A DNA stretch of 64,000 nucleotides from Octopus bimaculoides (taxonomy: Eukaryota): contig NC_068985.1 of NCBI RefSeq assembly GCF_001194135.2, positions 40,564,646-40,628,645 of the forward strand, given 5' to 3'. Shown piece after piece: positions 1 to 64,000 of the stretch. The number at the start of each line of letters is the position of its first letter. Within the stretch, counting starts at the first letter, position 1. The notes below the pieces were generated by a model. The model saw only the letters and a program-made list of their open reading frames with translations, ran no database searches and was not told the origin of the DNA. The position numbers and the translations under genes are program-made.

Positions 1-889
1 ACTGGCATGAGTTGATGGGAGCTGGTAAGGCCAGTGGGTGTATCATGCTCCATTGTCTGTTCTGGCATGGTTTCTTTGGCTGGATGCTCTTCTTAATATC
101 AACCACTTTACAGAGTGTATGAGATGCTTTTTATGTGACACCAGTGCCAGTGCTACAGATTCACTGTATTTTGTCATGGAGAAAATTTCTCACTGTAGAC
201 AAATAGGTGTAAACACATCAAGTCAGTTTGCAGTACTCTCTAATCAGACTGGTGGATGCATGCATTTCAGAGTGGTTATCTTCTCTTCAAGTATATAATT
301 GAGGAAACTGCTGCAACAAGTTAGTGACAAGTGGCAACCCTATCAGCAAGAGACATGCAAAGAATTAATCATTAAAATAATTGTGCTGTTTTGAATTGCT
401 ATTAATTTTATATCAACAATGAGTTAATCAGAAGTCTTTGAGAGATAAAGGCTATACTTTGATCATCATCATCATCATTTGACATTCATATTACATGCTG
501 GCATGGGTTGGATAGTATGATAGGATCCAATGGATTCAAGGACCTTATTGTGCTCCAATGTCTTCTTTGGCATGGGTTTTATAGCTGGATGCCCTTCCTT
601 ATGCCAACCACTTTTTACTAGTTAGTGAGGTTGCCATGCAGCTCACAAGACTACAAACCTTGAGGGATGGTTGGCTTTATGCTAAGAGATAAGGGGTTAA
701 GGTATGAGAGGAGGAGGGATAGGAGATTCTTGTAGAAGAACTACATGGCTACTCACATTTAGAAGAGTGGGTGAGAATGATCAGTAGAAGCTGCAAAGAG
801 ATAAATAGTTGTGATGAGGCATCAAAAAAATATTCATCACATCTTTTCCATTTGCAGTATAATAAAATAGGACACTTATGCTCTTAAAT

Positions 890-1200
890 TACCAGTCAAC
901 TAAAAACAGGATCAAGATTTAGTTTCCCCTTAGATGAATACACGCATCACTAAACAAATGCCAGTATTTGAATATTAGTGCACATAAAAGTGATGGAACA
1001 TTCTGGAATTTGGGCATAGTGAAGAATTCTGGACCTCTATATGTAAAACTGCTGTTGAAATTGTTCGAGGAATTCAGAAACAAACAGGTGGTGGTTTGTG
1101 TTACTGGTGATGCAGCTATGATGATGAAATATGGAAGAGCATTGATTATGATCACAAGTTTATATGTTATTGGTAATGAAATCTATGTTTCATGCATCAT
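890..1200 (+). mobile_element. Degraded hAT-superfamily transposase fragment
   Basis: Reads GSRFSFPLDEYT /frameshift/ SLNKCQYLNISAHKSDGTFWNLGIVK...VVCVTGDAAMMMKYGRAL, resembling the hAT DEWTS and TDGA catalytic blocks. Confidence 0.6.
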
Positions 1201-1594
1201 CAATAAAATCAGAAAACTTGTGAGATTCATTCACAAATCTTGCTTTAAAAATATCTTACAAGGATGTTCAATAGGAGAATAGCATGATTTATGAAAATTA
1301 GATAGCCCCTATAGAAAAATACAATTGACTATACAATCAATAAATATATGGACTATTTTGATCTCAAAAAGCAAGAAGTTATGCTTTGATGTAGAAAGTG
1401 TAAGTTGTAGAAAAACTAGGCAGTTTTTACAGCCAGGTACCCTTATCATTGCTAATTCTTATTTATTTTTCAAATAAAGGGGGTTTTTCATTCTACTCAT
1501 ATTCAAAAAACAGAGAGATATGTGATTCATTGATAGGGAAATGCCATAGATCAATAATTTTTAGAAATACAAATGAACATGCTCACAACAACAA

Positions 1595-1595
1595 C

Positions 1596-1655
<60 letters not shown>
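1595..1655. repeat. (CA)n microsatellite
   Basis: Visible directly. Others include (CA)n/(CT)n 22657-22757, (TA)n 27851-27900, (TTCA)n 4370-4630, (CT)n 29575-29620. Confidence 0.95.
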
Positions 1656-1658
<3 letters not shown>

Positions 1659-1894
1659 TCACTCTGGACTTTGTACACTTTCTGTCAACCAAATCCACTC
1701 ATAAAACATTGGTCAGCTCAGAGTTGTTGTGGAAAGCACTTGCCCAAGATCCTGTGCAGTTGGACTGAACTTGAAACCATATGGTTGTAAAGCAAACTTC
1801 TTAGCCACACAGCTATTCTTGTGCTTATACACACACTCACTCACTCTCTCTCTCTCTCTCTCGTATGCACACACACATACAACATATATATGTG

Positions 1895-1925
<31 letters not shown>

Positions 1926-1953
1926 GTAGATATGTATGTATTGTCTTTTTTAG

Positions 1954-2082
1954 AAAATATTGATAACATTTCCGCAGACCAACCTCTAACAGAATTAATT
2001 GAAGAATTCAACCAGCTAATGAAGACAGAAAATGGTCCTCATCAGAAAGTTGCTAACATCATCGCAGAGTTGGCCAAAATTG
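1954..2082 (+). CDS. RAP1GDS1: RAP1GDS1 exon (129 nt, phase 1-1), ENIDN...KVANIIAELAKI
   Basis: ttttag acceptor at 1952-53, GTAAGT donor at 2083; equivalent to human KVANIIAEVAKN. Confidence 0.92.
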
Positions 2083-5000
2083 GTAAGTATAATTTCTGTC
2101 AAATCTTCAAATTCAGGTTGCTCTCAGCAACCTGAATTCATCTCTCAGCTTTTTTTTATTTCTTGCTTTCTTTATAAAATCATTGCTCTTGCATGAATGT
2201 CAAACCATCTCTTTTCCTCACTTCTGTAACTGAGGCTTTGTTGGTGCTAGTAAATCCTAATTGAGCTGTTTATCAAAAGTTCCTGTTGTGACCCTATTAT
2301 CTTTTTGGGGGTATTTTGATACCAACCCACCTGAGACTGCTCATGGCTCTATGATACAGAGTACCACATTTAAAATGATCCAAATTAAAAACCTTATGTC
2401 AAAATTTCATGCTAATTATGTTCTAAATACCCGTTTGATATTGATAAAGTTACTTAATTAAATTCTTCATTATTTTTTAAAATTAACTAAGCAGAGTATT
2501 TCAACTGATACATGGTAAAAAAAATGGGTTAATGTGTCCTTTCCATTTTTTAAGATGGGAGATCCTAAAACGAAGATTTCACGTAAAAAGCATTGGTGTG
2601 AGTGCTTGTGCCACATAAAAATCACTAGTACTGGTGCCATATAATAAGCACCAAGTACACTCTGTAAAGTGGTTGGCGTTAGGAAGGGCATCCAGCCATA
2701 GAAACCAAGCTTAAACAAACTATGGAACCTGGTGCAGCCCCTGGCCAAGCTATTGTCATGTTTCAGGGTATTTTGCAGGAGAATATACTGGATTAGTTTC
2801 CTGGTATCTGCTCCCAGTCCAGTTGTACTTCTGCTACTTACCTTCCCAATCCTAGAATGAAGGAAGGTAAAGTCACCAACCCTGGCCAGATTTACACTCA
2901 GAACATAGAAATGTAACTAAGTACCACAAAACATTCTGTTGAATATTCTACCATTCTTACCACTCAGGTACAAGCATGGCTGTGTGGTTAAGAAATTCAC
3001 TTCCCAACCATATAGTTTCAGGTTCAGTCTCACTGCATGGCACCTTGGACATGTGTTATGTATGTGTGTGTGTTTGTGTTTCCTTATGTTGACATCATGT
3101 GATAGTTGTAAGCAAGTATTACCATCATGTAAGCAGTTTCATTTGTTTGGTGACAAAGAGATCATCCAGCTATTGAAAAATTTACTTCACTGAAATTTGT
3201 TTGACCCATGCAAGTATGGAAAAGTTAACATTAAATTAATGATAATGATGATGAATAAAAATTTCTTTCATAGGAACAACTCCAGGTATTTTAGCAAAAG
3301 GATTGGTTAATTAAACTGACCCCATTACTCTGACTGCTGCTACTAATTTCATTGAGCTTAAATGGATACAAGGCAAGGTTGACCTTGCTGAAATGTGAAC
3401 CCAGAATTTAGCATGTAAAAGGATCTAACTGAATACTGCAATGCATTTCACCCACTGAACTCTGATTCTACGATCTAGACTCAAATAACAATAATAGTGA
3501 TTAAGATATACACAATAAAGTTGGCCAGTTCTCTCTGTTGCTTTGTTTGCCAAATAATGCACAGAATGCAACAATTGATGAGATCCATCAAACCTATGCC
3601 CTAGGGAGAAACATGTTGGTGGGGTGGCAGTGTTGTTGTTGACAGCATATTTTGGAAAAGGGTTAGACTTGGTTAAATCCACCTCCCAACCTTTCATTGA
3701 TATTTATCTTATCAATCCCAGAAACATGAAAAGCAAAGCTGACCTTTCTGAGTTTAACTAAATATTGTAAGGGTTTTTGTTTGGGAATCTACTATCAATT
3801 CTGTCATCCACCATTTTCAATAACAACAATAATAATAATAAGCAATGATGACCAATGTAATCCTGAATTAACAAGTATTGACTAAATACCACATATATAA
3901 TATTACCAAATAGACACTGAATCAAGTTACTTTGTAATTGTTGGATTATCCAGATACTTCCATCAGCAAAACAGAATTCTTCTCAACTCTCAGTAAAAGA
4001 TTTTAAACATTGTCTTGTATTTTATGTTTTGTTGTGAGGTTTTTTTTTTTCTCTCACGTTTGAGTATACATAATCTCTTTATAAATTTTAACTTTTTGAA
4101 ACAAAAAAAAATTAAATCATTTTCTCGTGTTTTTAATTACAAATCTCACTTTATACTAGCTATTAAGCATTTAACTGTTCTCTTTTTTTTTATCTTTTCT
4201 CTTAAAGAATCTTTACGGCAGCCATTTGTAGATGGTGATATGGTTCCAGTATTAGTGAAAATGCTACAGAGTTCAGATACAAATAAAGCTGTTCAAGCTT
4301 GCAGAGCCCTAGGCAACATATGTTACGAAAATGGTAAAGTCCTTCTGAAATTTGTACTTTGTTGTAATTCATTTATTCAATTTTTCAGTCATTCAACTAA
4401 TTTATTTGGTCATTCATCAATTCGTTTATCCATTTATTCCAACATTCATTCATTCATTCCTTCCTCACCCATTCATGGATTTACCCATTCATATATTCAG
4501 TTATTCATTAATTTAGTCATCCAATAACCATTAATTTATTCCTATATCCATTCATTCATTCATTCATTGCTTTATTCACTCATTTATTCATTCAGTTAAG
4601 CATTCATCCACCCGTTTATTCATTCAGTCATTCTGAATATCTCTCAGATTGCATCCCACTATCTTAAAATGGATGAATGCATTTGATGAAGTAGTTCTAG
4701 ATACATTATATCTCAATAAAAGATGAGATATGCACAACTAGATCTCCTTTGATTGTAGGTCTTCTGAATCAAAGATGACCTGAGGATAAACAACAACAGC
4801 AGTACTAACAACAATAACAGCAACAAAATAATAACAAAAAACAATGATAATACAACAATAAAGCAAAGGCTGCAGTCATAAAACCTTATTTTATCATATT
4901 TAACACTTTAACCAACACAACTAACCTGCTTCTTGATGATGCAATTTCTTTTCAGTCGTCTGCAACATATAATTTTATTCCTAATAATAGTTTTTGAAAT

Positions 5001-8000
5001 TGTTCAAACAGCTGATACCTCTTGCTCTCAATGTCTTCATATTTTAACTTGCCGGTCAAACTCAACTGCAGTTCAGAAAGGCATGGAAGGGAATTTAACA
5101 GGATTTATATACCAAGAATAAGTGTACAGGTGCAGATGTGGTTGTGTGGTTAAGAAGCTTGCTTTCCAAGCACATGGTTTCTAGTTCAGTGCCACTGCAT
5201 GGCACCTTGGGCATCTTCAACTATATAGCCTTAGGCCAGCCAAAGCCTTGTGAGTGGATTTCGTAGATGGAAACTGAAAGAAGCCCATCATGCTTGTGTG
5301 TGTGTTTGTCCCCCACCACTGCTTCGCAACCAGTGTTGATGTGTTTACTTCCCTGTAACTTAGCAGTTCAGCAAAAGTGACTGATAGAATAAGTACCAGG
5401 CTTTAAAATAAAAATACTGCAGTCAGTTCATTCAACTAAAAATTCTTCAAGGTGGTGCCCCAGCATGGCCACAGTCTAATGACTGAAACAAGATAAAGGA
5501 TTGGCATGATTCTGTAGTTGACAAGCTTGCATCACAACTATGTCGTTCTGAGTTTGATCCCACTGTGTTGCACTTTGGGCAAATGTCTTCTGATACAGCT
5601 TCCAGCTGTGAAGGCACTTGGCTTAGTGGTTAGAGCATCAGGCCTGCACCATGAGGCAGTGGGTTGTGTTCTTGAGCAAGACACTTTATTTCACGTTGCT
5701 CCAGAAAAAATGCTACTCACTAAGCATTTTGTCTGATGTGCTAACAATTCTGCCACCTCGCTACTTTAATGATAATAACAATGATGATGATGACGATGAC
5801 AACAACCATCATCATCATCATCATCATAATAGGCACAGGGCCTGCAATTTATTTTTGTTCATTGTGCTAATGATTCAGCCAGCTTGCCACCTTAATAACA
5901 ACAATAATAATAATAATAATAATAGTTTCTTAGTCTAATAATAATGTTTTTCTTTTTCTTTTTCTTTCTCTGCTTTTATCAGACAATGCCCGAAATTGTG
6001 TAGATGCCACTGATGGGTTGAAGTCTTTGCTGGACCTGATGCGAGAGATCAACAACAACAAAGGTGGTGAGATAGGCAAACTGCGTACAGTGGCTTGCGG
6101 CCTCTTGCTCAACATCACCAACACACACAGTAAGTCAAAATATCAGAGATCTTAACGCTCCTTTCTAGCACACCTTCTCTTGTTGACTGTGTAAAGGTTC
6201 CTTTAGGTCAACAAGGGATCCGCTACACATCCTGAAATTTTTAAATCAGAAGGATACATCAGATAATGTAGTTCTAAATAAAAGAAGGCCATAGATGAAA
6301 CACTTAAACATAGATGTGTAGCATCAGGATTGACCTGGATTTTAAAAAAACAACAAAAAATAACATGAAATAAGGACAGTTTCAATGCAGTTGCTAACCT
6401 ACTATGAATAGCAGCCAGATCTGCTTAAAATGACAGCCTCCCTTCTTAATGAAGGAAGGGCACATTGTATGATGTTGAGGTTAACTATCTATTTGTACCT
6501 AAATGTACAGACCTGAACAAAGATTGGGGGTGGGGCTGCAGAAGACTAGCATTTACTCATGCATGCAAGTTTTCTATATCTTTGTTGTTTAAGGGAAAAG
6601 TTATTGTTTATTGTTTTTTTTTAAAGACCAATACAGCTTGACACCTGTGTCTTCATAGGTATTCCATTCAGAAGTGAAGAGTTGATGGAGATACTGCAAG
6701 GCATTTTGTCCAACACTGTAACAGTTTCACAGTCCACCATCCTAGATTGTGACTATTTTATTGACAAAGTTGAACTAGGCTGGATTTGAACTCATAGTTC
6801 AGAAAACCAGAACAAACATCAGAACAAATACTGCAAGGTATTCCATTCGGTGCTCTAAGAACTCTGCCAGTTCACTGCCTTTCAGATGGTGTAATCCTTG
6901 ATAATACTTTATCCAAATATATGCTGCATTCTTTTAGAGAATGTAATCTTAGATATACTATATCCTTTGAGATTATGTAATCCTAGATACACTATATCCA
7001 ATAAAAATACTGTGATGGTCATAGCTTGAATGCTGTTCAAACAATAAAAAGTTGGCATCGATTGAACAGTGAACCTGTGGATCACATCTAGAAATCACTG
7101 GATTTGTGGATCAGACATAGTAAACAATGGATTTACTGGCCACATCTGGTAAACAATAGTTCTAGGGATCATACCTAGTTAACACTGATTATGTTGATCA
7201 CAACAAATGAATTTTTAGCTGAACAAGTGAACCATACATAATAAATTTTAGATCTGTGAATCATACCAAGTAGACAATCGATGGATTACATGTAATAAAC
7301 ACAAGTTCTATGCATCAGACTTAGTAAATAGAAAATTTATGGATTATATCTTATCATTTGGTGAAATATTTATGGGTCCTAAATTTGTATTACCAGGGCC
7401 AACCTGGGCTAAACAACAATTAATAAAACCTTTTGTCTTTTTCTTCTCATCATCTTCCTCCTTTTCTTCTATTTTACTTGCCTTTTACTTTTATTTTCCT
7501 CAATTTTTCTTTCTCCTTTCTCCTCTCTCTTTTTCTCTTTCTCTTCTATTAGTACCTTTCTCTTTGAGACAGGAGATGGAAACACAAAAAGAAACCATAA
7601 CTCTTGTTTGTGGCACAGAAGTAAGAAACACCATGCTCAAATTGAATTATTCTCAGACCAAAGACATTCTAAATGCTTCTAACAGAGTGGACTTTGCTAA
7701 AAGTACCAAGGACTAGGTGGTGATGTCAAACTGGTCTACTATCCAAGACCAAGTATAATCCATCCAGTGGCTTTCCACACAGTTGCTGTCTACACAATTC
7801 CACTCACAAGGCTGACTCAAGACCCATGCAGTGGCATCAAATTTAGAACCATATGATTGCTCAGTTAACTTCTTAACCATACCTGTTTCGCCTACTGTTC
7901 CTCCTTTTTTGATTTTGTTTTTTCTTTTTTAGTTTATTCCCTTTTACTTGCATTTGTTTTAATTTCTATGGATAAGAGACTTAATCCACCACTACCCAGC

Positions 8001-9441
8001 ATCTTGAGTACTTTTATTGGAGTTCACTTTGTTGCAAGTATTTAGACAAGATCTTTGGTTTGAGGATACCTTTCTCCCTCCCTCTCTCCTACTGGTGACT
8101 GAGGCCCTCTACGAAATCATAGACAGTGCCTGTATCTCTTGATTAAAAAATTAGAAAACATATTCTTTATTTGTTTTCTTATTTAATTATTTCTGAGATT
8201 TTTCTTTATTCCTTCTTCTTCATGTTTTTCTTTTTCTTTCTTTTTTTCCTTCCATTCATATCTCTCCTACACTCACTTCCTTTATTTCTGTATCAGTCAT
8301 AATAAACAACTCTCCTAAAACTATCCTTTCTACTTTATTGTTAAATATTTCATTTCTTAATTTTTTTTTTATTCAGATTTGCTCCAAAAGAAAGCACTTG
8401 AAAATGGTGCCTTGGATATATTACAAGATTATCTAAAAAACTACACAGATGAAGAAGGATTACCATATATGGTTCTGTTGGCACTTGATAGCTTAGCAGA
8501 AACAGGTGAGTGACAATTTTTTCTGGAATGGGAAGGAAGACATTAAATTTTCATATTCTTATTATTTAACTGTATAATTTTCTTATGTAATATACTATAT
8601 CATCATCATCATTGTTTTCATATCCCTTTTCCTTACTAACATGGGTTGGATAGGAATTTTGAGGCAGTGTTTTATAACTTGATACCCTTCTTGATGCCAT
8701 TTTGTTTAGTCACACATCATCATTAATGTCAGCTTTTCCATACTTGCATATGAATCAGACAGAATTTATTGAGGCAGATTTTCCTTTCCTGTTGCTAACC
8801 CTCACCTGTTTCTAAGTAAGGTAATATTTCCCCATAACTAGACATGTTTTCACAGAAGAGTGGAAATGAAGATCACCGCTTGCATGGCAGTGACACTCAT
8901 TTACAACTATTACGAGATGGCATGGTAAGGAGACAGTAACACACACACACACACATAAAGGGTTGGGCTTCTTTCAGCTTCCATCTACCAAATCCACTCA
9001 CAAGCATTGGTCAGCTCAAGGCTGTAGTAGAAGACACTTGCCCATGATCCTACACAGCTTCATGTGTAGGCTTCATGAGCCTAAAACCATGTGGTGGGGA
9101 AGCGAACTTCTTATCATACAGCCAATATGTTTATATGAATTTATGGTTCACACATCATCAGGGGCTTTGTTCATCATCATCATCATTTAGTGACCATTGT
9201 CCAAAATGATGATGATCATCATCATTACCAACATCATCATGTGAACCATAAATTCATATAAATATATTGGCTGTATGATAGGAAATTTGCTTCACATCAT
9301 TTATATGAAATCACTGGACAGTTCAGTATTTGCAACATAACTTGGTTACTAGACCAGTATATTGCATTTCATATAAGCAAAGATACAGTATTCCTATTCT
9401 ATAAACCAGGATACACATGGTTCAATCCCTAACTCTCTTGG

Positions 9442-9479
<38 letters not shown>

Positions 9480-12400
9480 NNNNNNNNNNGGGCAAGTGTC
9501 TTCTACTAAAGCCTTGGGCCAACCAAAGTCTTGTGAATGGATTTGGTAGACAGAAACTGAAAGAAGCTCGTCATATGTGTGTGTGTGTGTGACTGTGTTT
9601 GTCCTCCCCCGTCACCAGTGTTGGTGTGTTTACTTTCCCATAACTTAGTGATTCAGCAAGAGAGACTGATAGAATAAGTACTAGGCTTTAAAAAAGTAAT
9701 TCCTAGGGTTGATTTGTTTGACTAAAACCCTTCAAAGCAGTGCTTCAGTATGGCCACTAAATTACAACAGGTATATAGTTCATTTTTTGTTCTATAGTGC
9801 ATTGTTGTACTATTCAAAACTTTTTATTCTTTACAAACAATACACAATGCTTCAAGTGAACTACAATACTCTCCTTTAACTTGTAATTTTTTGATTGTCA
9901 GACCTAGTGTTCTGTCTTGGAGTTATTATCTCAAACTGTTTTCTATTTTAGAGCTAGTATATACTTGTAGATATTTAGACAAATTAAAAATTTATAGAAA
10001 ACTTATCTCTCATATCTAATGCAAAGGATTTGTAGCTAAGCACCAACCCTTAAAATCGCCTCAGGACTTTACATTTATATAAACTTCTGATTCACACAGC
10101 ATTCAATGGCAAAAGCATGTTTGGGCTTCTTATCATGTCTTGACATATTGCACATTCTATGTAAACAAAAATGTATCCTAGCTATATTCTGGCTAGGGAA
10201 TAATTATCTTGCCTGGATACAGGTGAGAGCTAGCAATGGAAGGAGCATCGAACCATAGAAAATCTGCCTCAACGAATTCTGTTTGACCCATGCAAACATG
10301 AAAAAGTGGACGTTAAAACCATCCTGATGACAATGATGATGATTTGATGTTTATGAATTAAATTTCCCCTTTATCCTACCCTTATTGATAAAATAAATAC
10401 CAAGTAAAGACTGGAGTATCTGTTTAATTCACAATACTTCTCCCCTTAAATCTGAGGCCTTGTGCCAATCTTAGGAAATGTTATTCTGAAGTTAACATTT
10501 TAAAACCTTTTCCTGATAACGTATGATGTCTCCTATTTCTAGAATTTGGGCGTGAAAAAATTGCATCCTGTGGTGCTTATGAATCGGTGTTAGATTTTAT
10601 GCAATCATCAAAAGGCAACAGTGCACAAGATGCAGTTCTGGACTTGTTGTGTAATTTAGCTGAGAATGGTAAGTTTTAATCTTTTCCTTTGATATTTACT
10701 CCCCTCCTTACCCAGTATTTTGAATCCTGAACATTCAACTATTGTAATTGAAATTAACACAAGTTGGGGGAGTGAGTAGTAGAAAAACGATTACTATTAT
10801 TATTGTTGCTTTGCTCCTAGTCAGATCTGGTTGAGCAAACTTGTGTTCGTGGATATTTCTAATCAAGACCATCCTGTTTTCTTATATATTTCAGACAACA
10901 TTGTTAATGTATCGTTAGAGATATATGATCAAAAGGAATTTGGCTGCTATTTCTAGTAGGCTGAGCAATCACACTGAAGCTCCATCGTTGATTTGATGAG
11001 AAATAATGGAATACTTCTCTAAATTTTTTTTTACAACATTCTGCTTCGTTCTGAAGTCAAATTTTGCTGGGATAGACATTTCCTGTCATTTCAGAAGTTT
11101 ACTAAAATCAGTACCAGATTTTGGGTTTACTTATTCAAATGTACCCATTTTTTTCAAATTTTTAGCCTCATGATAATGTGGAAAATTGTTAATCATTAAG
11201 GTAAAAGATTGGCAGAATTGGTTTAGTACCACACTTGGGTCAATGAAATTAGTATCCCATGAGTCAGTAAAGAAGGATCCATGAGGTTAGAAATAGCCTG
11301 TTAGAAATAGCAGCCAAATCTCTCTTAAATCTCACCATACTATCTTTAAAATAAGGAATGACACAGCATATGATGTAGTCCTAGACAGAGTATGTTTGAA
11401 TAGAAAACTGAATGGTCACAGCTGGAATGACTTTCACCACAGATCTGTTTGATCAGGTTTGACCTGATGAACAGCAACCCAAACACCATAATTGCCATTA
11501 ACTATACAAATGTCACCAATAACAACACTACCATCATCACAAACCAACAAGGGAGCCCCAACTTAGTGATTCAACCCAATAGAATTAGCCAAACTTCCCT
11601 GAAGTCACTCCCTACTATCCTAAAAAGGTAAAGGACATATAAGATAATGTGGTCCTAGATATACCATGTCTGAAAATAAGGTGAGATGTGTTGTGGCTGG
11701 AACATCTTAGATTGTAGGTATGCTGAAATAAGGTTAATCTGAACATAAACAACAAATAAGTACAGGCATAAAGTTGGATTCATTCAACTCACTGTAGCTT
11801 TATTTTACAAAATTATGGTATTGAAATTAAATAATCATCGTCGTCATTGTTTAACATCTGCTTTCCATGCTGGCATGGGTTGGACGGTTTGACTGAGGGC
11901 TGGCAAGCCAGAAGGCTGCACCAGGCTCCAATCCGATCTGGCATGGTTTCGACCATGCTTGAATGGTGCTTTCTATGTGCCACCAGCACGGGAGCCAGTC
12001 AAGCAGCACTGGCAATGACCACGCTCAAATGGTGCTTTTTACATCCCATTGGCATGGGTGCCAGTCAGGTGGCACTGTCATCAGCCATGACAATGGCTTC
12101 ACTTGCCTCAACAGGTCTTTGCAAGCGCAGTTTATTGCCCAATGATTGAAGGGTACTCTTAAATGGGCCAGTTATGCTGCACTGGCCTAGGTCACAGTTA
12201 CGGTCTCACTTGGTTTGCTGGGTCTTCTCAAGCACAGTATATCTCCAAGGGTCTTGGTCACTTGTCATCGCCTCGATGAGGCCCAACGTCCAAAGGTCGT
12301 GCTTCTCCACCTCATCCCAGGTCTTCTTGAATGTCTACAAAATATGTTTGTTTCAGGGTTTTAATTAAATGAGACCTTCTCAGAAGAGGATTTCAACCCA

Positions 12401-15400
12401 GCACTAAATGCTAAATTTAAAAGAAAAAAAAAGAAAAAAAAAACAGAATCAGTAGACTGATGGGCAAAATATGTGGCATTTAGTTGTGTACTTTTACATT
12501 CTGAGTTCAAATCTTGCCAGAGTTGACTTTGCCATTCATCTTTCCAGGGTAGATGAAATAAACACCAATCAAGTACTGAAGTCAATATAATTGATTACAT
12601 TCTCCCCACAAAATTTGAGTCCTTGTCCCTAAGTTAGAGATCAGTATTATATCAGGGCAGTAAATTGGCAAAATCTGTGAAGTGGTGGGTAAAATGTCAT
12701 GTAGTATTATGTCTTTTGTAAGGTATTTAGTTAAGTCTTTTGTAAGCAGGTAAAGCTAACTCACATAGAGCTTGGCTCTACTTCTTATCTTTCTAGGATA
12801 TGTTAGAAAGTGACTCATAAAAAGCACTGCATATCTACTGCAATGAATTATTAAATTGATTTCTTTCGCAAGGACCTATACTAAGTTGTTGATTTAGAAC
12901 TGATTTCTAAGTTATTTTTACTTGATGTACACTTTAATCCTTTTGATGCTAACCCACCTGAAACTGCCTTGGATTCTGTGGTACAAAATTAAAACTTTCC
13001 ATCACAATTTCATGTATGTTCCAAACACCACCTTAAGAATGACAATTATTTTATCAAATTCTACATTAGTTAAAACAAAGTGTATTTCAACAGAAATGGC
13101 AACAAAAGGTATAAAGTAAATAAAAACAATTTGGCAAAACTTTGTGCATACAGTGAGAATATATATATTAAAATAAAGTTATATTTTAGCTTATGAATAT
13201 GAAGACTGAAGAAAATTTATTATATCGTTACTAATTCATCATCCAATAAATTGGTGATGAAATAATGACTTAATAAACAAAGTAGTTATTAATAAGAAAC
13301 ATGAGCTTGATGTTTTTTGGTGTTGTGTTCTACTTACATATATTCAAATTAACATCCCCTCATTTCATCTTCAATGTAATGAAATTGTTGTTGTTGTTTT
13401 CTTGAATTTAATGTTAGTGAGTGCAGAAAATCACAAACTCTACATGCTTGATCTTTTTTCTTTATGTCCATGATCACTGGACATACAAACCAATTATTCT
13501 TCAAATAATTTTAGATGTTTTTTTATTTTTTTTATTTTTATAAATGGCTTAAGAATCCAATAATTATGTGTTTGGTTTTTTTTTTTTATACCATATTTCT
13601 GTTGGAATACACTGCCTTTGTTTCAATTAATTTTTCATATAATGAAGAATTTAATAACATATTTTGATGGAAGATTTTAATTCAGATCACTTTAAAACAG
13701 GAAGTTTGTATCAGAGAAGCAAAGACAATCTTATATGGGTTGGCATCAAAAAATTTGATAGCAGAAAAATAGAAAATAAAAGTTTGATTTCTTTTCCAAC
13801 ACACCTTTACATCCCACTCTGAGTTTTGTTTGTTGTGTGTATTTTGTGTTATATTAAGACATTATATTTAGAATTTCAGTTTATAGTTTTCTTTTTTTTT
13901 TAATATTTTTTTATTTTCATTCTTCACCTAATTATACCTCACAGCATCCCAGTGTGCACTGCTTAAGAACCATTAATTCAGATAATTAATGAATATTTTC
14001 TAAACATGCAATGCCAAGTTCAAATACCTCTTAATGAGTTTGGCGAGTGTGACATAATGTATTTAGTACTACATTACCAAATTTGTCCTTTCTTTCTTGA
14101 AGAGGATAATGGTGTGATTTGAAGGCATTTTTATTGCTATTTCCATCAGGTTCAGGTACCCATTTAGAGGCTCCTTCATTTCTTGTTAAATCTTGAGTTT
14201 TATGTTTCTGTTATAAAAAAAATGTAAAAGAGAAGTTCAGAGAAAATTAGTAATTGTTCTGGAATCTTTTGTTTCAGATAAAATCAAACTGAAACTTGCT
14301 GAAAGCTTTCTGTGCGACCATTTGATCGACTCAATCCATTCAAGTCTTGAAGAAAAAGAAGAAACTAACCAACAATTCTTAAAGACATCTTCAGATTTAA
14401 TTGTTTTACTTTTAACAGGAGGTAAGATTAGTAAGATTAAGAACTAAAATTGTCCATAACATATTGGGTTATATTTTGCTTCTAATTTCTTTCTACATTC
14501 ACATGTACATAGATGTGCACGCACACACACATAAAATGTTGGGCCTTTGTAAAATAAGAATTTCAAATCTAAGAATGACATTGAAACCACTGCTGCAAAT
14601 TGAATTACGTATCTTTTACATACCTGGTAAATGGTAGTATGTCTGTTAATGATAGCATGCTTACCTGATTAGCAAAAGATTCTTGATTCAAGTCTAAAGA
14701 GTGAATTTGTTGTTGTCTGGGAGCTAGATGGAAACTAAACAAGAAGTCAGAGAGCAAAGAGACTGTAGTTTCCATCACTGCCACCATTTTAACATACATT
14801 ACACAATGCTTGTACAGGTGGGCAGATCTTCTCCAGCACTGAGCGTACCAATCATGGTCTTTCATGACTATAATGATTGGCAACATCACCTTCATGAGGC
14901 ACAGTGTCTTGAGATCAGTTTTCACTGCTTTATCTTATATATGTCTTCTCTCTTGCACACTACATCTGATTTCTCTTTTATCCAGTTTTCTCTCAATTTA
15001 TTTGTACTCCATCATTCATACTAAAACATTATACACCCAGCAAATCATACTCACTTCATTCCTTTGTTGACTTTGCAAATCCTGTTATTCAAGATTTTTT
15101 ACCCTGCAGTGTCACACTTTGTACACAAGCATTTTACAGTCTCCTCTTCACTTTGAAAGAGTAACCCTTTGTTGCCCGGAGATTTTTCATTCTGGTGGTT
15201 TTGTAATATATTATTACTTGCAGTTTGTGGCTAAGTATGATGTGTATCATGTTTGGTTTTTTGGTTTTTTTCTTCAGTTTTTAATGATGTATTCATACAA
15301 GCTGTAACCAAAATACATGGACACACAAGTACAACATTTTTTCATTGACTGACCACTTGTCTTTATTTATTTATTTACCTATTTTTTGTATATTTATTTC

Positions 15401-18400
15401 TAACCTTTCTGTGAATTCCAGACAAAAGTATGGAAGTCCTTTTCAAAAAGGGTAAAGGGGCAGTATATGCTGAATCTGTGAGTTGGCTCGAAGGAAATAA
15501 TGAATATTTACAAATATCAGGAGCTCTTGCAATTGGCAACTTTGCTAGAAATGGTCAGTCATTTTATTTTTAAATTTGATGTAATTTTTATTGCTGTTAT
15601 TTTATTCATTATCCCATCAGAGAATAAGAATTATATGCAAATGTCTCCTTTTGAAGATGCTGCATCAACATGACCACAATGGAATGACTGAAACTAGTTA
15701 AAATGAAACAGTGTAGTAAACTAGTGATTGTTTTATTGCACACATAACAAGTGATGTATTACCATCATCATTGTTCTAATTTCTACTTTCCCATGCTCAC
15801 ATTGATAAGACAAAACTATGTTTGGGCAGAGTTTTTTATGACTTTATGACCTTCCAGGCATTAACACTCATCTGTTTCCCCTATTGTATCAAACAACAAA
15901 CAACCCAGATATAGTTTGGTAGAGAACTGGAAACAAAGAACACCATTTGAATGCACCTTTTTTTTTTCCAAAGATTGGGCAACCTGTCAAGACATGTCAA
16001 AAGGCCCCATGATGTGCTTTTGTGGTGAACTGCAAACAAACAACACAGCCTGTATGAACATTGTTGCTTTAGCTACGAGGGATTTTTAAGGACTGGTGCT
16101 TAACTCTGATTCCTATGTGAGGTGAATAAGTGTTAAATCTCTTCCAAGATAAGATGCCAGTCTATCATAAGCAGCTTTCCTTGAAGATCTGGTACATATT
16201 CTCACTGACATCATCACCATTATCATCATCATCATCATCATCCAACCCATGCTGGCATGGGTTGGATGGGTTAACCAGAGCTAACAAGCAGGACAGCTGC
16301 ACCAGGTTCCAGTCTGATTTGCCTTGATTTCTACTGCTGAATGCCCTTCATAACACCAACCACTTTACAGAGTGTGCTGGGTACTTCTTATATGGCACTG
16401 GCATGGGTGCTTTTACATGGTGCTGGCATGGGTTCTGTTATATGATGCTGGCGCAGGTGCTTTTTACATGGTGCCAGCACATGGCTCTTGCAGAACAATC
16501 CTCTTCATTGGGGGAGCGGCATTAATAATTCTGCTATGGAAAACAGATCTTCTTGAGTATAGCAAGGTGCCAGATATCTCAGTCCTTTGTCATCTCCTTC
16601 ATAAGGTACAGTGTCCTGAGATCATCCTTCAGTACTTCGTCCCAGTCTGGTAATGAACTGAGGTCTTCTAGATTGAAGTATTCTGACCTGAGACACAACT
16701 CCTGCTGTGTTTTGAACTCCTGACCCATGAACAAGTAATCCAATATATTACCTATTTGGCCATTATACCTCTGCAAGCAATAGTTCCTACAGCTTACCAA
16801 TTCTTAAGTCAAATGAAACAGACATATAATCTGTTTTCTGTCAGTTATCCAAACTGAGGCAAGTAGAATTGATGCTATTGTTGCTTAACACTAGATCAGA
16901 CTTTGTTAAACCAACTTGTGATCAAATATGCTCTGGTTTTGACTATTTTATCTTTCATTCAAAGTACCTATGTGTGGCTACATTATCCAGTGTGTTTTTC
17001 CGTTTGTAAAATGATATGGTGTGATCTAATAGAGATTTAGCTGCTGTTTCTTGTAAATTGAGTGATCACATAGAAGTTTCCTCATTGGCTTTAGGTTAGC
17101 AGAATTATGTGCTCAGGCACACAACATCAATAGCATTCCTGGGCATATAACTCTGCAAACTTCAAAGTTTGGACCTTTGATTATTTAGGCGTTAATGATC
17201 ATAAGAGCACAAATGATTATGTAAGTATTAATGAGCTTTGAACACTAATGATCATTAAAGCAGTTATGGTCGTGCAAGCATCTAGTTTGAAATATCAAAT
17301 GTATAAAGATTATGGTGACTGTTGCTTAGCTCTAAGCTAGCCTTGAATGAGTAGATCTATGATCAAAGACATTCCAACCTTGCCCTGCACACAGGCATTG
17401 GTTATATTATCTAATTTGTCCTTCCTTTTCTAGATGACAAGGTATAATTTTAGAGAGATTGGACTGCTATTTCTAGCATATGGAGTGACCACATACTAAC
17501 TCTCAGTGGCAACGGCAGCAGCGAAGAAGAAGAAATGTTGGTAGCAGTGAAGTGGGGAGGATCGTGACAGAAGCAGCAGTGACAGGAGGGGATGATAATG
17601 ACGTTGGTGGTGATGATGAGGATGCTGGTGAAATGAAAGAGACAGTGGGGGGGGGACAATGAAAATAGATGGGAATAGACATTTGGAGCCATGACTGCTT
17701 CACATGTAATTAAACAAGGTGGAGTAAAAGTGAACTACTAACCACAGCAATTAAAACCCATAAGTACAAGAACTCAGATGGGGACAACTTTCAGCAAATG
17801 TAATTTAAAAACAACAATAATGATAATAATGGTTTCAAATTTTTGGTGCAAGGCCAGCAATTTCGATAGAGAGAGTAAAATCAATTACATCGACCCCAGT
17901 ACTCAACTGGTACTTATTTTATCAACCCCAAAAGGATGAAAGGAAAAGTCAACCTCAGTGCAATTTAAACTCAGAACATAGAGACAGATGAACTGCTGCT
18001 AAGCATTTTGCCTGGCATGCTAATAATCCTTTCTACTATTGGCACAAGGCCTGAAAATTTTGGAGGAGGGGACTAGTCGATTACATCAACCCCAGTGTTT
18101 CACTGGTACTTAATTTATCGACTCCAAAAGGATGAAAGGCAAAATCAACGTCATCAGAATTTGAACTCAGAACATAAAGACAGACAAGCATTTTGCCCCA
18201 CAAGCTAATGATTCTTCCAGCTTGTCACCTAACAATAATGATAATAATTGTTTCAAATTTTGCCACACAGCCAGCCATTTTAGGAGAGGGGATAAGTCAA
18301 TTACATTGACCCCAGTGTTTCACTGGTATTTATTTAATCAACCCTGAAAGGATGAAAGGCAAAGTCAACCTCGGCAGAATTTGAACTCAGAATGTAGTGA

Positions 18401-21400
18401 CAGACGAAATATTGGTAAGCATTTCACCCAGCATGCTAACGATTCTGCCAGCTTGCCATCTTAACAACAAGTGTAATAATAATAATAATAATAATAATAA
18501 CAACAATCCAAGCACCCGAAGGACCCATCACTGATACAAATACAGGAGTACGTCCTCATAAATTAACATCCCCCTACTAAATAGGAGATACACATAGAAG
18601 GTATATATATATATATATATATATAGGTAGATACATGGATATGTAGATAAACAGATAGGTACATGGGTAATATAGACAGACAAGCACATACACACATACA
18701 TCATACATACATATGTGTATACACATGCATGCTGACACACAGCTCTGATAATGAACATTGGATAATGAAGAGATTGCAAGAAGCAATTTTGGGAAAAATA
18801 AAAAATAAGTAAATGAGTGCAAATCGAACTGGTGTGTTAATTAATAAGGCATTAAAACAGAATGACTCTCCCCAGACGCAACAAAATAATAATAATGATT
18901 AATGATAATATTAGTTTCTGGCAGAGACATAAGGTCACAAATTTTGGGAAAAGGAATGGTCAGTTATATTCAATATTAAACCATAATTTTTTGAAAAAAT
19001 AGAAAGAAATCATTATTATTATTATGCTGCGATTGACTTTGCCTTTCATCCTTGTAGGATCGATGAAATGAGCACCTGTTGAGCACTGGAGTTATTGTAA
19101 TCAACTTACCCACTCTCCTGAAATTACTGGCCTTGTGCCATCACATGACAGTTGTAAACAAGTGTCACTATAGTGCAGGTGGTGTCCTTCATTTCCAATC
19201 TTCTGTGAAAATATGTCTAGAAACAGGTGAGGGTTGGCAACTGGAAAGACATCCAGCTGTAGGAAGCCTGCCTCAACAAATTCCATCTGGCCCATGCAAG
19301 CATGGAAAAGTGGACATTAAAATGATGAAGATGATTAAATTAAATCTTTAAAAATCTGTGGTACCCATAGAAGCCCTTTATGGTATACCAATGCAGTAGT
19401 ACACTATGGCACCAGTTTCAGAACTTCTGTTCTAACCAATGACTCAGTTCATTCAGAGCTTTAAATCTGCTCAGACTTGTTATCATCATCATCATCATCA
19501 TCATCAACAGAAGCAGCAGCATTATTGTCCTCACTCTCACCACTACCATCACCACCAAAGGAAACCTCTATATGGTCATTTGACCTACTTGGTATAGTAA
19601 CCAAATCTACCTCAAACAACGCCTTTCTGTCTCAGGAAAAGGACACATTGGATAATGAAATCTCAGATACATGATACCTAGAACAAAAAATGATAGGATT
19701 CCCATGGCTGCAATGCCTTTCATAAATCTTTCTACAAAAAAATTTTCTTTGTAAACTGAAACTCACTAAAATATAATTTGTTATATTGCTGTTGTTTGGG
19801 TGTGGAACTGATGCTAACCCTCTAAACTGATGATTCACTGGTATTTGTTTAGTGTATTAAGTTCTTGATGCAATTTTCTTTTCTAATGGTATGAAATGAT
19901 GACTTGACAATCTTGTTTTTTTTTTTTTTTTTTTTTTTTCTTTATCTGAGGCCAATTAAATTCAACCTTTTAAGCTGTCTTGTAGTAACAACAGCCACAA
20001 TGATATGATCACATGCATACACACATTTATTCACACATTCATGAGAAATCAAAAAACACTCATGCACAGATGTGCACACACACATGTAGTCAGTTATACT
20101 CACTATAGTATGAGACAAGAAACATCCAAATATTCAGTCTTCATATCACTATCTTTAATTTAGTAATCCACAGTTCATCATCATCATCGTTTAACGTCCG
20201 CTTTCCATGCTAGCATGGGTTGGACGATTTGACTGAGGACTGGTGAAACCGGATGGCAACACCNNNNNNNNNNNNNNNNNNNNNNNNNNNNNNNNNNNNN
20301 NNNNNNNNNNNNNNNNNNNNNNNNNNNNNNNNNNNNNNNNNNNNNNNNNNNNNNNNNNNNNNNNNNNNNNNNNNNNNNNNNNNNNNNNNNNNNNNNNNNN
20401 NNNNNNNNNNNNNNNNNNNNNNNNNNNNNNNNNNNNNNNNNNNNNNNNNNNNNNNNNNNNNNNNNNNNNNNNNNNNNNNNNNNNNNNNNNNNNNNNNNNN
20501 NNNNNNNNNNNNNNNNNNNNNNNNNNNNNNNNNNNNNNNNNNNNNNNNNNNNNNNNNNNNNNNNNNNNNNNNNNNNNNNNNNNNNNNNNNNNNATCGCTT
20601 CGGTGAGGCCCAATGTACGAAGGTCTTGCCTCACCACCTCAGCCCAGGTCTTCCTGGGCCTACCTCTTCCACGGGTTCCCTCAACTGTTAGGGTGTGGCA
20701 CTTTTTCACGCAGCTATCCTCCTCCATTCTCACCACATGTCCATACCAGCGCAATCGTCTCTCTTGCACGCCACAACTGATGCTTCTAATGTTCAGCTTT
20801 TCTCTCAAGATACTTACACTCTGACGGGTATTCACATTGACATTACACATCCAACGGAGCATACTGGCTTCATTCCTTGCGAGTTATCATTAAATATTCA
20901 ATCTCCACATCACTATCTTTAATTTAGTAATCCATAATTATCATCATCATCGCCACCATTGGTTTTTCCATGTGCAGCTGTTGAATTTCTAATAAAATGC
21001 ATATTAAAACCACACATACTTTCTCAGTATATATCATGAGTGGCTGTGTGATAAGTAGCTTGCTTACACCAACCACATGGTTCTGAGTTCAGTCCCACTG
21101 CGTGGCACCTTGGGCAAGTATCTTCTACTGTAGCCTTGGGCTAACCAAAGCCTTGTGAGTGGATTTAGAAGCCTGTCGTATATATGTGTGTGTATGTTTG
21201 TGTGTCTGTGTTTGCCCCCCCCCCCNNNNNNNNNNNNNNNNNNNNNNNNNNNNNNNNNNNNNNNNNNNNNNNNNNNNNNNNNNNNNNNNNNNNNNNNNNN
21301 NNNNNNNNNNNNNNNNNNNNNNNNNNNNNNNNNNNNNNNNNNNNNNNNNNNNNNNNNNNNNNNNNNNNNNNNNNNNNCGTAACTTAGCAGTTCAGCAAAA

Positions 21401-22697
21401 GAGACCGATAGAATAAGTACTAGGCTTACAAAGAATAAGTCCTGGGGGTCAATCTGTTCGACTAAAGGCGGTACTCCAGCATGGCCACAGTCAAATGACT
21501 GAAACAAATAAAAAAGGAAAAAAAAACAGTTGCTAAGAATTACAGCTCGGTTTTTGCTGTCTTTCTCCAACTTACAAAGAATAAGTTCTGGGGTCTATTT
21601 GCTCGACTAAAGGCAATGCTCCAGCATGGTTGCAGTCAAATGACTGAAATAAGTAAAAGAATAAAAGAATATATTAATTGGCAGAAAATTACAAAAGTAA
21701 TTCAAGAGCCAAAAGTTTTGTGAATAGAAAAAAAATATTAAAAAAATAATTTTACAAAATTTACAATGCAGACATGGTTGTGTGATGAGAAGCTTACTTC
21801 CTAACAACATGGTTTCAGGTTCAGTCCCACTGCATGGCACTTGGGACAACTATCTTCTACTATAGCTTCAGGCCGACCAAAGCCTTGTGAGTGGATTTGG
21901 TAGATGGAAACTGAAAGAAGCCTGTCCTATATCTATGTGCGTCTGTCTGTTTGTTCCCCACTACCACTTGACAACCAATGTTGGTGTATTTATGTTCCCC
22001 ATAACTTAGTGATTTGGCAAAAGAGATCAATAGAATAAGTAGCAGGCTTAAAAAAAAGAGTACTGGGGTGTCGATTGGATTGACATCATAATCCTTCTCT
22101 CTACTTTTTTATGATTATAAAATTATCTTAGAGCAATGCTGTTACAATTATAATTTATCAAACCACATCTTTAGAGTGAATATTTACAATATATTTATAT
22201 CTGCACTACATTTCAAACAGCTTAATCATCATATGGGATCTGATTCATCATATGGTGCCTAATTCTTTGATAAATGTACAGGCTCCAAGACTGAATCCAA
22301 AATAAGAATCTTTATTTGTAAACTAACGAAACTAATGTTCATATTCAGTAAACCAGTGACACACTGACTTGAATTGTTGTTATTATGATTAAAGGTAGTG
22401 AATTGGCAGAATCAGTAGATTATCCAATGAAATGCCATGTGGCATTTGCTTACAGCCTTTTACATTCTGAGTTCAAACCCTGCTAAAGTCAACTTTGCAT
22501 TTCATCCTTGCAGTGTCAATATAAACTATCTGTCAAGTACTGAGCTTAGTTTAATCAACTAACCCATCCTTACAAATTTGTGGTCTTGTGCCTATGTCAG
22601 AGAGTTATTAAGATGATTATTTTTCAATCTGTTAAGATTATATGTTAACATGCATGCACACACACACACACACCACTCTCTCTCTCTCTCTCACACG

Positions 22698-22761
<64 letters not shown>

Positions 22762-25700
22762 TTGATTTCAGTCCGTCATCATGCACCTTATTTCTGGGTA
22801 TGTACATGTTCACATATATAGAATAAATTTGTTGTGATTGATAATATTGTTTATTTGTTTAAGGCTGCCATCATTGAATTTTCGTTTTGATATTATTGAC
22901 AGATTAAATAAATAAATATTATGAAAGAAATTCCAATGGAAACTTTGCCAGAATTATTGTCAGTAAAATAATTTCAGCAGTCAATGTAATTATTTTTCTT
23001 GTTTTAGATGAACATTGCTTATTGTTGGTGGAAGAAGGCGTTGTTACAAAAATGTTAAATTTACTCAAGCAACAAGACCGTAAAGAACCAAACATACCAT
23101 TACTTCATGCAATACTAAGTGCTTTAAGGAACCTTGCTATTCCTTGTAAGTTCTCATTTTCAAGGTTTCAGTTATCTTTCAAGAGTCTTGTGAGAGGAAA
23201 ATAATGAGGTGTATTATTTTTATATATAATAATATTATATTATAATTATAATTTTTATATATAATAATATATTATAATTATATATTATATATTATATATA
23301 TTATAATATTATATTATATTTAATAAAATGTAATAGTTATATCTATTAATTAGATATACTAGTTATTAACTTATATGTTAGTTAATAACTAGTATATAGT
23401 TTTAATTACACATACTAGTTATATATACTAATTATATAAACTAGTTATAACTACTAATTACATGTACTAGCTATATGCTCTAATTTCTAATTGTGTGTGT
23501 GCATGTGCGTGCTATAGCTACTAATTCTATGTACTGTAATATTTATATTTATTAATTATCCAAGATATATGTTCTGATTATATGTACAAGTTATATGTAG
23601 TAGTTGTATATACTTGAAGCAATATCAAACTGGCATTGTACTTTACTGGGTAACAACTTGCTAGGCCCCTGTGCATTTTCATTTTAAAGTAATAATAAGA
23701 TGATCAGGTGGATACAATGTTGAGTTCATATCAAAGTAGGGGTGAATTGTTTGTTTAGGCAAGTTACTTAATTCTACATATCACTATCATTACCATCATC
23801 TTCATCATCATCATTCAACATCCACTTTCCATGCTGGCACAGGTGGGTTGGGCAGTTTGACAGGATCTGGCAAGCTTCAAGGGTGCATCAGGCTCTATTT
23901 TCAGCTTTGGCATGATTTCTATGGCTCAATGCCCTTCTTAATACCTGTCACTTTACAAAGTGTATTGGATGCTTTTTATATGCCACCAGCACTAGTGAGT
24001 TTGCTGTGTAACTTGCAAGACAAAAAAAAGAGCAGAGGGAAAAGAAAAAGAGAAAATCTTCCACTACTAAGAGGGGAATATTTAAGAGGAAAATATGGAG
24101 GTGAGTGGCTTATTATAGGTGTTGAAAGACTGAGGGACAAGGAGATAGATAGCTGAAGGGGATAAAAAGAAGGTAGTAATGGAGTACCAGCGCAATCTGT
24201 CATGGTACAAGAAAATGAACATGAGGGGATATGGACAGTTGGTCATGGAAGGGGAGGAGTATGAGGATACTCCCATAAGGGTGCAAAGGTTGAGTAACAG
24301 GTGGTTAAAGATGAGGGTAGAGGTGAATGTAGTGAGTGATAAACAAATGTGAAGGTGCAGTTGAAGAGAAATATTGGTATGGAGATGGGTAAGGAAGGAG
24401 ATATAGAAGTGGCTCAGAAAGGAGAATAAATCCGAAGGTAGTGGAATGATGTGTAAGGTGTAGGAGCAGTGGAAAGGGAGTTATAAAGGAACATAAGGGG
24501 GCTATAGTAAGTGGGATATAATTTTAGACTTGGGAGAGCATTGAGAATGATAGCAGATAAGAGAGATGTTATGAATGGAGTATAGAGAGATAAAGAGAGA
24601 GCAGTGGCTGAAGGCACAGGCAGGAGTTGATTGGTGGAAATAGTATGGGTGAGGATGATAATGAGAAATGGAAGTGATTCCAGTGGGAGAGGGGAGGGAG
24701 GGGATGTAATATGTGCCAAATATGCTCTCAGCTGACTACAGCAGCTGAGTAGTCCCACCAATGAGTGTGTGTTAGGGAGGAGAATTGGGAGAGCTGTTTG
24801 ACATGTCAGAGAATGAGGCATGAGGGCAGAAATTCCTTCCTCCTCCCCCTATACACACATAATTCAAATTAGTTCAGAAATACATAATAGATATTGGACT
24901 ATCCATAAATGCTACCTGAGAGAGAGACTAGTATCATATACAGGAGAAGATTTTTTTTTTTTATCTTGATTAAATTAGTCCAGAAGAAGAAAGGAGTTGT
25001 GCTCATGTCTTTCATATGTCCTCCAAGATTGGTTGAGGCTGACATGGTTAGCATCACCATTGAACAATTGCAAGTTGATTGCTGCAAGATACATACGTAC
25101 AGTGGAGAGATCACAAGGATTGGCACATTGAGGAAGAAAGGTTTAAGTGTAGGGATTTATGTGAGGCCTGAGGCAGGCTTATCACCAGACTTTAGTGATT
25201 GGAGGTGCTTCAGAATGCTCTGGACGGGTAGTAATTTGTAATAATGCTAAACTGGAGTTTCAAAATAAGTGCATCACTGTGAATCTGAGGTGCACCATTG
25301 AATAGTGGGACAATGCCATTCAATGCACCTCCATAGCAGCAGGCATGGCCTGGGGGATGAACACAACATGGGCAATGAGAAAAGGAGAGATAAGAAAATC
25401 ATGGTTGCCAGGTAAGAGAGAACATGAAGCATTTTTTTTTCCCAAGCATATTGCACTCTGGACTAGACTTTCCAATATGTCTTTCTTTTGGTTACAATTT
25501 ATAGTAATATGTCAAGTAACCTTGTGGCATTTCTTTTGATGTGAATTTGAAAGGTGTAAATCATTGCCGACATGATTTTATCATTCAATAACATCTGACT
25601 GTGTTACTTTCTGAGTGTTGTTGTTCTTGTTTTCTGTTACAGTAACCAATAAAACTAAACTAGTCAATGCTGGCACTGTCGAAGTTCTCCTCAGCTTCTC

Positions 25701-27847
25701 TTCCACCCCTATACTAGCTGTGACATTCAAACTGTTAGGAGCTCTACGAATGTTAGTTGACAACCAAGGTAAGTTAATTATATGCAATTCCTGACATTGG
25801 TGAGGATGAGAGTGGTGGTGATGGAGAGATGAAAGGCGAAGTTGAATGTAAAGAACTAGAACAAATTCTGCAAAGCAATTTTTCTGATATTCTGGTTATA
25901 ATATTATTAACCACAAAGATTGACATTATCATCCTCTTTATTTATTTTTTTACCTCCACTTCAGAAGAAACTGCTAAACTTCTTGGCCGTGATAAAGTCT
26001 TCTTACCTAAATTAGTTGAGTGGTGTAATGTTGAAGAACATGCTGGAGTGAAAGGTCAGTATCTTTTAGATGTTTAATACTGTTTCTACTATTGCTGTTA
26101 TCATTGTTGTTGCTACTGTTGATATCACAATTTCTGCTATTGCTCCCACTGTTGTTTATCAGTTCTGAGAATGTGTCTCAGAGTACCGCTTGACTGGCCT
26201 TCGTGCGGGTGACACGTAAAAGCACCCACTACACTCTCTGAGTGGTTGGCGTTAGGAAGGGCATCCAGCTGTAGAAACTCTGCCAAATCAGATTGGAGCC
26301 TGGTGTTGCCATCCGGTTTCACCAGTCCTCAGTCAAATCGTCCAACCCATGCTAGCATGGAAAGCGGACGTTAAACGATGATGATGATGATGCATGAAGC
26401 TACCACTTTCAATATTCACTGAATCACAGCTGAACTGTAATATCTCAGTAGGTCATTATGCGTTAGTTAAATTTCACTTCATTTGGTTAATCAATCAGTC
26501 GATTGTGTTTGCTAAAGTCCTTTCATCACCATTTGTGACCTCTTCAATGACATGCCTTCTCTAATCCTACCTAAAGCTGACTTGGAGTAGAGAGGGTCAA
26601 GAATGGCAACGAAAAAACTTTGACAAACACAATTGATTGATTGTTTTACCAAATGACTAACTGGACAATTTAATGGTTAGTTAGTTAAATAGCTAACCAA
26701 TAAATAACCAATATTAAAGAAGTGAAATTGAACCAATGCATGTGTTTATTATTGGCATAATGATCCAATCAAGATATGACAAAATCTGTTTCAACACCTA
26801 AGTTCGCATCAAGAATCTTGCAAACCAAATACAAAAGCAAAATAACTGAACTGGCTTAAACAGATTTAAAGAAAAACAGACTCCATAATGACAAAATAGC
26901 CTAGTGAACAAGGTACTGGTCATAACATAAAATTTACTGCTGGAGTTTTATTTTGTTTCTGAACTGGACCTTTATTCTATGTTGCCTCAGATCACACAGC
27001 TGTCAAAAATAAATGCCAGACTGTTTGGTGCAAGTCTATGAGAAAATTTATCCTCTATCAACTTCACACTAGTCTTCAAAATAAATAAGAACCAGGGTCG
27101 ATTTGATTGACTAAAATCCCTCAATGCTGTACCCCAGCATGGCAGCAGTCTGATGACCAAAACATGTTTGAGAATTTAATGTATTTGTTGTTTTGAAATT
27201 GTTATTCTTCTGTTTCAATTGCTAGGTGAAGCCACACGGCTACTTGCATGGATAATAAAATACAGCAAAAATGGTGAAGTGATAAAGAATATTGTACGAG
27301 CTGATGGTATCCAGCACCTTGTGACCATGGCAACTTCTGAACATGTCCTCATGCAGAATGAAGCTTTAATAGCTCTGACACTCATAATTGGATCTTCCGT
27401 TTTAGGTATTGAACTTCAATATAATACAACTATATGTTGTGTGTGTGTGTGTGTGTGTCTACTGTGAAGAGACAGACTCCTGAGAGTTTTTATAAGTTTT
27501 GCTTCAACATCTATTCTAAACCACTACTACGTCTATTGCTATAACACCACTAATGATCACTATTACTACCACTACAAACTAACAAGGGAGACTCCACATG
27601 GTTGCACATTCTGTTAAAACATAGTAACCAAATTTCCTTCACTGGTCCTGGATTTCCTGCGCAAAGGAAAATGATGAGATGGTCACAGCTGAAATGCAAT
27701 TTAATCATGAGTCAGCATGATCAGGGCTGACCTGGGACCAAGCAACAAATACTACCATCACTACTACCAACAGTTTACAAAACTAAAATCCCCTTTGACT
27801 AAGTAGGGCTCAACTAAGTATGTCTGTGTGTATATGTGCATGTACGT

Positions 27848-27916
<69 letters not shown>

Positions 27917-29573
27917 TAGACATATTTTAACCATACATATGCATTAGTTGACAGGTCTTCACCTCTCAGTTTAAGGACTTTATCTTGCAAACTATTTGAT
28001 GGCCTTACTGGTGTTATTGCCATGTAAAAAGTACCCAATCCACTCTGTAAAATGGATGGTTTTAAGAACACTCAGCTTCTGTCAAACTGTTCCACTTGTG
28101 CCTGCATGGAAAGCAGACATTAAATGATGATGATGACAACAACAATGACAATTCTTAATTTTTGAAGAGAGAATATGATTTTCATCCAAATTATGTCATA
28201 TTTTAACTGCCCCATATGAATATATGTGTGCATGTATGTATGTGTGTATATATATTATTATTATTATTTGTATTTATTTTGATCTGCTATACCATATAAC
28301 TTCTGTTATATCCAACTGCAAATATTTATACTTGTAGAAAATGTGCATGGATAAAAAATCTATGTGGTTGTAAGAAAATATATTTAAAATAGAGAAAGCA
28401 TTAAAATATGTATGAATATATAGAATTTGAATAAATGTAAAAGAACCACAAGAATATATGAATAAAGAAAATATGTAATTTTTATGTTAAGAATTATTTT
28501 CAGGTTTAAAATGTGGATAATTTTACTTTCAGATGAAGCTGCTATGGCTTTGAAAGAAGCAGACCTCATAGAAGTAATTGCCACTCTGTTAAAGAACCAA
28601 CAGACACTTCCTGATATCATTGCTAATACCTTATCTTTAACTAGAGCCATCATTCTAGCAGGTTTGTTTGAAGATGCATGTATTGTTCTCTGACTTTTTT
28701 TTTTCATTTCTTTTTTTATTTTTTACTTGTTTCAGTCATTGAACTGCAGCTATCCTTGGGCTTAAAAGACTTAGTTAAGCAAATTACCCCAGTATTTGCT
28801 TTTAAGTCTAGTACTTATTCTATCTGACTGTTTTGCTGAACTGCTAAGTTATGGGAATATAAACAAACCAAGAATGGTTGTCAAGTCGTGAGTGTGCACA
28901 GGACAACAAACACACACACACACACACATAGTGCTTCTACACCGTTTCTTTTTACCAAATTCACTCACAAAGCATTGGTCAACCTACGGCTATAGTAAAA
29001 ACCACTTATCCAAGGTACTCTGCAATAGGACTGAATCAGAAACCATGTGGTTGCATAGCCATACCTGCACCTACATCTTGGAAATTGGCACTATGTCATT
29101 ATTACCTCTAATTTCATGCCATTTTTTTTATTGATCCTTTCTGATATGACTAAATGTAGACTGATATTTCAAAATATAAATTATGAAGAATTCATTTGGA
29201 AATTATGAACAATGATCTTGAAATAGAATTCTTGACATAAATGAGATTGTTATTTTCACTTCAAATACGTGATGCATGCAGTCGTGGAAAGAGTGCTGTA
29301 AGGCAAAATCATGGTGATAATGGACATTGGCAATAAACATTGCAAAGATTGCTGCAAAGAAATCTTTATAAAAAATGGTACATTGTTTGAAAACAGTGTA
29401 TTGAAATTAGAAGAAATAATTGATCTATTGTACAACACGTATCCATATGAATTCATATGCTTTTTTTTCATTCACTTTCTTTCATTTTGAAATGCAGATT
29501 AACAGCAAAAGATGCCAACAATTTTCATGGTCTTCCATTTTTTTTTTTATTAGTGTTTCTCTTCGTGACTGCT

Positions 29574-29620
<47 letters not shown>

Positions 29621-32600
29621 GTAATATCTTCTTTTAATATGAATTTCATATTGTGTTTCTCTTTGTTTTAGCTTCTTCAACTACACCACAGTTGACCCAG
29701 TGTACACTTCTTGCTTGTGCAGGAATGGTTTCTAACATGCAAAGTAAGTATCTGGCTACAAGTACAATTAGCTGGACTAATTAATAACATTTCGTTGGGT
29801 TTGCTAAACAGCAATTAGCTGGGCTAAATGAAAGACAATTAGCTAGGTCAATTGTATGGAAGATGTTTAAATTTGCTGTTGTTTTAAGCCTTTAGAATTC
29901 ATAATATTTATTCCTTTTGACAAGGCACAAGAGATTAGGGAAAGACTTATGAACTCAGTTCTGTACATTTCTGATATTTTTCTGGCACTCCTTACCCTCA
30001 AAGGATGACTGACAGTGTTAACTCCTGCCAGATCTCAAATTAAAATGTACATCAACACAGCATGGCTGTGTGGTAAGAAGCTTGCTTCCCAACCACATGG
30101 TTCCAGGTTCAGTTCCACTGCATGACACCTAGGGCATGTGTCTTGTACTATAGCCTCAGGTAGACCAAAGCCTTGAGGGGATTTGGTAGACAGAAACTGA
30201 AAGAGACCAATAGAATAAGTACTAGGCTTACAAAGAATAAGTCCTGGGGTCAATTTGTTCGACTAAAAGCAGTGCTCCAGCATGACCACAATCAACTGAC
30301 TGAAACAAGTAAATGAAATAAATGGAAAAAAAAAATGCCCAAAAGTAAATGGTGCAAAATATAAATTTTTTTATAGCTGGGTGCTTCTAATACTGCTAAC
30401 CTTTCAACCATACAGTAAGAAGTGGAATCTATTTTATGTCAATCAAGCAATTAGATGTACTTATTGAAGAGTAGGATACAGTGTGTTAGTAGGTTAATGG
30501 TATAGTGTGTTAGAGAGTGCTTATCAGTTCAGTCAATCTTGGTATTTTCAATTACCAGCCTAGGCTCTGCTTCTCATGAGGCTAAGAAAAGCAAATTGTC
30601 AAAGTATTGGTCTCTCTCTGATAGGTTTATGGTCGAGCCTGTGGTAGTGGAGACCTCCAGTGTTCTTGGCCCCCCGAACCATATCACTGCTCACCACTAT
30701 TGGGCAGAGATGCCTATCCATAAGCGCAAGCCACATGAGTCAGTGTGACTGTTCCAGCATATCTCCCTCACTGTCCTCTAGGACAATACATTTTGTCTTC
30801 TGGGACTATGAGGCAGTCTGAATTACAGGAAACTGAAAAAATGTCTTGAAGAAGTTGTATTTTGGCATAGAAATGCAAAAACATCCCATACTCTTTAACC
30901 TTGATTTGTAACCCATTTAGTCAGATGGCTGGTGAACAGATCTGATCCATTTGATTACTAAAGGGGTTTGTCAGTATTTTTTTAACTATAGAGAACCAGA
31001 TGTGTCACAGAAGAGTGGAAGTATCAATTGATTGACAGAGATTGGCTGGTAAACATTGAGTATAACTAGAGTTGGTGTGAGAATAAATTAGTTTGACATG
31101 AAAATAATAAAAATCAGAGAAAGATCTAAGTTATTGCTATGATGTTATACACTATTGGTAGCAAAGTGGCCAAGTTGTCAAAGCATCAGACTGACATAGT
31201 ATAGATTACCTTTGTATAGTATACATGATGTTATATAATTCTTATCTGTTTGGTATCTTAACTTTCATGTCCTTAATTTGATTTTAAAGGTAAAAAAAAA
31301 ACAATTCTGTAAGTTCACATAGCAATCTTTCATATTATCTGTGTATTCCCCTCTTAAACATTATACACATATATACAGACATATTTAATGTTTTTCACTT
31401 CTCCCTTCGTTTTTAAATGTAACTTGTTTGCCCTATCCCACATGAATGAATAAAAAAGGGATAATTATTATTCTTTCATCTCTCTGGGGTTGTATTAGGA
31501 GATGTGGTCTTGACTAGCCTCCCCTCCCTCACAGTTCTTTACCTCTTAGAAACAGCTATTATTATTATTATTGGTGGTGGCGATGGCAGCATCTATACAG
31601 TGGGTTGCAGAATCAGTAGAGCACCTGCATACAGACATCCTAGACTACATTAAAAAAAAAGAATACCACCCAACCTGATTACTCACCAATACACTCTAAC
31701 CTCTAATCCATGGATGGGTCGTCTTCTTACTCTGCCTCTTCTACTCACTACTATAATGGCCTCTACTCCAAGGACTTGGTTGATCTCTTCTCAGGCCCAC
31801 CTAACTCCCTCATCTTTCCTCCTCTCATCACTCATATCATGCTGAACTCCACAGTTCAACCACTCATCACTTTATTCTTAGTCATTCCTTCCCAGAATGT
31901 CAAGCCCGTTGGAATTCTCTCCTCATCCCTATTTCTCGTACAGCCATTAACTTCTGATTGTTTAAGAACATCAGCCACATCAATCCCACTTCTTCAAATT
32001 CCTGTGAAGGCCATGAACACAACTCCTCTCTCCAAATAAGCCAATAAAATATTTTTAATGTTTTTTTTTTTGGTATTTAGTCATGGCTATTTAAATTCTG
32101 AGTTCAAATCCTACCAACATCAACTTTACCTTTCATCTTTCAAGGTTGATTAAATTGATTTTATCCCCTACACCAATATTTGTGTCTTTATGTCTGTGTT
32201 AGAAATGATTACTATTATGTACTCAGTTATAAGCAAGCTTTGGAAACTATTAGAGCAAAGGTAAATTGGTCATTTGCCAATAACACTCCTCTTTTAAGGA
32301 AAAAGGAGATCGAGTACTATGCTATTTTTGCAGCAATTTTGATCTTGGAATGGCTTGTGGAAAAAATTTCCAAGTGTGCACACCAAGTATCACTGACCCA
32401 TGTGATTCTGATAACATCTGAAATGTTTCTACAGAGCAACAGAATGTATTATAATCTGTAAAATGCATCAATTTCTTTCTGGCTCTTTGTGTTGAGGTTA
32501 ACTTTATTTTTCGTCTTTCTAGGATTGATAAATTAAGTATTAGTAAAATACAAGTGTTGACTGTTCCTCTCCACCAAATTTCAGCCCTTGTGCCTATATA

Positions 32601-33400
32601 AGCAGCTATTATTATCATCACTCATAAACCTAGCGTTTGTGTTGTCTTTGTGACATCACACATTATTTCATTCTTAGTTTTACAGCTGTTAATATATAGA
32701 AAAGAGATTTTCATTAATGAAGCGTGAGGAATAGAGGAGGCTGACTAATAAAGGAGTAAAACCTGATAAATCTTGTTACATGGGCAATGTTGATATTTTG
32801 TGCGACTGCATGGTTAAGAGGTTATCTTTGCAACCACATGCTTTTGGATTAAGTTCCACTATAAAGCACCTTGGATAAATGTTTCCTACTATAGCCCAGA
32901 GCTGAGCAAAGTCTTGTGAGTGAATTTGGTAGGTGGAAACTGAAAAGAAGCTTTTCATATAGCTATCTGTGTGTGTGTGTGTTTCCATGTGTTTCTCTCT
33001 CTCTTTGTACTGATATTGCAAGCTCAATATGAATGAACATCACTGTCACACAAGCAGAGCTGTTTGCCTGCAATCGCCTGTCCAAGACTTGGAGAAAATA
33101 TTGCCTTGCTTGGAAACAGGTGTGAGTTGGCAACTAGAAGACCATTTTGCTGTAGAAAATCTACCCTGATGCGTCCTGTTCAACCCAGACAAGCATTGAA
33201 AAGTAGACATTAAAACAGTAATGACGATGATTTTTATTTTGTTTTCACGTTTCTTTGCAGGTAATTTACGTGAGGAACTGATGTGTGCTGGAATCCCTGA
33301 TCTGGCAAAACAGTTGACATCTCATGAAAATGAGAAGGTCCGGTCTGGAGCTGAGATGTTGTTAAATGCTTTAGAAGAAAATTCTATGGAACAAAGCTGA
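1954..33400 (+). CDS. RAP1GDS1: RAP1GDS1/SmgGDS armadillo-repeat small-GTPase chaperone/GEF, spliced gene span (5'-partial; 13 constitutive-looking exons, about 578 aa in window)
   Basis: Hand-spliced GT-AG exons join into one open frame. Peptides match human SmgGDS from memory: KVANIIAELAK, RALGNICY, SDLIVLLLTGD, GALAIGNFARND, SALRNLAIP, FKLLGALRML, LVEWC..EHAGVKGE, HLVTMATSEHVLMQNEAL. Confidence 0.96.
4208..4333 (+). CDS. RAP1GDS1: RAP1GDS1 exon (126 nt), ESLRQPFVD...RALGNICYEN
   Basis: aag acceptor after a pyrimidine tract, gtaaag donor, frame continuous. Confidence 0.93.
5125..5500 (+). mobile_element. tRNA-derived SINE, family A (octopus OR/OK-type; family name unverified), near full length
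   Basis: A/B-box-like head TGTGTGGTTAAG..GTTCAGTGCC, central AAGCCTTGTGAGTGGATTT block, tail CAGCATGGCC..TGACTGAAACAAG. Other copies near 1660-1815(-), 2975-3130, 8935-9125(-), 9490-9760, 21040-21510, 21770-22080, 28720-29070(-), 30058-30320, 32800-32990. Confidence 0.8.
5983..6129 (+). CDS. RAP1GDS1: RAP1GDS1 exon (147 nt; ARM-C equivalent), DNARNCVD...LLNITNTH
   Basis: Strong pyrimidine tract plus cag, GTAAGT donor, 49 codons in frame. Confidence 0.92.
7065..7350. repeat. Old degenerate minisatellite, unit about 29 bp
   Basis: Recurring TGTGGATCAnnnnTAGTAAACAnTGGATT-like units. Confidence 0.55.
8377..8505 (+). CDS. RAP1GDS1: RAP1GDS1 exon (129 nt), NLLQKKALENG...LDSLAET
   Basis: ttcag acceptor, GTGAGT donor, open frame. 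Confidence 0.9.
10543..10668 (+). CDS. RAP1GDS1: RAP1GDS1 exon (126 nt), EFGREKIA...LLCNLAEN
   Basis: ctag acceptor, GTAAGT donor; equivalent to human LAPLAEND. Confidence 0.92.
12934..13755. mobile_element. Degraded TTAA-type MITE (second family)
   Basis: Left end TTAATCCTTTTGATGCTAACCC and right end GGGTTGGCATCAAAAA are approximately complementary. Confidence 0.4.
14278..14421 (+). CDS. RAP1GDS1: RAP1GDS1 exon (144 nt), DKIKLKLAE...SDLIVLLLTG
   Basis: ttcag acceptor, gtaaga donor; equivalent to human DAIKLQLVE...SDLMVLLLLG. Confidence 0.94.
15422..15553 (+). CDS. RAP1GDS1: RAP1GDS1 exon (132 nt), DKSMEVLF...GALAIGNFARN
   Basis: ccag acceptor, gtcagt donor, conserved NFARND motif. Confidence 0.95.
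17820..18460 (-). mobile_element. Three head-to-tail copies of SINE family B
   Basis: The AAAGGATGAAAGG..AAGTCAAC..ACTCAGAAC block recurs three times at about 200-bp spacing, bounded by (AAT)n. Confidence 0.75.
20176..20885 (-). mobile_element. 5'-truncated RTE-clade LINE with (GAT)n tail (contains a gap)
   Basis: Encodes MLRWMC...RRLRWYGHVVRM...GRGRPRKTW, the RTE C-terminal signature. Similar fragments near 11840-12345, 14730-15130 and 16215-16480. Confidence 0.88.
23008..23145 (+). CDS. RAP1GDS1: RAP1GDS1 exon (138 nt), DEHCLLLVEEG...SALRNLAIP
   Basis: ttttag acceptor, GTAAGT donor. Confidence 0.95.
24050..25250 (-). mobile_element. Degraded L2/CR1-group LINE (endonuclease to RT N-terminal region)
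   Basis: Strong strand purine skew; broken frames such as HLQSLKSGDK and KKKSSPVYDTSLSL resemble the CR1-type KKGD..NYRPISL region. Confidence 0.45.
25290..25560 (+). mobile_element. L2/Crack-like LINE 3'-end relic
   Basis: HEAFFFPKHIALWTRLSNMSF resembles the SFFPRT..LWNSLP..VFP terminal motif. A similar relic lies near 31700-32040. Confidence 0.4.
25643..25768 (+). CDS. RAP1GDS1: RAP1GDS1 exon (126 nt), LTNKTKLVNAG...FKLLGALRMLVDNQ
   Basis: acag acceptor, GTAAGT donor. Confidence 0.94.
25965..26054 (+). CDS. RAP1GDS1: RAP1GDS1 exon (90 nt), EETAKLLG...LVEWCNVEEHAGVK
   Basis: ttcag acceptor, gtcagt donor. Confidence 0.95.
26170..26391 (+). mobile_element. RTE 3'-UTR/tail copy, opposite orientation to the 20176 copy
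   Basis: Reverse complement is identical to 20176-20263 over the visible overlap; (GAT)n tail. Confidence 0.85.
27226..27405 (+). CDS. RAP1GDS1: RAP1GDS1 exon (180 nt), GEATRLLAW...HLVTMATSEHVLMQNEAL...SVL
   Basis: ctag acceptor, gtattg donor; near-identical to the human segment. Confidence 0.95.
28533..28661 (+). CDS. RAP1GDS1: RAP1GDS1 exon (129 nt), DEAAMALKEADL...RAIILA
   Basis: ttcag acceptor, gtttgt donor, frame continuous. Confidence 0.88.
29672..29743 (+). CDS. RAP1GDS1: Candidate alternative cassette exon of RAP1GDS1 (72 nt, phase 1-1), ASSTTPQLTQCTLLACAGMVSNMQ
   Basis: Pyrimidine tract plus ttttag, consensus GTAAGT donor, no stop in the required frame, length a multiple of 3. No counterpart in the human protein as I recall it. 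Confidence 0.65.
30545..30830 (+). mobile_element. CRE-like non-LTR retrotransposon, restriction-like endonuclease C-terminal fragment
   Basis: EAKKSKLSKYWSLSDRFMVEPVVVETSSVLGP followed by LFQHISLTVL*DNTFCLLG, matching the K..KY..L...F.PVAVET.GV.GP...QRISIA..RGN pattern. Confidence 0.62.
33261..33400 (+). CDS. RAP1GDS1: RAP1GDS1 last coding exon, GNLREELMC...SHENEKVRSGAEMLLNALEENSMEQS*
   Basis: tgcag acceptor; SHENEKV corresponds to human SHENKSV; TGA at 33398-33400. Confidence 0.92.
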
Positions 33401-34136
33401 GTAAAATGATGCAAAACAAAGATGCAGATTTCAAGTTTTATGGGTTTTTTTTTTTCTTGGTATTTTTTTTTTTTCCCCAGATTTTCGTACAGTTCGAACT
33501 TTCAGACTGATAAACCTTTAATGTTAACCAAAAATCCGGTGGAGATGTATTTGTGCATATGTGTGTGAGTGTGTGTAAGATTGGAAAACAATGGTCTTTA
33601 AAAACTGAAATTTGAAACCATAAAAAATATGGAAACTTTTATTAGAATTTCAGTTCCAAATTCCTTTTCAGTTATGGGTGTTATCTGTCGCATCCAAACA
33701 CATGCACATACATACATTCACATGCACACACATACACATACGCACACACACACACACACACACACACTTCACTATGAAACTAATCTCACTTTAATCACTC
33801 TGAAATTTCAAGCCGAAAGAAAAGAAAGAATGTTGGAGAAAATACAAAACAGAAACAAAAAAAAGAACCTTGATGTGAAAATTCCATTCCTGGTTAAAGC
33901 AAACAAACAGAAAAAGTATTTTTAAAAAATGATCTCAAGTCTATCAATAAGCTTTCTTTGTGTTCTGGTCATTTGGCACTATCATGATAACTATTTATTT
34001 TTCATAAACATAAAGGAAATTTGATGTATTTACCAGTTTTCAGATTCATTTCAAAAATGTTGCTCAGTTTTCAACCATATAATTTTCCTTTCAACTAGCA
34101 AAAAGCTTGCTGTTCTCATTTTTTTTTTTTTTTTTT

Positions 34137-34914
34137 NNNNNNNNNNNNNNNNNNNNNNNNNNNNNNNNNNNNNNNNNNNNNNNNNNNNNNNNNNNNNNNN
34201 NNNNNNNNNNNNNNNNNNNNNNNNNNNNNNNNNNNNNNNNNNNNNNNNNNNNNNNNNNNNNNNNNNNNNNNNNNNNNNNNNNNNNNNNNNNNNNNNNNNN
34301 NNNNNNNNNNNNNNNNNNNNNNNNNNNNNNNNNNNNNNNNNNNNNNNNNNNNNNNNNNNNNNNNNNNNNNNNNNNNNNNNNNNNNNNNNNNNNNNNNNNN
34401 NNNNNNNNNNNNNNNNNNNNNNNNNNNNNNNNNNNNNNNNNNNNNNNNNNNNNNNNNNNNNNNNNNNNNNNNNNNNNNNNNNNNNNNNNNNNNNNNNNNN
34501 NNNNNNNNNNNNNNNNNNNNNNNNNNNNNNNNNNNNNNNNNNNNNNNNNNNNNNNNNNNNNNNNNNNNNNNNNNNNNNNNNNNNNNNNNNNNNNNNNNNN
34601 NNNNNNNNNNNNNNNNNNNNNNNNNNNNNNNNNNNNNNNNNNNNNNNNNNNNNNNNNNNNNNNNNNNNNNNNNNNNNNNNNNNNNNNNNNNNNNNNNNNN
34701 NNNNNNNNNNNNNNNNNNNNNNNNNNNNNNNNNNNNNNNNNNNNNNNNNNNNNNNNNNNNNNNNNNNNNNNNNNNNNNNNNNNNNNNNNNNNNNNNNNNN
34801 NNNNNNNNNNNNNNNNNNNNNNNNNNNNNNNNNNNNNNNNNNNNNNNNNNNNNNNNNNNNNNNNNNNNNNNNNNNNNNNNNNNNNNNNNNNNNNNNNNNN
34901 NNNNNNNNNNNNNN
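34137..34914. other. Assembly gap (N run)
   Basis: N run. Other gaps at 9480-9489, 20264-20593, 21226-21377 and 50758-50824. Confidence 0.99.
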
Positions 34915-35096
34915 ACACACACACACACACACACACATTCAATCACTCGCGTGCACGCGCACACACACACACACATCTTTTATTTATTAACCAAACATAA
35001 ACTGTCTTCTTTTCAAATGAGGAGAGTTTTTTTCATACATACACAATATCATTGTACAATCAGACATTGAATTGAAAGGAAGGAAAATCATTTTAA

Positions 35097-35316
35097 CCCT
35101 TTAGCATTCAGATTACTCTGGCAAATGTAATGCTTATTTATTCACTTTGTTTTGAATTAATCATGCATTATCTCATAACTTTGAGATTTCAATGTTGTAA
35201 TTGTATATTTTCAGAGTGACATTGTAGAGTAGGTGAGAGAGGCTAGATCTAGCCAATTTGAGCATAAAGCTAGAAGAATATTTAGGCCAGATATGGCCTG
35301 TTTAAATGCTAAAGGG
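35097..35316. mobile_element. piggyBac-type MITE (220 bp)
   Basis: TTAA on both sides (35093-96, 35317-20) and 12-bp perfect TIR CCCTTTAGCATT. A truncated second copy lies at 38854-39015. Confidence 0.85.
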
Positions 35317-35472
35317 TTAAAAAAGAAAAATAAACATTCTTATTGTTTTATGCTAGTAACATTTTAAAAACTATCTTGGAGTGGTGAGTTGGCTGAACTG
35401 ATAAAGTATTAGACTTTACACCTTAAACATATTTAGCATCATCTTTCTATATTCCGAGTTTAAGTGCAACTA

Positions 35473-35701
35473 CTGGGTTGGTGCATAATTATTGCGGCTT
35501 TTTTTCAACAAATTTAATTCAACAAAAACATCTTTAAATGATTATTGCAGAGCATATTCACCATCTACTTCAATTACTGCTTCGCATTTGCTTGGCAGGT
35601 GGTCAGCCCATCATTTAAAGATGTTTTTGTTAAATATTGTTATTGTTTTTGTTGAATAAAATTTGTTGAAAAACAACTGCAATAATTATGCGCCAACCCA
35701 A
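35473..35701. mobile_element. mariner-derived MITE (229 bp)
   Basis: TA on both sides, long imperfect TIRs (GGGTTGGYGCATAATTATTGC..TTTTTCAACAAATTT), internal minus-strand DHLPSKCEAVIEVDGEYA resembling a mariner transposase C-terminus. Confidence 0.85.
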
Positions 35702-38700
35702 TAGTTCTTCTAATACTAATAAAATATATTAATTAAATTGACCAAAGTAATAATATATTGTGGTCATTTTAATTAACTGTACACATTCCCTATAAGTAGT
35801 GATTTTATGGTGCCTAACCCATGTAAAAAAATAAAATATTATTTCTAACTCTATCCCACATTTTTTTTTAACTGTTCAATGATAGGCAAGGGAACAGGGC
35901 AAAGGGGTCAGCTGAAAAGCTGAAAACTACAACCTAGCTTTAATTTTTCAGTTGGAGCAATATTGCTTCACTTACAAGCACCGATGCTTTTTGGAAAGGC
36001 ATGACCCTCCCAACTTGCCATCCTCCTCCCCCTCCATTCTCTTTTAAAAAATGTGCTAGGCCTTGTGCCCTAAAAAACAGTGGAGTGGGGGGACACCATT
36101 ATAAATTACAAGCAATGTTAAATGTGTGTGTGTGTGTGTGTAAAAGCTATGGTTCAAGTATGACAGCAGACAAACAATGTCTGTGAATTAATGTTATTTT
36201 TCTTACTTTCATGTTTATGCTATTATGCTATATTTTGCCACTTAACTTTTCTCACAAAATGATTTACACACACATACACATCTACTGTATATCTATCTCT
36301 CTTTACTCCTTTCTAAACAGTATTAATAAATTCCCTACATCTACCCTCTTCTTTTTCTTTCCATTTTTGAGGTTGTTACTATTTTGGTCTTTTTAAATGT
36401 CCAAAATTAGATAATAAAGCAAAGAGGAACTAAGAAATAAAATTACACATGACAGAAGAAACACATCCATAAGATAATGACTATGTAATGAATGTAGCAA
36501 CAATGATTTCTTTCTTTATTTATTCATAATAGATTTCTATTATTTTTTGTTGTTTACACAGGAGGCAGGATCATTAAAGCATCACACAAAAATACTTTGT
36601 GGTATTTGGTTCTCTTTTAATCCTCACTCTTTCAAGATTAATATTATATGCTCCATCCAGTTTCTAGAGTTTATGTAATTAAATGTTCCCTTAATGGTAC
36701 TTATTTTATTACCCTTAGAATATTGAAAGCCAAAACTGATCCTAATGAGATTTGTTCATCCATCCATACAACAGTGACATCTTATGGTATATGCTTGATT
36801 TAGATTTAAGTGAAAGAACATTGTACAACATCTACCTCGCCCTTTCTCCAAACCTGTCTTGATCCAGAAGCCAAGACAGTTTGAGATATGTCTAGATGCA
36901 GTGGATGACCAGGACTTCTAATGTGTCTTGTGAATTAATGTCTCTTAACATTCAAACTGCCTTGTTGTCTGTTGGGTTAGCCACTGTCCTCACCCAATCC
37001 AGCCACCAGAATCAAAATGTACATGATAAAGTAGGCACAATCTATAACTCAATGAATGTTTTAAGACTTGAAGGCTACCCTCACTTGCTTTACTCCTGTC
37101 AAAATGGTTTGCCAGGGTATGCTTAGTTCGCATGCTACAGCTTCTTGATGCCACAGGTGAGATTTGGACACAAACCAAAAAGAGATGTACTGCCATAAAA
37201 GATGCTGACTCTCTCTGAACAGCACAAACACTCTAAGTAAAATAACAATACTGTAATATGATTTACACTAATGTTCAGTCTAATAATAATTGTTTGTAAT
37301 ATAGACACAAGAGCCAGTAACTTTTGGGGAGAGAAATGGTCAGTTATATCAAAGCCAATACTTGACTCATACTTTATTGTATTAACCCCACAAGGTGGAA
37401 CGGCAAAGTTGATCTTGGCAAGATTTGAGCTAATATATAAAGAGCTGTAACTGAATACCACAAGGCATTTTGTCCAATACTCTAATGATGATAATAAACA
37501 TTGCCTGATAAATGTTATGGTAGTGATTCATCTGAAAGGTCTTGTAAGAATTTGCTAATGCTGTGTAAAGCATTGAAATGTTAAGTTATTTCAACTAGAA
37601 CTGTAACAGAAAACTTAGCTTTTTGGCAATCAACACTACACATACTTTTTTTTCTCTCTCTTACACACACACTTTCTCTCTTTCACATTCACCTCCCATA
37701 CACTATAAATACGTAACAGTGTGTATAATTGACTTAGTTTCCTCACCGCCCTACATGCAATAATAATGATAATAAAAGGCAGCTGAATTTCGACAAAATA
37801 TTTAGTTTTTAAAACAAAAAAAAGTGAAGAGAAAAATCCAAAATATTCCATTACTTTACTTATTTGCATAAACTCTCCAAGAATTCTGCCCACATCTTTG
37901 AAGTGCTTCTGTATGTGAACTATTTTTTTATAATTCTTTGTCTTGTACTTTGGGTAAAATTCCTGGTATTAATGGTTAAAGTGAGACTCAAACAGCTTCT
38001 CTGACAAAATGTTAGAATTTTGCAAATGTATATAACTTTATCACCGGTACATGATGTATGGATTTCTAATTATGAAATATTCGTAATTTTTCCTTTTTAA
38101 AAATCTGAACACTGTTTTCTAATATAACCCATTGTATATTTGGGTTGACATAAATACTTCTAACCATTTTCTTGTAACACTTTACGCTTTTTTCTTTTTT
38201 CCTCGGAAATTTCTGACACAGCATATTTGAAAAGATGGTTTCACAGTACAGTCACAGCTGTAAAACCAGTAAAAGACAATGCAAATGAAATTTGTTTTGT
38301 TTTGTTTGTTTGTTTTTTTCCTTAAATATGAACCCAGTTTATTAAAGTTAAAAGAAATTATTATTGTTGTAATTATTTTTATCATCATCATTGTCATTAC
38401 TTTTTATTTAAGTCATACAAATGAGTGGAACTTCGAATATTTAGTTATGTTCCTAGGTCAAATCCTGCCTCAGTCGACTTTGCCTTTCAACTTTCAAAGC
38501 TCAATAAAATAAAGCACTAATCAAGTACTAGGATTGATCTAACTGACTATATCTCTTCTCGTCCTAAATTTGTGGCCCTTGTACCTATGTTAGAAACTAT
38601 TAATGATCTTATACCAGAGAGTGGTACCTTTAGGGGGATGAAAAAATTGTAGTTCATAATTTTTAATTTTAATGTACTTAATTCAAGTGATACTTTATCT

Positions 38701-41700
38701 TAAATCTTAAACAATCTTGATATGTATTATAGCTGTCTCCTTAATAAAGTAGTGGGGTGGGTTTTTAGATTCCTATTTTAGTTCACTATTTGTCTTGTCT
38801 ATTAAAGAACACACTCAAAGATTCTGTCACTTTTAATATTACACCTATTTTCTTTAACCCTTTAGCAATCGGATTACTCTGTCAAATGTCATTTTCATTT
38901 ATTCACATTGTTTTGAATTAATCATGCATTATTTCATAGCTTTGAGATTTCAATGATGTGATTGTTTATTTTTAGAATAACATAATAAAGGTAGGTGTTA
39001 GAGGCCAGATGTGCTTGCTTTTATAATCTTTTGTTTAAGACTCTGACACACTCAACTGTTTCTTATTCCATGATATCATTCCCCCATGTCTTTATGTACT
39101 GAAATATCAATTATTTCACATTGCTTGATTTTTTTTCCACAGCAATATCAACTCTCTTCATATTCTTTTCGCCACATTAGATGGTTAAATTTTAAAGGAC
39201 TTTGAGTTCTTTAGATGCTGTTTACTATTATTAAATGCTAGATAAAATGACTTGTAGTATTTAGTTATGGCCCTTATGTTTTGAGTTCAAAATCCCAATG
39301 AGGTCAGCTTCATCCTTCCAAAAATATTAGGATTAATATAATCAACTATACCTTTGTCCTTAAATTTGTGGCCTTGTTTAAGATTTGAGGGAGATAGCTA
39401 CTATTTCTAGCAGTTTGACACATTTGTTTAACCTTGTTGACACCAAATAATAAATCTTTCTACTATAGGTAGAAGGCCTAAAATTTTAATGGGGAAGGGG
39501 GTTAGTCTGTCACTTCATTGTATTGACCCCAAAAAAGATGAAAGGCAAAAAAAAAAATCGATCTTGGCAGAATTTGAACTCGGAACATAAAGAGAGACGA
39601 AACACTGCTAAGCATTTTGTCCAACATGCTAACAATTTTGCCACCTTGTTGTTGTTGATGATGATGATTATTATTATTATTATTATTGCAACAAACGGGC
39701 AGAATCGTTAGCATGCTGAGTAAAATGTTAAGCAACATTTCCTCCATCTTAATGTTCTGATTTCAAATTCTGTTGTGGTTGACTCTACCTTTCGTCCTTT
39801 CAAGGTCATTAAATTAACTACCAGTTGAGTACTGGGATCAATGTAATCGATTTACACCCTCCCCAAAGTTGCTGGCCTTGTGCCAAAATTTGAAACTATT
39901 ATTATTCATCATCATCATTTAACGTCCATTTTCCATGCTGGCATGGGTTGGACTGAAAGCTGGAAAGCTGCACCGAGTTCCAATCTGATTATTATCATCA
40001 TCACTATTATTTCTGAGAACAACAAACTGGCAAAATCATTAAAACACCAGAAAAATTGCCTTGCAAGGTCAACTTTGTCTTTCATTCCTCCAAGATCGAT
40101 AAAATTAAGTACCAGTCAAGTACTTGGAAGTTGATGTAATTGACTAATCCTTTCTCCCAAATTTCAGGCCTTGTATCAGAACCTATTATGGTTATTATTA
40201 TTCTTACTAAAGTGGTCAGTTGGCTGAATAGTTAGCACCTACAGCAAAATACTTAGTGACATTTCTTCAAGTTCTTTACATTCTGAGTTGAAATTCCGTT
40301 GTGGCTGACTTTGCCTTTCATCTTTTCAAGGTTGAAAAAATAACCAGTCAAGCACTGGGGTCAAGGTAATCAACTTACTCACTCCCCTAAAATTTCAGGC
40401 CTTGTGCCTTTATTAGAAGGAATTGTCATTACTATCATTTTTATTATTATTGGCAGAAATGGTATTTAGTTTCCTCGATGTAATCCACCTGGTTTCACTT
40501 TGCCTTTCATTCATCCAAAGTTTGTCAAAAGTAATAAATTCCAGTAACATACTGGGGTCAATGCTAATCAACTAATACATATACATACATACATGCACAC
40601 ACACACACACCTTCCCCTACAAATTTGTGGCTTTGTGCCAGAGTTAGAAATCATTATTAGTACAGACCCTGTTGTTGTTGTTTTTTGTCCCTTTTCTGTC
40701 TGTCAGAATATAAAGAAGGCATTGTAAGTGATTGAGAGATGTTAATCTCTCACTTAAATGGAGAAAGACTACTACAAATTACAGTGGTTGTGGAAAAAAA
40801 AAAATAATTGCAATTTTTTTTTTTTTTTTTTGATATTCCAAATTTATTACATATTTAATAAGCATGACATTGCATTGAAAAAAATAAAAAAATATATCAA
40901 ACATTATCAAAATTGTTTTTAAAACTAAATTTACTTCAAAGATGACGTAATTATATCTTCCAATTTGCTCAAATAAATCCAGCTTTACAATTAAATAAAT
41001 CACCAAATTGATCATAAATCATACATTTTATGTTTTATCTCAGTATTAAACATAAGATGATTGAGCTGTCAAGATTATATTTTCATTTATTTTTTTAAAT
41101 TATTAATCCATTTTTACTGTTTGTTTATGTTATATATATTTGAAGGGAAACTGATGTTAGTTGCAGTATAGGATTTTTTTCCTCTTCTTTCAATTTTGAG
41201 GTGTTCTATTGAAAATTGTTAACACCTACCTAAGTCTACACAAATTAATTTGGAAAAGAAGAAAAGTATTACATATTTCTTTTCCTTTGGTTATCAAATT
41301 ATCTCCCAAAATTAAAAAAAAATAATAAATATGATGAGAACAATATTGGAATTACTTTAATTTTTTTTAGAAATAAAATTGCTGAAACATAAAAATAATT
41401 TCTACCTTATGTGCAGTCATGTTAGCAGATGCAATATTGAAATCCTGCTAGCTTTCTTGCATATGTGACACTGCATAAGGACTCCCTCCTTGTTGACTTC
41501 AGCTATTGTATCATTCATTTCAGAGTTAACTATTTCTCCATTGATTACAAAACTGGACTTGACACTTCATTAATGTGTGTGTGTGTGTTAGAATAGTTTA
41601 GTTTTTATAAAGCATTGTCTGATGTATATAAATATTTTAAGCCAAAACATGGTAAATTATAAAAAAATTAATAATACAGGTCAGTGGTTTGCACTTTTAT

Positions 41701-43989
41701 CTAGTATTTCAATAGGGTTAGGATCCCTTCTTCAGGAAATTTATGAAGAAATTAGTTATCAGCACCTTTTTTCCATAAATTTTGGGTCCTAGTCCAGAAA
41801 TATTGAAATGCCAGGAAATAGAAAAAACCACCAACCTGTATTAATTTTTTTACAATTTGCATTGTTTTGGCTTTAAAAAAATATTTGAAACAATTGTGGA
41901 TGTGTGTGTTCATGAAGGTGCATGACCAAGTAGTTGCACTGACACTTGCAAGATCATGGTTTTGGTTCCCAGAGCAGGCAGTGTCAGCATCTGATATGTG
42001 GCACACTGTGCACCTGTACAGGTAATGTTGATTTGATGGAGGGAGGGAGTTCATGTACAGCACAAATATTTGGTCACTATAAACATGTTGTTCAACAAGA
42101 AGGTGTGGAACCCTCCTCTGGTATTTACGACAGGAGACTCCACCACATTCCATAGCCTTACATTACAAAAATTTTAAGGAAATGGACTTCTAATGCAATG
42201 AGGTTATACAAGAGCATAGGCTTAGACTTAAAAGGGAGATAATTTCTGAAGAAATTTGAAGTGTAACTTTTGATGAAAATCGCTCCTATTCTGCAGTTAT
42301 TTCTAATGTTTATTTAACTTTTGAATGTTCTTTGTTGCTGCTATTGTTGTTGTTGTTGTTTCCTCTTCCATATTTATTGCATATCTGTGACATTTTTTCT
42401 TTCAATAAAAATAAAACAAAACAAAAAAAAAGAGCAACAACTATGTACTGAATGTTAAAACATGAAATAAAATATTTATGCTTTTGGTGAAGCAACACAC
42501 CTTTATCCTTGTTGATCTATTATATCTAAACTAGTTTAATACCGATAAAAGAAATGATGGTAGTTGTTTCTGTCTCCTTCAGTAACTCTCAATCTTTCTG
42601 CTTCAATGTTTGCTCCATTTTCTTCTTGTTTCATTTTCATTTCATTCAATTCTCATTCTCTTTTTTTCTTCAATCCTTGGTTCTGTTTCTTATTGTGTTA
42701 AGACTTCTCTGCAATTCATACTGAGCATTGATTTCTCCTTCTTATAATCTTCATCTTTATGAAGTCTGAAGCTAAGAAATTTCTCACTGACTGAGAACTT
42801 CTTCCAATAGACTCATAGGTAAAGGTGTATGTAAACAGCTACATCATGGACACCCTGTCCAAGGTTCACAACTGCGAAGGTGTAGCTAAGGTTTTTTTTT
42901 TTGTTTTTTTTCATCTCTAGAAAAATAAAAAATTTAAACAAGGCTCCCATGTTATTCCTGGTTGAGATTGAAACCTCACCTTTATATTATGTTTCTACTT
43001 ATCAACAGCTTTATCTAGAAGGCTATTGAAACACCAAGAATGACCAGTTTAAAAATGGGATATTTTAGCACATTTTTATAATTGGCTATTGAGGATATAA
43101 GAATGATTTGAGGGAGATTTGGTTGCTATTTTAAAACTTTGCATGCACACACAGCTACTATATTTCTTTGTTCACATCAGATCAGTCCTAATCTACCAAA
43201 TCTTATAATTAAAGACACTCCTGCTACAACCATCTCTAGCTACCAGAAATCTCATTTAATTACTCTTCTACAATCATTATAAAAGGTATTATTTAAACAA
43301 TTCAGTTCCTATCACCTCAAGAGATAACTGAAACAAAGGAACAACTTTAGTTAAAAAAAGAACTTCATTTAAAATTAATAGTGTTCGAACCTCAACCAAC
43401 TTTTCGGTGAAAGAAACCTACAAAACCAACAAGACAACTGCCACAAAAAGAGTTGAAAATAAGATAATTCAATAGTTTGATTGAGAAAAAGTTGAAAACA
43501 TGAGTAAAAATAAATCTAGAACCTAGCTGTGTGTGGCTGAATGTCCCAGTTATGTCTAAGTTGATATCTATGATTAAATTCTAGTATATTCCATTATTTC
43601 TTAGTTCCTTCAACATCACAACATTGTTCATTGACCTTTCTGAATATTTATTTGTGTGTGTATATATATTTTTTCTTGTCCCTTTAAGAATATGAAATTA
43701 GGAGGAGTGGATTCCCAGTCCCTTCGCTCCTGCCTCTTGCACCACGCAGGGAATATGGCAACTGCATTCTACCGAACCCCCCCCCCCCAGGCGCAGGCAG
43801 GGTTTGCTAGTTAACCCATAGCTGGGAACCTTATAGAGTAGACCTGGGAACAATAGTGGCTAAGCGGTGGTTCCACTCTCTTCAAACCCTTGAAACCAGG
43901 GTCCCACTACCGGATGTAGTTTATAGTCATACCCAGTGGGGTTGGCTGAGGAAGTGGGATACAGAGTAATGGAGGGAGTAAGATACTTG

Positions 43990-44670
43990 GAGTTGTGAAA
44001 AGTATGCAGAGAGCTAAACGGTTGAGCATGAAAGTGAAAAGAGTTGTGTATGAGAGCATGATTGTGCTGACAATGTAATATGGTGCAGAGACGTGGAGGC
44101 TAAGAGAGGTGGAAAGGGGGTGACTAGATGTGTCTGAGGGCTATGGTTAGTGTGACATGGATGGACAAGATGAGGAATGAGGAGGTGCGAAGGCGAGCAG
44201 GAATGAGAGAAAAACTAACGACCAAAATGGATAGACGAATTTTGAGGTGGTTTGGCCACATGAAGCAGATGGTAAGGCAGAGGTGGTAGGCAACAGAACC
44301 AGAGGCAGACCTTGGTTTGTGTGGATAGATGGATGGAGTGACGAAAGCTTTGGTGGTTAGGTGTTGGAGTGAGAGAAGCATGAGAGTTTATAAATGATAG
44401 GAAAGCTTGGAGAATGTTTGTGGACAGATGAGTGAATTTGATGTTGCTCAAAAGGGTACAGAACCAGCATGATGCACCGGGGGTAAACCAGCATATGCTG
44501 TCAGGCCCCGCTGCTGACATCGGGAGTTGCATTCTCTGCCTTGACCCAAGCATATAACGGGGCTCGACTCTTTAAGCTAGGAAATGAATGGAATGCCTGG
44601 TGTGTGACTTGTGGCTACCCACTCCTAAAAAAATGGGGAACTGGCCTGGGTATATAAAAAAATATATATA
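43990..44670 (+). mobile_element. RTE-clade LINE 3' fragment (different subfamily), degraded
   Basis: VYESMIVLTM*YGAETW...RNEEVRRRAG...RRILRWFGHM across broken frames. Confidence 0.72.
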
Positions 44671-44859
44671 TATAGGTGAGTTGGGCAAAGACTAAGCTGA
44701 TGTGTTAGTGGTGGCCTGACCCTCCCCCTCTCTATATTGGCCGACATCATGAAGTTTGTCAGCTCCTTCATCTACTGGGCTCCACAGTTACCAACAATGG
44801 AGACCAGACCTGGAGTCATGTACTTCCTATGGAAGCCCCTTTGGTGCCACTGTAAAGTG

Positions 44860-45780
44860 ATAGGGAGAAATGGTAACCCTGAACTCAATGTGAATGGAGA
44901 GGCCTCACTAGAGTTCTGTGCTGTACACCTTCCAGATCAGGGATATCCTGGTATAGGGATACTTTGGAACAGATGTCACTGATAGATTTTGTTATCATCT
45001 CTGACCTCTGTGATTCTGTACTGGACGTTTGTGTAAAGAGAAGGATGAAGCTATTAACTGATCACCACCTAGCTGTCTGCAATGTGAGACTATCTACAGC
45101 AGGGAGAACACACAAAACTGGTACGTCCAATGCAACTGACAGGGTAAAGTGGGAAGCCCTGGCAGATGATAGGATCAGAAACAAATATGTATCTAAATTC
45201 AGAGACCTACCTGAACAAACTAAAGTTATTGAAATGGAGTGGGGATTGTTTTGTTTGGAAGTTTCTTCTTCAACTGTATAATGCTGTGAACAAAAGCGGC
45301 TTAACCAGGAAGTTAAAAATATCATCTAAGCTAAGAAGGGAGCTTACAAAGCTTGGCTTGGAAACAAGTCTCGCCTTCTATGCAGGTGGTATACTGAGAC
45401 ACAAAAAATTACAACAGAGACAGTGAAAACGTCCAAGGAAGAATTTTGGAGTTAAGCTGGACTTTGACTTTAGATTGACCATTAGAGTATCCTGGCAGAC
45501 CATTCACCAACTTCGTAGCAAGAAGCTCTCTTCTATGCCTGCCATGAAGAACTCAGCTGCAGTTATTCTCTCAACAGAGAAGAGCATTTTGGGAAAGTAG
45601 AGGGAAAATTTTGCAGATCTAAAATCTTCTGGTGGACACAAGGTATCATCTAGGGGTCAAGAATAATGTCAGAGGCTGAAGTCATAGAGGTGATTAAAGT
45701 GCTCAAATGCAGCAAGGCCACTGGAGAGAATGAAATTCAGTTTGAGATGTAAAAAGCCTTCAATAAAGAAGGTATATTGA
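44860..45780 (+). mobile_element. RTE-clade (Expander/Rex3-like) LINE fragment, AP endonuclease to start of RT
   Basis: VIGRNGNPELNVNG..LEFCA, SLIDFVIIS..VLDVCVKR...TDHHLAV and EAEVIEVIKVLKCSKATGENEI motifs with stops and frameshifts. Confidence 0.78.
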
Positions 45781-45814
45781 ACTCTTATTTCCCTCTATTT
45801 AACCATCTCACATC

Positions 45815-45862
45815 ATTTCTGATGAAGGGATATCCCTAATATCTCAGAAACAGCTATAAGAC
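45815..45862 (+). ncRNA. Degenerate minimal hammerhead-like motif of Penelope-like element type
   Basis: CTGATGA (45819-25), 7-bp stem GGGATAT/ATATCTC, GAAAC (45847-51), near-palindromic ACAGCTAT, then AGAC. Confidence 0.45.
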
Positions 45863-46037
45863 TTTTCTCTTTATAAATGTCCTGAAAATTCCACGAAGCC
45901 TTGGCTTATTTAACATATACATGCTCATACAAGACTCGCATCAGACTCTTCACTCATATTATCAAACCAAGAGTTTAACTTCGGTCCTTCCATAGCACTT
46001 ACCTGCCACCTTGGGTCTTCTGGATACCAATACCTCT

Positions 46038-46071
<34 letters not shown>

Positions 46072-47254
46072 TTTATAAAAATTACTTAATGCAGTTAAGT
46101 ATAAAGAGGATTTTTTTAAAAAAAGTTAGAAAATCTTTTATCGGGATATTACTAAAACTTTTTTGGGGAAGAAGTTCTTTTCCTAGTGTGAGAGCACTTT
46201 CAATTAACCTTATATATATATATATATATATATAAATATTCTTTCAGCCTCCTCACTCATCCACTTCTCTCAAGAGACAGACACCTGTCAAATGTGAGTG
46301 CAGACAGGTCTTTAGTAATGAACATACATTTCACATGTGTGATTTTCTTATTGAGTATTACACTCATATATCACTCTCTACTCTGGTGTTGCATACTCTT
46401 TTAAGTTTGTAATTTCTAGCATACACACATCTATATTCTGCTAACATATCCCTTCCCTTTGTTGAAACAAACACTTCTATTAAGTTTGGTGGGGAGAAGG
46501 GGTTTGATATTAAACATAAATTCTTGCATTTTTACATGCGCAAGTGAGGGAGAGAGCAATGAAAATGCCATCTTTATGTGAAAGGCTGAAATACTGAAAA
46601 GTCAACAAACCTAATTGCTGCTTTTAAGTCAAATCTCAGATTTTGGAGGGCATTTTTTTGCAGTTCAAACGGAGCAAAAAGAATTTTAAGAGTGGAAATT
46701 ATGACATTTGACAATTAACTTTATGCCACTGGGAGATTTTGTTTCTTCTATTTGCTGGAATTCAAGTAACCACATACAAACTGTACCAATTTCTGGCCTT
46801 CCTATATATATAGTCTAATACCAATGAGTATTGGACTACATGTTGCCCAGTTTTTACTCATTAGTACCAGGCAGGCAACCAAGGGATTAAAAGTTCACAT
46901 CTGGTCGCTAACATTTTTGTTACATCTATGGCCAACACATTTGACTCAGTTCAGAGCACCCTGTAAATGAAATTTGGTAAAGAGAAAGTGTACAGAAACC
47001 CGACAGAGGGACTGATGATAACCTTAATCTGTCACCTAGTTTAACACCACTTCATGGCCTTTGAATACTTTTTAGATTCCACTCTGTTGCAAGCAGTTCA
47101 AGGACAATTTCCTTTCACCAGTCTTAGCACCTCTGAAAAAAATGGTCATATATAATGCTGATAGAGCAGATTTATGGTAGGTCCCCGACCAACTTTGTAC
47201 AATCCAAATTTTCCATACCTCTGCAATTCACCACGCCAAGTAATCAGAATTACA

Positions 47255-47465
47255 CGCTTCTTATTTCTTTATTGCCCACAAGGGGCTAAACATAGAGGGG
47301 ACAGACAAAGGGTTTCAGTCAATTAGATCGACGCCAGTTCGTAACTGGTACTTAATTTATCGACCCCGAAAGGATGAAAGGCAAAGTCGACCTCGGCAGA
47401 ATTTGAACTCAGAACGTAACGGCAGACGAAATACCGCTAAGCATTTCGCCCGGCGTGCTAACGTT
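47255..47465 (-). mobile_element. SINE family B, young CpG-rich copy
   Basis: Reverse complement closely matches 54175-54400. Confidence 0.85.
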
Positions 47466-50232
47466 TGTATAGCATCAGATCAATCTAGTCACAAGGTATT
47501 CAAATTATAACTGTCTACTTCAGATGGTGGAACTAAGATACACATAGAAAGTTCCAGATAGTATACAATCTAAGAGATTATATATCGGCAGCAGCGTAAA
47601 TGTAAGGGACATAACTCGAGTCAGATTTTACCAAAATTTGTTGCAAGTAGGTCATTTCTTTACTACTTAATCTGGAGCAAGCAGAGTTACTTACCTTCCT
47701 GAATGCAACGAGACTTTTGAACCTATAGCAACCATACAAGCTTTTGTAAATCTATATGATTTGGAATGTAAGAATGACTTTCTCCTTTAAATATTTGCTG
47801 TAATTGAACTTTGCTTATTGGTATTTGCAACGCAACTGGACCAGTATTTTTACCAGGATTACTACTCATGTTTATGGAAAGAGTGAAGTTTAATAATATG
47901 CACAATTTTCTAGCCAAACTGATTTTTTTTTTCCTGGCTAGTAACTTTTTGTGTAACCCTTAATACTGAATTGAGAAAATACTGCCATGTAATTTACTCT
48001 GACGAAGCACTACAAGTATGCAATTCTTGTAGAAGATTTTATTTCAGAATGTGTTACCCTGAGGAATATAGACATTTGGAATAAATAATAGATCTAAGAA
48101 TATTACTCGAAATGGGTTGTTCTGAATATTCAAAGAAGAAACTAATAACTATAAATATGCCTACACTATGCCAGTCTTGCAGCGGTATGACAAAAATGGT
48201 TCAAGTGCCAACTTAGGATCCATTAGCAACATTGAAGAATCCAGCACCCTACAGCTTTTCCTCTTACCAAATCGCTATGAATACAAAATTTCACTACAGC
48301 GTCATTCTGAATGATGACAGATTTGCTGTTTAGTTCTTTCACTGCACTACTCCCCCTAAAATTGTGTCAGTTCGTAAGATATTAAAGTAGGAACCCTAAC
48401 TACACAACCTCTCCTGATACATTACTCAAGCCCTTCATTCCCCACAGAGGATAGGCCATCAATGACTATTCTCCAATTATTTTGAATTACCATCAAGGAT
48501 TCTGTAACATTGCTACTGTCTAGGTCTGGGTGTTGGCCCCAACAGAAGTCCATTTTTACCTCTGAGAAACGGGTCTATGTTGGACTAGCCTCTATCTTTT
48601 GACATGTCCAAAGTGGGAGACCTTACCAGGATCTTGCATGCCAGTAGAATAGTTCTCTCAGTCAATGAGGTACACATCAAAGAATCTTGTAGCAAACTAA
48701 TTCTTTTGAGGTCCTAATTTTCATCCAATCCACTGGTTTTATTCCTGTCATACATCCATAGTATCAAGAACACTTCACAGTCTGTTACCCATGTCACCTT
48801 CATGAACAATTTTCATGCAACACTAGAATTTTTATTTCGAATGCCATCTTGAAAGTTTCAACAGGTTCAAGCTTAAATTTACTTGGTACCATCCAACTCA
48901 TACAATATACTGTCCTCACTTCTCAATAAAAAGGATTGAATGACACTGTTCCACATTTCCCTGTTGGTGGGGTCTCAATACCTTCAACCTGATACTTTTC
49001 CTGAACCTCCAATTCCTCTTTCAAAGAAATAGAGACAACAGCTTCTTTAAACCCTGCTTCAGCATGTCCTTTCACCACCAGTGCCATATCTGAGCTTCCA
49101 GTTCATATTTCCAACTATTCCAATTGTATTTATCTACTGTACTGAATATTGATATTGTATTTATAGATAAGGTTACAGAATTTTTAAGTCCTCATTCTCT
49201 TGAGCAAGTCCCAAACACTTCACAATGCAAGTGGATTTGTGAAATTCAAACCAATTCTATTATTTCAACAACCTTCTTAAGTTTCTTTTAAAATCTACAC
49301 CAAATAGTAATATTAACTTTAAAAAGATTCAACTTTTGTCATTTTTGAATAAAACTTGCAACTAAAAGCAATTTTTCAAAGTGCTCTAGTAAATCAATTT
49401 CCAGTTAAAAAATTTAAAAAAGAAAAAGACTGGTGGAATATTGTATGTTGATTTATTTGAAGACAGTTATAAGGGAGGGATGGGCAAGTAGCCACTAAAG
49501 GTTTACTTACAGTAAAATATCGAATAAGTTTTATCAGAAACTTTCAATGAAAGTCACTAGTCAAAAAAATAGTGTGAGAAGCTTGCTGTATACAAACAGC
49601 TGCTGAAGGACAATGATCAATGGATGAAATGTATAGATGGCCGTGTGCTTCATTCATCTAAAATAGGAGTAACATTAATTGTAGCCTCCCCTGTAAGATC
49701 CACCCCAACCACCATAATCACTGCTGCCTGAAAATAAAGTTATAGAAGGTAAAAAAATATTAGGATATAGAAACCACAAGACTATATATCCTGGTTTCAT
49801 TACTGAACATAAAACACTTTCGTAATTAAAATTGTATGCTTAAAACTATGTTAAATATATGAAAACTAAAGATTACTCACTTTACAATATTCAAAGTTAA
49901 AAACATAATAGATCACATAAATGCTAATGTAACATTACAGCAGTTATAAAATGGTTACATGTCAATATTTACAAAATATAAACCCAGTTACAAGAAAATA
50001 AGGATCTAAACAATATTTATATTATACTTTTGAATTAGACATGAATAAGCAGTTCAAGAGAGGAAGTAATTTAACAGGTAACTATACTTTAAAATTTGCA
50101 TGTTAGTGCAGCGTAAATTTAGCAGCAACATGTATATTATATACATTTAGTTGTAAACCTTGATTTATTCATATCTGATATTCATATCCTACACTTCAAG
50201 TTAAAAAACTGTTCAACTCACCAAGTGTATTT

Positions 50233-50270
50233 TTACCAGCTGGTTCTGTTCTGTCTCCTCCGTTTGTTAT
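50233..50270 (-). CDS. Alternative C-terminus B (likely terminal exon), DNKRRRQNRTSW*
   Basis: Long pyrimidine tract plus aacag acceptor, phase 1 compatible with the 52218 donor, basic NLS-like motif, followed by AT-rich UTR-like sequence. Confidence 0.72.
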
Positions 50271-53200
50271 CTGTTATGAAAGTAGTTGAGATAGAAAGGG
50301 TTAAATACTCAGTAAGAAAAAGAGCCAAGAATGTTTGAGGAAGAACAAGACAATTAGTAAACTAGTTGACAATTCTAAAATTGATTTTCATTTAAGTAGA
50401 TTTAGTACAAAGAGCATAGAGGTAAATATGGGAAGTGGTGAATATATATATTATTGACATATTTGGAGAAATAAATTTTATATATATATATATACATATA
50501 TACTAGCAGAGGCACCCGGCGTTGCTTGGGAATGAAATTGTTGCTTATATACTTGAAGAAAAAAAGGCAAAATATGCTGTATAGAAATTTGAGAGGACAT
50601 TCTGTAGATGGACTCTCAGATGAATGATGGCTGGGCGCCTGTCATGAATGGGGAAAATTGAAGATGTGCCAAAAAGCCTCATTGGTACTTGGAAACTTTT
50701 ACGAAAATGAAAATGGGGATTAAATGAAAAAAATGATTTACGTGAATATCCTCACAANNNNNNNNNNNNNNNNNNNNNNNNNNNNNNNNNNNNNNNNNNN
50801 NNNNNNNNNNNNNNNNNNNNNNNNGATGTATGCATATGACAACACAGCCCTTGACTCACTCACACTGTCTTACAAACACGCACGCGTGCGCATACACACG
50901 TCTTTGTAAATATGTTTGTATACATTTATGTATGTGTGTGTTTGTAAGAGACAGAGTGTGAGTGAGAGAAGTTTGTTGTCATGTATACGTACATGCATAA
51001 ATATACATACATCTTTGGATGTATGCATATGACAACACAGCCCTTGACTCACTCACACTGTCTTACAAACACGCACGCGTGCGCATACACACGTCTTTGT
51101 AAATATGTTTGTATACATTTATGTATGTGTGTGTTTGTAAGAGACAGAGTGTGAGTGAGTGAAGGGGTGCGTGTGTATGTGTGTGAGAGAGTGAGAGAGC
51201 GGTGTGTATGTAGTATTTACTCTCTCTCTCTCTCTCATACAGACTCACACACAAAATAGAGATGGAAGCTTTTTGCCGTTGTTAAGTCAATACCGGAAGT
51301 TAACATTGAGGAACCTTTTTAAAGAAGTGAATCTTAAATATAAAGCAATATTATTTATTTTTAATTAAAAAAATCAAATGAAGGGCCTAAGATTTATCCG
51401 AGGTCAAATTATTCACGCATCACAAGTATGGAAGCACTTGGTGAAGTCGATTTCACGTGAAAAGCGATTACACACACATCTGTTTTATATATAGTATAGA
51501 TATATATACATCAGGCAATAAAGTCATTCAAATTTCACTTAGTCTTGATTTTAATGTGGATGGAGATAAACACACACACTAATTAAAGTGAGCTTTTACC
51601 ATGTCACCCAAACTGGCTCAATGTCAAACCCAAACATTCCCTGCTAATCACCCTAGTATTTATTTGTAAGACTCAAGTTTAGGAAATCAAATCAATCTTC
51701 AAAAGACGGTTTCCATAACAAGGACATTACATTTCAGTCAAAAAATAAACTGGCACAATATTTACAAAATTTATAATGAAGCATCCATCTACTCTCGTAC
51801 AATTTAACTTAAAGCTGCTTTCTTTAATATCACAAAACATTACATAAAATTCAGCATTTCAGGAAGACAATTCAAATCGCAATACAACATTTTCAAAAAC
51901 AAACAGCAAGTGACATTTTTATAATTTAATCTTTAGAAAAATGCCCAACAAAATTTTATGATAATCTGAAACAATGAAAAATGTAGTTTCTATATTTTAC
52001 AATTTTGCTAGATGCCCTGCTTAATACAATATCTTTAATCAACTAAATTATCAAAAGTATATTGCTTTGAAAATCATTACCTGAGCATTAAGTGAACCCA
52101 ACAAAAGCAACAACCCAAAATTTACAGAGACACTCCCTCTTCACTCAATTCATTATCTGAGAAAATATATTTCAGTACAATCATTGAAATAGAAATCCAC
52201 TTGGAATCAATAATTACCATAGTTCATGCTGTCATTTCCATAGCCTCTGTTACCAGACTGATAGCCATAGCTATTGCTCTGATCAAGTCCATGACCCCAT
52301 GACTGGTTACCATACTGACCACCCATTTGGTTTGGATTCAGTAATTGTTGACTGGAATAAAATTGTAATCAGAAAATTACCACTGAATAACGTTAACATA
52401 TACAAATATACATTATTATAAATAATTAGGAGTGAAATTAAGACTTGTTTATAAACTAATTAGCCTACAAATTTCAATTTTGATAAAGATAACTATTTTG
52501 TACATTCTGATGCTGCAAAGTTAAATTTTGTTTCATTACAAAATGCTTTCCCATAAGGAAATACTTCCTGTATTTTAATTAAGCACTAATTTACAGAACT
52601 ATCTGTTCAAAAAGAAGAAGACCTTTTGTAATACTCACCCTAAAAGGCTAGTCAGACCCTTCAATAATTCACTGGTCTGAGAAAGTGCTGCAGTTACATT
52701 TTGGCTTCCTTGGGTCCTAATAGTAAAAGAAATAAATTTATACATATACTTAGAAAAACTTTCATTTTTTATTTTTTTGGCAACAGAATCAATATAACAG
52801 TTCAAACTTCACAAAATTATCCAAATTATAACCATACTAACCAGTTGTTGTTACCACCATCGATCAAATGTCTTCGGTTACCTCGATCCATACGTCCACC
52901 TTGTATAAATTGTCCAGGCTAAAATCATCACAAAGAAAAGTCATAAAATGAACCAAATAATCTTATATCTCAACTAAATGCATTCAACAATTTGGAATTA
53001 TAATTATAAAAATAATTGTCAAAGCCAAAGAACATTGCAGGCTTATGTTTGAAGTATTTTAGGAATTTTTCTTAACTTCATAGGTTTTGTTACGCTTTCT
53101 CAGCCTAACTTCATATGAATAATTTCTAATCTATTTAGACTCATTTCAAAGAATGGAAGTTATACGAAGAATAGAAATGTCAAATTATCTGGACAACGGG

Positions 53201-56200
53201 TGAATTTCCATACAACCCAAATCATTAGGTATACAAATAACATGTCCAAATACATAAAAGACATGGATCTATAATAAGGGTGGAAAATGGTAAATTCAGA
53301 AAGAAAAATAAAGAAACTTACTCCTCTTCTACCTGGTCGGCGCTCAGGAGACCATCTCTGTTGCCTTTGTTGCACCTGCTGCAGTCTCTTGCCTGAAAAA
53401 GTAAATTTTTAAAATTAGAACATTTATTTTTATGTATGCACTAGTTACATCAATAAATTAAGTCTCTGAATCCCAAACGTGAAATTTAGCAACGTTTTAA
53501 TAGATTTTTAATATTGAATGATTACTACAGGAAAAACAACAAGAACAATTACACTGGTGAGAAAGAGACTGCATTCAATTCTTGCATAGAACAAAGTTTT
53601 GAAAATGAGAAACAACCTCACCATCTAAATGGTCTTACATTGGATTTAAAACAAATCAGCATTACAACTGCCATTGTCATGAGAAACTAATTACAATTAT
53701 TTACACAAAATCTATAAGGTTGTCATTTAATGTCCATTATCCTTGCTGGCATGGGTTGGACAGTTTGACCAGAGCTGGTAAGCTGGGGAACTAAGTGCTT
53801 TTCAAAGATGATTGAGAAAGCTCTATTTGGACTGAGCATGATTTTAACCTGAAAATCCTAGGACAGTCTTAGGCATAAAATTGGTTTCAAATTTTGGTAC
53901 AAAGCTTGCAATTTCAGGGGATAGGGTAAGCCAATGATATCAAACCCCAGTATCCAATTGGTACTTATTGAAAAAATTAGATCACTAAAATGCTTTGTTT
54001 TATATTTGTTTTGGGTTCAGCTAATGTGGACATTTGCATATTGGAATAAATGCTACTACTGTATATATTGTGCCTAAGTAAACAGTTTTCTGTATCCTAT
54101 CAAGAGGAACACCACAATGACTGTAGCAGTAATTGCATAGTTATTAAAATTAAGGTAATGTTAAAATATTAGGACAGCTAGCTGGCAGAATCGTTAGCAC
54201 GCTGAGCGAAATGCTCAGCGGTATTTTGTCAGCCGTTATGTTCGGAGTTCAAATTCCACCAAGGTCGAATTTGCCTTTAATCCTTTCGGGGTTGATTAAA
54301 TAAGTACCAGTTATACACTGGGGTTGATGTAATCGACTTAATCCCTTTGTCTGTCCTCGTTTGTCTCCTATGTTTAGCCCCCAGTGGGCAATAAAGAAAT
54401 ATTAAAATATATTAAATATAGGTGCAGGAGTGGCTGTGTGGTAAGTAGCTTGCTTACCAACCACATGGTTCTGGGTTCATTCCCACTGCGTGGCACCTTG
54501 GGCAAGTGTCATCTACTATAGCCTCGGGCCGACCAAAGCCTTGTGAGTGGATTCGGTAGACGGAAACTGAAAGAAGCCCGTCGTATATATGTATATATAT
54601 GTATGTGTGTATATGTTTGTATGTCTGTGTCTGTCCCCCCCAACATCGCTTGACAACCGATGCTGGTGTGTTTATGTCCCCGTAACTTAGCGGTTCAGCA
54701 AAAGAGACCGATAGAATAAGTACTAGGCATCCAAAGAATAAGTCCTGGGGTCGATTTGCTCGACTAAAGGCGGTGCTCCAGCATGGCCACAGTCAAATGA
54801 CTGAAACAAGTAAAAGAGTAAGTATTGTTACAACATACCTTTTTTAGACTGATTCTTACGCCGGTGTGAAAAATTGGCATAACGACCTTTCTGTTGATTG
54901 TTCTGGTATTTAGATTTCTTATCACCTGTTAAGAGAAAAATTTTTTTCAATTTCCAAGTCTTAAATCCACATTATTGAAGTCTCAACATTTTCAGCACCA
55001 GTTTGCTTTCAAATCTATGAACAATCCCCACCAAAAACATGAGTCACCATGAACAATGTCTTGCCAATACAATGCATTCTTGTGTTAGTTTATAGCTCAG
55101 CCAAAATAATCTTTCTATAAGGATTGATTCCTATCTTTGGCAACTTGCTTAGTTATGCCTAATCCCTCCACAAGATCATCTCTGATCCTGCCAGTGTTAA
55201 AATCCACACGCCACCACATTTCAAAATTAAGAACTTAATTATGGCTTCCATACACCCCCAATTCTACAGGGGATTTGCTGTTTACTTCCCAGAGCCCCCC
55301 GCTCTTGAAAACATCAGCAAAAGCACTTAATATATATGCTACTACTTCTAACACCTCTTTAGAGATATCACTTGTATATTAATCATGAATGACCTGTATA
55401 AATTTTGGATTTTAATACTACAAATGACTGAGCCAAAAAATTTAGAGTTCATTGTCATCAATGTAGATACTGCCTAAAACATATCTTCTTGCAATAATTA
55501 AATGCTTACCTTCTTTCGATGCATGAGAAATTAGATCAAAAGTTAATGTATTGTCTTTAATTTGCAGATCCTTATTCTCAGCAATGATATTTTCAGCATC
55601 TTGTCGACTGCGACACTCCACCATGGCATAACTAAATAGATAAAAAACAGGGGTGGGAAAAGAAAATTCCAAATTAATAAACAAAAAAAGAAAAGGAACT
55701 TTGGAGAAGTTTGGTTAATATAAGCAATAGAACAAAATTAGACGACTATTCTTTAGTTGTTAATGGAGAAAATTGTAAAGAAAGTTCAGACACTGGTCTA
55801 GCAACGTGAACAGTAACAGTATAATTAAAGCAGCTGTAAATAAATGGCAGAACATTTCATGGTTGAATGGCTTGCAACTGTAAAATGATTTGAACAGAAT
55901 TCATACCGATACTCAGATTTACATAGAAATGACAATTGTTTTTCTAGAGGATGAAGGGGCATAAGTAGAATGTCTTACCCAATGTATAACAGGGATTTAA
56001 AGTTTAAATACACTAATACCCAGGCTGATGAATTTGCATTAAAAACAACCTGCCACAATCAATTCCACTTAAAACAGCAATAATTGTATCTATGGCACTA
56101 GATTCATTAAACTGAATGAAGTAGTTAAAAGATAAAAATAAAAGCCTATATTGTAAGATTGACTCTAACAAGATTAGACTTTCCTTCTTTAAATTTGTTT

Positions 56201-59200
56201 CTCCACTTTTTACATTTGTATGTTAATTCTTTTACCATATATTTGTTAGAAAACACTGCGTTTGTTTCAATTTAGTGTAACAACTCATTAAGCTGACTGG
56301 TACAAAAGGGTTAAATGGGAATATGTAATACTGCTTGGTCTACTATTTAATTAAAACATTAACCGCTAACATTTTAAACAAAATCTAAATCCACTGAAAA
56401 AGGTGCTTTTTCAAAAAGAGCAATAGTCTTTTTCTGGCAAGTCAAATGACTACATAGAAGCCCACATGTTCGGAGTGAACCAAAAGGGGACCTCTATGTT
56501 GTTTTTTTAGCTTGCTTGAAATAACACAATATCAAACTAAAATTCAGAAGACCTATTTTTTCTTTAAATATAGAGAGTTAAAAATTCTTTGATTCAGTTA
56601 ATCTATATTTCTCACCCAAGAAAAACTATGCTGTATTTTTTTAAAAAGCTAAACTAAATGAATTTTTAAAAATATATTTACCTATTTTTATTGAAAATAT
56701 AGGTGTATAGAAGACTATGCTTTGAGAAATTTCTAAGGCAGTACAAAGCAAAACCATTAGGATGTTAAAATGGATTTCTGTGCATATCTACGTGTATGAC
56801 ATTAATAGGTGAAGTGTTTTACTTTACCCATAACTACTAAGCGGGAAACTTGCTTAAATGTTACATGCCCTAAGAACTGAACAGGAAAATACAAGGTAGC
56901 AGTGGGAAGCAACAAAGCTAAATACATTAAAGAAAGGATTGAAATAAAACTATGAAGTCCCTATTTCATCTATTGATTACACAATTTCCAAGTTTGTGTA
57001 GTTTAGAAAATCATTTTCTTTCAAGATTTGTATTTAATGGCATATATAAATTTAATATAATTAGCCCATCAACATTTAAATTAGTTAAAAAATTTACTCA
57101 GCTTCCAAAAAAAATTTTAATTACGATTGTCATACTTTTGTAAGTTTTTTTTTTTCTTCGTCCCTTAGGAAATGTTTAAAAACATTTTGAACATCAATTC
57201 AACAAGGCCCACATAACACTCCCCACAGATTAGCTGATATCTAAATAGATTCCTATCAAATACAATTTTAGTAGAATTATTATGTGAACATTTTAAGAAA
57301 CTATGGGGGCAAAAAATTTTAACCAAAAAAACAAAAAACCCTAATATGAATCTAGTTTTCAATATACAAATTTGTTTTTTATCCAAATCAATGAAACATT
57401 AAAAATATGCACTAAAATACAAAAAATACACAGGAAAAAATAAAGGGTTCAACTTGAAGCAAAATTTGAGATGTGTTTTTGAGTATGCAGGTATGTGTTT
57501 TTGATTTTCCCTCCAGAAATTTTTATAGTGCCATTCAGAAAAATGGTGCAAGGATCAATAAAAGATCCTGACAAATATAAATCCTTAAAAGATGTGCAAT
57601 AAGAAAACAACTTTAGTTAAGTGACAAAAGTCACAAAAATATCACAGCAGAATAATTGGCATCAGTAAATGGAAAACTGTACCAATGAAGAAAAGTAAAT
57701 GCACAAGGTTGACAAATTACCCCTGATTCTGATCTTCCTCATTAAGTGGGATCACCACATTCCGGGCTGACGGGAATAATGCCTGAAGCTCCTCGACTGT
57801 GACTCCTTGTGGAATGTTGTTGACATAAAGGGAATAATCTTCCTTGTTCCCTGAAATTGTCAGGTGCTTACGATTGGGAGACAGTCTTAACAGATCAATG
57901 AGGATGCATTAACAAAAACAGGCAAGATTTGTAACAAGTTTAATCATAGAAGTCACAAAAAATAGCTTCTTCAAATGACATCAAGTGTTATTAGTGGTAT
58001 CAATAGCTACAAAACTGGAATCATTTAGCCAGCAGGAAAAATGGTTTCCCATGCTGTCAAACAGATTACTCCTTATTCTTCTGTACTAAGACCAAATATT
58101 TAATAGTACTTAATATGCATTTACTAAAATGAAATGCAAAATATAAATGCTTGAATAAAAAAATTTCTAAATACCTAAATATGCATAAAAGCTTTCAATT
58201 TTATATTTTACACAAGCTAAGAAAATAGAAATGATTTAGTTTAAAACCAGTTCTATATTTAAGTTTAAAATATTTTAATAAAATTGTCTAAATCCTTAAT
58301 TGTAATGAACAAACTTTAAAAGTTTACTTTATTTAAACTATAGTTTTTTTTATTTTTTTTTTTTATTTCCAGTTTTTGTTTAGGTTAAAAGATACCATCA
58401 ATGTTTTAAAACATCAAAAAAATGATCACACAAAAAAATGCAAATAATATTTATAAGGAAAAATGTAAAAATTACAAAAAAAAAAAATTTCAAATTAATC
58501 TGGGGATGCAATGAAGAATTGATTTTAAAACAAAGTTTGAATCTTGACATTTTAAAAAATAAAATCAACTTCATAATTAGCCAAATCATTTGGCTTCATT
58601 TAAACAGGTTGACTAGTTATTTTAAATAGCTGTACGATAAAATGATTAAAAAAAAATGCCAGCATCAAAACTAAGAGTAAAACCAGAAACTATGTTTGTT
58701 AGGTACAGTGAGAAAAATCAAATTCCCCTCTTATGTTCTCGTTATTTTAGTAACAAAAAAGCTAAATAAAATCTGAATTCAAAAACAATCAATACTACTA
58801 AATTTCACACAACTGATTTACACTAACAACAACCCTCTCTCCCAAAGTATCCATTCTTCTTTAAGGAACACCATTCCAGAAATAGGCAATTACTTCTAAG
58901 ATTAATTTTCCTATTTCTAGTCCATAACTTTGTAATTCCATTTCATTTCTGTATACCAGGTTTAGTTTCTAGTAATTATACTCATTTTTGCAACCTACTA
59001 GCTACACTAATTCTAGAATGACACTAGATTTGACTTAACTAAAACCACAGAAATGAGCAAAACCCCTACAAATAGAGTTCACATTCAAGTATCATACAGT
59101 TAAACTAAATACAGACCTCTGAATGCTACAAAAGCAAATATACTCAGATTTTATAAACTATCAAACACCTACCTCTTCTTTCGCCATCTTTTCCAGCTTT

Positions 59201-60902
59201 ACCTAAGAAAAGATATACACACATACATTTCAGAAATACAAAAATCCTAGCAACAGTCTAAACCTCTGCATTTCTAGTTGTTTGATTACAAGTAGCAATA
59301 CATTATCAACCCAGTATTGATGTAATGTAACTACAAAAGTAAAACAACGGTCTGACATTTCTCACAAGAACAAAGTTTAAAAGTCATCTTTCATTTCAAA
59401 CGAAAGAAAAATTACCTTCTTCAGCTGGATCCCGTACAAATGGTTTACCATTTATCTCTTTGGGCAGTTTATTAAACACAGCTTCCGCTTCAGCTTCAGA
59501 AGCGAATTTCATTCGCATAAATCTACAAAGATAACGATCTGTTATTTAAGCATCATCCATAAATATTGTGGGCAAAAATCAATTATTTCAACCAAATACT
59601 TGACTAATGCCCAATTGTATCAACTCTGTAAAATTGATGGTATAATTTGAATTCAGAAATGCAGGTCTAATTATCTAGTTTAAACAACTAATTAACCCAG
59701 TCATTCCTGTAAAATGGTTGAGTAGGAAGAATAAACAGTATAAGAACCACACACAAAAGTATGCCTGTTCAAGCCATGCCAACATAAGAAAACACAAAAT
59801 TAAAATGACAAAATTGTCTTCAAAATAATTTTCTTGAATAAACAGCTATACTTCAAATCATCTTTAGTATCACCTACACTTTATACACACATTTAACAGC
59901 TAATATTTTATATCTACCAATAACAGTACCACCAATTTACACATTATACATAGTGCTAACTTCAAGTAGGACCTGCAACAGAGCACATCCTCCTGTAGTG
60001 TTGACACATCAGAATTGCTAGACAAATTTCCCATGGATTCAACAACCTTTTTTACCACACATCCAGCACTCTTATCAATGGAAGTCTCCTAAATAAACAT
60101 GATGACCAGCCAATCATTCTCTTAGATAAATGAGCTCAAAGCTCCAATTACTGATCCCTGCCTCTTCAAGAACAGGTTTTTGTTTCTTCAACAATTGCAA
60201 TGTTGACATTGCTCTCAAGCCTTTTTCAGCTTTCACAATTTTTTTCTTGGTGTTCCAGTCTCCAAACACTGCTTAAAATTTAGTAACTATTCTCATGGAA
60301 CATACCTATAATCTTTCTGGACACCAGCTGCTTAGTGTCTCAGGCCATCTAGCTCTTAAAATCCTGATCACTTGTCTTGAGTGGTATATTCTTTAGCAAT
60401 GAAAAAAAGTATTCACAGCCAGTTATCTATACTACTGCTTGGTGAGTACCATATTCACCTGGCTTGCAGGTTTTTTTTTTTATGAGCAGTTGGCTCTAGT
60501 TAACTGGAGTTAGTTTTGCAAATATGGCTCTAACAAGGTCATTATGGAGCTAATACTTCCACTCAGGTTTTAATTAATACTCATCACATTACCAATACCA
60601 TATACACATACCCTTTCCGATTTCCAGATTCTTCTTTTATGTAACGGATAGTCAAACATGTCGTATCATCCCAAAATTGTGATAGCTCAGACACTGCAAT
60701 TTTTATATCTTCTAACTGCAACCGGGATATGGTGAACATATTAGGATATGGTCTTCCTAAAAATGGAATGAAAAGTTCACATTAAAAGTTGATTACATCC
60801 ATTAAACATAAATAGTATTAAAAAAGCAAAAACATTACTCACTCAAATTCAAAGTGTTTTCATCCTCCTCTTCAGTTTTAGCTTTATCGCCATCTGCTTT
60901 AT
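50233..60902 (-). CDS. Two-RRM RNA-binding protein with a basic region and a G/Y/N/Q-rich low-complexity tail (nucleolin/hnRNP-like RRMs), spliced span, 5'-partial, about 359 aa
   Basis: Twelve GT-AG exons chain in frame. RNP2 LYVNNI and RNP1 QGYAMVEC (RRM2), RNP1-like RKGFMRMKF (RRM1), RGG/GYG-type tail. Orthology not recognised. Confidence 0.88.
50503..51500 (-). mobile_element. Non-autonomous Helitron (about 1 kb) with internal tandem repeat
   Basis: Minus strand starts A|TC, ends CCCAAGCAACGCCGGG (subterminal hairpin) ...CTAG|T, inserted in a (TA)n tract. Confidence 0.75.
50825..51158. repeat. 193-bp tandem duplication inside the Helitron
   Basis: The unit starting GATGTATGCATATGACAACACAGCC occurs at 50825 and 51018; it abuts an assembly gap. 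Confidence 0.85.
52122..52156 (-). CDS. Alternative C-terminus A, DNELSEEGVSL* (coding part of a 76-nt exon, 52081-52156)
   Basis: ttctcag acceptor 61 nt downstream of the previous donor; in-frame TAA at 52122-24; CAG|GTAATG donor 41 nt after the stop. Confidence 0.55.
52218..52351 (-). CDS. RRM gene exon (134 nt), QQLLNPNQMGGQYGNQSWGHG...GYGNDSMNY
   Basis: ttccag acceptor, gtaatt donor, G/Y/N/Q-rich composition. Confidence 0.88.
52639..52716 (-). CDS. RRM gene exon (78 nt, phase 2-2), WTQGSQNVTAALSQTSELLKGLTSLLG
   Basis: attag acceptor, GTGAGT donor, in frame. Confidence 0.82.
52842..52918 (-). CDS. RRM gene exon (77 nt), PGQFIQGGRMDRGNRRHLIDGGNNN
   Basis: ttttag acceptor, GTTAGT donor. 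Confidence 0.85.
53322..53392 (-). CDS. RRM gene exon (71 nt), GKRLQQVQQRQQRWSPERRPGRRG
   Basis: tttcag acceptor, GTAAGT donor. Confidence 0.88.
54175..54400 (+). mobile_element. tRNA-derived SINE, family B (GCCTTTCATCCTTTCGGGGTCGATAAAT core)
   Basis: GGCAGAATCGTTAGCAC head, GTTCAAATTCC B-box. Many copies elsewhere, e.g. 12450-12650, 22420-22600, 37290-37480, 38430-38600, 39455-40660. Confidence 0.82.
54420..54818 (+). mobile_element. tRNA-derived SINE, family A, full-length young copy
   Basis: CpG-intact copy of the same family, antisense within an intron of the RRM gene. Confidence 0.88.
54839..54925 (-). CDS. RRM gene exon (87 nt), GDKKSKYQNNQQKGRYANFSHRRKNQSKK
   Basis: aacag acceptor, GTATGT donor. 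Confidence 0.87.
55510..55631 (-). CDS. RRM gene exon (122 nt), YAMVECRSRQDAENII...SHASKE (RRM2, RNP1)
   Basis: tttag acceptor, GTAAGC donor; overlaps track ORF 55442-55684. Confidence 0.92.
57721..57850 (-). CDS. RRM gene exon (130 nt), GNKEDYSLYVNNIPQGVTVEELQALFP...QNQG (RRM2, RNP2)
   Basis: ttcag acceptor, gtaatt donor, canonical RNP2. Confidence 0.92.
59173..59202 (-). CDS. RRM gene microexon (30 nt, phase 1-1), GKAGKDGERR
   Basis: ttttcttag acceptor, GTAGGT donor, purine-rich, in frame. Confidence 0.75.
59416..59522 (-). CDS. RRM gene exon (107 nt), FMRMKFASEAEAEAVFNKLPKEINGKPFVRDPAEE (RRM1, C-terminal half)
   Basis: tgtag acceptor, gtaatt donor; F-x-S-x-x-E-A-E-x-x pattern and INGKP turn typical of RRMs. 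Confidence 0.88.
60612..60756 (-). CDS. RRM gene exon (145 nt), RRPYPNMFTISRL...ESGNRKG (RRM1, N-terminal half)
   Basis: ttttag acceptor, GTATGT donor, open frame. Confidence 0.85.
60843..60902 (-). CDS. RRM gene exon (60 nt), DKADGDKAKTEEEDENTLNL
   Basis: ttccag acceptor, GTGAGT donor, in frame with the next exon. Confidence 0.8.
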
Positions 60903-60929
60903 CTGGAAGAGTAATTTTTCAAATATAAA

Positions 60930-60962
<33 letters not shown>

Positions 60963-63900
60963 AGGTTTAGAACTATTCTACCTCATGGTTCTGAATCTAC
61001 TTGAACATAATGAGCTAATTCTCAATACCACATCTAATTCATAATTTTACACAACCAGGCAAACAAGTTTCCACTATAGTTAGCAATCATTTTGGTTTCT
61101 ATTTAATATTATGTATTATTGGAAAGTACAATTATTTCAGTTACCTACATTATCAACACACCCCACTCATGGTCGAGAACCCCTGTTCAACAATGAAAAA
61201 ATAAAAACTGCAAATTTTTTTTTTTCCTTTTCGTTAGAGGGTAGGTTCCATTTGATAGTCCCTCCATGACCAACCAAAAAGAAGTTTTAAAGTATTACAA
61301 AAGTTCCACCATACAATCCTCAACATCCTTTACAGAATGTTATTTAGGTATAAATAAAATAATCAGAAAAATAAGCCTGCAAAATAATATTAACTGTAAT
61401 ATATGATTTATTCACTCGCTTATTCCAAACAAAACTAAAATAGCCTGATAACTTTAAACCAAGTTCAACAGCACAAAATGAACTGCATCAGTTAAAAACC
61501 AGAATGTAAAAATAAGATACATGAAAAAATAGTTGAAAGGAAATCTCACGTATGACATAACTTTCCCAAATATCTATTTGAAAGTATATTTATGAAAAAT
61601 GGAATAATCAATGAAATATTAAAATCTCAGTTAATTCCATCTGACTGAGATCCGTTTGACTGATGCAGATTAAGACACTTAAGTATTCAAAAGGCCTGCA
61701 AGTAAAACCTCTAAAGATTAACAGAAAGGGTCACAAAAAAACCCTACATCATTAGGAAGCATGTAGCAGCTGGCTTTACAATCAATTTGGTGAGATTTAG
61801 TAAATATACAAATTCAGGTATACCAACTGCATGCAATTATAAACCTAAGGCAATAGACTGCTAAGATGTCTCTAGCACAATACCAAATAGTGGGTAAAAT
61901 TATAGAACTTATAACTACCTATATGAAAAATATACAGAAGTGAGATTATGTATATCAGTTACACATATTAAAGAACAAAAAACAGAGACATCATACAAAT
62001 TGCCCCAGGCCTATCCGTTGCAAAAGACATGATCTGACATGGAATAAAGAAAAAATGAAATAAAGGCATTCTATTGTGAAAATCGTCCAGCAATGACAAG
62101 CTACTCAGCAAATGTGTGTGTGTTTATAATGTTAAGGATAAATTGTGGGAAAAAAACTAAAGCTCAAAAACTATTCCATGTAGAAAAATATGAACCTACC
62201 CAAATCAGTTCTTGGTTCTATATGAATTTACTGTTTTAGATTCACTTAAAACCTCTTAAAATGTTATAATTTATGTTCTAAGCACCAGTTTAATGACAAA
62301 GTATTCACCAAATTCTTCATTAGTTTCAAAAATTAACTGACACAAAGAGTGTATTTAAATAAAATATAGTAATAAAAGGGTTAATAATCTAACCAGGAAT
62401 AAAGTTATTCTCATAAGTGACCTATCCCAAATGATTGCAACAGTGAACTCGGCTAACAGTACTCAAGAGCAAGTTGGTAATGTAACATTAGACAACAAAT
62501 AAGTCTACCATGCAAGAACTAGATGGTTCCACCAACATGTTTCTGGCAAGTTTCACTCACATATGGTCAAACCCGAAACCGTTGCAATGTTTACCAAAAA
62601 TGTCTGCATCCAGTATATGTAAAGATAATTGGAGAAGCCTCAAAATCCTAGCACACACAAGACATTGCCCAAAACTTTAGCAAACAATCAATAAATTATA
62701 CCAAATTGAGCCCCCAGTTGGCCTTGATCAAGCAGATCTCTTTCCCAAAGCATTCCAGCCATCTCACTCCACTATGATATACTCTAGGTCATTTTCCTAT
62801 GTGCTTTCTTTTTAAAGATGACTCAAGAGATCTGCCTATTTCTAAAAAATTCAGCAACCGCAGCAGCTCCATCATTAGCTCAAATTACATTTAGGATTTT
62901 AATTTTTGCACCAACTGTGTTGAAAGTTAGTTTGTTGATTATGAATCTGGCAAAATATAGTATCTCAGCTACCATGACGGTAAAATAAGATGAGAAAATG
63001 ATTACAACTATTCCCAACAACTACCTATAAGATTGGTTAAGGTGGCAAGAATAGCAGTGAATGTATGCATACCCTTGTCAGCACAAGCATAGTTATGAGG
63101 TTAAGAAACAGCATGTAGATCAAGATGCAATCCCACTGAGCAGTGCCTTGGCCCAAGTCTGCAAGTGAAATTGGATAGGCCAAGAAAGTGCAGATAATTA
63201 ACTGGATGGATTGTACCAATTCTTGTAATTTTTCTGCTGATGCAAGCATTTGGACAAAGTCTACAGGAAAACAGCTCCTGATAAACCACTAATTTTGAGG
63301 GCTCTGCTCTTCATGACCCTAACCCATTTCCAAGAAAGAAAAAAAAATCACAATCTGATCACCAAGATAGCCAGAGCTTGGAAAACATTTTAGAATTGCT
63401 GGAAAATCTAAATATTCCAACAAAAATGACAGGGTTTCAAAATTTTTCTTAGTTGCTTCATCTATTCTCTTTTCCCCACTTTTCAGTCTTACTCAGGACT
63501 TACTAAACAATATTAAAATTTGAGCACTTCTTTGTTTTTGCTCAGCATGTGAAAATTAAACAAAAATTAGGAATTCATTTGAATGCATGTACAATATCTT
63601 TATTTCAATTTACTGCTTTTCAACAATGTATTTTTCTGATGTATATTTCCTTGTAGCAACTTTTGCAATGTTATTACCAATGTATCATCATAATTTTGTC
63701 TTGATTAATGCATTTCATGAAATTGTCAAAACCAAAGAAAAAGATGCTTTGCAGCAAAAGTTCTCAATAGTTTCTTTATAATTTAATAGATTCTATATAT
63801 GAACTACTACCTTTAGTTCTTGATAGTTACAGGTGTTGAATGATTTCCATAAAAATTTGTAACAATTTAAGAGAAAAATAAAACTGGAGTAACATCAATG

Positions 63901-64000
63901 ACAAGCACAACTGAAATTTCATTTATATTCAGTTACTGAAAATGTAACCTCAATACGAAGTTGTACAGTAAATACTTCACCAAATTATTCATTTTAAGGA

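Follow-up and report, generated by a model that had tools for sequence, protein, structure and literature searches.

A conserved stop-containing cassette exon as the probable source of alternative C-terminal tails in a cephalopod two-RRM protein

We examined the 3′ end of a minus-strand gene of Octopus bimaculoides that encodes a two-RRM protein and found that a short exon encoding a basic tail is probably a stop-containing cassette (probability of about 0.7), whose inclusion would give the basic tail and whose skipping would give a G/Y tail, with a common last exon and poly(A) site. In the proposed arrangement, the constitutive exon ending in ..DSMNY (52218 donor) would be followed by the 49-nt cassette (50270-50222) and then by the terminal exon (49727 to about 49435). 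With the cassette in, translation would stop within it, the tail would be DNKRRRQNRTSW and the G/Y codons of the last exon would turn into 3′ UTR; with the cassette out, the 52218 donor would join the last exon in frame, extending the Gly/Tyr/Asn-rich low-complexity region by GSSDYGGWGGSYRGGYN, which holds one RGG motif. The two mRNAs would share one conserved poly(A) site, and the included form would be expected to be stable and translated rather than an NMD target, since its stop lies just 11-15 nt ahead of the last junction. Inclusion is known from octopod gene models only and skipping from decapod transcripts only, and we infer that both tail forms are produced within one species. Alternative tails of this sort are an ordinary splicing switch and no new kind of mechanism.

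The window (the whole 64-kb stretch of DNA that was analyzed) is O. bimaculoides chromosome CM046605.1, with identical sequence, and the gene corresponds to the annotated "nucleolin-like" protein XP_014770175/6. Residues 59 to 412 of XP_014770175.1 mapped to exons in the window with 100% identity, barring places where the alignment ran past an exon end into intron, and residues 1-58 fall past the window edge. The protein is 410-412 amino acids long in O. bimaculoides and 408-428 in the other species (full-length models and transcripts). It features an acidic N-terminus, two stretches only that match Pfam RRM_1 (the best being residues 175-240) and a C-terminal region rich in G, Y, N, Q and S, the lone RGG sitting only in the G/Y tail. 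Exon order is identical in the gap-free assemblies of O. sinensis, O. vulgaris, Argonauta and Sepia; the Sepia pharaonis gene model is truncated. Database searches returned relatives outside cephalopods with similarity at the RRM level only and, judging from the sequences compared, the two-RRM gene is coleoid-specific or at least cephalopod-restricted. No literature on this cephalopod gene was found. The penultimate coding exon closes with a phase-1 donor, G/GTAATT (GT at 52217-52216), and is kept in Argonauta (83%) and Sepia (76%). The features discussed here are listed in Table 1.

Table 1. Features at the 3′ end of the gene (window coordinates; a slash in sequences given in the text marks an exon boundary)
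Feature	Position	Strand	Content	Basis or remark
Penultimate constitutive coding exon	52218..52341	-	QQLLNPNQMGG...GNDSMNY	100% match to XP_014770175.1 residues 357-400
Acidic candidate exon	52081..52156	-	DNELSEEGVSL, then stop at 52124-52122	Most likely intron sequence
Assembly gap	50758..50824	.	67 N	Intronic, between the ..DSMNY exon and the basic cassette
Octopus-cuttlefish conserved block	50186..50291	-	21 nt of upstream intron, basic exon, about 36 nt of downstream intron	
Basic-tail cassette exon (putative)	50222..50270	-	49 nt, (G)AT AAC ... TGG TAA, encoding DNKRRRQNRTSW, then stop	Octopod protein C-termini and Sepia conservation
Terminal exon, coding start	49675..49727	-	(G)GC AGC ... 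AAT TAA, encoding GSSDYGGWGGSYRGGYN, then stop	In phase with the 52218 donor
3′ UTR of terminal exon	49435..49674	-	AATAAA at 49457-49452	49435 end approximate, from decapod poly(A) sites

The basic exon opens after the acceptor AG/ATAACA at 50270 and carries its stop at 50235-50233, followed after 11 nt by the donor G/GTGAGT (GT at 50221-50220). Its tail ends the annotated proteins of O. bimaculoides, O. sinensis, O. vulgaris and Argonauta hians (five of five octopod models, from several annotation projects), and the exon is present in every genome examined, with a conservation beyond chance. In the Sepia pharaonis genome, it lies between the ..MNY and G/Y exons with an intact AG, an ORF reading DNKRRRKNRTSW up to a stop and then a GTGAGTT donor. 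Its coding part matches that of Sepia at 92.5% identity, which exceeds nine of the ten constitutive exons, and differs by four synonymous versus two conservative replacement changes (counted off the alignment), indels occurring solely after the stop. O. bimaculoides, O. sinensis, O. vulgaris, Argonauta and Sepia all retain the AACAG/AT acceptor and the G/GTRAGTT donor, and no species examined lacks the TAA, which stands 11 nt from the donor in Octopus, 14 nt in Argonauta and 15 nt in Sepia. Conservation extends into the flanking introns, the block in Table 1 giving a 113-nt alignment with the cuttlefish at 80.5% identity (E about 1e-21) while the introns are otherwise unalignable, and only exon 5 likewise has flanking intron conserved between octopus and cuttlefish. 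From these comparisons we take the basic exon to be real.

Two further observations concern the same sequences. The conserved block at exon 5 is ultraconserved and frame-shifting (skipping of this exon would remove 133 nt), and an alternative donor within the basic exon, CTG/GTAAAA, would yield a ..TSWQQ terminus in Octopus, the downstream frame not being conserved in Sepia. A hairpin masking the cassette donor, with ACACTTGGTGAGTT pairing AACTTGAAGTGT by eye in O. bimaculoides, was rejected for want of a common fold, the folding z-scores at this donor in four species being -0.6, -0.8, -0.06 and +0.7.

The other tail is encoded at the start of the terminal exon, which has a strong acceptor (ttattttcag/GC at 49727) and a stop at 49677-49675. 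Three decapod transcripts, one from a cuttlefish RNA-seq run (L004) and two from plankton metatranscriptomes (L005 and L006), splice the ..MNY exon straight to the G/Y exon, and two decapod proteins (P0003 and P0009) end in the matching tail GN(S/G)GYGGWGGSYRGGYN. Both plankton transcripts run into poly(A) just past the AATAAA of the terminal exon, which lies 211-220 nt past the G/Y stop in four of four genomes and is the only conserved poly(A) signal. Scanning metagenome and metatranscriptome contigs with AAACGNAGGAGANAGAACAGAA for the basic exon gave four matches, all unrelated or due to chance. A decapod processed pseudogene or retrocopy spanning several exon junctions (L011) stops about 10 nt past the ..MNY junction; of these, the first 5 (ATAAC) are nearer to the basic cassette than to the G/Y exon (GCAAC), a difference that is not significant. 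Two further decapod genomic contigs (P0016 and P0018), of only 1-1.6 kb, do not reach the 3′ end of the gene.

The assembly gap, which persists in the chromosome-level assembly GCA_001194135.2, lies 488 nt upstream (gene sense) of the 50270 acceptor, touches no exon, has no coding sequence across it and has one of the two copies of a 147-nt direct repeat (50825-50971 and 51018-51164) directly next to it. Since all matched residues map outside the gap and the exon order is the same in gap-free assemblies, its continuity and frame are irrelevant to the finding. Rfam and tRNA scans of positions 49000-53000 on both strands found no tRNA, and miRNA-like matches were far below threshold, on a palindromic repeat beside the gap.

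A sequence-only reading of this DNA had paired the basic exon with another partner: the ..DSMNY donor would pick either a proximal acidic exon (52156) or the distal basic one (50270), the acidic exon serving also as a 76-nt stop cassette, for a localization switch or an NMD-type autoregulation. As a description of O. bimaculoides this is accurate, from the phase of the donor and the two exon readings to the acidic acceptor (AG/ATAATG), ORF, stop and CAG/GTAATG donor, which sets the end at 52081 and leaves 41 nt after the stop; moreover, the 61-nt intron implied is not absurd, as the gene has an 86-nt intron elsewhere. However, the AG acceptor is gone in O. sinensis and in the independently assembled O. 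vulgaris (2-nt deletion), which also show a 14-17-nt insertion and a donor weakened to CAT/GTAACG. The candidate is 78% identical to O. sinensis, under the neighboring aligned, mostly intronic sequence (about 91-92%) and the real exons (97-100%). No homologous block was found in the Argonauta and Sepia genomes, and no protein with the DNELSEEGVSL tail in a collection of 5.8 billion sequences. The 2.5 kb past the ..DSMNY donor contain 105 AG sites, 14 of which are YAG preceded by a pyrimidine tract that equals or betters that of the acidic acceptor (9 or more of 15), so the acidic candidate is not beyond chance; seven of the 14 also have a GT donor 30-200 nt downstream, and the median chance tail is 12 residues. 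Both exons do begin with ATAA, which carries no weight as exon 2 of the gene begins likewise, and a duplicate origin of the two was rejected by inspection, only the first four bases being shared. We regard this model as very improbable: the acidic exon is in all likelihood intron sequence that looks like an exon by chance, and at most an O. bimaculoides-specific minor splice product. What survives is that the gene has more than one C-terminus on offer and that one of its exons is a probable stop-containing cassette fitted with a donor of its own, although this is the basic exon, which passes the proposed check of conservation in cuttlefish where the acidic one fails it, and although the alternative to the basic tail is the overlooked G/Y tail of the 49727 exon. 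A further possibility, which we consider improbable too but slightly less so, is that the basic exon serves as a genuine alternative last exon, cleaved and polyadenylated at a separate site, in which case the choice would lie between splicing and intronic polyadenylation and not between including and skipping a cassette. The CDS ranges of the gene records finish at the basic stop, and O. bimaculoides has an AATAAA 63 nt past it, given which the exon could sometimes serve as a terminal exon in this species. In O. sinensis and Argonauta, however, this AATAAA is absent and no other signal precedes the G/Y exon, none being conserved between cassette and last exon, and every genome keeps the GTRAGTT donor even though the spacer between stop and donor tolerates indels. 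Going by its conservation, the cassette donor is probably used, which would make the exon a cassette rather than a terminal exon.

It could also be that octopods have no switch at all, the cassette being constitutive, the basic tail the sole product and the G/Y codons mere conserved 3′ UTR, with alternative use surviving only in decapods; we find this doubtful, though deserving serious weight. It would account for the basic tail in all five octopod models, and it is in line with the loss of the G/Y frame in Argonauta through an 11-nt deletion and replacements, with the R to W change that O. sinensis and O. vulgaris carry in the sole RGG of the tail, and with the strong conservation of the entire 3′ UTR, of which an intact G/Y ORF could be a by-product. 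Against it, identity between O. bimaculoides and Sepia is 86.5% over the G/Y codons, as against 70% over the UTR beyond; these codons have no indels and show five synonymous and two replacement changes (counted off the alignment), including AGG to CGA, with the stop retained (TAA to TAG). This pattern suggests coding constraint along most of the path between the two species. O. bimaculoides, O. sinensis and O. vulgaris keep the G/Y frame uninterrupted and in phase, and it is also readable in Sepia, so that an in-frame stop in the cassette is combined with an in-frame downstream exon on skipping in Octopus and Sepia, the latter frame being lost in Argonauta. Octopods may have stopped making the G/Y form, as the R to W change in two Octopus species and the frame loss in Argonauta hint, and they appear at least to have shifted toward constitutive inclusion. 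Returning to the stop-containing cassette as the preferred reading, a broader version, to which we give somewhat less than even odds, would see a tail switch that is shared by coleoids at large, dates back to the split of octopods and decapods and has diverged by lineage in its default, and whose tails would alter localization or condensate behavior where both are kept; together with the exon 5 block, this would make the gene a good candidate for self-regulation of a cephalopod RNA-binding protein. Under such a coleoid-wide switch, skipping would predominate in decapods, and inclusion, which gives the KRRR tail, would be the rule or even invariable in octopods, Argonauta being already without the G/Y frame.

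As regards annotation, a G/Y-tail isoform and a 3′ UTR exon past the annotated stop are probably missing from the O. bimaculoides gene model, to which the acidic exon should not be added. More generally, the locus offers a clean small example of a stop cassette that coleoids have conserved in peptide, splice sites and flanking intron alike, the default tail seemingly depending on the lineage, and it would illustrate how an alternative exon turns constitutive and a former coding end decays to UTR, as in Argonauta.

Several known systems invite comparison. Isoforms differing by a C-terminal NLS occur in hnRNP Q/SYNCRIP and NONO/SFPQ, the parallel drawn in the sequence-only reading, and the KRR-type basic tail it described is confirmed: KRRR fits the classical monopartite pattern K-K/R-X-K/R, lies in an alternatively encoded C-terminal tail and is kept in all species examined. 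It is not the only motif of its kind, however, as the constitutive exons carry basic clusters (HRRKNQSKKGKR), including KKGKR and HRRK. Their presence in the constitutive part sets the cephalopod protein apart from these proteins and weakens the idea of an NLS switch; judging from these clusters, losing the KRRR tail need not abolish nuclear import. With vertebrate nucleolin, the protein shares an acidic N-terminus and RRM matches: the best solved structures are 9cb5, a nucleolin (E 1e-12), and 2fc9 (E 1e-4), and the named distant database matches are mostly nucleolins, at about 25-30% identity over the RRMs only. Animal nucleolins have four consecutive RRMs and a C-terminal GAR (RGG-repeat) domain, whereas the cephalopod protein has only two RRMs, a single RGG and no such domain; it is "nucleolin-like" by name only.

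For EJC-dependent NMD, the stop must lie over 50-55 nt ahead of the final exon junction. Both the basic stop (11, 14 or 15 nt) and the acidic one (41 nt) fall inside this limit, and the NMD argument built on the 41 nt does not transfer to the basic cassette. Stop-containing "poison" cassettes with conserved flanks are reportedly used by SR and hnRNP genes for autoregulation by AS-NMD. The cephalopod gene resembles them as an RNA-binding protein gene with a short cassette holding an in-frame stop, in which exon and flank are more conserved than neighboring constitutive exons; it differs in that its stop lies 11-15 nt from the last junction, so that EJC-dependent NMD is not predicted. Conservation of the cassette peptide, with mostly synonymous change, points to a protein isoform and not to a decay switch. 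The closest parallel in design is perhaps Drosophila Squid (hrp40), whose SqdA, SqdB and SqdS tails are said to set nuclear versus cytoplasmic behavior: it too combines RRMs with a Gly-rich C-terminal region, and its alternative 3′ exons give short distinct tails to a common body. The cephalopod gene is not its orthologue, its RRMs being closest to nucleolin, and its tails would arise from a stop cassette ahead of a shared last exon.

Comparison among cephalopods indicates that the basic exon of this minus-strand gene is real and old, and that it is probably itself the cassette. All five octopod gene models (O. bimaculoides, isoforms X1 and X2; O. sinensis; O. vulgaris, two; Argonauta hians) have DNKRRRQNR(T/S)SW as their C-terminus. 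The genome of Sepia pharaonis carries the exon between the ..MNY and last exons, with an intact acceptor and reading DNKRRRKNRTSW and a stop. By our reading of the five-species alignment, its substitutions are four synonymous (AAC/AAT, CGG/CGC/CGA, ACC/ACT) against two conservative replacements (Q/K, T/S), with indels confined to the post-stop region. Over the coding part of the exon, octopus and cuttlefish share 92.5% identity, a value above that of nine of ten constitutive exons (range 66 to 97%); the conserved block reaches 21 nt upstream and ~36 nt downstream, the introns being otherwise unalignable. A donor (G/GTGAGTT or G/GTAAGTT, slash marking the junction) follows the stop in every species, the distance being 11 nt for Octopus, 14 nt for Argonauta and 15 nt for Sepia. 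No AATAAA or ATTAAA occurs between this exon and the next in O. sinensis or Argonauta; an AATAAA 211-220 nt past the stop of the following exon is common to all four genomes.

Features of the locus, in window positions
Feature	Position	Strand	Description
Exon 5	57850-57718 (block 57650-57922)	minus	133 nt (3n+1)
147-nt direct repeat	50825-50971 and 51018-51164		one copy adjoins the N run
N run	50758-50824		67 N, intronic, between the 52156 and 50270 candidate exons
Basic exon	50270-50222	minus	49 nt in O. bimaculoides
G/Y exon	from 49727, stop 49677-49675	minus	acceptor ttattttcag/GC, strong

The other partner is a terminal exon that the sequence-only reading, with its set of two, had overlooked: the G/Y exon reads GSSDYGGWGGSYRGGYN and a stop in phase with the 52218 donor. 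Two decapod proteins (P0003, P0009) end in this tail, and three decapod transcripts (one assembled from cuttlefish-like RNA-seq, the other two being plankton metatranscriptome contigs) splice the ..MNY exon straight to it; both plankton contigs carry poly(A) right after the conserved AATAAA. Its codons are 86.5% identical between O. bimaculoides and Sepia, the downstream UTR 70%; by our count off the alignment, five of the codon changes are synonymous (AGG to CGA among them) and two replace the residue, the stop changing from TAA to TAG. The frame is retained in O. sinensis and O. vulgaris, with R to W. In Argonauta, an 11-nt deletion leaves the homologous acceptor's frame reading DKWLWWILQ..., so the G/Y tail can no longer be made there.

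The splice signals noted earlier are all present in the sequence: a phase-1 donor closes the ..DSMNY exon at 52218; AG/ATAATG at 52156 opens DNELSEEGVSL and a stop, CAG/GTAATG setting the exon end at 52081 (76 nt, 41 nt beyond the stop); and AG/ATAACA at 50270 opens DNKRRRQNRTSW, with its stop at 50235-50233. The shared ATAA start is worthless as a signal, since exon 2 begins likewise. The acidic candidate lacks support as an exon. Its AG acceptor is missing in O. sinensis and in the independently assembled O. vulgaris (TCTC--ATATTGG), where the stretch also has a mid-exon 14-17-nt insertion and the donor reads CAT/GTAACG; neither Argonauta nor Sepia has a homologous block. It is 78% identical to O. 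sinensis, against ~91-92% for neighbouring, mostly intronic aligned sequence and 97-100% for all real exons, and no protein among the clusters found bears this tail. Within 2.5 kb past the donor, 14 YAG sites have a pyrimidine tract at least as good; a GT donor lies downstream of seven of these, and chance tails have a median length of 12 residues. Low-level use specific to O. bimaculoides is very improbable. The earlier observation is partly confirmed and its interpretation partly supported: alternative C-termini and a stop-containing cassette with its own donor exist, but the partners are the basic cassette and the G/Y exon, and the cassette is the basic, not the acidic, exon.

Under inclusion the protein would stop after the basic tail, the G/Y codons becoming 3' UTR, whereas skipping would add 17 residues to the G/Y/N-rich low-complexity region, the sole RGG among them; one poly(A) site would serve both mRNAs. 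By the 50-55-nt rule, a stop 11-15 nt before the last junction should not trigger NMD, though the rule itself is uncertain for molluscs, since NMD is independent of exon junctions in Drosophila and C. elegans. The peptide itself is conserved, favouring a protein isoform over a decay switch. The KRRR of the basic tail matches the classical NLS pattern; constitutive exons already hold HRRKNQSKKGKR, so a simple NLS on/off switch by tail choice is not compelling. Octopods appear shifted towards inclusion, constitutive in Argonauta at least. All sampled decapod transcripts skip the cassette and inclusion is known from octopod gene models; that no one species has shown both is the main gap in the switch argument.

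A scan of metagenome and metatranscriptome contigs gave no transcript with the basic exon, and further decapod contigs searched for the 3' end were too short to inform. A decapod retrocopy (L011 4405-5252; ENA ERZ21867824, contig ctg60840l), 84% identical to the cuttlefish transcript, intronless and bearing stops and frameshifts, ends ~10 nt beyond the ..MNY junction, its first bases there, ATAAC, matching the cassette start; truncated, it was a dead end as fossil mRNA evidence. A hairpin at the cassette donor was dropped after folding, and Rfam and tRNA scans of the tail-exon region gave no usable match. Read-through of the ..DSMNY donor (52217-52207) by intron retention would end the protein as ..MNYGNY, at a TGA 9 nt into the intron; GGTAATTATTGA there is kept in Octopus and Argonauta, not Sepia.

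The window matches O. bimaculoides chromosome CM046605.1 (GCA_001194135.2) at every base of 14.7 kb compared. Residues 59 to 412 of XP_014770175.1 ('nucleolin-like isoform X1', 412 aa) correspond to 11 stretches at 100% identity, leaving aside exon ends where the alignment runs on into intron; the first coding exon is ~2.9 kb past the right edge. RRM_1 is the sole Pfam domain (two stretches, E 4e-9), and nucleolin RRMs are the top solved-structure matches (9cb5, E 1e-12). Searched exhaustively, 1.84 billion representatives yielded no non-cephalopod sequence above RRM-level similarity, the named distant matches being mostly nucleolins at ~25-30% identity. Two RRMs and no GAR domain argue for a nucleolin-like RNA-binding protein restricted to coleoids rather than an orthologue of nucleolin. 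A literature search for the gene gave no match. At the exon 2/3 junction (60843-60757), two residues separate X1 (..NLILGRPYP) from X2 (..NLRRPYP); X2 uses A/GTGAGT and AG/GAAGACC there and X1 would require a non-AG acceptor; X1, found in older collections only (eukprot, MetaClust), is probably an annotation artefact. The Sepia model CAE1304537.1 (L003, the S. pharaonis locus, 10001-25109) has a long, doubtful N-terminal extension, stops inside the ..MNY exon (..NQSWGQVW) and omits the basic cassette (26263-26316) and G/Y exon (27483-).

The N run, which persists in the chromosome-level assembly, lies beside a direct repeat, as is typical where assemblies break. It is spanned by no coding sequence and exon order is identical in the gap-free O. 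sinensis, O. vulgaris, A. hians and S. pharaonis assemblies, so frame and continuity across it are irrelevant to the tail exons. The repeat (stretch 50825-51250) is TG/CA-rich and internally palindromic, with many miRNA-like Rfam matches, all far below threshold; ~1 kb around it (roughly 51480-50500) lacks a counterpart in O. sinensis and resembles a repeat or transposon insertion particular to the species.

Exon 5 encodes the first half of RRM2, and skipping it would shift the frame. The 277-nt block around it shows 91% identity between octopus and cuttlefish; among O. bimaculoides, O. sinensis and Argonauta, exon identity is 100% and ~80 nt of intron each side is near-identical, the few differences falling in the upstream flank, and in Argonauta conservation extends ~1 kb. 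No significant structure emerged on folding (z -1.1). This block is a better candidate than the tail-exon site for an element that is autoregulatory or constrained by editing.

In anatomy the arrangement resembles the stop-containing cassettes conserved in SR and hnRNP genes; unlike those with an NMD role, the cephalopod cassette has its stop too near the last junction for the NMD distance. Closest by behaviour, for its alternative tails, is Drosophila Squid/hrp40, whose tails from alternative 3' exons reportedly localise differently.
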